Below, in pieces: positions 1-50,101 of a DNA stretch of 50,101 nucleotides (position 1 is the stretch's first letter; every line of letters starts with the position of its first letter). The notes beneath the pieces were generated by a model. That model made no database searches. It had not been told where the DNA came from and was given only the letters and a program-made list of their open reading frames with translations. The position numbers and the translations under genes are program-made. This DNA comes from an uncultured Coriobacteriales bacterium (GTDB lineage Bacteria; Actinomycetota; Coriobacteriia; Coriobacteriales; CAYVBA01), in the NCBI GenBank assembly GCA_964448475.1, contig CAYVBA010000004.1, positions 1 through 50,101 on the forward strand, given 5' to 3'.

Positions 1-1278
1 ACCGCTGCGGGCTGGCTGTTCTGGTTCGCGCTCGGCGCCGCCGTCATCACCGCGCTCGTCTGGTCGGTAGTCGGGCTCCCCGATCAGGCCGTCATTCGCA
101 GCATCACGGTGCTCGTGATCGCCTGCCCGCACGCCCTCGGCCTGGCCATCCCGCTGGTGATCGCCATCTCCACCGAACGTGCCGCGCGTTCCGGTGTGCT
201 GATCAAGGACCGGATGGCACTGGAGCGCATGCGTACCATCGACGTGGTGCTCTTCGATAAGACCGGCACCCTGACCGAAGGTGCGCACGCGGTCACCGGC
301 CTGGCCCCGGTACCCGGCACCTCGGAAGGACAACTGCTGGCCCTGGCGGCCGCCGCCGAGGCCGACAGTGAACACCCCGTCGCCCGGGCGATTGTCACCA
401 CCGCGGGTGAGCATCCCGAGGCCTCACAAATGAGGCTGCAGGGCACGGGCTTTACCGCGGCCTCCGGCCGGGGCGTGCGCGCTACCGTTAATGGTTCCGA
501 GATCCTCGTCGGCGGGCCGAACATGCTCCGCGAATTCAACCTGACCAGCCCCGAGGTGCTCGATGAGCAGACCGAGGAGTGGACTCAGCGCGGGGCCGGA
601 GTCCTCCACGTGGTGCGTGACGGACAGGTCATCGGTGCCCTGGCCGTTGAAGACCGGGTGCGCCCCGAATCCCGCGCGGCCGTACGTGCCCTGCAAGACC
701 GCGACGTCAAGGTCGCGATGATCACCGGGGATGCCACCCAGGTCGCCCAGGCCGTCGGTGAGGATCTGGGCATCGATGAAGTCTTCGCCGAGGTCCTCCC
801 CCAGGACAAGGACACCAAGGTCACCGAGCTGCAGGCCCGCGGCCTGACCGTGGCCATGGTCGGCGACGGCGTCAACGACGCCCCGGCACTGGCCCGGGCC
901 GACGTCGGCCTCGCCATCGGTGCCGGCACCGATGTGGCCATGGAATCCGCCGGAGTGGTGCTCGCCAGCGACGATCCCCGGGCGGTGCTGTCGATGATCA
1001 CCCTGTCACAGGCCAGCTACCGCAAGATGATCCAGAACCTGGTGTGGGCGTCTGGCTACAACATCCTCGCCGTGCCCCTGGCCGCCGGCGTGCTCGCCCC
1101 CATCGGATTCGTGCTCTCCCCGGCCGTCGGCGCGATCCTGATGTCCCTATCGACCATCATCGTCGCCCTCAACGCCCAACTACTACGGCGCATCAATCTG
1201 GAGCCGGCCCACCTGGCCCCGACCCACGGACAGGAGGACCATGTCCAGCTGACCTCGCCGGCGGCCACCAGCCACTGA
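1..1278 (+). CDS. Heavy-metal (copper-type) P1B-type ATPase, C-terminal part; 5' end lies outside the window
   Basis: Frame 1 is open from nt 1. Motifs seen: CPH in a TM helix (VIACPHALGLAIP), phosphorylation motif DKTGTLT, hinge GDGVNDAPAL, two C-terminal TM helices. Very GC-rich (44/60 G+C in the first 60 nt). Confidence 0.9.
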   Translation, partial: TAAGWLFWFALGAAVITALVWSVVGLPDQAVIRSITVLVIACPHALGLAIPLVIAISTERAARSGVLIKDRMALERMRTIDVVLFDKTGTLTEGAHAVTGLAPVPGTSEGQLLALAAAAEADSEHPVARAIVTTAGEHPEASQMRLQGTGFTAASGRGVRATVNGSEILVGGPNMLREFNLTSPEVLDEQTEEWTQRGAGVLHVVRDGQVIGALAVEDRVRPESRAAVRALQDRDVKVAMITGDATQVAQAVGEDLGIDEVFAEVLPQDKDTKVTELQARGLTVAMVGDGVNDAPALARADVGLAIGAGTDVAMESAGVVLASDDPRAVLSMITLSQASYRKMIQNLVWASGYNILAVPLAAGVLAPIGFVLSPAVGAILMSLSTIIVALNAQLLRRINLEPAHLAPTHGQEDHVQLTSPAATSH

Positions 1279-1285
1279 TTCCCCT

Positions 1286-2470
1286 ATGCCCACCCCGCAC
1301 CGTGAGCAAGACCCTCCTGATGATCCCTGGACCACGATGTCGTTCGACAGGAACGGCGCGACTACTATCACATTGGTTGCAGCGCCTAAGAACACGACAG
1401 GGTCCAACGCCACCCTGAATGCCCTTACAGCTGCTGAATTCACGCAGGACATGAAACTCATAGTCCCTCGTGGCAATGTCTTCGTGAGTTCCGATACAGC
1501 CAGGCGATTGGCTCTTGATGAAGAGCAGCTTACATTCTATGGCTCCATGCATGGGAGCGTTGTTCAACAACTATACGGATCCCCTATCGGTGCCACCATC
1601 GATCTCGTCAACTCCAATAACGTGAACATCGGTTTCACCTTCCCCGAGGTGACGTTCGATCAGAACGATGATGGCCTGACAGGCACTGCTCACGATCAGA
1701 TCATCGCTATCGAGAAGATCCAGAATGGTACCCCCGGCGATCAGATGCCCGATGATCCCACCCGGAACGAGGAGCACGGTATTACGTATGAATTCGCTGG
1801 TTGGAATACCGCGCCTGATGGAAGCGGTGAATCATTCACAGCAACCACGACCGTTCCGTACGACATGACGGTCTATGCTACCTGGACTGCAAAGAAACCT
1901 GTCGAAGCTCGGAAGATATGGGCCGATACCCCCGAGGAATTCATCACTCCTGATGTATTCTTCCAGCTTTACAGGACATCGGTCGTAGAAGAGATCGTTC
2001 AAGATGCGCTCGTAGCAGTAGATGAGAACGGTATCGCGGACTTCGGCCTCCAACCCATCGCGGATACTGAAGGACAACTCTACGAGTATTCCGTGCGAGA
2101 AGTTGATTCGAATGGTGATGATTTCGTTCCAACTGACTTCGAGAAGCTCGAAGACGGCTTAACCGTGACCAATACCTACATCGAACCGGTGGTCGACCCT
2201 GAGGATCCGCCCACCCCTATCGACCCCACAGATCCTGAGGAACCCTCGACTCCAACGGAGCCGACAAGGCCTGTTATTCCGGTCACCCCTGACGAACCCT
2301 CAGCCACGGTGATCGAGCCTACTGCCCAGACTCCGAGCGAAACCAAGGAGGCTTCTCCGAGAACCAGCGACACGAACACTCCTCTCGGATCCATCGCCAT
2401 CATAGGTATAGCATCGGCTCTGATCGGACTCGGACTCCTACGTTCGGCAAGATACAAGGTAGGCGAGTGA
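1286..2470 (+). CDS. Cell-wall-anchored surface protein fragment (Flg_new/Listeria-Bacteroides repeat + Cna-B-type domain + Pro-rich stalk + sorting-signal-like tail); probably 5'-truncated
   Basis: YEFAGWNTAPDGSGESF...MTVYATW matches the Flg_new repeat. KIWAD...FQLYR...YEYSVREV...LTVTNTY is Cna-B-like. PxP-rich stalk, then SPRTSD + hydrophobic helix + RSARYK tail. No N-terminal signal peptide. Confidence 0.6.
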   Translation: MPTPHREQDPPDDPWTTMSFDRNGATTITLVAAPKNTTGSNATLNALTAAEFTQDMKLIVPRGNVFVSSDTARRLALDEEQLTFYGSMHGSVVQQLYGSPIGATIDLVNSNNVNIGFTFPEVTFDQNDDGLTGTAHDQIIAIEKIQNGTPGDQMPDDPTRNEEHGITYEFAGWNTAPDGSGESFTATTTVPYDMTVYATWTAKKPVEARKIWADTPEEFITPDVFFQLYRTSVVEEIVQDALVAVDENGIADFGLQPIADTEGQLYEYSVREVDSNGDDFVPTDFEKLEDGLTVTNTYIEPVVDPEDPPTPIDPTDPEEPSTPTEPTRPVIPVTPDEPSATVIEPTAQTPSETKEASPRTSDTNTPLGSIAIIGIASALIGLGLLRSARYKVGE

Positions 2471-2475
2471 TAACC

Positions 2476-5373
2476 TCAGACGTCGCTCTCTTCTCGCCAT
2501 GCAGCGAGGTAGTCGGCCACGTCACCGATCGGGACCGCATCGTGCTCGACCTTCGGGAGCGACTTCAGGAATCGGGAGCCGTATCGCTTGCTGAGCACGC
2601 GGCTGTCGGCGATGACCAGACAGCCTCGGTCGGTCGATGACCTGATCAGACGACCCGCCGCCTGCTTGACCGTGAGCACCGCTTCAGGGAGCGTGAACTT
2701 GCCCCATGCACCTTGGATGCGAAGTTCGCGCTCCTTGGCCAGTGGATCGGTGGGCAGCGGGAACGGGAGTTTGGCTATGACCACGCAGCGCAGCGTGTCC
2801 CCGCCGGCGTCGAACCCCTCCCAGAAGGTCCGGAGGGCGAGAAGGGACGAGGTCTCGTCCTCTATGAAGCGTTCGCGGAGCCGTTTCGCGCTCGTACCGC
2901 GCGTCTGGCACGCGAGCGACAGTCCCTCCGCAGCGAGCCGCGGCTTGAGGACGCGGTACATGGCCTCCATCTCACGCCGGTTGGTGAACAGCGTGAGCGT
3001 CGAGCCACCCATGCCCACGTGAGTATGGAAGAGCAGCTCCTCGAGTGCGCCCAAGTACGCCGGTGAGCGCGGATCGGGCATGTCAGGCGGCACGATGACG
3101 CTCATGTTGGAGTCGTAGTCGTATCCGGATGGGATCCGCGCCGTCATGACCCGTTCGGGGTCAACGCGGTCGAGTCCGGTACCTGCAAGGAAATGGTCGA
3201 ACTTCTCGCCCACCGCTATGGTGGCCGACGTGAAGACGATGCTCCTGGTCTCGGGATACAGCTCCTCGATGAAGGCCTCGCCGATGTCTATGCGCGCTGC
3301 GGTGAGCGTCTCCACCCCGCGATTCTCGCGGCGGTCCAGATGCGCGGAGAAGCAGTAGCGATCATCGCTCCCATCCAGCACGAGCTTGAGCGCCATGTGG
3401 GCGGATCTGAGTCGGCTCGTAGCTCCCGCGAGGTCCGAGCGCACGTCCGCCGACACATCCTCGCAGAGGTCGCGGATACCATCCAACCGGCTCAGCAGCT
3501 GCTCCAGCTTCTGCTCGAGGGATGCCCCCGTGCGCGAAAGCATGCCCCACGTACCGCTTTCCCGCACCTGAGGATCGATCCAGAGAGTCGCCCGATCGTA
3601 CGCCGCGTCCCCTTCGACCTCGCCGAGCTCCTTCACGAACGAGAAGAACGAAGGCACCAGCGCCGCGAGCGGCTCCAGTGCTTGCTGAGCCCGAGCCGTC
3701 GCAGCGGCGAGGACCGGACCCCCTTCGGTCTTCTTGGATGCCTCGAAGAGTCGGGCCAGCACGCCCGAGCGACGAGCACCCAGCACATCCATGACGGCGG
3801 AGAGCTCAGGAAGCGAGACCGAGAGCGCCCATTGCTCACGCGCCTCGCGCTCGGCGGTGTGCGCCTCATCGATCACGAGATGCCGCAGTGGAGGAAGCAG
3901 TGCTCCATCCGTGGCCACATCCCGGAACAGCAGCGAGTGATTGGTCACCACGATGTCCGCGGTGTTCGCCCGCTGACGCGCCCCATGCACGAAGCACGAG
4001 CGCGGATAGTACGGGCAGAACCGCTTGACGCATTCCGCGGAAGTGGAGACGGCGGCGGATTTATGCAGCGCGTGCCAGTAGACGGGAGCCGCATCCAGAT
4101 CCCCGTCACGCGTCTCGGCGGAGAACGCTAGCAGGATCGCGATCGTGGAGAGCTGCTCGTCATCCATGTCCTTGTCACCATGCACGAGGATGTCCAGCTT
4201 CCGCATGCAGGGGTAATGCTCGTAACCCTTGAGTGCTGCCCAGCGGAGTGGTTCGTCCATCACCCGCGCCAGTGCCGGAAGCTCATGGTGCACGAGCTGA
4301 TCCATGAGGGCGTTCGTCTTCGTGGCCACGCCCACCGTCACCCGGTTCTCCTGCGCGAGTGCTACGGCCGGTACCAGGTATGCGATGGACTTCCCTACCC
4401 CCGTACCTGCCTCTATGACGGCGAACGCGTCCTTCTCGAACGCATCCACCACAACGCGCGCCATCTGAGCCTGCTCCGGGCGAGGCTCGTAGCCCTCGTA
4501 CATGCGGGACACCACACCTCCCGGCGCGAACGCCGCGTCCACATCCTCGTGGCTGAGCGTCCGGAGGGCTCCCATGTCCTCGGCGTCCGGTCTCGGCTCG
4601 GCCTCGATGCGGGCTATGCGGTCCTTGCGTGATGCGAGGAGCGAGAATGTCGTGTCCGGCGTGCGACCGGCCAGCATACGGAAGATGGGGCGGATACCCC
4701 ACTGGACCGACGGGTGCAGATCGGCGAGGCGGTTCATGAGACCGGGCGGCAACTCCGAAAGCGCTAGCAGGATGATGCGCCAGAGTCCGGCGAGGGCGGT
4801 CACGTCGTCATTCGCTCGGTGGGTCGCGCCATCCAGCTCGAAGGCGGCAGCGAGCTGCATGAGCGCATGCGATCTCAAGCGCGGGAGCGCGATCCGCGCC
4901 AGAGGCAGTGTGTCGTACCAGGTGTCCATCAGATGGACGCCCGTCGTGCGTGCGGCACGCTCCAGGACAGCCCGATCGAAGGATGCGTTGTGTGCGACGA
5001 GTGGCGCTCCAGCCACGAAGGAAGCGAGCTGCTCGACCACAGCCCACGACTCAGGAGCATCAGCCACCATGGCATCGGTGATGCCGGTGAGCTCCACTAT
5101 CTCCGGTGGGATCGGTCTTATCGGTCTGCAGAACGAGTCGAAGCGCTCCACGATCTCAGGCCCGCGCATACGCGCTGCCGCCACTTGGATGAGTTCACAG
5201 GACGCGGGGTCGACTCCGGTCGTCTCGGTATCCACGATGACGACGTCCTCCTCGAACAGCCCTGCCTCGAACGAGGGCGCACGGGAGGCGAGCGTCGCAT
5301 AGCGCGCTATGACATCGGGGTCGGTCCCCGGGATGATGAGGTCGAGCAGAGCCGGGTGGAGCGATGTGGTCAC
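2476..5373 (-). CDS. dinG: DinG-family ATP-dependent DNA helicase with N-terminal DEDDh 3'-5' exonuclease domain
   Basis: Exo motifs VDTETTG, AHNASFD, HRANDDV. Walker A GTGVGKS, DEAH box (VIDEAHT). Four Cys between Walker A and B (C-x58-C-x5-C-x6-C). GTG start overlaps the upstream stop (GTGA). Confidence 0.88.
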   Translation of the reverse strand: MTTSLHPALLDLIIPGTDPDVIARYATLASRAPSFEAGLFEEDVVIVDTETTGVDPASCELIQVAAARMRGPEIVERFDSFCRPIRPIPPEIVELTGITDAMVADAPESWAVVEQLASFVAGAPLVAHNASFDRAVLERAARTTGVHLMDTWYDTLPLARIALPRLRSHALMQLAAAFELDGATHRANDDVTALAGLWRIILLALSELPPGLMNRLADLHPSVQWGIRPIFRMLAGRTPDTTFSLLASRKDRIARIEAEPRPDAEDMGALRTLSHEDVDAAFAPGGVVSRMYEGYEPRPEQAQMARVVVDAFEKDAFAVIEAGTGVGKSIAYLVPAVALAQENRVTVGVATKTNALMDQLVHHELPALARVMDEPLRWAALKGYEHYPCMRKLDILVHGDKDMDDEQLSTIAILLAFSAETRDGDLDAAPVYWHALHKSAAVSTSAECVKRFCPYYPRSCFVHGARQRANTADIVVTNHSLLFRDVATDGALLPPLRHLVIDEAHTAEREAREQWALSVSLPELSAVMDVLGARRSGVLARLFEASKKTEGGPVLAAATARAQQALEPLAALVPSFFSFVKELGEVEGDAAYDRATLWIDPQVRESGTWGMLSRTGASLEQKLEQLLSRLDGIRDLCEDVSADVRSDLAGATSRLRSAHMALKLVLDGSDDRYCFSAHLDRRENRGVETLTAARIDIGEAFIEELYPETRSIVFTSATIAVGEKFDHFLAGTGLDRVDPERVMTARIPSGYDYDSNMSVIVPPDMPDPRSPAYLGALEELLFHTHVGMGGSTLTLFTNRREMEAMYRVLKPRLAAEGLSLACQTRGTSAKRLRERFIEDETSSLLALRTFWEGFDAGGDTLRCVVIAKLPFPLPTDPLAKERELRIQGAWGKFTLPEAVLTVKQAAGRLIRSSTDRGCLVIADSRVLSKRYGSRFLKSLPKVEHDAVPIGDVADYLAAWREESDV

Positions 5374-5963
5374 GAAAGTTCTTTGCGGAGGATGTTCACG
5401 AAGTCCTTGGCGTTGCCAAGGTCTTCGGCGAGCTCCTCGGTCTTGTCCGTGTAGCCCACGTGCTTCCAGAAGGACTCCGAATCAGGTCTGGTGGGAAGCG
5501 AGAGGATGGATGTAGCCTTCACCTCAGCGGTGCGGGCGACCTCCTCCACCTCCGCGATGAGACGCGATCCGATCCCCTGCAGTCGATGTACGGGATCCAG
5601 CAGCAGCTGCTCGATGGCCCATTCATCCGACTTCGGCCAGCCCATGATCACGTGCGCGTAGGCGACGAGCGTGCCGTCGTTGTATGCGCGGAACAGGAGC
5701 TTGTCCGAGATGCTCTTCCCTTCCGGAGCGAGCTCGAGCTCCTCCTCTATGGGAAGTGGGTGCAGTTCGTGTCCGGTCGCGCTCATGAAGTTCTCGAGGG
5801 CGCGGTCACGGAGCTTCTCCAACTCCACGATCTCCGGACGGGATAGCTGGTTCATGCCTACATAGCCGATCTGCACTCCCGTACGGGAGGCAGCGCGCCA
5901 TTTATCCTCGACGTACCGCTCGAAACCCTTCGGCGGTTCGTCTCCGGTCGGCAGCTTTGCCAT
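5370..5963 (-). CDS. GNAT-family N-acetyltransferase
   Basis: Acetyl-CoA motif region LLLDPVHRLQGIGSRLI and GNAT-like beta/alpha pattern. 4-nt overlap with dinG start. Confidence 0.65.
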   Translation of the reverse strand: MAKLPTGDEPPKGFERYVEDKWRAASRTGVQIGYVGMNQLSRPEIVELEKLRDRALENFMSATGHELHPLPIEEELELAPEGKSISDKLLFRAYNDGTLVAYAHVIMGWPKSDEWAIEQLLLDPVHRLQGIGSRLIAEVEEVARTAEVKATSILSLPTRPDSESFWKHVGYTDKTEELAEDLGNAKDFVNILRKELS

Positions 5964-5975
5964 AGGTCCTCCTCG

Positions 5976-6512
5976 TCATTCAGCTCGATCGAGGGCCTGC
6001 TCCATGTTGTCGATGATCGTATCCACTGCACAACAGCTTGAAGCGTTCGCTTCCTCGTCCTCACCGTGATGGTGGTCGTGGTCGTCGGAGGCGATCCTCT
6101 CGAGCTTCCGCGCATCGATCCTGCTCGCAGGATCGATCCCCTTACGTTCCAGATAGTCCGCTACCGCCGCAGCTACCGCTTCCTCAGCGAGGAGCGAGCA
6201 GTGCACCTTCACGGGCGGCAGCCCATCGAGCGCATCCGCTACGGCCTGGTTCGAGACCTCGAGGGCCTCGTCGATCGTCTTTCCTTTCACCATCTCCGTG
6301 GCCATGGACGACGTCGCGACCGCAGCTCCGCACCCGTAGGTCTTGAAGCTGATGTCCTCGATGACTTCGGTCTCCTCGTTCACCTTGAGGTACATCCTCA
6401 TGATGTCACCGCACTTCATATTACCAACTTCGCCGACCGCATTGGCGTCCGCGAGCTCACCCACGTTCCGCGGGTTGTTGAAGTGCTCCATCATGGTTTC
6501 CGAATACAGCAT
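5976..6512 (-). CDS. nifU: Fe-S cluster assembly scaffold NifU/IscU-like with His-rich C-terminal extension
   Basis: MEHFNNPRNVG, GNMKCGD, TYGCGAAVA, VHCSLLAEEA (three conserved Cys). Extra tail DDHDHHHGEDEE...SSCCAV. Confidence 0.9.
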   Translation of the reverse strand: MLYSETMMEHFNNPRNVGELADANAVGEVGNMKCGDIMRMYLKVNEETEVIEDISFKTYGCGAAVATSSMATEMVKGKTIDEALEVSNQAVADALDGLPPVKVHCSLLAEEAVAAAVADYLERKGIDPASRIDARKLERIASDDHDHHHGEDEEANASSCCAVDTIIDNMEQALDRAE

Positions 6513-6575
6513 CTCGCCACTCCTTTGCAGCGTTGATATCCATCAGTGAGGAAGTCAGCGGACTCCCGTTAGGAA

Positions 6576-7844
6576 CTAGTAACCCCACGCGCGGTGCGCG
6601 AACGCCTCCGGATCATCCTCGACCCGTTCGATCCCCGCACTCCTCAGACCCGAGACCTTATCGTCCCAGACCGGCGAGAACGCACGCAGCCTCTCGATGA
6701 TACTCGGTAGTGTCTCGATGATGTAGTCCACATCCTCGTCCGTGTTGTAGTCGGAGAGCGACATGCGCAGCGAGCCGTGCGCTTGTCCGTGCTCCAGGCC
6801 CAGGGCGAGAAGGACGTGGCTGGGGTCGAGCGAACCCGATGAGCAGGCCGAGCCCGATGAGACCGCGATCCCCGCGGCGTCCATCATCAAGGTCATGGCC
6901 TCGCCTTCGATGTATTCGATGATGATCGAGGCGATACCGGGCAGACGCTCTTCGCGGTCGCCTGTCGAATACGAGTACGGGATCCGCTTCGTGAGCTCAT
7001 CCATGAGGCGGTCGCGCATTGCAGCCACGCGCGGGCCTTCCTCCGGCATGCGCTCCATGCTCAGTGCGAGTGCCTCGGTCAGTCCCACGATGTTCGCTAT
7101 GTTCTCGGTTCCCGAACGCTTGCCGTTCTCATGCCCACCGCCGGTGATCAATGCGGGAAGCCTCACGCCCTTGCGGATGTAGAGGACACCGGTCGATTTC
7201 GGGCCGTGGAACTTGTGCGCGGAGAGGGACAGCATGTCCACTCCCAGCTCGGCTACATCCACGGGGATATGGCCGACCGCCTGGACGGCATCCGTATGGA
7301 AGAGGACTCCAGCTTCGCGGGCGACCTGCGCGAGCTCCTTCACGCGGAGGATCGTGCCGATCTCGTTGTTGCCCAGCATGATGGAGACGAGCACCGTGTC
7401 CGGACGGATCGCTGCAGCGAGGTCTTCCGCTGACACATGCCCGCGTGCGTCCACCGGGAGGTACGTGGTCTCGACATCCCCGATCCTCTCGAGATGATCG
7501 AGCGTATGCGTGATCGCATGGTGCTCGATGGCCGAGGTGATCACATGCTTGCCCTTGGCACGGTTGAGCTCCAACGCGCCGCGGATGGCCCAGTTGTCAC
7601 TCTCGGTGCCGCCGCTCGTGAAGTAGATCTCCGACGTCATGGCCCCGAGGAAACCGGCCACGCGCTCACGGCATGACTCGAGCGTGCGCTTAACGTCGCG
7701 CGCGGTGGAGTAGAAACCGTTGGCGTTCGCGTAGCCTTCGGTCAGATACGGCATCATCGCATCGAGGGCTTCCGGTGCGATCTTGGTGGTCGCTGCGTTA
7801 TCAGCGTAAACGAAGCGCTCGTGCGCCTCAGGGGTTCCTGTCAT
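6576..7844 (-). CDS. nifS: Cysteine desulfurase (NifS/IscS class)
   Basis: PLP-lysine motif SAHKFHGPKSTG, active-site loop SSGSACSSGS, full-length aminotransferase class V pattern. Confidence 0.93.
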   Translation of the reverse strand: MTGTPEAHERFVYADNAATTKIAPEALDAMMPYLTEGYANANGFYSTARDVKRTLESCRERVAGFLGAMTSEIYFTSGGTESDNWAIRGALELNRAKGKHVITSAIEHHAITHTLDHLERIGDVETTYLPVDARGHVSAEDLAAAIRPDTVLVSIMLGNNEIGTILRVKELAQVAREAGVLFHTDAVQAVGHIPVDVAELGVDMLSLSAHKFHGPKSTGVLYIRKGVRLPALITGGGHENGKRSGTENIANIVGLTEALALSMERMPEEGPRVAAMRDRLMDELTKRIPYSYSTGDREERLPGIASIIIEYIEGEAMTLMMDAAGIAVSSGSACSSGSLDPSHVLLALGLEHGQAHGSLRMSLSDYNTDEDVDYIIETLPSIIERLRAFSPVWDDKVSGLRSAGIERVEDDPEAFAHRAWGY

Positions 7845-7870
7845 CTCAGATTGGTCCTTCCGTGGATCGT

Positions 7871-8314
7871 CTAGTCGTTCTCGGGACAGACGGCGTCCAT
7901 CGCACCGTTCTCAGACACGAGGTCCGCCAAGGTGATGGAGTCGACGACACCTTCTATGGCTTCACGGATCCTCCGCCAGACCTCGACGGTGGCGCAGTCC
8001 ACCATACGGTCGCACCCGCCACCGTCCATCTCGCTCACGCAACGGACGGGAGCGAGATCGCCTTCAACGGTGCGGAGTACATCGCCTACTGTGATCTCAT
8101 CCGCGGGCTTGGTGAGGAAGTAGCCGCCCAGCACGCCGCGGATACTTGAGACGTAGCCGGCCTTGACCAGAGGGCGCACGAGTTGCTCGAGGTACTTCTC
8201 GGACAGATGCTGACGCTCCGAGATCTCACGGATCGACCGATTAACGCCTGGCTCAAGCGTCGCCAGGTCGACCATCATGCGCAGAGCGTATCTACCTTTG
8301 GTCGAGATCTGCAT
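7871..8314 (-). CDS. Rrf2-family transcriptional regulator (IscR-like)
   Basis: MQISTKGRYALRMMVDLA N-terminal wHTH. Cys triad CVSEMDGGGCDRMVDC. Heads the nifS-nifU string. Confidence 0.88.
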   Translation of the reverse strand: MQISTKGRYALRMMVDLATLEPGVNRSIREISERQHLSEKYLEQLVRPLVKAGYVSSIRGVLGGYFLTKPADEITVGDVLRTVEGDLAPVRCVSEMDGGGCDRMVDCATVEVWRRIREAIEGVVDSITLADLVSENGAMDAVCPEND

Positions 8315-8421
8315 GACTACCTCTTCCGAACCTCGAATGCCATCGGGAATACTTCTATCCTGTGAATACCCTACATTAGAACAACACGCGCGGAAATGTG
8401 CTGGGAAGTAAGGAAGTTAGT

Positions 8422-9045
8422 ATGGGTGAACTAAATATCTACATAGCCGATTACCTGGTCATAATCCCCCGGGATGAAACCGAGAGCGATCATCTGGCGA
8501 GTAACGCTGCCATCGTGGGTGAGCCGCTGAGGATCGACTACAACGCGGCCACAGCGGAGTTCGTCGTACTCGGCCGTGGAGATGCTGAGCTCGGCGTGAT
8601 AACGCCCGATGATCCTGAGGCGCTGAGGATCGCCCTCGAGAACGGTTACGAAGGCCACGTCACGCTCTCCCTCGTGGCGTACGATCCGGACGAGAAGCAC
8701 TTCATCGGCGAGCTCGTCTACCAGTTCTTCCATGCCAGCTCGATCCTGGGTGACACGGATGTGCCGCTCCAAGGGTTCATGGCGCGTGTTCCTGAGCGGA
8801 TCGCATCAGGTGAGAGGCCGCGCGTCACCATGGACACACCGGGATCCACCAAGCCCCCTGTCGGATCGCAGCCGCTCCCCGAGCTTCCCACGGGAGGCGC
8901 TGTCATGAAGCGCAGGAAGTCACTGGCGGACAAGCTCGTGCTGGCCGCTTACAAGAACGAACCCGGCTGCGCGTTGGTGAGCGGGCTCGTCCTTCTCGCC
9001 CTGCTCGGGGGTGTCATCTATCTGATCGTCAGATTCGTGTTCTGA
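8422..9045 (+). CDS. Hypothetical tail-anchored membrane protein
   Basis: ATG at 8422 preceded by AAGGAAG. Soluble N-domain, Pro-rich linker, single C-terminal TM helix (ALVSGLVLLALLGGVIYLIV). No recognisable family. Confidence 0.5.
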   Translation: MGELNIYIADYLVIIPRDETESDHLASNAAIVGEPLRIDYNAATAEFVVLGRGDAELGVITPDDPEALRIALENGYEGHVTLSLVAYDPDEKHFIGELVYQFFHASSILGDTDVPLQGFMARVPERIASGERPRVTMDTPGSTKPPVGSQPLPELPTGGAVMKRRKSLADKLVLAAYKNEPGCALVSGLVLLALLGGVIYLIVRFVF

Positions 9046-9048
9046 CGA

Positions 9049-9588
9049 TCACGGAGCAGCCAGGACCTCGATCACTTCGCCGATGAACATCTCGTGACCC
9101 GGCTCGTCGGGCTCGTAGGTGCGCTGGCGGATACTCTGGTCCTCCATGAGCTCGAGGTCCAGACGCTGGGAGTACATCTTCTTGCAGATGATGACACTGT
9201 CGCTCTGCGCGATGTAGGGCGTACCGCCCGCTGCGCGCGCCACATCGAAACCGGCGATCGCCAGCTTGTCCTCATCACGGCCCGATACGCGACCGAGGTA
9301 CGAGAGCGTCTCGCGGTGCTCTTCGCCGAGCCAGCAGATGGAGTAGCTCATCGAGCCCTCCATCAGACCGTACGTGTGGCGTGAAGGTCTCACGAAAACG
9401 GTGGCTTGCGGTATGTTCCAAAGCGTGCCGAGACTCCCCCATGAGATGGTCATGGCGTTGACGGCTCCGTCCTTCTCGCTCACGATGACGGCCCAATCCA
9501 CATCGAAGACGGTGAAGGGGTCGACGGTGACTTCGTCGAGTGGGATCGGTGTGAGCTCAGGCGTCGATCCGTGCTGGGCATCCGACAT
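9049..9588 (-). CDS. Flavin reductase-like FMN-binding domain protein
   Basis: DWAVIVSEKDGAVNAMTISWGSLGTLWN...VFVRPSRHTY resembles the Flavin_Reduct fold. ATG at 9588 preceded by AAAGGAGG. Confidence 0.6.
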   Translation of the reverse strand: MSDAQHGSTPELTPIPLDEVTVDPFTVFDVDWAVIVSEKDGAVNAMTISWGSLGTLWNIPQATVFVRPSRHTYGLMEGSMSYSICWLGEEHRETLSYLGRVSGRDEDKLAIAGFDVARAAGGTPYIAQSDSVIICKKMYSQRLDLELMEDQSIRQRTYEPDEPGHEMFIGEVIEVLAAP

Positions 9589-9646
9589 GAGGAACCTCCT
9601 TTTGACTATCATTGGGTGCAGTATACCGACCGAGTGAGGGGTTCAC

Positions 9647-10237
9647 GTGCATAAGGGTATCGTGCTCTACGCTTCCCGCGCGGGGCACACCGCTAGATAT
9701 GCGAAGGCCATAGCCGATGAGCTGGGGTACGACCTGCGCGATGCCCGCAAGGCGCGGGTGGGTCTCTTCGACCGGTATCACACGATCATCTACGGCGGTG
9801 GTCTCTACCGTGGCCGCATAGACGGCGTCGGGTTCATAATCGATAACTACGGCTACCTCTACGACCAGGACCTCATCATCTTCAGCGTGGGCGTGGCTCC
9901 CGTGGACGACAAGCTGGTCAACCAGGTCAAGCATATGAACATCCCCGACCACGTGCTGCGCAATTCGCACTACCGACCGCTGCCGGGCTGGTTCGATCCG
10001 GCGGATGCCCAGCGCTCCTTCTTGCATAAAGGGCCGCAGTACGACGCCCTGCGGTCTCTCATCGAGCGTGCTGAAGCGGGCGGCAGAGTCTCTCCGGGCG
10101 AGAGGATCGTGCTCGAAGCGCATCGCAAGGGTACGGGTGTCGGTGCGTACGACGAGAAGTCGATCGCGGCTATCCTTACGGCTGCGCGTATCGGCGAGAA
10201 GAACCGGGCTGCTCGCGAGGCGTGGCCCGACGTCTGA
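9647..10237 (+). CDS. Flavodoxin-like domain protein (HemG/Flavodoxin_5-like)
   Basis: IVLYASRAGHTARYAKAIADELG...IIYGGGLY is a flavodoxin-fold N-terminus. GTG start. Confidence 0.55.
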   Translation: MHKGIVLYASRAGHTARYAKAIADELGYDLRDARKARVGLFDRYHTIIYGGGLYRGRIDGVGFIIDNYGYLYDQDLIIFSVGVAPVDDKLVNQVKHMNIPDHVLRNSHYRPLPGWFDPADAQRSFLHKGPQYDALRSLIERAEAGGRVSPGERIVLEAHRKGTGVGAYDEKSIAAILTAARIGEKNRAAREAWPDV

Positions 10238-10255
10238 TCGTCGAGTGGAGCCGGG

Positions 10256-11146
10256 CTATCCCGCCTGCTCGGCCGCCTTTTGCTTGGCCTTCACGTGATC
10301 GGCGGCGTTGAGCCCCGCTACCTGCCCTTGACCGATAGCCTTCGAGACCTGCAGCGGCTTACCCGTGCAGTCCCCCGCCGCCCAGACGCCGGGAACCGAG
10401 GTCTCCATGTCAGCGGTCACGCTGATGAAGGGACCCTCGAGCTCGAGGCCGTCGAGGAGCTGAGAGGGAGCTATGGCCGGACGGAGGATGAAGACACCGT
10501 CCGCTGCGACCTTCTCGCCGTCCACTTCCACGCCTTCGAGTGCGTCATCCCCCACGATCGCGTACTTACGACCCTTGATGGTGGTGATGGTCTCGTTCAG
10601 GCCTTCGGGGATCACGTTGTTGACGAAGGTGACTTCGCAGCCGATCTCATCCAGGTAGTTTGCTTCAGCGACGGAATCCACGTCTTTGCCGATGACCACC
10701 ACGGGGCGCTCGCGGTAGAACATGCCGTCGCAGGTGGCGCAATAGCTGACGCCGCGGCCGAGGAACTCCTCCTCGCCGTCGTAACCCTTAGTCTGGCCGG
10801 TACCGAGCGCGAGTATGACGGCATGGCTCTCGAAGGTCTCATCACCCGTGCTGACCATGAAGTTCTCACCCAGGTCGAAGATATTGAGCACGCGGCGCTC
10901 GATGGTCCGGACCTCCCGGTCGCGGACGTGCTCAGCCAGCTGGTCGAGCATCTGTGCACCCGAGTAGTTGGGCATGCCCACGTGGTTGTCTATCAGGTGC
11001 GTCTTCCAGAGCGCCGTGTTGCGCGGATTGGCGGTGATTATGAGCACCGAGGCATTCCTGATGCGTGCGTTGAGCGCAGCTGAGAGCCCCGCCGGGCCTC
11101 CGCCTATGATGATCACGTCGTACATGGTGTCCTGATCCTGATTCAC
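10256..11146 (-). CDS. Thioredoxin-reductase-like flavoprotein (CATC redox centre) lacking canonical NADPH-binding motifs
   Basis: FAD motif IIIGGGPAG, redox CATCDG, C-terminal FAD motif GVWAAGDC. The second Rossmann is degenerate (VVVIGKDVDSVAE) and no HRRxxxR is present (EVTFVNNVIPEG). Confidence 0.8.
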   Translation of the reverse strand: MNQDQDTMYDVIIIGGGPAGLSAALNARIRNASVLIITANPRNTALWKTHLIDNHVGMPNYSGAQMLDQLAEHVRDREVRTIERRVLNIFDLGENFMVSTGDETFESHAVILALGTGQTKGYDGEEEFLGRGVSYCATCDGMFYRERPVVVIGKDVDSVAEANYLDEIGCEVTFVNNVIPEGLNETITTIKGRKYAIVGDDALEGVEVDGEKVAADGVFILRPAIAPSQLLDGLELEGPFISVTADMETSVPGVWAAGDCTGKPLQVSKAIGQGQVAGLNAADHVKAKQKAAEQAG

Positions 11147-12108
11147 TTCGTGGTCTCCTTCTCAGCAGCTCTGCGCAGGGAATCGTCTATGAGCGACCGA
11201 CAGAGCTCCTCGAACCCGATCCCGACCGCACGAGCGGAATCCGGGAGCAGCGAGGTCTTGGTCATACCGGGGATCGTATTGGTCTCCAATACCCAGAGGC
11301 GGCCGTCCGCATCCACCATCATGTCCGTACGGGACATGCCTTCACAACCGAGGGCGACGTGCGCTTGGACGGCGAGTCGAGAGGCTTCCGCCGTGAGTTC
11401 GTCACCGATCCGTGCGGGGATGATGTGCTCGGAGCCGCCCTCTTCGTACTTGGCTTCGTAATCGTAGAATTCGTGCCCCACGACCACGATCTCTATGACG
11501 GGGAGCGCACGGGGCTCGGGATCCTCCAGGACGCCGATCGTGATCTCCGTTCCGGAGACGTAGCGCTCGACCAGCACGGACGGAGCCTTAGCGAGCTCCT
11601 CTTCGAGTGCTGCGATCAGTTCTGCCTCATCGTGGACCATATGGACACCCACGGTGGAGCCGTCATCGAGCGGCTTGACGACCGAACGCTCCCCTACCGT
11701 TGCGATGATGTCCGCCACGTCCTTCTCGCCCCCACGGAACACCACGACCGAGTCGGGTGTGGGGATGTCGTTGTGCTCGTAGACCACCTTGGTCTGATGC
11801 TTGTCCATGGCGAGCGCGCTGGCCATGACTCCGGAACCCGTGTACGGCATACCGATCGTCGCGAGGAAGCCTTGGATCACGCCGTCCTCCCCGCCACGGC
11901 CGTGCATGGCGATGAACGCGACGTCCGCTTCGGATGTGGTGAGAGCCGTGAGGTCCTCACGGGAGGCGGGGTCGTAGTCCTCGACCATATAGCCCAGCGA
12001 GACGAGCGCTCTGCGCACCTCGGCCCCACTGGAGAGCGAGACGTCCCGCTCGTGGCTGGTTCCTCCGGCGAGAAGGGCCACCGTCATCGACTTCGGATCG
12101 TGTGTCAT
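11143..12108 (-). CDS. ddl: D-alanine--D-alanine ligase
   Basis: VALLAGGTSHERDVSLSSG, HGRGGEDGVIQG, ATP-grasp C-terminal part. ATG at 12108 preceded by GAGGAGG (the track ORF extends further upstream). Confidence 0.9.
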   Translation of the reverse strand: MTHDPKSMTVALLAGGTSHERDVSLSSGAEVRRALVSLGYMVEDYDPASREDLTALTTSEADVAFIAMHGRGGEDGVIQGFLATIGMPYTGSGVMASALAMDKHQTKVVYEHNDIPTPDSVVVFRGGEKDVADIIATVGERSVVKPLDDGSTVGVHMVHDEAELIAALEEELAKAPSVLVERYVSGTEITIGVLEDPEPRALPVIEIVVVGHEFYDYEAKYEEGGSEHIIPARIGDELTAEASRLAVQAHVALGCEGMSRTDMMVDADGRLWVLETNTIPGMTKTSLLPDSARAVGIGFEELCRSLIDDSLRRAAEKETTK

Positions 12109-12134
12109 CGTGCCTCCTCGGGATAGTTCGAGCT

Positions 12135-12962
12135 TCAGATGATAGGAGTGCCGAGTGCTGCTGCTTCGCTGATACGGAACGCCGCATACCATGCGGCGAC
12201 CGAGAGCAGGATGGTGATGCCTGATTTGCCGAACGCCGCAGGTAGATGGCCTTTAGGGTCGGTGGATTTGGCGCGCGCCGCCATGCCGAACGCGAAGGCG
12301 AAGATGACGCCGAGCACGATGATGGCCCCGAGGCCGAAGACGGCGTACATGAAGTATTCGGAGTCCGCGGGGTTGTGCGGGGTATCGTCGAACCGCCAGA
12401 TGTAGAGCATGCCACCGGCGAGCGCGAGTCCGAGTATCAAGTGGATCACGTACGGGACGATGGTGATGGAAGCGGGCGCCTTGCGGGTGAACTCCCCTAT
12501 CGGGCCGTCACCGAAATCGAACTGAGCGCGGTACCCGCCTGTGCTGTAGTTGGATTCGTACTCCCTACGAGGGATGACATCCAGGTCATCCACGGTCGTG
12601 GCCGGTGCTGCAGGAGCTTCGACCCGTACCACCGTAGCGTCCGGGCCCGGCGCGTCGTTCTCGCCATGGGTGTGACCCTCCACGTACCAGTCGGAATCCT
12701 CGAACTCCTCGTCCAGGAGGAAGTGGTCCGTCTCCGGGACAGCAGGCGCGGGCTCATCCATTACGTCGATACGATCCACCACGACGGCAGGTGCGACCTC
12801 GGGCTCCGTAGTCTCCACGACCGTCTCGTGATGCGGCTCCGGATGGTCGACGACATCATCGGACGTCGTATCCCGGGCCGATCCGAGGATGTCTCCCATG
12901 ATCTCATCCACGTGGTCATCTAGATCGATCGGATTGTTATCTATTCTCTGCTTATCAGCCAT
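12135..12962 (-). CDS. Hypothetical membrane protein with acidic N-terminal domain
   Basis: About 170 aa acidic/Pro-rich region followed by about 4 TM helices. No family recognised. Lies upstream of ddl on the same strand. Confidence 0.45.
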   Translation of the reverse strand: MADKQRIDNNPIDLDDHVDEIMGDILGSARDTTSDDVVDHPEPHHETVVETTEPEVAPAVVVDRIDVMDEPAPAVPETDHFLLDEEFEDSDWYVEGHTHGENDAPGPDATVVRVEAPAAPATTVDDLDVIPRREYESNYSTGGYRAQFDFGDGPIGEFTRKAPASITIVPYVIHLILGLALAGGMLYIWRFDDTPHNPADSEYFMYAVFGLGAIIVLGVIFAFAFGMAARAKSTDPKGHLPAAFGKSGITILLSVAAWYAAFRISEAAALGTPII

Positions 12963-13075
12963 TTCCACGACTCCCGGATGATGTATGTTGAAGGTCAGTC
13001 TACCCTAGAAATCGGGTGTCACCGCACCTGTAGGCACACAGGGACCGTACATCGCAAGAAGAACGGGAGGCACGT

Positions 13076-13579
13076 ATGAAGGTTTATCGTTGCAAGGGTT
13101 GTGGCTACCTCGAGGTCGGAGAAGCGCCGGATATCTGCCCCATGTGTGGCGCGCCGAAGAAGTTCTTCGTCGAGTACGAAGTCCCCGATGTGAAGGGGAC
13201 CAAGACGGAGGAGAACCTCAAGGCAGCATTCGCAGGCGAGTCCCAGGCGAACCGCCGATACACGCTCTACCAGCGCATCGCTGAGCTGGAAGGTGTGGAT
13301 CAGGAGATCATCGACGCCTTCGACCGTCCCCTCAAGGAAGAGACGGCTCACGCACTCGCAGAGCTCATCTACTTGGGCGGATACGGCGATACCGCCGAGA
13401 ACCTCAAGATGGCCGCTGAGGGCGAGAAGTACGAGAAGGAATCCATGTACCCCGAGTTCGCCGCGACCGCTGAGGAAGAGGGCTTCGCAGAGATCGCCCA
13501 CTTCTTCCGCGCAGTAGGTAACTACGAAGGCGAGCATATGGCTGGCTACAAAGAAGCCGGCGAGAAACTGGAGGGTTAG
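13076..13579 (+). CDS. rbr: Reverse rubrerythrin (N-terminal rubredoxin-like Cys4 + ferritin-like di-iron domain)
   Basis: CKGCGY...CPMCG at the N-terminus, then TEENLKAAFAGESQANRRY and EETAHALAE / GEH di-iron helices. Confidence 0.85.
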   Translation: MKVYRCKGCGYLEVGEAPDICPMCGAPKKFFVEYEVPDVKGTKTEENLKAAFAGESQANRRYTLYQRIAELEGVDQEIIDAFDRPLKEETAHALAELIYLGGYGDTAENLKMAAEGEKYEKESMYPEFAATAEEEGFAEIAHFFRAVGNYEGEHMAGYKEAGEKLEG

Positions 13580-13586
13580 GAACACG

Positions 13587-14636
13587 ATGCGAGCAACCGA
13601 AGAGATCGCTGGTATAAAGGCATACGGCATCGGTGGTATCGAGACCATCGTGGAGGAGATCGGACTACCGCGCTTCCGCGCTGGCCAGCTCATCCAGTGG
13701 CTCTACGGTAAAGGAGCTCGCTCGTTCGACGAGATGACCAACCTGCCGATCGCCCTGCGGGACAACCTCGCAGGGCGGTTCGACGTCTCCTTTCCGGAGG
13801 TCGTCGAACGCAGGTTCTCGGAGGACGGCACCAGGAAGTATCTCGTCGAGTTCCAGGATGGCGCGCAGGCCGAGATCGTCGGCATACCTAGTAAGGACCG
13901 TCTCTCGGTCTGCGTCTCATCCCAAGTAGGCTGCGCTATGGGTTGCTCCTTCTGCGCAACCGGTATGGAAGGCCTCGGTCGCAACCTCGGTCCCGGTGAG
14001 ATCGCGGACCAAGTACGTATCGTGGCGGAGGATTTCGGCGAGCGTGTCTCGAACGTCGTGGTCATGGGCCAGGGCGAGCCGTTCATGAACTACGATGCCA
14101 CGCTCGAAGCCATGAGAATCATGAACCATCCGGATGCGTTCAACATAGGGGCGCGACACATAACGGTGAGCACATGCGGTGTTCTGCCTGGTATACGACG
14201 GTTCGCTACGGAACCTGAGCAGTTCACACTCGCTATCTCCTTGCATTCCGCGATCCAGAAGACCCGCGACCGGCTCATGCCCGGAGTCAAGGCGTACACG
14301 CTCGACCGCCTCCGCGACTCCGTCATCTCCTACGCCGAGAGCACCCACAGGCGTCCGACGTTCGAGTACGCGCTCATCGCCGGAGTGAACGATACCGATG
14401 AGGAGATGGAAGCTCTCGCTGACTTCACCGAAGGCATCCTCGCTCACGTCAACATCATCCCGTTGAATCCCGTGAGTAAGAGCCGCCTCAAGCCGTCCAC
14501 CATGGAGCGCGCGGAGGATTTCGCTCGCGCACTCGGACGTCGTGGAACCGAGGTCACCGTACGGAAGTCACGCGGATCCGACATCGAAGCCGCATGCGGC
14601 CAGTTGAAACAAGTGGTCAGAGGCGAGGAATCCTAG
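13587..14636 (+). CDS. rlmN: 23S rRNA/tRNA (adenine-C2)-methyltransferase RlmN (radical SAM)
   Basis: RAGQLIQWLY, radical-SAM CAMGCSFCATG, C-terminal catalytic Cys (IEAACGQL). Confidence 0.92.
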   Translation: MRATEEIAGIKAYGIGGIETIVEEIGLPRFRAGQLIQWLYGKGARSFDEMTNLPIALRDNLAGRFDVSFPEVVERRFSEDGTRKYLVEFQDGAQAEIVGIPSKDRLSVCVSSQVGCAMGCSFCATGMEGLGRNLGPGEIADQVRIVAEDFGERVSNVVVMGQGEPFMNYDATLEAMRIMNHPDAFNIGARHITVSTCGVLPGIRRFATEPEQFTLAISLHSAIQKTRDRLMPGVKAYTLDRLRDSVISYAESTHRRPTFEYALIAGVNDTDEEMEALADFTEGILAHVNIIPLNPVSKSRLKPSTMERAEDFARALGRRGTEVTVRKSRGSDIEAACGQLKQVVRGEES

Positions 14637-14899
14637 AACGGAGCTTCGACCGACCTGACCTTGTCCCACTGCTCCTGAACCCACGCAGCGTTCTTCCGCG
14701 ATGCCTCCTGAGCCTTGCGGGCGCTCTCTTCGGAACGCTTCTTCGCGAGGCGCGCTACCTGCCCGATGTCTTCCTTCGTATCATCCACGGTCTTGGCCAG
14801 TCGCGCCCTCAGCTCGTTGTCGGTGGCTATGGTCACCACCGTGATCGCTACGGCGGCACCGATGATGGCGCCTGCTGCGATGATCGCACCGTTTCTCAT
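14633..14899 (-). CDS. YtxH-like small membrane-anchored stress protein
   Basis: N-terminal Gly/Ala TM helix followed by a charged helical region (KEDIGQVARLAKKRSEESARKAQE). Confidence 0.45.
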   Translation of the reverse strand: MRNGAIIAAGAIIGAAVAITVVTIATDNELRARLAKTVDDTKEDIGQVARLAKKRSEESARKAQEASRKNAAWVQEQWDKVRSVEAPF

Positions 14900-14903
14900 G
14901 TCT

Positions 14904-15746
14904 TCACTCCCCCATCAGATCGAGGATCCTGGCAAGGTCCTCCTCGTCGGAGAACTCTATCTCGATCTTGTTCTTGCCCTTGATCGTCTTCACCCTGACG
15001 TTCGTATCGAGAAGATCGCGGAGCGCACGTGCTGCCACCTTGAACGAGCGCGGTACCGCTCGGCTGACCGGTGCAGTCTCCTGGTTCGACTTCAGGAGTG
15101 GGATGAGGTTCTCGGTCTCACGTACGGAGAGTCCCTTCTCCACGATGCGATGAGCGAGCTTTATCCTCTGCTCAGGATAAGGCAGGGCGAGAATGGCGCG
15201 CCCGTGTCCAGCGCTGATCTTCCCGTCGAAGAGGAGGTTCTGTACCTCTTCCGGAAGATCCAGGAGTCTCAAGGAGTTCGTGATGGTGGATCTCGACTTG
15301 GAGACCGTACGGGCGAGCTCTTCTTGAGTCATGTCGGTCCGCTCGATGAGAGACTTATAGCCCTTAGCTTCTTCGATAGCGTTCAGGTCGGTTCGTTGCA
15401 GGTTCTCTATAAGAGCGAGTTTCAATGTTTCTATATCATCAACCTGCATTATCCTCACAGGGATAGATTGTAAACCCGCCTTCTTAGCTGCTTGCCAACG
15501 ACGCTCCCCCGCTATGATCTGATATCCCTTACCCTCAGGCCTCACGACAACAGGCTGGATCAGACCTACCTCAGCGATGGAATCGGAAAGCTCGGTGAGT
15601 GCATCCGCATCGAACTCGGTTCGTGGTTGATCGGGGTTCGGGTGGATCTCCTTGAGAGGTAGCTCCTTCGTACTCCCCTCTTCGGATGATTCTACTTCAG
15701 GGATGAGGGAGCCGAGACCTTTCCCAAGACCGGATTTTCTAGCCAC
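14904..15746 (-). CDS. parB: Chromosome partitioning protein ParB/Spo0J
   Basis: GLGKGLGSLI, LIQPVVVRP, IIAGERRWQAAKKAG, HTH region. 8-nt overlap with parA. Confidence 0.95.
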   Translation of the reverse strand: MARKSGLGKGLGSLIPEVESSEEGSTKELPLKEIHPNPDQPRTEFDADALTELSDSIAEVGLIQPVVVRPEGKGYQIIAGERRWQAAKKAGLQSIPVRIMQVDDIETLKLALIENLQRTDLNAIEEAKGYKSLIERTDMTQEELARTVSKSRSTITNSLRLLDLPEEVQNLLFDGKISAGHGRAILALPYPEQRIKLAHRIVEKGLSVRETENLIPLLKSNQETAPVSRAVPRSFKVAARALRDLLDTNVRVKTIKGKNKIEIEFSDEEDLARILDLMGE

Positions 15747-16500
15747 GAGCGATCACTTCCTTCGCGAGTTTCTTGTACGCTAAAGCACCTTTGTTGAGCG
15801 GAGCGTATTGGTTGACAGGAATCCCGTAACTGGGAGCTTCTGACAGTTTGACCGTTCGTGGAATCATGACCTTGAACACGTCATCTCCGAAGAAGTTCCT
15901 GACTTCGTTTACCACCTGTTTAGAAAGAGTGGTTCTACTGTCGTACATAGTGATGAGCACTCCGAAGATCTCAAGTTCCTTATTGAGTGAGCCTTGGATC
16001 AACTTCATGGATTCAAGCAGCTTCGAAACACCTTCGAGCGCATAATACTCAGCTTGGATCGGAATCAGCAACCCGTCGGCAGCAGTAAGAGCATTCACTG
16101 TTAGAAGGCCGAGCGAAGGCGGACAATCTATAAGGATGTAGTCGAATTCTTCATCTAACGTGGCTATGAGCTCTTTGAGCTTGTACTCCCTATGCTCGAT
16201 ATCTACGAGTTCTATCTCTGCGCCTGCTAGTTCGATGTCAGTAGGGATGATCCTCACGTTCTTCGCTGCGGTGTCGAGGATGATCTCAGATACAGTGATG
16301 TCTCCGAAAAGAGCTTCGTAAATCCCACTCGCTAATTCATCTTTGTTGATTCCAAGGCCACTGGTCGTGTTTCCCTGTGGGTCGAAATCGATGACTAGGA
16401 CCTTCTTCTTATTGGCACCCAATGTCGCAGCAAGGTTGACAGCGGTAGTCGATTTCCCGACTCCACCTTTCTGGTTGATTACTGCTAGTGTTCTGGCCAT
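15739..16500 (-). CDS. parA: Chromosome partitioning ATPase ParA/Soj
   Basis: Deviant Walker A NQKGGVGKSTTAVNLA, DCPPSLG. Confidence 0.95.
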   Translation of the reverse strand: MARTLAVINQKGGVGKSTTAVNLAATLGANKKKVLVIDFDPQGNTTSGLGINKDELASGIYEALFGDITVSEIILDTAAKNVRIIPTDIELAGAEIELVDIEHREYKLKELIATLDEEFDYILIDCPPSLGLLTVNALTAADGLLIPIQAEYYALEGVSKLLESMKLIQGSLNKELEIFGVLITMYDSRTTLSKQVVNEVRNFFGDDVFKVMIPRTVKLSEAPSYGIPVNQYAPLNKGALAYKKLAKEVIARG

Positions 16501-16511
16501 GCATCCCCCGA

Positions 16512-16527
16512 TGTTTCACGTGAAACA
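16512..16527. promoter_or_regulatory. parS centromere-like site (perfect 16-bp palindrome TGTTTCACGTGAAACA)
   Basis: Exact palindrome read in the sequence, between the parA start and the rsmG stop. Matches the published parS consensus tGTTNCACGTGAAACa. Confidence 0.9.
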
Positions 16528-17271
16528 CTACGCGAGAGGGCGCTTCTGGGCCCTTCCTGTAGCTCTCGGTAGCGAGACAGACTCTGTACTGGTCTTTACA
16601 TATACTAGTACAGTCCGCTGACCATATGAGTTGGTGAGATCGATATGTTCCATAGTCTTCAAATCTAGCCCGACCATACGTGCGACCTCGTCTCCCGAAT
16701 CCTTCTCTTCTTTAGAAAGTGGTCCCTTCGAAGAGATGAGAAGATCCCCAATATCCATATGCTGAGAAGCAAGTTCGAGCAGGGAGGGGAGTGCAGTGAG
16801 TGCTCGAGCTAGAACGACCCTGCGCATATGTGAGGGCTCGTCGAGCTCTTCGATGCGGGAATGAACAGCATTCAATCTATCGTCATATCCCAGCGACTGG
16901 ATGAATGAGCTCACGAGTTCGATCTTCTTCTTCGTTGAATCGACCAGTATTCCGGATCGGCCAGTTAGGATCGAGTAGGGGATACCTGGGAAGCCCCCGC
17001 CTGTGCCGATATCAAGGAACTCATGGTCCTCTTCGAGAGCGAACCGCGCGAATACAGCAGAGTCTTGAATATGAAGCACAAGTCCGTCTTCAAGGGATCT
17101 GATACTTGTCAGGTTCGTTATCTTATTCGCTTCCAAGACAAGATCAAGATGATCGATGAGTGCTGCTGCCTGTTGCGTGCTGCAATCAACACCGATATGT
17201 GAGCAAAGAAGAACAACCTCATCCTGAAGATCGGATGAGGTTGTTTCACGTGAAACATTTACTTCGTTCAT
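16528..17271 (-). CDS. rsmG: 16S rRNA (guanine527-N7)-methyltransferase RsmG (GidB)
   Basis: SAM motif FLDIGTGGGFPGIP. Conserved position between jag and parA. Confidence 0.92.
   Translation of the reverse strand: MNEVNVSRETTSSDLQDEVVLLCSHIGVDCSTQQAAALIDHLDLVLEANKITNLTSIRSLEDGLVLHIQDSAVFARFALEEDHEFLDIGTGGGFPGIPYSILTGRSGILVDSTKKKIELVSSFIQSLGYDDRLNAVHSRIEELDEPSHMRRVVLARALTALPSLLELASQHMDIGDLLISSKGPLSKEEKDSGDEVARMVGLDLKTMEHIDLTNSYGQRTVLVYVKTSTESVSLPRATGRAQKRPLA
17242..17257. promoter_or_regulatory. Second parS site (identical TGTTTCACGTGAAACA) embedded in rsmG codons 5-10
   Basis: Exact repeat of the 16-mer at 16512. Encodes ..VSRET.. of RsmG on the minus strand. Confidence 0.9.
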
Positions 17272-17273
17272 GA

Positions 17274-17879
17274 TCAGAGAGGTCTGATGACGACGTATCG
17301 CATAGGGTCACGACCTTCGGAGCTTGTCTCGACGTCAGCACGATCACGAAGCGCCATATGTACGACCCTACGTTCATAAGCGCTCATAGGCTTTAGCTTG
17401 ACTTCACGATTCTGATCAGCTGCGCGATCCGCTGCCGAAACTGCGATAGTCTCGACTTTCTGGCGGCGACGACTCTTGTAGCTCTCGATATCGACGACGA
17501 TGGGATAGCGGAATCCTAGCTGACGATTGATCATGAGACTGATGATCGTCTGGAGAGCATCGAGTGTTCTGCCATGACGTCCGATCAATACAGCGAGGTC
17601 GGCATCCGTCACATCGAGTATGAGTTCACCCTCTTCGCCTTCGTACTCACTGATCGTTGCATCATTCACGTCGAAGTAGGCGAGAACACCTCTTACGGTA
17701 TTGATCGCGAGATCCGCGATTCTATCGAGTTCCTCATCGAGAAGCTCCTCCCCGTTCTTGAACTTCTCTCCTATCTCATAAAACACATTTCCTGCTATTT
17801 GTTCTTCATCAGAGATAATTTCTTCGTCTTCGACGACTTCGTTCGTGTCGAGCTCGTTGTTAGTATTCATCGTATTCAC
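17274..17879 (-). CDS. jag: Jag/KhpB RNA-binding protein (Jag_N, KH, R3H)
   Basis: R3H motif region MSAYERRVVHMAL, KH-like GRHGRTLDALQ. Position downstream of yidC. Confidence 0.88.
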   Translation of the reverse strand: MNTMNTNNELDTNEVVEDEEIISDEEQIAGNVFYEIGEKFKNGEELLDEELDRIADLAINTVRGVLAYFDVNDATISEYEGEEGELILDVTDADLAVLIGRHGRTLDALQTIISLMINRQLGFRYPIVVDIESYKSRRRQKVETIAVSAADRAADQNREVKLKPMSAYERRVVHMALRDRADVETSSEGRDPMRYVVIRPL

Positions 17880-17888
17880 CCGTTCGAA

Positions 17889-18629
17889 CTAGCGCTTCTT
17901 CTTCGGTCGTTGCTTTCTCTCAGTACGGACGACATCGACCTCGATCGGCTTCACTGTATCAGCTTCCTCAGATTCAGCCTCGAGCTTCGTCTTCTTATTG
18001 ATGATCAGTTGTTGTGCGATACCCCAGAGTGAAGAGGTGTCCCAGTAGAGAAGGACACCGGCAGGGGAGATGAAACCGAAATAGAGCATCATGACTGACA
18101 TCATTCCGCCCATGAGCTTCATGTTCTTATCTGCTTTGCTTTGAAGCAACATCGGGATGAGTGTGGAGACGCCGAAGAACACGACCAAGATCAGGAAGGG
18201 GAGTGCTGCTATGATGCCGTTGTTGGTGAGCACCTCCTGGGGTGTGGAGGTCAGGGGGCTCACGAGATTGTAGAAGGAAGCACCCTCAGGTACTTGAGTC
18301 CGAAGCACATTGAACAGTGCGATGAAGATAGGCATCTGTACGAGCATAGGCAGACAGCCAGCAGCAGGATTGAACTTGTTCTCAGCGTAGAACTTCATCA
18401 TCTCTTCGTTGAGACGCTGAGGATCATCAGCATACTTCTGCTGGATCTCCTGGAGCTTCGGAGTGAGAAGCTGCATCGCTGCAGTCGATTTCATCTGCTT
18501 CAATGTGAGAGGTAGCAATATTATTCTCAATATTACAGTTAATACTATGATAGCTAATCCCCAGTCACCGACCACGGACTCCAGAGCTACCAATATCGAG
18601 AAGAGAAAATCCTTAAACCATGTCCACAT
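17889..18629 (-). CDS. yidC: Membrane protein insertase YidC
   Basis: Short Gram-positive type. GCLPMLVQMPIFIALF, basic C-terminal tail. Conserved synteny. Confidence 0.92.
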   Translation of the reverse strand: MWTWFKDFLFSILVALESVVGDWGLAIIVLTVILRIILLPLTLKQMKSTAAMQLLTPKLQEIQQKYADDPQRLNEEMMKFYAENKFNPAAGCLPMLVQMPIFIALFNVLRTQVPEGASFYNLVSPLTSTPQEVLTNNGIIAALPFLILVVFFGVSTLIPMLLQSKADKNMKLMGGMMSVMMLYFGFISPAGVLLYWDTSSLWGIAQQLIINKKTKLEAESEEADTVKPIEVDVVRTERKQRPKKKR

Positions 18630-18649
18630 GGGTCCTCCGTTGAAAACTA

Positions 18650-18907
18650 TCAGGGAACTGGATCATATCCACCTTTATGGAATGGATGGCATCTGAAAAT
18701 GCGTTTCACACCGAGATAGATACCTCGTATTACACCATACTTCCTGATAGCTTCGAGAGCATATTGGGAGCATGTGGGTGAATATATACAACTCGAGGGC
18801 AGTAGGGGAGAGATCAGACGTTGGTAGACGATGATCGGAGCTTGGAACACGATGATGATACCTCTGTGGAGAGGAGATCTGTTCTCATGATTCCTATGCT
18901 CGGCCAT
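18650..18907 (-). CDS. yidD: Membrane protein insertion efficiency factor YidD
   Basis: [31 protein letters not shown]. Confidence 0.92.
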
Positions 18908-19235
18908 CGCCGAAACCTGCCCTTTTGAGTAGATCGGCGAGCTCCTTCGTCACTTCCTGTGTCGATGAAGAAGAAGTCCTGCCGGTTGCCATGAGGATGA
19001 TATCGAAACCTGGCTTGGGAAGCTCGAGACTACGTGCAGCCTCCCTCATGACACGCTTGGAGCGATTCCGTTTTACGGCGTTTCCGAGTTTCTTGCCCGC
19101 AATAAAAGCAACGCGACCGGTCTGGTCGCGTTGGCTGGGCTCATCCTTCACGAGGATCCTGATCACTTTACCGTTGAATCTTCTTGAGTTCTTGAGAACG
19201 TACTCGATCTCGGAAGATGCGCGGATCGTGTTCAA
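18894..19235 (-). CDS. rnpA: Ribonuclease P protein component
   Basis: [16 protein letters not shown] (RNR motif). TTG start 4 nt after the rpmH stop. Confidence 0.9.
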
Positions 19236-19238
19236 TGG

Positions 19239-19376
19239 TTACACAGTCAGGCGCTTGCGACCCTTAGCACGGCGTGCAGCGAGGACGTGACGTCCACCCT
19301 TGGTTGCCATGCGGCTCCTGAATCCGTGGGTCTTAGCCCTCTTACGGCGATTTGGTTGATACGTGCGCTTGGTCAT
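19239..19376 (-). CDS. rpmH: 50S ribosomal protein L34 (45 aa; below the ORF-track cutoff)
   Basis: Hand translation of the minus strand: [51 protein letters not shown] Shine-Dalgarno upstream. Confidence 0.95.
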
Positions 19377-19493
19377 TACGTCCTCCTATAGCACGAGCGA
19401 TCTGCTCATAAGCTTCCAGATTATAAGTTCTACCTGTATCGATGTCAATGAAATCGATGATAACACCGCCAGTGGGGAGTTCTCCATGATAGC

Positions 19494-19778
19494 TGTGGAA
19501 AACTTCCTTACAAGGGGTGAAATCAGTGATACCACATGCTATAGTTTTTCTGCTCGCTATGCAATTTGATAACCATATATCGGATATTTATACGTAATGT
19601 ATCCCAGATAAGCTTGTTTGATTCATAGGGGATTCTGGAATCATTGGAATCGAAAAACAGGATTCCATCCATTCCAGCAGTTTATTCCACTGGATTCCAT
19701 ATGATTCCGCCAGTTTTCCACTTTTGTGGAACACTTTGTGGATAATGATGGAAATTACCAGGTCATGGATGTGAATAA
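19494..19778. other. oriC part 1: DnaA-box cluster between rpmH and the gene upstream of dnaA
   Basis: TGTGGAAAA 19494-19502; TTTTCCAC 19714-19721 facing TGTGGAAC 19725-19732; perfect TGTGGATAA 19737-19745; TGTGAATAA 19770-19778. AT-rich stretch about 19561-19600. Confidence 0.7.
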
Positions 19779-19802
19779 CTCCCCAGCTATTCAGGAATCC
19801 AC
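19631..19802. repeat. Array of GATTCC/GGAATC hexamers in the origin region
   Basis: Exact GATTCC at 19661, 19693, 19703. Exact GGAATC at 19637, 19646, 19794. ATTCCA at 19671 and 19684. GATTCT at 19631. Confidence 0.75.
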
Positions 19803-19852
19803 GTCCGATAACTATGGTTACCAGGTATTTAGATGGTATTTAAGTTATACAC

Positions 19853-20716
19853 ATGCCGTTGATAAGTACGGTGGACGGAACGAACCAGTGGGATGAAGAT
19901 TGGGGGAGCGTGAAAGAGTTTTATGCAACGCCTGACAGGGGTCAGCCTGAAGCTCCCATCTTCGATCCGCCTCTTCAGGCTCAGCCGTATGTGGATGACA
20001 CCCTCAAGGTCGAGAATCCAGCGCGTATAGCTATCTACGATGACCTACTCTCAGCTCCCCGTGTCGTGGTGGTGGAACCTCAAGGTATCCGTGAGTATCT
20101 CGATGAGATCTCTCTTCAGACCTACAACGCCTCCAGGTTGCAAGGAGGGGAGTTCCCATACACGGTAATCGAACAGGTCGTCGAGAACTTCATCCATGCG
20201 TACTTCGAAGAGCCCACTATCTCCATCACTAACGATGGAAGGACCATCCGCTTCACCGATCAGGGCCCCGGCATCTCCAATAAGGAGTTGGCACAACAGG
20301 TGGGGGTCACATCCGCCTCCCAGGATATGAAGCGTTTCATCAGGGGAGTGGGATCTGGTCTTCCCACCGTTAAGGAATATCTGACTTTCCAAGGTGGTCG
20401 TATGACCATCGAGGACAACATAAACAAAGGCACGATCATCACCATAACCATGGTGAAGGAACGCGATCCTATCCAGGAGGAACAGGAGAAGGAGACGTTC
20501 ATCGCTATAAACATCGATGACGACCAGAGGCGCGCACTCTATCTCTTCGATGATTTCGATCTGATCGGGCCGAAGGAATTGCGTGAGTGTCTCGGAATGG
20601 CGGATTCCACCGCCTCAAGGAAACTCCAGCAGATGGCTGATTTCGATCTCATCAAGAAGTCAGGTATCAAATACAAGCTCACCGAGTTCGGAAAGCGCTA
20701 TATCGAGTCTCTATAG
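19853..20716 (+). CDS. GHKL/HATPase_c(_4)-like ATP-binding domain fused to a C-terminal winged-HTH; putative regulator upstream of dnaA
   Basis: N-box-like YTVIEQVVENFIHAYF, G1-like FTDQGPGI, G2-like RGVGSGLP. C-terminal LRECLGMADSTASRKLQQMADFDLIKKSGIKYKLTEFG. Stop is 9 nt before the dnaA ATG. No clear SD at 19853, so the exact start is uncertain. Confidence 0.6.
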   Translation: MPLISTVDGTNQWDEDWGSVKEFYATPDRGQPEAPIFDPPLQAQPYVDDTLKVENPARIAIYDDLLSAPRVVVVEPQGIREYLDEISLQTYNASRLQGGEFPYTVIEQVVENFIHAYFEEPTISITNDGRTIRFTDQGPGISNKELAQQVGVTSASQDMKRFIRGVGSGLPTVKEYLTFQGGRMTIEDNINKGTIITITMVKERDPIQEEQEKETFIAINIDDDQRRALYLFDDFDLIGPKELRECLGMADSTASRKLQQMADFDLIKKSGIKYKLTEFGKRYIESL

Positions 20717-20725
20717 GTTGGAAGT

Positions 20726-22210
20726 ATGGAAACTAACACTGACGAAATCATCTTGTTCCTTTGGAATGACACGATGAAGCTCATAACCGAGACGCATGAC
20801 GATCCGAAGATGATCGCATGGTTGAAGTTGTTGAAGCCTATCGAACTCACCTCGAACAAACTCGTTCTGGTGTGCGAGCTCCAATGGCCGGCACGTAAGA
20901 TCATGTCGGACTATAAAGCTGATATAGAACGATGTCTGAAGGAGATCACCTTCGAGGATATAGACATCCATATCGAGATCGATCCTTCGAAGTTCGATGC
21001 CTCAGAGATCGAAATCTCCAAGCCGGAGGTCGTTGAATACGTGACACCCCAACGGCAGCCCGAGCCCATCTATGTACAGCCCCAGCCCACACAGGTCGAG
21101 AAGGTCGGGAGGAACCTCAAGACCGAAGTCAATTCGACCATCCCGACCAATGTCTCGATGAAGACGTTCGACACACTCGTCACCGGTGAGGCTAATAAGA
21201 TGGCGGTCAATTTCGCTCATCGAGTAGCGGAGTTGCCAGGACAGGATTCATTCAATCCTTTCTATGTATACGGGAAGAGCGGTACAGGCAAGACCCATCT
21301 CCTTCTCGCCATCTTGAACCACATCGAGATGACCCAGCCGCATCTCAAGACGCTCTATGTGACTTCGGAGCAGTTCACGAACGATTACATCCGTGAGATC
21401 GGTGAATCCAAGAAGACACAGAGTGGTCTTCCTATCATGAGGAATTACGAGAACGTGGACGTCCTCCTCGTCGACGATGTCCAGTTCTTCGAGGGTAAGG
21501 AAGAGACAATCACCTATTTCTTCCATTACTTCAATCGTGTGAAGGCGGAAGGGAAGCAGATCATACTTTCCGCTGATAGACCACCCAAGGACCTCACCTT
21601 GGATGAGAGGATGACCAGTAGGTTCAACGAAGGTCTTCTCACACCTATAAGTCCGCCTACGATCGAGATGAAGACTGCGATCATCAGGGCGTTATATCAC
21701 AACATGACCCAGACCGACCCGTGGTACAAGATCCAGATCGATGAATCGATCCTCTTCTACATGGCTGAGATTTCGAGCTCGAACGTGCGCGAGATTGAGG
21801 GATTCTTCACTTCTGTGATGGTGTTGGCTGAGCAGCTCGCATCCGAAGACCTGGAAATCACTAGGGATCATGTGAGACAGCAGGCTGAGGAGAGCTTCAA
21901 TCTCAATTACCTCCATAAGGTGTCGATCCAGACTATCCAGAAGGAGGTCGAGAAGAACCTGAACGTCACCCACGAAGATATGATCGGATCGAGCAGGAAG
22001 AAACACATCAACTTCGCTCGTCAGGTCGCTATGTTCCTCTCCCGTGAGCTCACCGATGAACCATTCGCTGCTATCGGCGAGAAGTTCGGGAGACGAGACC
22101 ACACGACTATCATCAACGGCGTGAAGAACATCAAGGAGCGGGTAGAGAACGACCGTGTCTTCTACGAACAGATAGAGACACTGAAGAATAGGATCAGGCG
22201 TATGTCGTAG
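20726..22210 (+). CDS. dnaA: Chromosomal replication initiator DnaA
   Basis: Walker A GKSGTGKTHLL, LLVDDVQF, domain IV RRDHTTIINGVKNI. Confidence 0.97.
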   Translation: METNTDEIILFLWNDTMKLITETHDDPKMIAWLKLLKPIELTSNKLVLVCELQWPARKIMSDYKADIERCLKEITFEDIDIHIEIDPSKFDASEIEISKPEVVEYVTPQRQPEPIYVQPQPTQVEKVGRNLKTEVNSTIPTNVSMKTFDTLVTGEANKMAVNFAHRVAELPGQDSFNPFYVYGKSGTGKTHLLLAILNHIEMTQPHLKTLYVTSEQFTNDYIREIGESKKTQSGLPIMRNYENVDVLLVDDVQFFEGKEETITYFFHYFNRVKAEGKQIILSADRPPKDLTLDERMTSRFNEGLLTPISPPTIEMKTAIIRALYHNMTQTDPWYKIQIDESILFYMAEISSSNVREIEGFFTSVMVLAEQLASEDLEITRDHVRQQAEESFNLNYLHKVSIQTIQKEVEKNLNVTHEDMIGSSRKKHINFARQVAMFLSRELTDEPFAAIGEKFGRRDHTTIINGVKNIKERVENDRVFYEQIETLKNRIRRMS

Positions 22211-22243
22211 TGTGTAGAACTAGGTGTAAACGACCTTCGATTG

Positions 22244-22414
22244 GCGTGGAAAGTGTGGGGAGAAATTCTTATCCCACAGGAGATAGAGAATCCGGTGGAA
22301 GGGGTTGAGAACTTTCAACCGAACGACTTGAGATCCGTAAGCTTCTTACAAGCAGGTTCGTCAGTTTTCAACATATCCACCGAGGTTATTATTATGATGA
22401 TCTTCATATATAAA
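22244..22414. other. oriC part 2: dnaA-dnaN spacer with degenerate DnaA boxes and AT-rich candidate unwinding element
   Basis: GTGGAAA at 22246, TTATCCCACA at 22269-22278, ATATCCAC at 22373-22380. AT-rich TTATTATTATGATGATCTTCATATATAAAG about 22385-22414. Confidence 0.55.
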
Positions 22415-22428
22415 GAGAGGACCTTAGA

Positions 22429-23541
22429 ATGAGATTCAGCGTAGGCCAGAGTAGCTTGATCACAGCTCTCAACACCGTTTCGAAAGCATGCTCGGTCAGC
22501 AGCTCTCTCCCGATCCTCATGGGGATCCATATCAAAGCTATGGATGGCCTTGTGGAGTTCGAGGCTACCGATCTCAACACCTCCATCCGAAGCACAATTC
22601 CCGCCTTGGTCGAGGTACCGGGTGAGATCGTCGTGTCAGGAAAGGTCTTCCAGGACATCGTGAAGAGCCTACCGGATGCTGCCGTTTCGATCGAACTCGT
22701 GAACAACACGCTCCTCATCAACTGTGAGCGTTCATCGTTCAAAGTGAATACCTTGGATCCCGTGGATTTCCCCTCGTTCCCCGTGTTCCAAGAGTCGGAG
22801 TCGGTGCAACTTCCCACGAAACTACTGACCGACCTCGTCAATAGGGTGAGAAGAGCAGCTGCTACGGATAAGACCAGAGCTATTCTCACCGGTATCCTCC
22901 TCTCCATCGAGAACAACACGATCAAGCTCGTCTCGACCGACTCGTACCGCCTCGCTATCGCTGAGGCTCATTCGGAGACGAGTAGCCTTGAAGGTTCTCT
23001 GGAAGTCATCGTTCCAGCCGCTTCATTCACTGAAGCTCTTTCCATAGCGGGGAGCGGGGTAGAGGATTTCAAGCTGTCGCTTTCCGAGAACCAACTCATG
23101 TTCACCATCGGTGAGACCGTCTACATCACTCGCCGTATCGAAGGGAACTTCCCCAACTACAAACAGCTCCTTCCTAAGGACAAGGCGACCTCGATAGAGA
23201 TTCCTCTCGGAGATCTCACCAACGCATTAAGGCGTGTCGCGGTCATGGCTCAGAAGACGACACCGGTGAGATTCGCTGTTTCCGCTGAGGATAATCTGGT
23301 GACCCTCATGTCTCGGAGCCCCGATCAAGGTGGAGCTCAGGAGGAAGTAGTCGCCGAGGTCGAAGGTGAGGATATGGAGATCGCTTTCAACCATCACTAC
23401 GTCCTGGACGGTCTCTCCATGAAAGCTGATGCGGACGAGAAGGTCATGATCGAGCTCCAATCAGCACTGAAGCCCGGTATCTTCCGTATGTTCGGATCGG
23501 TTGATTATCTCTACCTGGTCATGCCCGTACGGATGAACTGA
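22429..23541 (+). CDS. dnaN: DNA polymerase III beta sliding clamp
   Basis: Three-domain clamp pattern. LVSTDSYRLA, MPVRMN C-terminus. Synteny. Confidence 0.95.
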   Translation: MRFSVGQSSLITALNTVSKACSVSSSLPILMGIHIKAMDGLVEFEATDLNTSIRSTIPALVEVPGEIVVSGKVFQDIVKSLPDAAVSIELVNNTLLINCERSSFKVNTLDPVDFPSFPVFQESESVQLPTKLLTDLVNRVRRAAATDKTRAILTGILLSIENNTIKLVSTDSYRLAIAEAHSETSSLEGSLEVIVPAASFTEALSIAGSGVEDFKLSLSENQLMFTIGETVYITRRIEGNFPNYKQLLPKDKATSIEIPLGDLTNALRRVAVMAQKTTPVRFAVSAEDNLVTLMSRSPDQGGAQEEVVAEVEGEDMEIAFNHHYVLDGLSMKADADEKVMIELQSALKPGIFRMFGSVDYLYLVMPVRMN

Positions 23542-23542
23542 T

Positions 23543-24622
23543 GTGAGTCTGCGTATCACCGAATTGAAACTTCTGGATTTCAGGAGCTTCGAGGATCTCC
23601 ATCTACCTATAGAAGAGGATCTCGTCATCATCCTCGGACCGAACGCTGCCGGTAAGACCAACCTCATAGAAGCACTTTCAGTGCTGACATCAGGGGAGTC
23701 ATTCCGCACATCATCCATGAAGGATCTCATCAGAGTAGGGAAGAAGAGAGCCTCTGCCCGTCTTCACTACCAAGGAGATGTGCGCTCTCTGGACGTGATA
23801 GCGGAGTTGGAGAAGAGGAAATCCTTCAAACTCAACGGCAAACCGATCCGAACCGAGGAGCTCAGGAAACTCGTTCCTTCCGTTTCCTTCACACCCAACG
23901 ATCTCGATCTCGTCAAACGCGGGTCATCATTACGGCGAGAAGCTCTGGATCGTCTCGGAGTGATACTGCATCCGAATTATGTCGAGTTCAGTCGAGCGTA
24001 CGAGCGTGCACTCATACAGCGTAATTCGGTTCTAAAGGACCAGTTCATAGACGAAGCTGTTCTTGCTGCATGGACGGAGAACCTGGTCATCAACGGTACG
24101 TTGCTCACGCTCTACAGGAGATCACTCTTCGAGAGATTAATACCGTTCATCCAGGAAGCCTATGCTCGGCTCTCGCCAGCAGAAGACGTAGACGGATCCT
24201 ACGAATCGAGCATAGAGGGAGCACCTTCGGATAAGGAAGGCTTCCAAGAAGCATTCCACCAGCGAATACGTGAGAATTCCGAAGAGGAGAGGATGAGAGG
24301 GATGACCCTCATCGGCCCTCAACGTGATGATGTGAGATTGACGCTCGATGGAAGGGATATCCGAAACTTCGGTTCACAAGGGCAACAACGTACCATGGTC
24401 CTCGCGTGGAAGATGGCGGAGATGAAGGCGATAGAGGATTATCTCGGCCAGGTTCCTATCCTCCTACTCGATGACGTCATGTCTGAACTCGATGAACATA
24501 GACGCGCTGAGCTCCTTTCGTTCGTCGATGGCCGCGTTCAGACCTTCATCAGCTCGACGACCGTCGAGTACTTCCCTGATGAGGTACTTTCACGGGCGCA
24601 GGTGGTGAGACTCGGTGGCTAA
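23543..24622 (+). CDS. recF: DNA replication/repair protein RecF
   Basis: Walker A GPNAAGKTNLIEAL, signature SQGQQRT, Walker B LLLDDV. GTG start. Confidence 0.95.
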   Translation: MSLRITELKLLDFRSFEDLHLPIEEDLVIILGPNAAGKTNLIEALSVLTSGESFRTSSMKDLIRVGKKRASARLHYQGDVRSLDVIAELEKRKSFKLNGKPIRTEELRKLVPSVSFTPNDLDLVKRGSSLRREALDRLGVILHPNYVEFSRAYERALIQRNSVLKDQFIDEAVLAAWTENLVINGTLLTLYRRSLFERLIPFIQEAYARLSPAEDVDGSYESSIEGAPSDKEGFQEAFHQRIRENSEEERMRGMTLIGPQRDDVRLTLDGRDIRNFGSQGQQRTMVLAWKMAEMKAIEDYLGQVPILLLDDVMSELDEHRRAELLSFVDGRVQTFISSTTVEYFPDEVLSRAQVVRLGG

Positions 24623-24623
24623 T

Positions 24624-25130
24624 ATGGATCTCAGTGGACTGATGGGTTCGTATCTCGGTGACCTCAGAGTGACCCAATCTTCCCGTAACAGATTCTTCGC
24701 ACTCCATAGAATCTGGGAGGATATCGGTGATGCGAACACACACGAGTTCACTCGAGGCATCTACCTCATAGAAGATGCGGATCCACCCACCCTTAAGGTG
24801 TATGTGGAAAGCCCTCAGTGGGCCCAGGAATTCACCATGAACAAGGTGTTCTATCTCGCGAAGTTGAAGCGGAGGTATCCCGAGGCGCCTTTCTCGGATC
24901 TGGTTTTCGTCGTTAATAAGGATGTGAAGAGGAAGAAAGCCGCAGAGAAGAAGGAAGCGGAACCTCATTACCGTGAGATGGGCGACATCTCCGTGACACT
25001 CGATGAGAAAGAGCGTCAGGAGATCGTAGGGATGGTGTCGGATATCCGCAGTGATGATGTGAGAGAAGCGGCTAGAAAAGCGACAGAAGCCTATCTCTCA
25101 TGGAAAAAAAGACTCGAGCCCTCAAAATAG
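24624..25130 (+). CDS. DUF721 / DciA-like protein (candidate replicative-helicase operator)
   Basis: Conserved recF-DUF721-gyrB position. W..IGD....HT.......TLKVYVESPQWAQEF pattern. Basic/acidic C-terminal tail. Alternative GTG start at 24615. Confidence 0.6.
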   Translation: MDLSGLMGSYLGDLRVTQSSRNRFFALHRIWEDIGDANTHEFTRGIYLIEDADPPTLKVYVESPQWAQEFTMNKVFYLAKLKRRYPEAPFSDLVFVVNKDVKRKKAAEKKEAEPHYREMGDISVTLDEKERQEIVGMVSDIRSDDVREAARKATEAYLSWKKRLEPSK

Positions 25131-25256
25131 CTCAGAACGCATTTGGTTTCCTTGTAGGGCTATGAATACGCCTGATATGAGAGCCCTAATACTGTATACT
25201 TATCCGAACAGATGGCGCCGCGATTGAGAGGCGCCTGTTCCATGTTAGGAGACGAT

Positions 25257-27176
25257 GTGGCTCAATCCTCAAGTAGTTACTCCGGAAGCGATATCCAAGT
25301 ACTGGAAGGACTCGAAGCTGTCCGTAAGCGTCCAGGCATGTATATCGGCTCCACGAGTGAGAGAGGCCTGCACCATCTGGTGTACGAAGTGGTGGATAAC
25401 TCGGTAGACGAGGCGCTGGCTGGTTACTGCACGCGTATCGATGTGACCATCCACGTCGACGGTTCTCTCACCGTGGTCGACAACGGTCGAGGTATTCCGG
25501 TAGACAAACACCCCAAGATGAAGAAGCCGACCCTCGAGGTCGTACTTACCATCCTTCACGCGGGCGGTAAGTTCGGTGATGGTGGATACAAGGTGTCAGG
25601 TGGACTCCACGGTGTCGGTGTTTCCGTCGTGAACGCTCTCTCGGAGCGACTCGTCGCTGAAGTTAAGCGCGACGGTAAGATCTATCGCATGGAGTTCGCA
25701 CGTGGGAAGACGGTATCCAAGCTCGAAGTGGTAGGGAAATCGAAGGCTACCGGGAGCAAGATCACGTTCCTTCCTGACTCCGAGATCTTCGAGACCACCA
25801 TCTTCGACTACGAGACACTCGAGAATCGCCTGCGCGAGATGGCGTTCCTCAACAAGAACCTCAAGATCACCCTCACCGATGAGCGCGAGCTCGAACCCCG
25901 CGTCTCTGAGTTCCAGTTCTCCGGTGGTATCTCGGACTTCGTCAAGTATCTGAACGACGGCAAAGAAGTACTCACCGGTCTTTCTCGCCCTATCTATTTC
26001 GAGTCGGAAGCTGATGAGGGAGAAGTCGAGGTCGCACTCCAATGGAACACGACCTACAACGAGACCATCCTTTCGTTCGCGAACAACATCCACACCACGG
26101 ATGGCGGAACCCACCTCGAAGGCTTCAGGAACTCACTCACCAAGACGATCAATGATTACGCTCGTCGAATGAGCATCCTGAAGGAGAAGGATTCCAACCT
26201 CACAGGTGAGGATTTGCGAGAAGGACTGACGGCTATCGTCTCCGTGAAGTTGAGCGAGCCGCAGTTCGAGGGGCAGACGAAGGCGAAGCTCGGTAACTCG
26301 GAGATGCGTGCGTTCGTATCGCAGGCAATCTCAGCGGGTCTCGGGGAGTTCCTCGAGGAGCATCCCAATCCGGCACGCGAGATCATCAAGAAGGCATCCG
26401 CAGCAGCTAACGCTCGTAAGGCTGCGCAACTCGCGCGTCAGAACACCCGTAGGAAAGGTCTCCTGGATACACTCGCCCTTCCAGGTAAGCTCGCGGATTG
26501 TTCAATCACTACGCCGGAGACCACCGAACTCTACATCGTAGAGGGTGACTCGGCAGGTGGTTCCGCGAAGCAGGCTCGTGACCGTTCCTTCCAAGCCATC
26601 CTTCCGCTGCGCGGCAAGATCCTGAACGTGGAGCGTGCCGGACTCCACCGCTCACTTTCATCCGAGACGATCCAGCAGCTCATCACTGCTATCGGAACAG
26701 GTGTCGGTGACGAGTTCAACGCTGAGGATGCTCGCTACCACAAGATCATCATCATGACCGACGCGGACGTGGATGGCGCGCACATCAGGACGCTGCTCCT
26801 CACGTTCTTCTATCGCTATATGAAGGACCTCATCCACGCCGGATACATCTACATCGCTCAGCCTCCTCTCTACAGGCTGAAGGTCGGGCGCAAGCATACG
26901 TACGTCTACTCCGACGAGGCGCTTCAAGAGGAGATCGCCAAGCTCGAGGAGGGACGTAAGTACGAGATCCAGCGGTATAAGGGTCTCGGTGAGATGGATC
27001 CTGAACAGCTCTGGGATACCACGATGGATCCCAAGAACCGCACACTCCTCCAGGTCCAGATCGATGATGCAGCAGCAGCTGAGCGATCGGTATCGGAATT
27101 GATGGGAAGCGAAGTCGAGTACCGCAGGGACTTCATCCAGAAGCATGCTAAAGACGTCCGGTTCCTGGATATCTAG
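25257..27176 (+). CDS. gyrB: DNA gyrase subunit B
   Basis: [54 protein letters not shown] at 25257 follows AGGAG (25247-25251); alternative in-frame starts at 25212 and 25242. Confidence 0.95.
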
Positions 27177-27199
27177 AGACTCGAGCACGAGGAGATCAC

Positions 27200-29839
27200 G
27201 TGGCAGAAGATAACGAAAGAGAAGAAGAAGTCCGAGAAGACGGTGAAACACCCGATAGCTTGGATATCCATGGCGGAGCGCTGAAGCACTCGGAGCTCTC
27301 CAAGGAGATGAAGACGTCGTTCCTCGAGTACTCGATGAGCGTCATCGTGGCTCGCGCCCTTCCCGACGTCCGTGACGGTTTGAAGCCCGTCCATCGCCGT
27401 ATCCTCTACGCGATGAACGAGTCGGGTATCACGCCCACCCGCCCCCATAAGAAGTCGGCATGGACCGTAGGTGAAGTCATCGGTAAGTACCACCCCCATG
27501 GTGACTCCGCTGTGTACGAGACCATGGTCCGTCTCGCCCAGGACTTCTCCATGCGCGTACCGCTCGTGGATGGTCATGGGAACTTCGGCTCAATCGATGG
27601 TGACTCCGCAGCTGCTATGCGTTATACGGAGTCCCGTCTCACCAGGTCAGCCATGGAGCTACTCCGTGATCTGGACAAGGAGACCGTCGACTACCAGCCG
27701 AACTACGACGAATCGCTGCAGGAGCCTCAGGTCCTGCCCTCACGGTTCCCCAACCTGCTGGTCAACGGCTCATCAGGAATCGCTGTCGGTATGGCCACGA
27801 ACATGGCACCGCACAACATGGGTGAGGCCATCGATGCAACGGTGGCGCTGATAGATAACCCTGAGATCACCGTTGATGAACTCATGGAGCACATCCCCGG
27901 TCCGGACTTCCCGACCGGCGGACTCATCATGGGTTCCGACGGCATCCGTGACGCCTATGCGACGGGCCGCGGTTGCGTGACCGTCAGAGCACGTGCTCAC
28001 ATCGAACAGACCACGACCGGTCGCTCCCGCATCGTCATCACGGAGATCCCGTACCAGGTGAACAAGGGCCGTCTTCAGGAGAAGATCGCGGAGCTCGTCC
28101 ATAACAAGAAGATTACCGAGATCTCGGGCCTGCGTGACGAGTCCGACCGTAAGGGTATGCGCCTCGTCATCGAACTCAAGCGTGACGTCATACCTCAGGT
28201 GGCTCTCAACAAGCTCTTCAAGCACACGCAGCTGCAGAGCAACTTCAACATCATCAACCTGGCACTCGTCGACGGTGTTCCTCGAGAGCTCACGTTGCAC
28301 GAGATTCTCTCGTACTACATCGCTCACCAGGAAGAGGTTATCGTACGCAGGACACGCTATGATCTTCGCAAGGCTGAGGAACGCGCTCACATCCTCGAGG
28401 GATACATCATCGCTCTCGACAACATAGATGAAGTAATCCAGATCATCCGTTCCTCGAACGATGACAAGGAAGCCAAAGCCCGTTTGATGGAGCGCTTCGG
28501 TCTCTCAGAAGCACAGACCGACGCCATCCTGGAGATGCGTCTTCGTAGGCTGACTGGCCTCGAGCGCCATAAGATCGAAGATGAGCTCGCAGAGCTGCGA
28601 CGCCTCATCGCCTACTATAAGGAAATTCTCGGTTCGCGTAATCGCGTACTTGAGGTCATCAAGGAGGAACTCCTCGAGGTCAAGGGGAAGTACGCCGACA
28701 AGCGTCGCTCCGAGATTACCCACGCAGCGCGTGACCTGCAGGTTGAGGACCTCATCGCCGAGGAGGATATGGTCGTCACGATCACCCGCACCGGCTACGT
28801 GAAGCGTCTGCCTGTAGCTACGTACCGTCAGCAGCGCCGCGGCGGCAAGGGTGTGTCGGGCGTCAACCTCAAGGACAACGACTTCGTCGAGACGCTCTTC
28901 GTCTCCTCGACGCACGATTACGTCCTGTTCTTCTCGACGTTGGGCAAGGTCTACCGCCTGAAGGTGCATGAGATCCCTGTCGGTTCGCGACAGGCCCGTG
29001 GTACCGCAATCGTCAATCTCCTCCCGTTCGAAGGGGGCGAGAAGATCGCGGCCGGTATCTCCACACGTGAGTTCCCGGAGGACGAGTACCTGCTCTTCGC
29101 CACGCGCGAAGGTATGGTCAAGCGGACCTCGATGGCTGACTACAACCGGTCGCGTCGTGACGGGATCATCGCCATCAAGCTGCGGGAAGGTGACGAACTC
29201 ATCTCCGTCCGACGCGTGAAGGATGACGACAACGTCATCCTCGTGACCGACAGCGGTAAGGCTATCAAGTGGCAGGCGAGCGAAGCCCGCCCCATGGGCC
29301 GCGACACGCAGGGCGTGAAGGGCATCAACCTGGTCGGGGATGCGAAGGTCCTCGATATGGAGATCTCCAAGACGGACGCCGGTGACCTCTTCGTCATCAC
29401 TGAGAAGGGTTACGGCAAGAGGACCAATCTGGGCGATTACCCCACGCAGAAGCGTGGCGGCCAAGGTGTCTTCACCATCCAGATGACCCAGAAGAAGGGT
29501 GATCTGGCCGCCATGAAGGTAGTCGGTCCGCAGCATGAACTCATGATCGTGTCGGAGGAAGGCGTCGTCATCCGCGTCAAGGCCAAGGACATCTCGCGCC
29601 TCGGCCGCGCCACGCAGGGCGTCAAGGTCATGAACGTCTCCGAAACGGACAAGATCGTCTCCGTGGCACGCATGGCTCCCGCCAAGAAGAAGGAGCCGAA
29701 GGCAGACAAGGAGCTGGAAGGCCAGGAATCACTCGGCCTGAGCGTTGAGGAGGAGCCCGTCGACCTCGGAGATGACACCGAGACGGAGCTCGCCGAAGAG
29801 CTGGTCGCCGAGAGCTTCGACGACGACTCCGAGGAGTAG
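27200..29839 (+). CDS. gyrA: DNA gyrase subunit A
   Basis: [12 protein letters not shown], active-site AAMRYTE, C-terminal beta-pinwheel repeats, acidic tail. GTG start after GAGGAG. Confidence 0.96.
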
Positions 29840-29848
29840 AGGCGTCAG

Positions 29849-30547
29849 TTGTCGGGCGAGAAGAACGTGGACATCCAGAGCCTGAGGAGCGGGATCACCG
29901 CCCCTCAGGCCCTTCTCTTCGATCTCGATGGGACGATCCTGGACACAGGCGCGCTCATCCTCGAATCCATGCGGTACGCCGTGAACGGGTTCGCCGGCTA
30001 TTCGTATCCCGATGAGGTGCTGCTGGCTGGCGTGGGAACGCCTCTCATCACGCAACTCGAGATGATGACGCCGGAGGATCCCGAGGCCACGTTCGCCGCG
30101 TATCAGGAGCACAACCATCTTCATCATGATGATTCAATCGCCGTGTTCGAAGGGATCCCCGCCCTTCTCGCCCAAGTGGAGGAGTGTGGGATACCTTGTG
30201 CTGTCGTGACGTCGAAACGTCACGGGATGGCGGTGCATGGGCTGGAGCTCTTCGGTCTGATGGAGCGCTTCGCGTTTCTTCTCGGCGCTGATGACGTCGT
30301 GCGCGCTAAGCCTGACCCGTTCCCGGTGATCGAGGCGTGTTCTCGGCTCGGGGTGGATGTCGCGTCCACGTGGTACATCGGCGACAGTCCTCACGACATG
30401 AAGTCAGCGAACGACGCCGGAGCTCTGTCCATAGCTGTGACGTGGGGGATGTTCCCACTCGAGGAGATAGCGGTGGAGAGCCCTGACCTGGTGGTCAACT
30501 CTCCGGCCGAACTCAGTGATCTCTTGAGATCGAGTCGTTCGGGATGA
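29849..30547 (+). CDS. HAD-superfamily hydrolase (phosphoglycolate phosphatase/PpaX-like)
   Basis: Motif I LLFDLDGTILDT, motif II VVTSK, motif III/IV K...GDSPHDMKSANDAG. TTG start. Confidence 0.8.
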   Translation: MSGEKNVDIQSLRSGITAPQALLFDLDGTILDTGALILESMRYAVNGFAGYSYPDEVLLAGVGTPLITQLEMMTPEDPEATFAAYQEHNHLHHDDSIAVFEGIPALLAQVEECGIPCAVVTSKRHGMAVHGLELFGLMERFAFLLGADDVVRAKPDPFPVIEACSRLGVDVASTWYIGDSPHDMKSANDAGALSIAVTWGMFPLEEIAVESPDLVVNSPAELSDLLRSSRSG

Positions 30548-31037
30548 AATCCTCGGGCGACACGGTGTCCACGAAACGCTTGAACGCGGAGATCTGCTCG
30601 TCCTCACTCATCTGGCTGAGGCCCATGAGGTAGGGGAACGAAGCGACGTCCATCACTTCATCGGTCACGTAGACGGCTGCCTTCGAGCGCACAGCGAGCG
30701 CGATCGAGTCACTGGGGCGCGCATCTATGTGATGCATCTCATCACCCAAACTCACCGTCATGGTGGCGAAGAAGGTAGTACCTTCGACCTTGTCTATGGT
30801 CACGTGATGCAGGTCCATACCACTGGTGTCCATGAGGACCTTCGTCAGATCGTGTGTGAACGGGCGAGAACGCGGGGAACCTTCGAGCGCCATCCCTATG
30901 GAGGCTGCTTCCGTCGGACCGATCCAGATGGGGAGGACCCGACCATCGGTCTCGAACTCACCGAAAGGCCTCAGGACCACGACCGAAGGGGCGGGAGCGC
31001 TACCTACGATCAGCGTTTCTATAGTCACGGGTATCAT
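30513..31037 (-). CDS. Bifunctional nuclease family protein (DUF151/BFN)
   Basis: VVVLRP....RVLPIWIGPTEAASI, RPFTHDL, IDARPSDSIALAVR. Good SD. Convergent 35-nt overlap with the HAD gene. Confidence 0.75.
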   Translation of the reverse strand: MIPVTIETLIVGSAPAPSVVVLRPFGEFETDGRVLPIWIGPTEAASIGMALEGSPRSRPFTHDLTKVLMDTSGMDLHHVTIDKVEGTTFFATMTVSLGDEMHHIDARPSDSIALAVRSKAAVYVTDEVMDVASFPYLMGLSQMSEDEQISAFKRFVDTVSPEDFIPNDSISRDH

Positions 31038-31163
31038 TTCCTCACCTCTTCCTGTCGATGTCGTCTACATGATGCAGACTATATACCACTCATATGAAGA
31101 ATCTAGCCTGCAGGGTGTTGACCTGCTCACATATTTCCAGTACCGTAATCTTTCGCTTGACGA

Positions 31164-31240
31164 GGGCCTATAGCTCAGTTGGCTAGAGCGCACGGCTGAT
31201 AACCGTGAGGTCACTGGTTCAAATCCAGTTAGGCCCACCA
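31164..31240 (+). tRNA. tRNA-Ile (anticodon GAT), CCA encoded
   Basis: Cloverleaf folded by hand: acceptor GGGCCTA/TAGGCCC, anticodon stem CACGG/CCGTG with loop CTGATAA, T-loop GGTTCAAATCC. Confidence 0.93.
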
Positions 31241-31252
31241 TGCAACCTTGGT

Positions 31253-31295
31253 ATAAACGCCCCAGCGTGAGCCGAGTCGCCGCTGGGGCGTTTAT
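31253..31295. terminator. 15-bp perfect hairpin between the two tRNAs (A-tract/T-tract flanked)
   Basis: ATAAACGCCCCAGCG (31253-31267) pairs with CGCTGGGGCGTTTAT (31281-31295). Confidence 0.55.
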
Positions 31296-31337
31296 GAATC
31301 AGAGGCAGTGCATACCGTATGTCGAGCACCTACCAGT

Positions 31338-31413
31338 GGGGACGTAGCTCAGCTGGGAGAGCGCGGGCTTTGCAAGCCTGAGGCCGAGGGTTCGATCCCC
31401 TTCGTCTCCACCA
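31338..31413 (+). tRNA. tRNA-Ala (anticodon TGC), CCA encoded
   Basis: Acceptor GGGGACG/CGTCTCC with the G3:U70 identity pair, anticodon loop TTTGCAA, T-loop GGTTCGATCC. Confidence 0.93.
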
Positions 31414-31423
31414 GAGAATCCGA

Positions 31424-31451
31424 AGCCAGGAGGCCTTCCTCCTGGCTTTTT
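31424..31451 (+). terminator. Rho-independent terminator after tRNA-Ala
   Basis: AGCCAGGAGG-CCTT-CCTCCTGGCT (10-bp stem, 4-nt loop) followed by TTTT. Confidence 0.8.
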
Positions 31452-31705
31452 CCTTTCACCCTTCCGGTTGAGGATATTATCCGCGAGCGGATATTTCACG
31501 ATCCCTCGTTTCCGCAGGTAGAGAACGAGAATTCTGGGAGTGTTTACCCCGGGGAACTATTTCCGCAGGTACGAACTGCTTTCTTTAGGCTATTTGGATT
31601 GATTGTGTAATTTCATATCTGCTAGACTGTTCGAGCAGTGAGTGGATGTTTGCTTCCTGGACGTCACAGGGAGAGGGAAGCTTAAGTACGAAGAAGGGAT
31701 GTTCA

Positions 31706-32224
31706 ATGACGGAGAAGAAACTCGAGGATCACAAGCTCGAGACCACAGAGGAAGCCAGGGAGGTACACGTCGAGACTGAGGACAAGAAGTTCAAGAAGCT
31801 TCCTGTCGTGATTATCCTCGCCGTTCTCGGCATCGTAATCCTCGCGATCTCGATCGTCACGATCCTGCTCCCGGAGCTGGCCCACAACCAGGTCTACCCC
31901 GGTGAGGAGAACTACGGTGAGCGCGGCAACGCTATGCTCGTGACCCACCAGAGCCAGGATTGTGCCACCTGCCACGAGGGACATGACCCCGTAGCTGACG
32001 GTAACGACTTCTGCTTCACCTGCCATGACAACGACATGGAGAAGCTGCAGCAGGCTACCGCTGACTACCCCATCAACCCGCACAACTTCTATCACGGTGA
32101 AGAGGATTGTGCGAGCTGCCACAAGGTACATGACACTTCCGTCCTGACCTGCGCTGGCTGCCACGACAACATGGCTGATGGTCTGCCTGACTCCGGCTGG
32201 GACGTTCCTGAGCCCTTGATGTAG
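31706..32224 (+). CDS. Membrane-anchored tetraheme c-type cytochrome
   Basis: Four CxxCH motifs (CATCH, CFTCH, CASCH, CAGCH). One N-terminal TM helix (LPVVIILAVLGIVILAISIV). ATG at 31706 chosen over the upstream track start. Confidence 0.8.
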   Translation: MTEKKLEDHKLETTEEAREVHVETEDKKFKKLPVVIILAVLGIVILAISIVTILLPELAHNQVYPGEENYGERGNAMLVTHQSQDCATCHEGHDPVADGNDFCFTCHDNDMEKLQQATADYPINPHNFYHGEEDCASCHKVHDTSVLTCAGCHDNMADGLPDSGWDVPEPLM

Positions 32225-32359
32225 GAACCACCCAGTACTACTGAATTTCCAGGAGGGCCGGCCGGAGTGATCCGGACCGGTCCTTCTCGCTATCCGGACC
32301 CATGTGGTTCGGCTATCATCGCCCTAGCACCACACTAGTCACAACGAGAGGGGAATCGA

Positions 32360-32491
32360 ATGGCAGAAGAGCAGAGCACCGAGCGTTGGGAATGCGTCGT
32401 TTGCGGCTACATCCACGAAGGTCCGCTTCCTGATGACTTCATCTGCCCCATCTGCGGGGTAGGCGCTGACCAGTTCGAGAAGCTCGATTAA
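32360..32491 (+). CDS. Rubredoxin (43 aa; below the ORF-track cutoff)
   Basis: Hand translation: MAEEQSTERWECVVCGYIHEGPLPDDFICPICGVGADQFEKLD*. Two CxxCG knuckles. GAGAGGGG SD upstream. Confidence 0.88.
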   Translation: MAEEQSTERWECVVCGYIHEGPLPDDFICPICGVGADQFEKLD

Positions 32492-32561
32492 GGACGGCCA
32501 CGCACCGAGCGGCGGGTCGTGATGGTGACATTGCGGCCCGCTGTTCGCGTTGAGGCACCGT

Positions 32562-33104
32562 ATGGATAGATACGAAGCACTCCACATATTGGGACTGGAT
32601 GATGATGCGAGCGAGGAGGACGTGCGTCTCGCCTTCCGTGAGCTCGCTCAGATTATGCATCCCGATCGGTTCCAGAAGAACGCCACGCTGCAGGCTCGTG
32701 CGTCGGAGCAGTTCAAGCTCATCAGCAATGCACGCGATGCGCTCCTGAAGGACAACGTCTACACGCGCAAACAGCGGGATCACTCACCTTCGGCAGCCCG
32801 TCCCGCCAGCTCGCCCTCGGGTACGGCGAGCTCAGCCGTGCGCTGGAACGCACTCGAGCAGGCTCGTCTCTATCTCGTGGCTCAGTGCGATCATGAGAAG
32901 GACAACCGTCGCAACGGGCTCATCATGACGCTGGCTGCATTCATCATCTCCCTCGTTCTGCGGAAGTATCCTCCGTTCATGGCCCTCACCTCGGCGTTCG
33001 CCGTCTACGGGGTGGTCTCCGCCATAGCAGCGCATATGCGTGTCCAGACCATCGAGGAACGCCTCAAGGAGATAGTCGAAGAACAGGGCGGACTCCACAC
33101 GTAA
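32562..33104 (+). CDS. J-domain (DnaJ-like) protein with C-terminal membrane helices
   Basis: YEALHILGLDDDASEEDVRLAFRELAQIMHPDRF (HPD motif). Two hydrophobic helices near the C-terminus. Confidence 0.75.
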   Translation: MDRYEALHILGLDDDASEEDVRLAFRELAQIMHPDRFQKNATLQARASEQFKLISNARDALLKDNVYTRKQRDHSPSAARPASSPSGTASSAVRWNALEQARLYLVAQCDHEKDNRRNGLIMTLAAFIISLVLRKYPPFMALTSAFAVYGVVSAIAAHMRVQTIEERLKEIVEEQGGLHT

Positions 33105-33158
33105 GTCACACTCCCGGGTGGTATCATCGTGACCGTTTCCGCCTGAGAGGACTTATTG

Positions 33159-34973
33159 ATGATCCGTGAGGATATCCGCAATATCGCAATAATCGCGCAC
33201 GTAGACCATGGTAAGACCACCCTCGTAGATAAACTTCTGTATGCAGCCGGCACGTTCCGTGAGAACCAGGACGTGGCTGAGCGCGTGTTGGACTCCGGTG
33301 ATCAGGAGCGCGAGCGCGGCATCACGATCCTGGCTAAGAACATCTCGATCACGTACAAGGACACCAAGATCAACGTCATAGACACCCCGGGTCACGCCGA
33401 CTTCGGTGGTGAGGTGGAGCGCGTGCTCCGCATGGCTGATGGTGCGCTCCTCATCGTGGATGCCTTCGAAGGCCCCATGCCGCAGACGCGTTTCGTGCTG
33501 CGCCACGCCATCTCGTTGGGTCTGCGCATCATGGTGGTCATCAACAAGATCGACCGCCCGGGTGCTCGACCGGATGAGGTGCTCGACGAGGTCTTCGACC
33601 TCATGGTGGAGCTCGAGGCGACCGATGAGCAGTTGGATTTCCCCGTCGTCTACGCGAGCGCGCTGAACGGCTTCGCACGTCTCGACCCGAACGATGACGG
33701 CATGGACATGTATCCGCTCCTCGACAGGATCCTCGAGGAGATCCCCGCTCCGGACGTGGATTCATCCGGTCCGGTGGCCCTACAGGTCTGCACCATCGAT
33801 CACTCCAACTTCGTGGGTCGTATCGCGGTGGGCCGTCTGGCCTCCGGCACTATCCACGACGGCGAGAACATCCTGGTCATCAAGAACGACGGAACGCGCT
33901 ATAACGCACAGGTCAAGCAGCTCTACACGTTCGAGTCGCTCGGCCGTGTGGAGGCGGAGGAGGCTGCCGCCGGAGACATCGTGGCCGTCGTGGGCGTGGA
34001 AGACGCTGATATCGGCGATATGATCACCTCCCGCGAGCACCCCATCGTGCTGGACCCCATCAAGGTCGAGCAGCCCACGCTCGCCATCGTCTTCGAGGCA
34101 TCCACGAGTCCGCTCGTGGGCCAGGATGGTGACATCGTGGGTGGTCGCCAGCTCAAGGAGCGCCTCCTCCAGGAGAAGGAAGCCAACATCTCCATGGTCA
34201 TCCAGGAGATTCCCGGCTCCACCGCCATCGAGGTGGCCGGCCGAGGCGTCCTCCACCTCTCCGTCCTCATGGAGACCATGCGCCGCGAAGGCTTCGAATT
34301 CCAGGTGGGCCGCCCCCGCGTCATCTTCTCCACGGGCGAGAAGGGCGAGCGTCTCGAGCCGTATGAGCTCGCCGTCGTGGAAGTCCCTTCGGAATACGCC
34401 GGTAAGGTCATCGAGGTCTTCGGGTCATCCGGTGGTGAGATGTCCGACATGATCACGCGTGAGGAGCAGACGCATCTCGAGTTCCACATCCCCACACGCG
34501 GCATGATGGGGCTTCGCAACCGCATCCTTAACGTCACGCACGGAGAGGGCATCCTCTTCCATAACTTCTACGAGTACGGCCCCTTCCGTGGGGACCTGGG
34601 CGGCCGCAAGGTCGGCTCCATGATCTCCATGTCCACCGAGAAAGCAGTTGCATACGCATTAGATACGCTCCAGCAGCGCGGCAAGCTCTTCGTAGGTCCG
34701 GGCGAGGAGTGCTACGAAGGCATGATCGTGGGCGAGGCGTCCCGTGAGGGTGACCTGGTCGTGAACGTGGCCAAGTCGAAGCAGCTCACCAACATGCGTG
34801 CTGCATCCGCGGATAAGGGCATCCTGCTCACACCTCCGGTGCGCTTCACGCTCGAGGAGGCACTCGAGTACATCGAGGACGATGAACTGGTGGAGATAAC
34901 CCCCAAGAACATCCGACTGAGGAAGCGACTTCTCACCGCGCTCGAGCGGAAGAAGGATAAGGCCAAGAGCTAA
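33159..34973 (+). CDS. typA: Translational GTPase TypA/BipA
   Basis: [38 protein letters not shown], BipA-type C-terminal domain. Confidence 0.95.
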
Positions 34974-35112
34974 ATATTTGCAGGTTCCATGGAGTCCAGG
35001 GTGCCGCTCGCGATAAACGTGAAGCATCATCTCAAATTCATGCTGCTCTGGTACAAATCTCCATACTGTTCTCCGATTGGAATATGACGCTGAACCGGCT
35101 GGAAGGTATCTG

Positions 35113-36213
35113 ATGCACAAGTCATCCAAGCTCGTCATCCTTACGAGTGCGCTCCTGCTCGCTGTGCTCGCACTCTCAGGGTGTGGATCGGACGGAGCCT
35201 CGAGCTCCAAGGGAACCGGCAGGGTCGTCGCTGAAGTCGGTGAGACCGAGATCCATGAGAGCGCTATAGACGCTGAGCAGCAGAAGGCGATGCAGGCACA
35301 GGGTATGACGGATGAGGGACAGTTCGAGGAATTCCTACACGGGATGGGTCAGACGACCGAATCCTATCGGGCAGGGATCCTCGAGTATCTGGTGCGTACG
35401 GAGATCCTCGAGAGCGTAGCTCGTGAAGAGGGAATCACCGTGACCGATGATGAGCTCACCTCCCAGATCGACGTCATGCGCAAGAGCTATCCCGATGAGC
35501 AGTCGTGGAACGAAGCGCTCACGGCGTCGGGCTTCTCCCCTGAGACCTATCGCGAGACCATCCGCCTGTCCCTTCTCGCCACGAAGGTGAGAGAGAGCGT
35601 CGCGACGGACGTCACCCCAACTCAGGAGGAGATGCAGTCCTTCCTCGATCAGAACGCACAGGATATGGCCGGAAAGCGATCGAGTCACATCCTCTTCAGC
35701 CATGAGGACGAGCAGGCAGCTCATGATGTGCACGAACGGATCGTGAGCGGTGAGCTCGATTTCGCGGAGGCTGCGCAGGAGTATTCGCTCGACGGTTCAG
35801 GCGAGCGCGGCGGTGACGTGGGCTGGGACTCAATGGCCACGTTCGTGCAGGAGTATCAGGATACGCTCGATGGCCTCGCGCTGGATGAGGTTTCCGAGCC
35901 CGTATCCAGCCAGTTCGGCTTCCACATCATCAAGTGCACCGATGTCTTCGAGCCGCAGACCGTGGATGACCACGTGGATATGGCCAGCGTCCCCATGGAC
36001 CTCATGGAGGTCGTCCGTAACATCCTGACCTCGCAGAACTCGCAGGAGAAGTTCGAGAATCACCTGGATGAGGCCATGGAGAGGACCGAAGTCGTCGTGT
36101 ATGACGAGAAGGGCGAGCCCGTGGAGGATCCCTTCTCCGTGGAGGCGTTGCAGCCCGCACCGCTCAGAGACCCAGCGGCTCCTGAGGGCACCGCTACCCT
36201 TGACGCTCAATAG
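35113..36213 (+). CDS. Peptidyl-prolyl isomerase lipoprotein (parvulin, PrsA/SurA-like)
   Basis: Lipobox LALSGC. Parvulin core RSSHILFS...GGDVGW...FGFHIIKC. ATG at 35113 after GGAAGG. Confidence 0.82.
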   Translation: MHKSSKLVILTSALLLAVLALSGCGSDGASSSKGTGRVVAEVGETEIHESAIDAEQQKAMQAQGMTDEGQFEEFLHGMGQTTESYRAGILEYLVRTEILESVAREEGITVTDDELTSQIDVMRKSYPDEQSWNEALTASGFSPETYRETIRLSLLATKVRESVATDVTPTQEEMQSFLDQNAQDMAGKRSSHILFSHEDEQAAHDVHERIVSGELDFAEAAQEYSLDGSGERGGDVGWDSMATFVQEYQDTLDGLALDEVSEPVSSQFGFHIIKCTDVFEPQTVDDHVDMASVPMDLMEVVRNILTSQNSQEKFENHLDEAMERTEVVVYDEKGEPVEDPFSVEALQPAPLRDPAAPEGTATLDAQ

Positions 36214-36275
36214 AACCGAGGTAGGCTCGGGAACCTCACGCGGCCAAGTAGGGTCAGTACCGTTTCCCGCTGCCG

Positions 36276-37145
36276 CTACTCGCGGTGGTCGTTTCCGGGC
36301 TGCGCTTGGAACTGCCCGGTACCTTCGATGTCCTCGATGATCGTGACCTGCTGATAGGAGCCGAGGGGTGTGTCCTCGGTCGTGTCGTTCAGGAGGTCCT
36401 CGATGTTAGGGGAGCCCTCCGACTTCGTGACCTCCACCGTTCCATCCGGGTAGCGCAGGATGTGCTTGATCGGTTTCACCACGTGGCGGCTCAGATCCAC
36501 CGGCGCTGTGGTGCGCCAGTTCAGCCTCACCGAGAGCACGCGCAGCCCCATCGTGACCACCACGCAGAAGATGGCGGCCACCAGCTTCACGATGTGAAGC
36601 TCCACGAGCGCCACGTACGTGAACGAGCCGGCGAATCCAGCGATGGCGTAGAAGTTACCTTGTTGGAAGATCTGCGGGATCTCGTTCAGGAGGAGGTCGC
36701 GGATCACGCCGCCCCCCACGCCGGTGAGGGTTCCCAGCATGATGCTCGCTACCACGCCGTAGTCAGCCATCAGACCTTTCTCCGCTCCGACGAAGGAGAA
36801 GAGGCCGACGGTGAGGATATCGAACGCGAACATGGGGACGCTCGTCAGTTGATCGAGGATATCCCGGAAGTAGAACGCGAGGATCGCGATCATAACGCAG
36901 AGGATGACCGACGAGGGAACCTCCAGGATGTAGACATGGTCGGTTGGCATGAGGATGTCGCGCAACATACCGCCGCCGAGACCCACGACCAGAGACATCA
37001 CGATGACACCCACGATATCCAAGTCTCGGTCCACCGCGACGAGCGCACCGGAGATGGCTCCCGCCATCACCGCGATGTACTCGAGGAAGAACGGTACCGT
37101 GACCGTCGTGGAGGTGGGGGAGGTGTTCGTGGAGATGATGCTCAT
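36276..37145 (-). CDS. TRIC/UPF0126-family (YadS/YicG-like) cation-channel membrane protein with C-terminal soluble extension
   Basis: Two internal repeats with Gly-rich motifs GLGGGMLRDIL and GVGGGVIRDLL. Start uncertain (ATG 37145 versus GTG 37256). Confidence 0.75.
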   Translation of the reverse strand: MSIISTNTSPTSTTVTVPFFLEYIAVMAGAISGALVAVDRDLDIVGVIVMSLVVGLGGGMLRDILMPTDHVYILEVPSSVILCVMIAILAFYFRDILDQLTSVPMFAFDILTVGLFSFVGAEKGLMADYGVVASIMLGTLTGVGGGVIRDLLLNEIPQIFQQGNFYAIAGFAGSFTYVALVELHIVKLVAAIFCVVVTMGLRVLSVRLNWRTTAPVDLSRHVVKPIKHILRYPDGTVEVTKSEGSPNIEDLLNDTTEDTPLGSYQQVTIIEDIEGTGQFQAQPGNDHRE

Positions 37146-37318
37146 GAGGTTCTCGGTGGGCACGGCCGAAGGACCGACCTCGAAAGCGATCAGATGCGCG
37201 AACAGCAGGATGACAGGTGCGACCACTCGTTCACCCTTTCTACGTCGCGCTTCCACAAGACAGCACTACGATACCTGAAATCTCTCAGTTACTGTATACT
37301 GACTAACGCGCTTCGCGC

Positions 37319-37409
37319 GGAGAGCTGTCCGAGTGGCTGAAGGAGCACGATTGGAAATCGTGTGGGCGGCAAAACCGTCTCCGGGGTTCAAATCCCCGGC
37401 TCTCCGCCA
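37319..37409 (+). tRNA. tRNA-Ser (anticodon GGA), long variable arm, CCA encoded
   Basis: Acceptor GGAGAGC/GCTCTCC, anticodon stem CACGA/TCGTG with loop TTGGAAA, T-arm CGGGG-TTCAAAT-CCCCG. Confidence 0.9.
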
Positions 37410-37443
37410 GACGCGTCCTTTCTATAACCACCCAGCACTACTC

Positions 37444-37533
37444 GGAGGGGTGGCAGAGTGGTTGATTGCGGCGGTCTCGAAAACCGTTTACCGGGCGACC
37501 GGTACGGGGGTTCGAATCCCCCCTCCTCCGCCA
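37444..37533 (+). tRNA. tRNA-Ser (anticodon CGA), long variable arm, CCA encoded
   Basis: Acceptor GGAGGGG/CTCCTCC (one G-U), anticodon loop CTCGAAA, T-arm GGGGG-TTCGAAT-CCCCC. Confidence 0.9.
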
Positions 37534-37541
37534 GTAAAAAC

Positions 37542-37590
37542 AAAGCCGTTTCTATCGTAATAGCAGGTAGAGACGGCTTTACTGTTTTCT
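37542..37590 (+). terminator. Rho-independent terminator after the tRNA-Ser pair
   Basis: AAAGCCGT..TCTA...TAGA..ACGGCTTT stem followed by ACTGTTTTCT. Confidence 0.65.
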
Positions 37591-37618
37591 GCTTCGGCTG
37601 ATGACCCTCGCTTGAATC

Positions 37619-37675
37619 GGCACAGAACGGCACATGGGAAAGCGCTGCGGATCCCACATGGCACAAAATGGCACA
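37619..37675. repeat. Four phased GGCACA hexamers (two pairs, 10-bp spacing)
   Basis: GGCACA at 37619, 37629, 37660, 37670. Adjacent 7-bp palindrome GAATCGC-AG-GCGATTC at 37677-37692. Confidence 0.6.
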
Positions 37676-37714
37676 CGAATCGCAGGCGATTCTCGTATTC
37701 CCGCCCCGAAGGAG

Positions 37715-37957
37715 CTACGCGAGCTCGCCTTCCATCCACTCGATGATGGCGTCGGATTCGTAGAGCGCCTCTCCGTCGATCACGAGAGCCGGGACCTGCG
37801 TCTTGCCGCCGATACCTCGTAGCTCATCACGCACACCGTCCTCGCGGACGTCCTTCGTGGGCACGCCTTCTATCCCGCTCTCATCCATGTACTTCATGAC
37901 CTTCCTGCAGAACGGGCAGTTAGGGTTGATGTAGAGCATCAGATCCTTCTCGGACAT
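37715..37957 (-). CDS. Glutaredoxin-like protein (CPFC active site)
   Basis: LMLYINPNCPFCRKV...GGKTQVPALVIDGEALYESDAIIEWM. ATG at 37957 preceded by GAGGAGGGAG. Confidence 0.85.
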   Translation of the reverse strand: MSEKDLMLYINPNCPFCRKVMKYMDESGIEGVPTKDVREDGVRDELRGIGGKTQVPALVIDGEALYESDAIIEWMEGELA

Positions 37958-38047
37958 CGCGTTCTCCCTCCTCAATGCGAGCGGCGCCCCGAAGGCGCCG
38001 CTCTGGTGACCCTCTTCATGAGGGTCGTGACTGCGTTCCTGGTGGTT

Positions 38048-38320
38048 CTAGTTGCTCAGGTCGCGCTTGATCTCCTCGACCTTGCGATCGAGCTTCTCCT
38101 TGATATCGAGCTCGCCGTCCTGATCCTTGTCAGCCTTGCGATCGAGGTCGTCCTTCGCGTTATCAACGGCGCGACGGGTCTCGTACGCTGCATCATCCAG
38201 AGCATCCTTAGCGTTATCAGCGGCCTTGCGCGCCTCGTACTTCACATCATCAGCTGCGTCGGAGATCTTGTCTCCGAGGTCGCGTGCCTTATCGCCCAGG
38301 TTATCGAGTGCGTTCGACAT
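38048..38320 (-). CDS. Small hydrophilic repeat protein (LEA/YtxH/CsbD-like stress protein)
   Basis: Repeated D-[DN]-[AV]-K-D...A/R units (DDVKYEARKAADNAKDALDDAAYETRRAVDNAKDDLDRKADKD). ATG at 38320 preceded by GAGAGGAG. Confidence 0.55.
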   Translation of the reverse strand: MSNALDNLGDKARDLGDKISDAADDVKYEARKAADNAKDALDDAAYETRRAVDNAKDDLDRKADKDQDGELDIKEKLDRKVEEIKRDLSN

Positions 38321-38462
38321 GATGACTCCTCTCATGTTGAGTATCGATTCAGGTGGTGCGAACGGTCGCATCACTTGATAGGGATACATATCCAGTCCGG
38401 GAGTCGCTCAATCCGCCAACGTGGGATTGCGCGAAAAGGCAACAACGTCGAAGCGCCGGTTC

Positions 38463-39821
38463 TCAGCGCAGAAGCTCGCGAACGGCGGCGTCGATAGCTC
38501 GCGGCATGTTCTTGTAGACGGCACGAGGATCCAGCAGCCTCCGCGCCACGAGCGATGTCGTGTACGGCTTGGCCATGGCGATGATGTCCACATCCGGATC
38601 GAGCAGCCGAGCACACCCCTCGACCGTCACGAGTCCCTTCACGAGCAACCCGAATCCTTCCGGGATCGTGACGCCATGCCGTGCCATCACCCTCAGGAAG
38701 CCCAGCACATACCCACGGATATCCGTCCGTTCTCCCAGCGTGCGTCCCATGAGCTGAGAGATCTCCTTCGTCACCGCATCGACGCGCTCTTCCGGTATAG
38801 CAAGCCCGAGCTCCCGCGAATAACGGATAGCGCGACCCGGATCGGCGTAGACGGTGGCGAGAAGGACGTGAGCTACTGCATCCCGCTGAGCGGACGTGAG
38901 TGAGCCGGCTATCCCGAAGTCGATGTACGCTATGCGGCCGTCACGGGTGACCAGGAGATTCGACGGATGCAGGTCGGCGTGGAATCGCCCGAGCTCCAGC
39001 ACCTGCCTCATGAACACGATGGCTCCGTGAGCCGCGAGGGGTGTGGAGTCCACACCGGCAGCCGTCATCTCGTCGGTACGATCGAGCATCCACCCGTCCA
39101 TGTACTCCATGGTGAGGACGGAGCATGAGGAGAGCGGCCAGATGATACGAGGCGACGTCACCAGCGGGTCATCTCCGAAATCGTAGCGAAACCTGTCGGA
39201 TGCACGTCCCTCTATCCTCAAGTCGAATTCGCGCTCGAGTGACTCGGAGATCTCACCCAGGATGGCGCTCAGTCCGAGTCGCCCGAAGGCGCCGCGCGCG
39301 AGCGACCGCTCCATCAGTGGCATCAGTGCCGCCATGTCCTCGTACATGAGCTGCTGGGCACCTGGGCGCACCACCTTGACGGCGAGCTCGGTACCGGCAG
39401 GAAGGACCGTCCCGTCCACACACCGATGCTCGTGCGCGGACTTCGCCTTATACACCTGCGCGATGGATGCCGTAGCGAGCGGCGTCGTCTCGAATGACGA
39501 GAAATTCCGCTCCACCGGCCCGATGGCATCCTCGATCACCGGACGGATCTCATCGAACGGAAGCGGAGTCACATCATCTCGCAGTGCGGAGAGCTCCTCG
39601 ATCATCTCGGGGGACGCGATGTCAGGCCTGACCGAGAGGATCTGCCCGATCTTCACGAACGTGGACCCGAGTGATTCCAACGCACGTGACAACTCGCGCG
39701 CTTGCGCAGCCCGCTTCGCATCGGAAGACGCGAAGCCGAACCGCGTTCCGACTACGGTGCGCCAACCAGCACCCATCAAGGTGGCTGCGATGTGCCTGCG
39801 TCGCGAGTTGGACATGATCAC
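38463..39821 (-). CDS. ABC1/UbiB-family atypical protein kinase (AarF domain)
   Basis: FVKIGQILSVRPDI, ASIAQVYKA, MEYMDG, FHADLHPSNLLV. Start overlaps the upstream stop (GTGA). Confidence 0.85.
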   Translation of the reverse strand: MIMSNSRRRHIAATLMGAGWRTVVGTRFGFASSDAKRAAQARELSRALESLGSTFVKIGQILSVRPDIASPEMIEELSALRDDVTPLPFDEIRPVIEDAIGPVERNFSSFETTPLATASIAQVYKAKSAHEHRCVDGTVLPAGTELAVKVVRPGAQQLMYEDMAALMPLMERSLARGAFGRLGLSAILGEISESLEREFDLRIEGRASDRFRYDFGDDPLVTSPRIIWPLSSCSVLTMEYMDGWMLDRTDEMTAAGVDSTPLAAHGAIVFMRQVLELGRFHADLHPSNLLVTRDGRIAYIDFGIAGSLTSAQRDAVAHVLLATVYADPGRAIRYSRELGLAIPEERVDAVTKEISQLMGRTLGERTDIRGYVLGFLRVMARHGVTIPEGFGLLVKGLVTVEGCARLLDPDVDIIAMAKPYTTSLVARRLLDPRAVYKNMPRAIDAAVRELLR

Positions 39822-40219
39822 GACCGGTGCGTCACAGGAGGATGCGCTCTCTCGTAGCTTCTCTGGAGTGCATCGACCTGCGTGGTCAACGTCTCGATGG
39901 CTCCTCTGAGCTCGGCGACCTCGAAACGCAGGTCCGCGATCGCGTCCTTCGCGCCGTCGTCCGCACCTGAGAGGACCGAGCTGCTTCCTTCCGACGGCGC
40001 GTCCTTCTCGCCATCCATGGTGGTCAGCAGCTCTCGTTTGAGCTCCTCCTTGCGCGAATCGACCAACGCGGAGAGACCGTCCACGAACGAGCCGGGATCT
40101 TTCTGGGCGTCACCAGGTGAGTGCTCGACTCCGCGGGCTATGGCTGACTTGAGCCCCTCATCTGCGGATTCATGTATCAGCTCCCAGATAGCTAGCATAT
40201 TCAGGACATCGGCTTGCAT
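39818..40219 (-). CDS. Hypothetical helical/coiled-coil protein coupled to the UbiB-like kinase
   Basis: Strong SD GGGAGGA, C-terminal heptad-like segment (IADLRFEVAELRGAIETLTTQVDALQRS). No family recognised. Confidence 0.45.
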   Translation of the reverse strand: MQADVLNMLAIWELIHESADEGLKSAIARGVEHSPGDAQKDPGSFVDGLSALVDSRKEELKRELLTTMDGEKDAPSEGSSSVLSGADDGAKDAIADLRFEVAELRGAIETLTTQVDALQRSYERAHPPVTHRS

Positions 40220-40340
40220 AAAAAAATCCTCCCTTCTGCTGAATGCCTATCATCGTACCAGGGTAGGAGAGTGTTCGACCCGATAGAGCGCATGGAGGGT
40301 CGTACTTTATATATGCAAGCAACATGGAAGGGGAGAAACC

Positions 40341-40589
40341 ATGGGTATTCTGAGCTGGATCATCGTAGGCCTCATCGCAGGCGTGCTCGCCAAGTTCATC
40401 ATGGGTGAGTCTATGGGTATCGTGCTGACCATCGTTCTGGGTATCGTTGGAGGACTGCTCGGTGGATTCCTGGCTAACGTCACCGGAATCGGTGGAGACT
40501 TGTCAGGCATCAACCTCACCTCGGTGATCATCGCAACGATTGGTGCTGTCATCGTGATCGCCATCGGTAGGGTGCTCTCACGCTCGTAG
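40341..40589 (+). CDS. GlsB/YeaQ/YmgE-family stress-response membrane protein
   Basis: MGILSWIIVGLIAGVLAKFIMG....IVLGIVGGLLGGFL. 82 aa with three Gly-rich TM helices. Confidence 0.85.
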   Translation: MGILSWIIVGLIAGVLAKFIMGESMGIVLTIVLGIVGGLLGGFLANVTGIGGDLSGINLTSVIIATIGAVIVIAIGRVLSRS

Positions 40590-40837
40590 CGTTACACCCA
40601 CTCATCAGCACCAAGAGTTCTGGATGGGAGCTCGCTTCACCGGAGACGGTGGGCGAGCTTCTTGCATTCCGCCGGAATTCTTACGTTTACCTTATTTAAC
40701 GATGTCATCTCCCACACCCGTATCCCACCAGGAGATGATGAACGGGTATCAGTTCCGTCATAGGGATGACGCGCGAGCGCCATCCGACATCCTATCCGGC
40801 CTCCTGAGGTCGGTTTCGACGATTAAGGAGCCACATC

Positions 40838-41281
40838 ATGGCGGAAGAACTCGATCTGAACCCGGAGACCCCGGAAGAGGAATACGAATCACCCCTGCTC
40901 GAGTCCACGCTCGCTGCGGTCGACGAGGCGTTCGATGAGGCGGAGCAGAAGCTCACCCAAGGCGGCACGCTCGACCCGTTCACCGTCCTCGTGACCGACG
41001 AGGGCTACGAGCTGGACGATCACCCCGGTGAGACACCCGAGGAATGCTTCGCCTCCGCAGGCAAGCTCGTGAAGGAGAGCGGCGCTTCTGCGTACGCCTT
41101 CTGCTACGACGGCTACGTGGAGCTCGATGATGGCACGGAGCGCAACGCCCTCATCTGCGAGGCAGCAGATGCGGGAGATGCACAGGTATTCGCCGCGTTC
41201 TATGACGTGGATGAGGAAGGGAACGTTTCCGTCGAGGATGGTCTCTACGACCTCGGCCCCAAGGATTCGCTTCTCGCTTAG
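40838..41281 (+). CDS. Hypothetical acidic cytoplasmic protein
   Basis: Good SD (AAGGAG), coding-like composition, no recognisable motifs. Confidence 0.4.
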   Translation: MAEELDLNPETPEEEYESPLLESTLAAVDEAFDEAEQKLTQGGTLDPFTVLVTDEGYELDDHPGETPEECFASAGKLVKESGASAYAFCYDGYVELDDGTERNALICEAADAGDAQVFAAFYDVDEEGNVSVEDGLYDLGPKDSLLA

Positions 41282-41296
41282 ACCGGAAGGAAGCAG

Positions 41297-42580
41297 ATGG
41301 CGCAGAACATCAAGTACTTCAGTAACTCATGGCGTCTCCTGACGGCCGAGAACGGCTGGATCAAGTCGATCCTGCTTCTGGCGCTCGGTCAGTTCGTGCC
41401 CGTCGCCGGACCCATGGCCATGTACGGCTACGGTCTCGAATGGGCACGTGAGTCGGCATGGGGCATCCAGCGTCCGTTCCGTACGAAGGATAAGGACTTC
41501 AGCAAGATCATGCGGACGGGAGCGTTCGCGTGGGTCTTCCTCATCGTGTTCGGAATCGTCATGGGGACGTTGGCCAGCGCCCTCTACTTCGTCCTCTACT
41601 GGATCCCGTTCATCGGCTGGGTCCTCACCATGGTCGTCACGGTCGCGATGATCGCCGTGTCCGTTTTCGGTATGGCCAGTACGCTCCGCGGAGCGATCTA
41701 CGACGGCCTCGCGCCTTCGTTCCAGGTCCACCGCACGTACGATGTGGTCTCCCGCGACTGGGGTGGCTTCCTGAAGATCGCCGCCATCTACGTCATCGGT
41801 GGGATCATCGCGTCGGTCGTAGCCACTATCGTGATCCTGCCGGCGTTCATCGTGATCCTCGTCCCGATCTTCGCAAGCATGGATTCGAGTGCTTCCAACT
41901 CCGCAGCCTTGGCCACCTCCATCGTGGGGTCGGTCGGCCTGATCATCCTCCTGACTCTCCTGGCCATCTTCATCTCGAACATCGTCCTTGTAGCTACCAC
42001 GCTCATCACCTATCACGCGCTCGGAACGTGGATCGAGCAGTACAAGCCCGCCGTGTGGGGCCCCTACGATCAGCCCATCCCCACCATCACGTACGCGACG
42101 CCCACCTACCAGACAGCGCCACCGGCTTATGCACCTCCGACACAGGCTACAGCGCCCGCGCAGGCGGCTCCGCCCGCACAGCCGGCCCCAGCAGCCGCAC
42201 CCGCTGAGCCCGTCCCACCGGTAGACGCACAACCGCAGCAGCACGTGGAGCCAGCGCCCGCTTTCGTGGCTGAAGAACCCGCGGTCATCGCGGATCCCAT
42301 CGAGCCCGCGGCACCCGCTGCTCCTGAACAGCCCGCCCAGGAAGAACCCGCATCAGAGGAGGTCATCATGGACGAGCCCATCAGAGACGACGAAGTAGTA
42401 TCCGATCTGGACAAGATCGACCCCGAAGGATTCGAGCCCGAGGATCCCGCCCCCGGCCCCCTGACCGCCCCGCTCGATGAGGATGCAGTCATGCAGCCTG
42501 ACGTCGAAGAGGGCGAGAAGGACGCGCCGGAAGACGGTGAGCCGGCTGATCCGGCACCGGGTCCTGAGACGCGGAACTGA
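41297..42580 (+). CDS. Multi-pass membrane protein (DUF4013-like N-terminus) with long Pro/Ala/acidic C-terminal tail
   Basis: FSNSWRLLTAENGWIKSILLLALGQFVPVAG...YGYGLEWA start, about 5 TM helices, then a roughly 160-aa PA-rich/acidic low-complexity tail. Confidence 0.5.
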   Translation: MAQNIKYFSNSWRLLTAENGWIKSILLLALGQFVPVAGPMAMYGYGLEWARESAWGIQRPFRTKDKDFSKIMRTGAFAWVFLIVFGIVMGTLASALYFVLYWIPFIGWVLTMVVTVAMIAVSVFGMASTLRGAIYDGLAPSFQVHRTYDVVSRDWGGFLKIAAIYVIGGIIASVVATIVILPAFIVILVPIFASMDSSASNSAALATSIVGSVGLIILLTLLAIFISNIVLVATTLITYHALGTWIEQYKPAVWGPYDQPIPTITYATPTYQTAPPAYAPPTQATAPAQAAPPAQPAPAAAPAEPVPPVDAQPQQHVEPAPAFVAEEPAVIADPIEPAAPAAPEQPAQEEPASEEVIMDEPIRDDEVVSDLDKIDPEGFEPEDPAPGPLTAPLDEDAVMQPDVEEGEKDAPEDGEPADPAPGPETRN

Positions 42581-42619
42581 GAGCGGTTCCGCGATCCAGA
42601 AAACATGAAGCATCGCATC

Positions 42620-42654
42620 GAGAAGATGGCCCTTCGGGGTCATCTTCTCTTTCC
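42620..42654 (+). terminator. Rho-independent terminator
   Basis: GAGAAGATG-gcccttcggggt-CATCTTCTC followed by TTTCC. Nested in an outer AGCATCGC/GCGATGCT pairing (42609-42670). Confidence 0.7.
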
Positions 42655-42767
42655 AGGATGAAGCGATGCTCCATAAGATTCCGTCATGAACATGATTCAA
42701 TGGTTATGGGAATACCTGGAAGACGAAGCATAAGGAACCGAACGAGGAGTCACGGAGAGGAGGGAAG

Positions 42768-44546
42768 ATGGCCGGCAACGAGGCGGAACACAACAAGCAT
42801 GAGAAGGATTTCTTAGGCAAGCGCATAGCCGATACGGGGTGGAACTCCATACTGTTGCTCAACAGAGGCTGCGGGAAGTTCCGCTGGGCGACCGGTCAAG
42901 CGGACCTGAGCTTGGGCCTGTTGCTCTCGGCTATGATGGCCTCCTTCGCCGTACTGGGACTCCCTTCTCAGGAGACGGCTCTGTTCCATATCCCTCTCGG
43001 GATCATCATCATCTTCCTCACGCTCTTCCTCATACCTACCTTCCTCCGGTTGCGGCTCTTCGCACCGCTCGGTGTGGTGCTCGCTGCCGACACCCCGGAT
43101 GCTCCGTATCCGCCGCTCGTCATCGTGATGGTGGCGCTGACGGTGATCTCGGGTGTGGCTGAATACGATGCCGGGGCAGGCTCGATCAGCGCAGTCGTCA
43201 TCATCGTGGCGCTCGGTCTCGCACTGACCTACGGATACACGAGGTCGGGTCGGAGAGAGCTCGTCCTTCTCGCCGTGCTTTCAGCCGCTCTGGGCATGTT
43301 CAGCACCTGGGCCATGGTGGAGGGTTCGCAGCGGATCACCTTCGCGCTCTCGATCATGGGGTTCGCGTTGCTCTTCACCGGTGCGCGGCAGTTGTACCGC
43401 AGCTTCATGAAGGCCATGAGGGGCGGTATCACGCCGGAGCGGATCGCGGAGTTCGTCTCGTCGGAGGATGCGAGCTCGCGGCTCGTGGCTGCATCGTTCA
43501 TGACCAACTACCTGGAGCCTAAGTTCCTGCCGTCGATCATCGCGATCGCGGAGGATGAGGAGCCGCACGTGAGGCAGACCGGACGACTCGCGCTGGCGCG
43601 CATCTGGGGGCCTAGTGAAGCCGACGAGATGGAATGGTTCCGCAAGAACATAGAGAAGCTCGAAGCCAAGGGTGAGTCCACGGCCGAGACGCGCGAGATG
43701 ATCGTCCGCGCACAACGAGCGGCCGCGCAGGATCTGAGGACGCATCGCGAGGATGTCGTGGTGCAGATGCGCGGACTGGCCGAGGACCAGGAGACGATCG
43801 ATGCCCTCAGGCGTTCGGTCGCCAGCATAGATGCGACGCCGGTGACCGACCACGGGATCGAGCCGCAGCGTGCATACGGATTCGCTCACTCGGCGGCACG
43901 CCTGCTCGTGGCTGCCGGCGGGGACAAAGCGTACGCAGCGCTCCTTCACCAGGTGGATTCCGGTGGGAGGCGCTCCGCGAAGCTGGCGCTCGAGCAGATG
44001 GCCGAGGCGGACGGCATCGCAGCCGTCGCGCACCTCGCACCGTATCTGAATGACGAGAGGACCTGGGTCGCCACGCGCGCGGTGGACTCCATGGCCGAAG
44101 TCATGTCCAAGGGGATCCAGCGCGCGAGCTCGGATATGCCCGTAGCAGCTGGTCTGGTCGAGAAGAGCTTGGAGAACATCTTCGCATCCGGCCGGAACGC
44201 ACTGCGTGGTGTGGCGGTATGGCTCACCAGTATCTATCCGCTCGAGGAAGGCATCCGGCACTTGAGTGCTCTCACGGGAGACCGGAGTTGGTTCGTGCGC
44301 GGTGAATCGGTCTGCGCGCTGAGCGGTCTCGATGCGGAATCCGCACTGCCGTATGCGATCCGAGCGCTGTCGGATGACCATGCGTACGTGCGTCTATCGG
44401 GCTTGAGGTCACTCGCCATCATAAAACCGACAGGACTCGCTCCTATCCTGCAGAGGCTATCGGGAGACACCAGCGCTGCCGTCGCGCTCACCGCAGCACA
44501 GCTGTTCACCACTCAGACCAGTGGTGAGCTGGGGGAACAGAGCTGA
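42768..44546 (+). CDS. Membrane protein with cytoplasmic HEAT-repeat domain
   Basis: About 6 N-terminal TM helices, then repeated HEAT-like units (EPHVRQTGRLALARI, DERTWVATRAVDSMAEV, DRSWFVRGESVCALSGL, DDHAYVRLSGLRSLAII). Confidence 0.6.
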   Translation: MAGNEAEHNKHEKDFLGKRIADTGWNSILLLNRGCGKFRWATGQADLSLGLLLSAMMASFAVLGLPSQETALFHIPLGIIIIFLTLFLIPTFLRLRLFAPLGVVLAADTPDAPYPPLVIVMVALTVISGVAEYDAGAGSISAVVIIVALGLALTYGYTRSGRRELVLLAVLSAALGMFSTWAMVEGSQRITFALSIMGFALLFTGARQLYRSFMKAMRGGITPERIAEFVSSEDASSRLVAASFMTNYLEPKFLPSIIAIAEDEEPHVRQTGRLALARIWGPSEADEMEWFRKNIEKLEAKGESTAETREMIVRAQRAAAQDLRTHREDVVVQMRGLAEDQETIDALRRSVASIDATPVTDHGIEPQRAYGFAHSAARLLVAAGGDKAYAALLHQVDSGGRRSAKLALEQMAEADGIAAVAHLAPYLNDERTWVATRAVDSMAEVMSKGIQRASSDMPVAAGLVEKSLENIFASGRNALRGVAVWLTSIYPLEEGIRHLSALTGDRSWFVRGESVCALSGLDAESALPYAIRALSDDHAYVRLSGLRSLAIIKPTGLAPILQRLSGDTSAAVALTAAQLFTTQTSGELGEQS

Positions 44547-44796
44547 TCGCGTCCATCTCGCCCGGCAAGGGAATGGAGCGGGAGCCATAAGGAATCCGTA
44601 AGGATAAAGGCGGCGATCCGTGCATCTCGAGAAGCGATAGTGCAAGAACAGCCTTCGTATACTGGAGTTCCTGTGGCGCTGGATCGACCCGAGCTTGTGT
44701 CGGGGTCGTCGCGGGTGGTATAGTTCTCGGGTTATCCCCTGCTCCGGGGTGCCGCCTTCATGGGCCCGGAGCCATCAGCCCAGAGGAGGTGACAGC

Positions 44797-45090
44797 ATGA
44801 AGGCATATGAACTCCTGTTCTTCGTCGACCCTACTATCGATGAAGAGACTCGCGTAGCCACTATGAAGCGTATCGACGTGACCATCACCGACAACGGTGG
44901 TGTGGTCGACAACGTGGATGAATGGGGCAAGCGCAAGCTCGCATTCGAGGTCGACAAACTTACCGAGGGTGATTACACCCTTATCGACTTCCACACCGAA
45001 CCAGCGATGATCGCCGAGCTCGACCGCGTCCTGCGCATCATGGACGCAGTGAAGCGATTCATGATCGTGCGCCGTGACGACCGGGAGTAA
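44797..45090 (+). CDS. rpsF: 30S ribosomal protein S6
   Basis: MKAYELLFFVDP...WGKRKLAFEV. SD GAGGAGG. The upstream part of the track ORF is leader, not coding. Confidence 0.93.
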   Translation: MKAYELLFFVDPTIDEETRVATMKRIDVTITDNGGVVDNVDEWGKRKLAFEVDKLTEGDYTLIDFHTEPAMIAELDRVLRIMDAVKRFMIVRRDDRE

Positions 45091-45123
45091 TTCGACGTCA
45101 GTTAGCTGAGGAGTGGATCGTAT

Positions 45124-45564
45124 ATGAGCATCAACAGGGTTGTGATCAGCGGTAACCTCACCAGGGATCCGGAGCTTCGAGCCACCCAAGCAGGCACTTC
45201 GGTGTTGAGCTTCGGTGTCGCGGTGAACGATCGCCGTAGGAACGCACAGACCGGAGAGTGGGAGAACTTCCCCAACTTCGTGGATTGCACCATGTTCGGC
45301 TCACGCGCCGAGGCCATCTCGCCGTACCTCAACAAGGGTGCCAAGGTAGCTATAGAGGGCAAGCTCCGCTACAGCTCCTGGGAACGCGATGGTCAGAAGC
45401 GAAGCAAACTCGAGGTCATCGTCGATGAGATCGAGTTCATGTCAGCACGAGACGGTCAAGGCGGTGGAGGCCAGCGTTCCGGCGGTTATGACAACCAGCG
45501 GAGCAACACCCCCGCACCACCTCAGACCGATAGCAGTATCTACGATGATGAGATCCCGTTCTGA
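45124..45564 (+). CDS. ssb: Single-stranded DNA-binding protein
   Basis: OB-fold MSINRVVISGNLTRDPELR, Gly-rich linker, acidic tip DDEIPF. Confidence 0.95.
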   Translation: MSINRVVISGNLTRDPELRATQAGTSVLSFGVAVNDRRRNAQTGEWENFPNFVDCTMFGSRAEAISPYLNKGAKVAIEGKLRYSSWERDGQKRSKLEVIVDEIEFMSARDGQGGGGQRSGGYDNQRSNTPAPPQTDSSIYDDEIPF

Positions 45565-45589
45565 TACCTGAACGTGGAAGGAGGTAAGT

Positions 45590-45850
45590 ATGGCTGCAGA
45601 GTATGCACGACAGCCACGACGTAAGTTCTGCCAGTTCTGCAAGGACGACGTCGAGCACGTCGATTACAAGGACACGCAGATGCTCCGCAAGTACATGACC
45701 GACCGCGGCAAGATCAAGCCCCGTCGCGTCACCGGCGCTTGCACCCAGCACCAGCGTGATATCGCGATGGCCATCAAGCGCGCCCGCGAGATGGCACTCA
45801 TGCCCTATGTCGTACCCGTCATCAACGGCGGCGGACGTCGCGGTCGTTAA
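45590..45850 (+). CDS. rpsR: 30S ribosomal protein S18
   Basis: RRKFCQFC...VDYKD...[22 protein letters not shown]. Confidence 0.95.
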
Positions 45851-45871
45851 GGATAGAGGTCGACAGGACCC

Positions 45872-46816
45872 ATGCCCGACAGGACAACAGGAACAGGTCT
45901 ACCGATCGGTGGGTTGATCCTCACCGTGGTCGGCGCTGCCCTGACGGCGTTCCTGCCCATGGTGGGTGCACTGCTCCTCGGAGCAGGAGCTACGCTCATC
46001 GTGGCGAGAAGGTCGTGGATCCCTGCGATCGCAGCGCTCGTGCTGGTCATAGCCCCTCTCGCAGCGGTGGAGATCTCCCTCGGTGCGCGGGTGGCGGTGA
46101 CGGCGGGAGCCGTGTTCGCTCTGGTCGTCCTCGTCGAGAGAGGACTCACCTGGAGTTCGGTCATCGCCCTCGTGGTACTGACCGGAGCTCTACTCTTCGG
46201 AGTCGATGCACTGACAGCACAGCTCGCCGGGACGAACCTGCCTGCGCTCATGACCGCCTCGTTCGAGGATTCCCTCGCGCGGGTGCAGGATCTGCCGAAC
46301 GCAGCGGAGGCGACTCCCATCATCCGTGGTCTGATGGATTGGTTCATCAGGCTACTGCCCTCGTTCTACGTGTTCGAGGGGCTGGCGATCGTGATAGCAG
46401 GCATCGCAGGCTCGCTGTTCGTAGCTCGTGAGCGTGCACTCGCGTACATGAGAGGGTTCCTCAGGCTGGACGCACCCATGGTGTTCGTCCTCGCTCTGGT
46501 GATAGGCATCCTGCTCATCGCGTTCTCGTTCCTGGATACGGCAGCGTCGGACCTTCTCGCCACCATAGGCGGCAACCTCGTGGTGATGCTCAGGTTCGTG
46601 TTCGCCGCACAAGGCTTCGCCGTCATCATGGCCATGCTGGTGCGGTCGCGCATGCCGATGATCGTCAGGGTCCTGGCACTGTTCATAGCGGTCCAGGTGG
46701 AGATCTTCACGATGGGCGTGTCCCTCGTGGGTCTCGTGGACATCTGGGTCAACATCCGCAAGCTTCCGCGATCCGATGCAGGAACGCCGGAAGCGTCCGA
46801 TAGTGATAGAGCATGA
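45872..46816 (+). CDS. Polytopic membrane protein, possibly DUF2232/YybS-like
   Basis: About 8 TM helices. The position between rpsR and rplI mirrors yybS of Firmicutes. Family assignment is from memory of synteny, not a search. Confidence 0.45.
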   Translation: MPDRTTGTGLPIGGLILTVVGAALTAFLPMVGALLLGAGATLIVARRSWIPAIAALVLVIAPLAAVEISLGARVAVTAGAVFALVVLVERGLTWSSVIALVVLTGALLFGVDALTAQLAGTNLPALMTASFEDSLARVQDLPNAAEATPIIRGLMDWFIRLLPSFYVFEGLAIVIAGIAGSLFVARERALAYMRGFLRLDAPMVFVLALVIGILLIAFSFLDTAASDLLATIGGNLVVMLRFVFAAQGFAVIMAMLVRSRMPMIVRVLALFIAVQVEIFTMGVSLVGLVDIWVNIRKLPRSDAGTPEASDSDRA

Positions 46817-46836
46817 AAGTCAGATAGGAGTAAGAC

Positions 46837-47412
46837 ATGAAGGTAATCCTCCTCGAGGAGCTGAAGGGGAAGGGAGGCGAGGGAGACGTCATCGACGTCG
46901 CTCAGGGGTTCGCTGAGAACCACCTGTTCCCGAAGGGGATCGCGATCCCCGCTACGCCCGGTAACCTGAAGCAACTCGAACAGCGTATGCACAACATCGA
47001 GAAGCGTGAGCTCGCTCGCACCACCGACGCCGAGACCCTCCGTGAAGCCCTCGACGGCAAGCGGATCGTCATCAAGGCTAAGTCCGGTGATGAGGGTCAG
47101 CTCTTCGGTTCCGTCACCAACGCGACCGTGGCTGAGGAGATCGCTTCGCAGCTCGGTCCTGAGATCGACCGCAAGCGCATCGACATCAAGCCCGCCATCA
47201 AGACTCTCGGTGAGCACCCTGTGAACATATCGCTCTACCGTGAGGTCACAGCTGAGCTCATCGTAGTGGTTGAGGATATCGACGCCGAGGCACCCGCCGC
47301 AGTCGAGGCTGGAGAGGTCGAGGACGCCGAAACCGCAGGGTCTGAGGAAGAGATGGAAGAGTCTGTGGACAACCCCGAGGTTTCCACGGAAGAGGATGCT
47401 GACGAGGAGTAA
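46837..47412 (+). CDS. rplI: 50S ribosomal protein L9 with roughly 40-aa acidic C-terminal extension
   Basis: MKVILLEELKGKGGEGDVIDVAQGFAENHLFPKGIA. Tail EDIDAEAP...EEDADEE. Confidence 0.93.
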   Translation: MKVILLEELKGKGGEGDVIDVAQGFAENHLFPKGIAIPATPGNLKQLEQRMHNIEKRELARTTDAETLREALDGKRIVIKAKSGDEGQLFGSVTNATVAEEIASQLGPEIDRKRIDIKPAIKTLGEHPVNISLYREVTAELIVVVEDIDAEAPAAVEAGEVEDAETAGSEEEMEESVDNPEVSTEEDADEE

Positions 47413-47440
47413 TCCTGCAAACCGGCATCACGTACCACCC

Positions 47441-47479
47441 CGAAGGGGTCGATCGCGGGAGACGCGCTCGACCCCTTCG
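47441..47479 (+). terminator. 12-bp perfect hairpin after rplI (no U-tract)
   Basis: CGAAGGGGTCGA (47441-47452) pairs with TCGACCCCTTCG (47468-47479). Confidence 0.5.
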
Positions 47480-47632
47480 TGCTCTCATGAGGAGAGTCGA
47501 CGAACAGCCGTTCGTACGTGCATAAACGGGGCGAGAAGACCTGCGATTGTCCTACCTGGAACGGTTAACGTCGCGTTTTCACCACGTTAACGAATGGTGC
47601 GTTGAATATGGTTCATGTTCCGTTCTACTTTC

Positions 47633-47683
47633 TGTGGAAAAGTAGTCGAGAACCTCTTCGAGATTGTGGAAAAGGTGGATAAC
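47633..47683. promoter_or_regulatory. DnaA-box-like cluster upstream of dnaB
   Basis: TGTGGAAAA 47633-47641, TGTGGAAAA 47665-47673, GGTGGATAAC 47674-47683, all in the same orientation. Confidence 0.55.
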
Positions 47684-47819
47684 TCCGCTTCCAGCAGGTC
47701 GCAGCATAGGAAGAAGAACACACGGGATTGTGTATCGTTGCTAGTGCGATGAGCGCCCCGACTCAGGCCGCAGGATCTGTACTACCATCGGGGAACCGAA
47801 CTCGAGAAGGAGTGGCACC

Positions 47820-49202
47820 ATGCCCGAGCAGAGCGTGAATCCTGCTTTCATGGGCGGCCGCGCGGAGCGCCGTACGCCCCAGAACATAGATGCTGAGCGA
47901 GCCGTACTGGCCGCTATGATCATGTCTCCTGAGATATTGGAGGACGCTCTCACGCGCGTGAAGGAGGAGTACTTCTACCACCCTCGGCACCGTAAGGTCT
48001 TCGCCGCGATCCGTGATCTCTACGACCGCAACACGCCGGTGGATCAGCTCTCCTTGGCCGACCGCCTGCTCGCACGTGGCGAGCTGGATGAGGTAGGTGG
48101 GAAGCCGTACATCATCGAGTTGGCATCGGACTCGTTCGCGCTGGTCAACTGGGCTACGCATGCGGATATCGTCAAGCGCACGGCGCTGCTTCGGGACCTG
48201 ATCACGGCCGGCGCTTCCATCATGGAGCTCGCCTATGATGCACCGGATGATCTGGACGAGGTCGTGGAGCGCTCAGAGCGCCTTCTGCTTAACGTCACTG
48301 GTAAACGCGTGGAAAGCAACTTCCGGTCCCTCGAGGATCTCATGACCGAGGCATACGCTGAGATCGAGGAGCTCTCCAACCGGGGCGAGCATATCGTGGG
48401 TGTTCCCACTGGCTTCACCCACCTGGATAAGAAACTCACCGGCCTCAGGCCAGGTAACTTCGTCATCATCGCAGCTCGGCCGGCTATCGGTAAGACCGCA
48501 TTCGCACTGAACCTTGCTATCAACGCAGCTAAAGCGGGTGTTTCCATCGCGTTCTTCTCGCTGGAGATGTCCTCCGTGGAGCTCGCACAACGCCTCATCG
48601 CATCGGAGGCTCACGTGGGCCTGCAGAACCTACGATCCGGTACCATCAACCCGCAGACGGAGTGGGAGAACATCATCCGCGCGTCGGGACGTCTCTCGGA
48701 GCTGGACTTCTGGGTGGATGACACACCGGGATCCACGATCCTGGAGATCCGTGCCAAGGCGCGCCGTCAGCTGCGCAACAAGAAGAAAGGCCTGGTAGTC
48801 ATAGACTACCTGCAGCTCATCTCATCGCACAGCACCCGGTTCGAGAACCGTAACGTTGAAGTGGGTGAGATGTCGCGGAGCCTCAAGATCCTGGCCAAGG
48901 ATCTGGGCATGCCGGTCATCGCTCTGTCACAGCTGTCCCGTGCAGTGGAGTCCAGGCCGGACAAGCGACCGCGTCTTGCAGACCTGAGGGAGTCCGGATC
49001 CATCGAGCAGGATGCGGACATCGTCATGTTCCTGGACCGGTCCACGACTCCGGAAGAAGCCGAGCGGAGCGACAGGCCGGATGAGAACATCGCCAACGTG
49101 ATCGTGGCCAAGAACCGTTCGGGTGAGACGGGGGATGTCTCGCTCGTCTTCCTGCCGCAATACACGATGTTCCAGAACCTCTCACTGAGGCACGACGGGT
49201 AA
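47820..49202 (+). CDS. dnaB: Replicative DNA helicase DnaB
   Basis: PQNIDAERAVLAAMI, Walker A ARPAIGKTAFALNLA, VIDYLQL, SQLSRAVE, RESGSIEQDAD. Confidence 0.96.
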   Translation: MPEQSVNPAFMGGRAERRTPQNIDAERAVLAAMIMSPEILEDALTRVKEEYFYHPRHRKVFAAIRDLYDRNTPVDQLSLADRLLARGELDEVGGKPYIIELASDSFALVNWATHADIVKRTALLRDLITAGASIMELAYDAPDDLDEVVERSERLLLNVTGKRVESNFRSLEDLMTEAYAEIEELSNRGEHIVGVPTGFTHLDKKLTGLRPGNFVIIAARPAIGKTAFALNLAINAAKAGVSIAFFSLEMSSVELAQRLIASEAHVGLQNLRSGTINPQTEWENIIRASGRLSELDFWVDDTPGSTILEIRAKARRQLRNKKKGLVVIDYLQLISSHSTRFENRNVEVGEMSRSLKILAKDLGMPVIALSQLSRAVESRPDKRPRLADLRESGSIEQDADIVMFLDRSTTPEEAERSDRPDENIANVIVAKNRSGETGDVSLVFLPQYTMFQNLSLRHDG

Positions 49203-49233
49203 TCCACCAGAACCGATCGGAATCCTGATCGTT

Positions 49234-49254
49234 CGTGGATAACTCTGTGGATAA
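49234..49254. promoter_or_regulatory. Tandem DnaA boxes immediately downstream of dnaB
   Basis: CGTGGATAA 49234-49242 and consensus TGTGGATAA 49246-49254, 12-nt register (GTGGATAACTCT GTGGATAACCCT). Confidence 0.6.
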
Positions 49255-49378
49255 CCCTGTTCACGGAGGGCTTACGCATGGGAGCGCACCGCGCCGAAGA
49301 TGTAACGGGACTGTTGCCGGTGCGTTCTGGTCCGCGGCATCGGGTAGCATCCAGAGAACGAGAAGGGAATCGGACCAC

Positions 49379-50101
49379 ATGGAACCTTACATCAGATTCG
49401 TACATGCGTCGGACATCCATCTAGGTGCGCCGTTCCAGACGCTCCTCGGGTTGGATGAGCGGATGGAGCGCATGGCTGCTTCCGCGATCCCCGATGCGTA
49501 CGAGGCACTCATAGACCTCACCATCCGCGAGGAAGCTGACTTCCTCATACTGGCGGGCGATGTTTTCGACTCCCGTTCCCGTACCTACTCCGCCTTCGCT
49601 CTGTTCGTCGCGGGGATGGAGCGGCTGGCTGACCATGGCATCCCCGTCTACGTGACCACCGGTAACCACGACCCTTCCAATTCCTGGCTCCACGATGTGG
49701 GGCAGCTGCCGGATAACGTCCGGATCTTCGATTCCGCAGAGCCGCAGCGCTACGAGTTCCGCACCGACGGCGTACTGAAGGCAGTCCTCCACGGCCAGGG
49801 CTATGCGCATCAGCACGAAGCGCGCGATCTCGCATCCGCTTACCGGCCGCTGCCGGATGAGCCGCTCTCCATAGGCGTTCTGCATACGGGTCTCGTACCG
49901 GATTCGTACGCTCCCACGTCGGTCGAGCGTCTGCGCAGTACAGGCATGGACTACTGGGCACTCGGCCATGTGCATGAGCCGGCCATTCTGAACGAGTACC
50001 CCCACATCGTCTACTCCGGCTCCCCTCAAGGCCTGAACATCAACCAGGACTCGCCGCATGGCGCCTACGTGGTGACGTACGCCGCCCCGAACGCCGCGCC
50101 T
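49379..50101 (+). CDS. Calcineurin-like metallophosphoesterase, SbcD/YhaO-type DNA repair exonuclease (3' end outside the window)
   Basis: Hand translation open to the window end: MEPYIRFVHASDIHLG..., GDVFD, TTGNHD, ALGHVHE motifs. Not in the ORF track because no stop is reached. Confidence 0.8.
   Translation, partial: MEPYIRFVHASDIHLGAPFQTLLGLDERMERMAASAIPDAYEALIDLTIREEADFLILAGDVFDSRSRTYSAFALFVAGMERLADHGIPVYVTTGNHDPSNSWLHDVGQLPDNVRIFDSAEPQRYEFRTDGVLKAVLHGQGYAHQHEARDLASAYRPLPDEPLSIGVLHTGLVPDSYAPTSVERLRSTGMDYWALGHVHEPAILNEYPHIVYSGSPQGLNINQDSPHGAYVVTYAAPNAAP

Follow-up and report, generated by a model that had tools for sequence, protein, structure and literature searches.

Only for a few model bacteria is the control of DnaA known in detail, and each of the described regulators (Hda, SeqA, YabA, SirA, HobA and others) is limited to particular lineages. 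For the Coriobacteriia, one of the main bacterial classes of the human gut, mouth and vagina, we know of no described DnaA regulator, and a full-text literature search found none for this class. ATP binding commonly dimerizes GHKL ATPases such as GyrB, MutL, Hsp90 and MORC. Within this group, the GHL ATPases use a glutamate four residues before the Mg-binding asparagine (position N-4) as general base, and motif I of MutL reads K-E-L-V-E-N-S-L-D-A. Synteny has already led to origin-region factors such as DciA/Rv0004 (PMC5720831).

Here we describe gene X, which directly precedes dnaA in a 50,101-nt stretch of DNA from an uncultured Coriobacteriales bacterium (the window) and encodes a protein with a GHKL-fold domain and a winged helix-turn-helix (wHTH). 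On balance, we consider it probable that X is an ATP-switched DNA-binding accessory factor of DnaA and oriC, encoded by the first gene of a DnaA-box-controlled X-dnaA(-dnaN) unit.

Results

A 287-aa open reading frame between rpmH and dnaA, singled out in an earlier reading of the letters alone (the sequence-only reading), is present in the ORF list as claimed (Table 1), and its translation contains all of the motifs quoted at the time: VIEQVVENFIHAYF (residues 105-118), FTDQGPGI (134-141), RGVGSGLP (164-171) and STASRKLQQMADFDLIKKSGIKYKLTEFG (252-280). Coordinates and Pfam matches to both neighbours confirmed that the gene fills the rpmH-dnaA slot and ends 9 nt before the dnaA ATG, its TAG stop being 20714-20716, and that DnaA boxes and a GATTCC array lie upstream of it. 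A homology search returned 3885 homologues, and databases name these relatives merely "ATP-binding protein"; no curated NCBIfam family covers X, the only NCBIfam matches being sub-threshold kinase models, and no paper on it was found by full-text search. X is a real, strongly conserved and uncharacterized gene. Its start codon is uncertain; ATG 19853 lacks a Shine-Dalgarno sequence, and a protein begun at GTG 19910, which may be the true start, would have the usual family N-terminus (M-x-x-FY...). The N-terminal segment retains a weakly conserved "FY" remnant of the family's FYPFV motif (alignment of 36 diverse sequences).

Table 1. Features of the rpmH-X-dnaA-dnaN region, in window coordinates.
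Feature	Position	Strand	Evidence
rpmH (ribosomal protein L34), divergent from X	19239..19376	-	ORF list, Pfam
rpmH promoter, perfect TTGACA-17-TATAAT	19420..19448	-	promoter consensus scan
Distal DnaA box TTTTCCACA	19494..19502	-	sequence scan
GGAATC/GATTCC(A) repeat array, spaced about 9-15 bp	19630..19710		repeat and word scans
DnaA-box triad AGTTTTCCAC-TTT-TGTGGAACA-CTT-TGTGGATAA	19712..19745	+,-,- (orientation)	sequence, repeat scan
Possible promoter for leaderless X mRNA: TTACCA, 17 nt, TAAGTT, 6 nt, ATG	19818..19852	+	sequence reading
X, ATP-binding (GHKL-fold) and C-terminal winged HTH protein, 287 aa	19853..20716	+	ORF list, Pfam, homologues, AF2
X N-terminal ~42 residues, predicted disordered	19853..19978	+	AF2 pLDDT < 50 for residues 1-42
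GHKL (Bergerat-fold) ATP-binding domain, residues ~50-200	20000..20452	+	invariant alignment columns, locus counts, Foldseek
Winged helix-turn-helix, residues ~220-287	20510..20713	+	AF2, Pfam HVO_A0261_N, profile matches
X stop-dnaA ATG gap, 9 nt	20717..20725	+	sequence
dnaA	20726..22210	+	Pfam Bac_DnaA and Bac_DnaA_C
Likely unwinding module, dnaA-dnaN spacer	22365..22415	+	sequence, relatives' spacer k-mers, DnaA-trio definition

The sequence-only reading had raised the question of whether related genomes always carry the order rpmH-X-dnaA. In all 142 related loci with enough downstream sequence, other phyla included, dnaA is the next gene after X on the same strand, and 141 of 144 loci have a divergent rpmH upstream of X. 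Of the other three, two (L048 and L134) carry inversions that moved exactly X and dnaA together and broke the linkage to both rpmH and dnaN. The X sequences of the surveyed loci, 152 of them with a complete ORF, form 43 clusters at 70% identity; more distant homologues (E 1e-10 to 1e-30) exist beyond this set. High synteny in these loci extends to other genes near the origin whose functions are unrelated (jag, yidC, rnpA, gidB, recF and gyrB), and conserved gene order can last without a direct functional link. Outside the Coriobacteriia, X occupies the same rpmH-dnaA slot in other uncultured Actinomycetota, including Ca. Oleimmundimicrobium, and in MAGs labelled Armatimonadota; nine further loci from these groups also keep the X-dnaA adjacency, and X and dnaA are separated there by 5-98 nt, with GAGGAGGCC as the intervening sequence in L169. 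DnaA has diverged to about 30% identity across the loci that keep the adjacency. Because its position is kept in every related genome examined, in at least two phyla, X is a good candidate for an unrecognized partner of DnaA or the origin.

The 9-nt gap in the window, in which a terminator scan found no terminator-like site on the + strand, makes co-transcription of X and dnaA plausible. In many Atopobiaceae, the X-dnaA spacer measures 70-500 nt and contains DnaA boxes of its own as well as a TATACT-like word, so dnaA can evidently be expressed independently there. The boxes of the upstream triad are separated by 3-nt spacers, 108 nt upstream of the X ATG, and include one perfect box (TGTGGATAA); the region of the distal box forms a perfect 10-nt inverted repeat with 19712-19721. 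The same triad arrangement precedes X in Armatimonadota-labelled and other Actinomycetota loci, and a search at ≤1 mismatch found it in 24 of 145 loci; by this comparison, the triad is conserved across phyla. Exact GGAATC/GATTCC copies number six within 19637-19799, including an additional copy at 19794-19799, versus 44 in the whole 50 kb window, and the enrichment is local only, since GATTCCA is not over-represented window-wide (12 found, 7.9 expected). The closest relatives have TTTTCCAC arrays where the window has the GATTCC array. The array may represent degenerate, low-affinity DnaA boxes with a TTCCA core and not a separate operator; alternatively, its repeats could be sites for X itself. 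The possible promoter for a leaderless X mRNA overlaps a direct repeat (GGTATTTA, twice) and was not reported by the promoter consensus scan. No Rfam family was found in the rpmH-X-dnaA region, the Rfam matches of the window being four tRNAs, all elsewhere.

The rpmH-X, X-dnaA and dnaA-dnaN spacers carry about 10 DnaA-box-like words per kb, versus 0.8-1.5 per kb in coding sequence. K-mer counts over 79, 73 and 74 of these spacers, respectively, returned DnaA-box variants (TTTTCAACA / TTTTCCACA), rpmH promoter words, RBS words and words of the trio or AT-rich type, and did not reveal a conserved X operator motif; because no repeated motif emerged beyond DnaA boxes and promoter elements, no operator for X could be pinpointed. 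In the dnaA-dnaN spacer, TTTTCAACA, TATCCACC, GAGG and TTATTATTATGATGATC are followed by an AT-rich tract, and the bottom strand of TTATTATTATGATGATC reads 3'-AAT AAT AAT ACT ACT-5'; in relatives, the corresponding spacers show an enrichment of TAGTAGTAATA and of AT-rich words. These DnaA boxes, DnaA-trios (as defined in PMC6669920) and AT-rich tract likely form the origin unwinding module. Because this module is in the dnaA-dnaN spacer, X would follow the upstream one of two DnaA-box clusters in a bipartite origin region and would lie outside the unwinding element. This modifies the earlier view that X is probably transcribed from within oriC. GC skew in the window is too weak to place the origin, and the sign of the AT skew and the orientation of the genes both change at about 18-20 kb.

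X could instead be an ATP-binding transcription factor or nucleoid protein of an ordinary kind, whose targets lie elsewhere and which owes its place to operon inertia or to the advantage of origin-proximal, growth-rate-coupled expression. We regard this as unlikely, yet as deserving serious consideration, as jag, yidC, rnpA, gidB, recF and gyrB are also highly syntenic in the same loci and the spacers lack an X-specific DNA motif by k-mer counts. Inertia sits badly with a dnaA adjacency that was kept in 142 of 142 loci and at least two phyla although DnaA fell to about 30% identity, and with two lineages in which a local inversion took exactly X and dnaA while the rpmH and dnaN links were lost. 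It also leaves aside that X separates dnaA from the DnaA boxes through which dnaA would be autoregulated.

The assignment of X as a GHKL and wHTH protein in the sequence-only reading was upheld. Of the Pfam families it had named, HATPase_c (PF02518) matched residues 103-200 (E 7.8e-10, 39.6 bits against a gathering score of 26.4), whereas HATPase_c_4 gave no match at E ≤ 10. An AF2 model (overall pLDDT 81) contains both a Bergerat-type alpha/beta domain, with pLDDT > 90 over most of residues 50-200, and the wHTH; Foldseek matched the model to many histidine-kinase CA domains (E about 1e-6 to 1e-5, probability 1.00) and to PDB 3LMM. The ATP-site motifs are motif I (E111-N112-x-x-H115-A116), G1 (D136-Q-G-P-G-I), G2 (R164-G-V-G-S-G-L-P) and a further G193-T194. 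E111, N112, D136, G138, G140, G165, G167 and G169 are invariant in the alignment of 36 diverse sequences, and across the family 159 of 161 loci retain G1 and 149 of 161 retain G2, a pattern by which the ATP site is judged to be under purifying selection. The window copy carries E107-Q108 at a place that reads [R/K/E/Q]-E in 151 of 155 relatives; Gln thus replaces the family's conserved Glu at N-4, and this copy may bind ATP without hydrolyzing it.

The modelled wHTH (helices 223-234, 240-247 and 251-263, strands 267-270 and 273-276; pLDDT 95-98) has the order helix-helix-helix-strand-strand, that is, a three-helix bundle with a beta-hairpin wing. Pfam HVO_A0261_N (PF25213) gives 32.6 bits over residues 240-286, where its gathering score is 35, so that the match falls just short of the threshold. 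Several further HTH families reach E about 0.01, and many relatives have precomputed PF25213 or PF09339 matches; profile matches to the wHTH domains of Csa3 and the PhiH1 repressor were also obtained (E about 2e-3). The recognition helix carries S-T-A-S-R-K-L, in which T253 and R256 are invariant in the family alignment; variants of this helix in X proteins include PTWSREL and STAYREL besides STASRKL. The wHTH, including these two residues, is conserved to the same degree as the ATP site, which argues for a sequence-reading role.

This conservation also speaks against the proposal that X acts on protein, as a partner-switching kinase like SpoIIAB/RsbW or as an ATP-dependent binder of DnaA, the clamp or a sigma factor of the dnaA promoter, with the wHTH serving only to tether it near the origin. 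The GHKL domain is indeed minimal (~150 residues, with no DHp domain), JGI labels relatives of X as "anti-sigma regulatory factor (Ser/Thr protein kinase)", and the conserved N-terminal FYPFV and disordered segment resemble a docking peptide. The anti-sigma F factor model TIGR01925 does match residues 104-199 (E 1e-3), but with 18.9 bits against a cut-off of 135, and no STAS/anti-anti-sigma or sigma gene adjoins X in any locus. Taken together, we consider an action on protein rather improbable.

The linker between head and wHTH is variable across the family, P/Q-rich and 0-200 residues long, as would suit a protein that bridges DNA. X might accordingly be an origin-organizing or segregation factor, an ATP-driven dimer of the kind common among GHKL ATPases that bridges the two DnaA-box clusters of the bipartite origin, one before X and the other between dnaA and dnaN, or that marks the origin for ParAB/SMC, and would not regulate DnaA activity. 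This argument is purely architectural, the AF2 model has no transducer or clamp domain, and parAB is present as usual with no special linkage to X; we rate such a function as quite improbable.

Only the lack of a Shine-Dalgarno sequence before ATG 19853 speaks for X as a reading frame that arose by chance, a pseudogene or a mobile gene of recent insertion. This reading has next to no probability and is refuted by the conservation of X, with thousands of homologues that share invariant catalytic-site motifs, the identical protein on 11 independent metagenome contigs, a GC content like that of its surroundings and near-absence from plasmids and phages. Searches of 72,556 plasmids and 50,697 phages gave one weak partial match each, the plasmid match being an unrelated 800-aa kinase-like protein, and a mobile-element origin was rejected. 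X is a functional gene that is vertically inherited.

Discussion

From the gene context, we infer a regulatory role for X at the origin. X combines a minimal GHKL-type ATP-binding domain, a flexible linker and a winged-helix DNA-binding domain, and in the proposed mechanism its gene would come first in an X-dnaA(-dnaN) unit behind the conserved DnaA-box cluster, so that X would be produced together with DnaA and under DnaA's own control. ATP would bind the GHKL head, probably with head-to-head dimerization as in other GHKL proteins, and in the ATP-bound form the two wHTH domains would engage origin-region DNA in an altered manner. This could tune transcription of the dnaA operon and/or assembly of DnaA on the upstream box cluster of the bipartite origin. 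More tentatively, and with less than even confidence, X may define a new class of replication-initiation factor, a GHKL-type ATP switch with a winged helix, produced from the dnaA operon, that would bind either the origin region or DnaA itself and link cellular ATP status to the expression of DnaA or to its assembly at a bipartite oriC. Its users would be the entire class Coriobacteriia, with the human-associated genera Eggerthella, Collinsella, Olsenella and Fannyhessea among them, as well as other uncultured Actinomycetota and Armatimonadota.

X has kept its position immediately upstream of dnaA behind DnaA boxes in at least two phyla, with an intact ATP pocket and DNA-reading helix; its candidacy is about as strong as genomic data by themselves allow. 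If the proposed role is correct, X would provide a lineage-specific handle on replication in, for example, Eggerthella lenta and Fannyhessea vaginae; if X does not act on initiation, the extreme X-dnaA synteny still requires an explanation.

Comparison with described proteins shows how X differs from each of its apparent relatives. Histidine-kinase CA domains (KinB 3D36, HK853, CpxA) are its best PDB sequence matches (E 6e-4 to 1e-3) and have the fold and the G1 and G2 boxes in common with it. A sensor histidine kinase was nevertheless rejected, as X lacks a HisKA/DHp domain (no HisKA-type Pfam match even at E ≤ 10), a phospho-acceptor His helix and a sensor or membrane segment; the AF2 model shows no helical hairpin before the CA-like domain, and in the loci examined, where the neighbours are rpmH and dnaA, no response regulator or sensor module adjoins X. 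SpoIIAB and RsbW share with X a stand-alone minimal GHKL domain (~140-150 residues, no DHp domain) with ExxxN motif I and GxGxG lid motifs, and differ in that X carries a wHTH. Given the low TIGR01925 score and the lack of an adjacent STAS antagonist or sigma-factor gene in the window and in annotated relatives, an anti-sigma factor kinase was rejected as well. A defence-system role was likewise set aside, as PADLOC matches (CARF/Csa3-type and WH models) cover the wHTH only and leave the ATPase part unmatched.

Motif I of the X family, R-E-I-V-E-N-F-I-H-A, closely parallels that of MutL, including Glu at N-4, and MutL N-terminal domains give weak matches (E 5e-3 to 0.03) that cover motif I and G1 only. 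The GHL ATPases (MutL, GyrB, Hsp90, MORC) have a transducer domain (ribosomal S5 domain 2-like) with a catalytic Lys, whereas in the AF2 model of X the GHKL domain runs straight into the linker helix and wHTH with no transducer; the G2 lid of X is also kinase-like (GxGxGL), and the window copy differs further by its Gln at N-4. Assignment of X to the MutL/GyrB type was therefore rejected.

The best structural match, and the sole one to cover both domains, is DIP2311 of Corynebacterium diphtheriae (3LMM; Foldseek E 3e-7, 256-277 aligned columns, 17-18% identity, TM about 0.43, rmsd about 11 Å), in which a GHKL-like ATP-binding fold is likewise followed by a C-terminal wHTH and which is likewise functionally uncharacterized. 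X is not a DIP2311-type AlbA_2-HATPase_c_4-wHTH regulator, since neither AlbA_2 nor HATPase_c_4 matches at E ≤ 10, and no connection of DIP2311-type genes with dnaA is known to us.

With the DnaA/oriC regulators Hda, SeqA, DiaA/HobA, YabA, SirA, Soj, CtrA, MtrA, HP1021 and AdpA, X would share its workplace. To our knowledge, none of these proteins, nor DciA, has a GHKL domain or is encoded invariably by the gene immediately upstream of dnaA; in line with the sequence-only reading, a full-text literature search found no described initiation regulator with a GHKL and wHTH architecture. The discovery route is comparable to that of DciA, whose candidacy, like that of X, arose from conserved placement in the dnaA-dnaN-recF-gyrB neighbourhood. 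If X does act on initiation, the GHKL fold would join those already represented among proteins that control bacterial origins.

Results

Gene X is a genuine ORF of 287 aa whose stop codon (20714-20716) is separated by 9 nt from the dnaA ATG at 20726, and no terminator-like site was found between the two on the plus strand. The sequence-only reading had claimed this ORF, its position and the 9-nt gap, all of which are confirmed, and each of the peptide motifs that it cited is found in the translation. No Shine-Dalgarno sequence precedes the ATG at 19853; a GTG at 19910 offers an alternative start, which would yield a family-typical N-terminus. A candidate promoter occupies 19818-19852 (TTACCA, 17 nt, TAAGTT, 6 nt, ATG), an arrangement that would give a leaderless X mRNA, and direct repeats are found here (GGTATTTA twice, at 19824 and 19835; TTACCAGGT twice, at 19755 and 19818). 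On the far side of recF, a 171-aa ORF (24615-25130) has no Pfam match at E ≤ 1e-4. The region lies in a gradual, roughly symmetric, origin-centred GC trough (14000-29000) that extends from parA to gyrB, coding sequence included, GC falling from 0.60-0.64 (up to 14 kb) to 0.48 at 19-20 kb and returning to about 0.60-0.62 by 29-31 kb.

Features of the origin region in the window
Feature	Position	Strand	Basis
parA, gidB, jag (KH/R3H), yidC, (yidD), rnpA		-	Pfam
rpmH	19239-19376	-	Pfam
rpmH promoter, perfect sigma-70 consensus TTGACA-17-TATAAT	19448-19420	-	sequence scan
DnaA box	19494-19502		
GGAATC/GATTCC repeat array, 9-15 bp spacing	~19630-19710; extra copy 19794		
DnaA-box triad: TTTTCCAC-T, 3 nt, TGTGGAACA, 3 nt, TGTGGATAA	19712-19745		
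Gene X	19853-20716	+	
dnaA	20726-22210	+	Pfam
dnaN, recF		+	Pfam
dnaA-dnaN spacer: TTTTCAACA, TATCCACC (two DnaA boxes), GAGG (short GC stretch), TTATTATTATGATGATC, AT-rich tract	22365-22415		

The window's nine origin-region proteins were placed by tblastn on numbered loci of X relatives, 80 from species-representative genomes and 80 from metagenomes, among the best-scoring homologues listed. In all 142 loci with at least 1.2 kb 3′ of X, dnaA immediately follows X in the same orientation, and a divergent rpmH lies upstream of X in 141 of 144. In two exceptions, the Eggerthellaceae MAG locus L048 (3046-9389) and the metagenome contig L134 (16-4188), leftward recF and dnaN are followed by rightward X and dnaA and then by rightward rpmH and rnpA; the inversion, as seen against rpmH-rnpA and dnaN-recF, comprises precisely X and dnaA, with both outer junctions lost and the X-dnaA junction kept. 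The contig of the third, L125, is 1.75 kb long and yielded no rpmH hit in the sequence upstream of X. At identity thresholds of 95%, 70% and 60%, the 152 complete X ORFs fall into 128, 43 and 25 clusters, and DnaA over the same loci has diverged to about 30% identity. X is locked in position to dnaA, behind DnaA boxes, a linkage far stronger than the sequence-only reading, which had proposed a synteny survey, could know.

Named genome loci all belong to the class Coriobacteriia (Atopobiaceae/Olsenella, Collinsella, Fannyhessea, Eggerthellaceae and Anaerosomatales). By depositors' labels, the proteins of two divergent metagenome loci have relatives in Armatimonadota MAGs (L165) and in 'Actinomycetota bacterium' MAGs and Candidatus Oleimmundimicrobium (L157). 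Four Armatimonadota-labelled assemblies carry parB-parA-gidB-jag-yidC-yidD-rnpA-rpmH, with X-dnaA-dnaN-recF-dciA-gyrB on the opposite strand, and relatives of the L157 type have the same layout. The X-dnaA gap is 5-98 nt in these Armatimonadota-labelled and other Actinomycetota lineages, and at locus L169 it consists of GAGGAGGCC, a ribosome-binding site. DciA occupies or adjoins the slot of the window's 171-aa ORF in the same two groups. Olsenella-like origin loci also appear on MAG contigs labelled Paludibacteraceae, Oscillibacter, Oscillospiraceae, Bacteroidaceae and Alloprevotella (L037, L057, L065, L066, L067 and L075), with X at 55-57% identity over the best-matching segment and gene order unchanged; all of these are probably binning contamination of the assemblies concerned. 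Exhaustive HMMER searching of 1.84 billion cluster representatives returned 582 clusters at E ≤ 1e-3, 241 of them at E ≤ 1e-30, a word-indexed search returned 3885 proteins, and 72,556 plasmids and 50,697 phages held essentially no family members.

Pfam HATPase_c matches residues 103-200 above its gathering score (E 7.8e-10; 39.6 bits vs 26.4), and the wHTH family HVO_A0261_N matches residues 240-286 at 32.6 bits vs a gathering score of 35. The AF2 model (mean pLDDT 81) comprises a disordered segment (residues 1-42), a minimal Bergerat-type domain (about 50-200) and a canonical wHTH (223-286), and the earlier GHKL plus wHTH call is borne out by the HATPase_c score and this model. NCBIfam holds no specific family for X, and gave sub-threshold kinase, SpoIIAB and MutL models only. 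Foldseek against the PDB ranked 3LMM (DIP2311, GHKL-like plus wHTH) first and as the sole match across both domains, followed by histidine-kinase CA domains; profile searches of PDB sequences returned KinB, MutL N-terminal domains (motif I and G1) and Csa3/PhiH1-type wHTH domains.

Alignment of 36 diverse homologues (residue numbers from the window protein) revealed a short N-terminal motif, M-x-x-x-FYPFV, and a variable acidic segment ahead of a highly conserved core. The core begins with two strands (PARIAVYDD..APRVV) and continues with motif I (R-E-I-V-E-N-F-I-H-A), G1 (D-Q-G-P-G-I), G2 (I-R-G-V-G-S-G-L-P) and a G-T close to the domain end; a P/Q-rich linker of 0-200 residues then leads to the wHTH (GP.DL...G.S..TWSRELK.LE..GL..K.GQK..LT..G). 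Invariant residues include E111, N112, H115, A116, D136, G138, G140, G165, G167, G169, T253 and R256. A predicted ATP-binding pocket is thus conserved and under selection in one polypeptide with a predicted DNA-reading helix. Most homologues carry the FYPFV motif at their very N-terminal end, before the disordered acidic segment, and it could serve as a docking peptide; the window protein has a degenerate version of it (KEFYATP, residues ~20-25). Low-complexity P/Q-rich insertions vary across the family, reaching 0-200 residues between the two domains in Atopobiaceae and Collinsella, and L098 (3479-4699) has an N-terminal extension of ~170 residues. The window, Anaerosomatales, Armatimonadota-labelled MAGs and the other Actinomycetota have the short form, of 250-300 aa.

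GHL ATPases use as their general base a Glu placed four residues ahead of the Mg-binding Asn. This Glu is present, as [R/K/E/Q]-Glu, in 151 of the 155 loci with a matchable motif I; only three other loci (LQ, SK and NK) join the window in lacking it. Because E107-Q108 (20171-20176) replaces it in the window, this copy may bind ATP with weak hydrolysis.

Upstream of X, exact GGAATC/GATTCC hexamers number 6 in 163 bp vs 44 in 50 kb. The array reported earlier is therefore present, but its nature is questionable, since the two nearest relatives with readable spacers (L087 and L089) carry dense TTTTCCAC-type DnaA-box arrays at this position. The repeats may be degenerate, low-affinity DnaA sites with a common TTCCA core; alternatively, they could be binding sites for X. 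The window's triad arrangement recurs ~90-260 nt ahead of X in the Armatimonadota-labelled loci and those of other Actinomycetota, and 24 of 145 loci have it at ≤1 mismatch per box. Over all loci, with spacer boundaries approximate and extrapolated from tblastn, DnaA-box-like 9-mers occur at 9.7 per kb in the rpmH-X spacer, 10.8 in the X-dnaA spacer and 10.1 in the dnaA-dnaN spacer, and at 1.5 and 0.8 per kb in the X and dnaA coding sequences. Depending on the word, 58-78 of 79 relatives keep the rpmH promoter words (TTGACA, TACAATCT) in the rpmH-X spacer.

A box-trio unwinding system has been described in Bacillus subtilis (PMC6669920). The bottom strand of TTATTATTATGATGATC in the dnaA-dnaN spacer reads as trinucleotide repeats (3'-AAT AAT AAT ACT ACT-5'), and relatives' spacers are enriched in TAGTAGTAATA and AT-rich words. 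The window's box and repeat arrangement resembles the B. subtilis module and is the likely strand-opening site. The earlier placing of oriC holds for the DnaA boxes upstream of X, and this box-trio-like sequence would move the unwinding site to the dnaA-dnaN spacer. If the match is right, the origin region would be bipartite, with X-dnaA between its halves, as dnaA is in B. subtilis.

Discussion

On balance, we consider X somewhat more likely than not to be functionally part of the DnaA/oriC system, and hold any one specific mechanism with far less confidence. A mechanism is proposed where X would be co-transcribed with dnaA from a DnaA-controlled promoter; in the window, the candidate promoter would give a leaderless mRNA, and the gap to dnaA is 9 nt. 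ATP binding, probably with dimerization of the GHKL heads, would alter wHTH binding to origin-region DNA, and the output would be changed transcription of the dnaA operon and/or a change in how DnaA assembles on the boxes clustered upstream. The dnaA linkage in 142 of 142 loci lends partial support to the possible regulator role first put forward, of which the GATTCC-array and unwinding-site details are questioned or revised.

The same linkage could reflect operon inertia holding a general regulator in place, which is the foremost alternative, although an unlikely one. Less likely again is that X acts on a protein, DnaA or some other factor, in the manner of SpoIIAB, and we doubt still more that X is an origin bridging or segregation factor. 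An artefact, pseudogene or mobile gene can practically be dismissed.

X is a member of the GHKL superfamily by profile, motifs and fold. It is not a sensor histidine kinase (no DHp domain, acceptor His, sensor or response regulator), nor a member of the SpoIIAB/RsbW family (18.9 bits vs a cut-off of 135; STAS or sigma partner absent); lacking a transducer domain, it also falls outside the GHL ATPases. DIP2311 (3LMM) shares the GHKL-like plus wHTH composition but has an AlbA_2 domain; X has none and so does not belong to the DIP2311 type. Anti-phage defence models gave no match over the ATPase domain. Source databases name the family 'ATP-binding protein', 'histidine kinase', 'anti-sigma regulatory factor' or 'hypothetical protein', and full-text literature searches turned up no paper on X. 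To our knowledge, no known DnaA/oriC regulator contains a GHKL domain; what is new here is the context of this GHKL ATP-binding module joined to a wHTH, undescribed and locked to dnaA across phyla.
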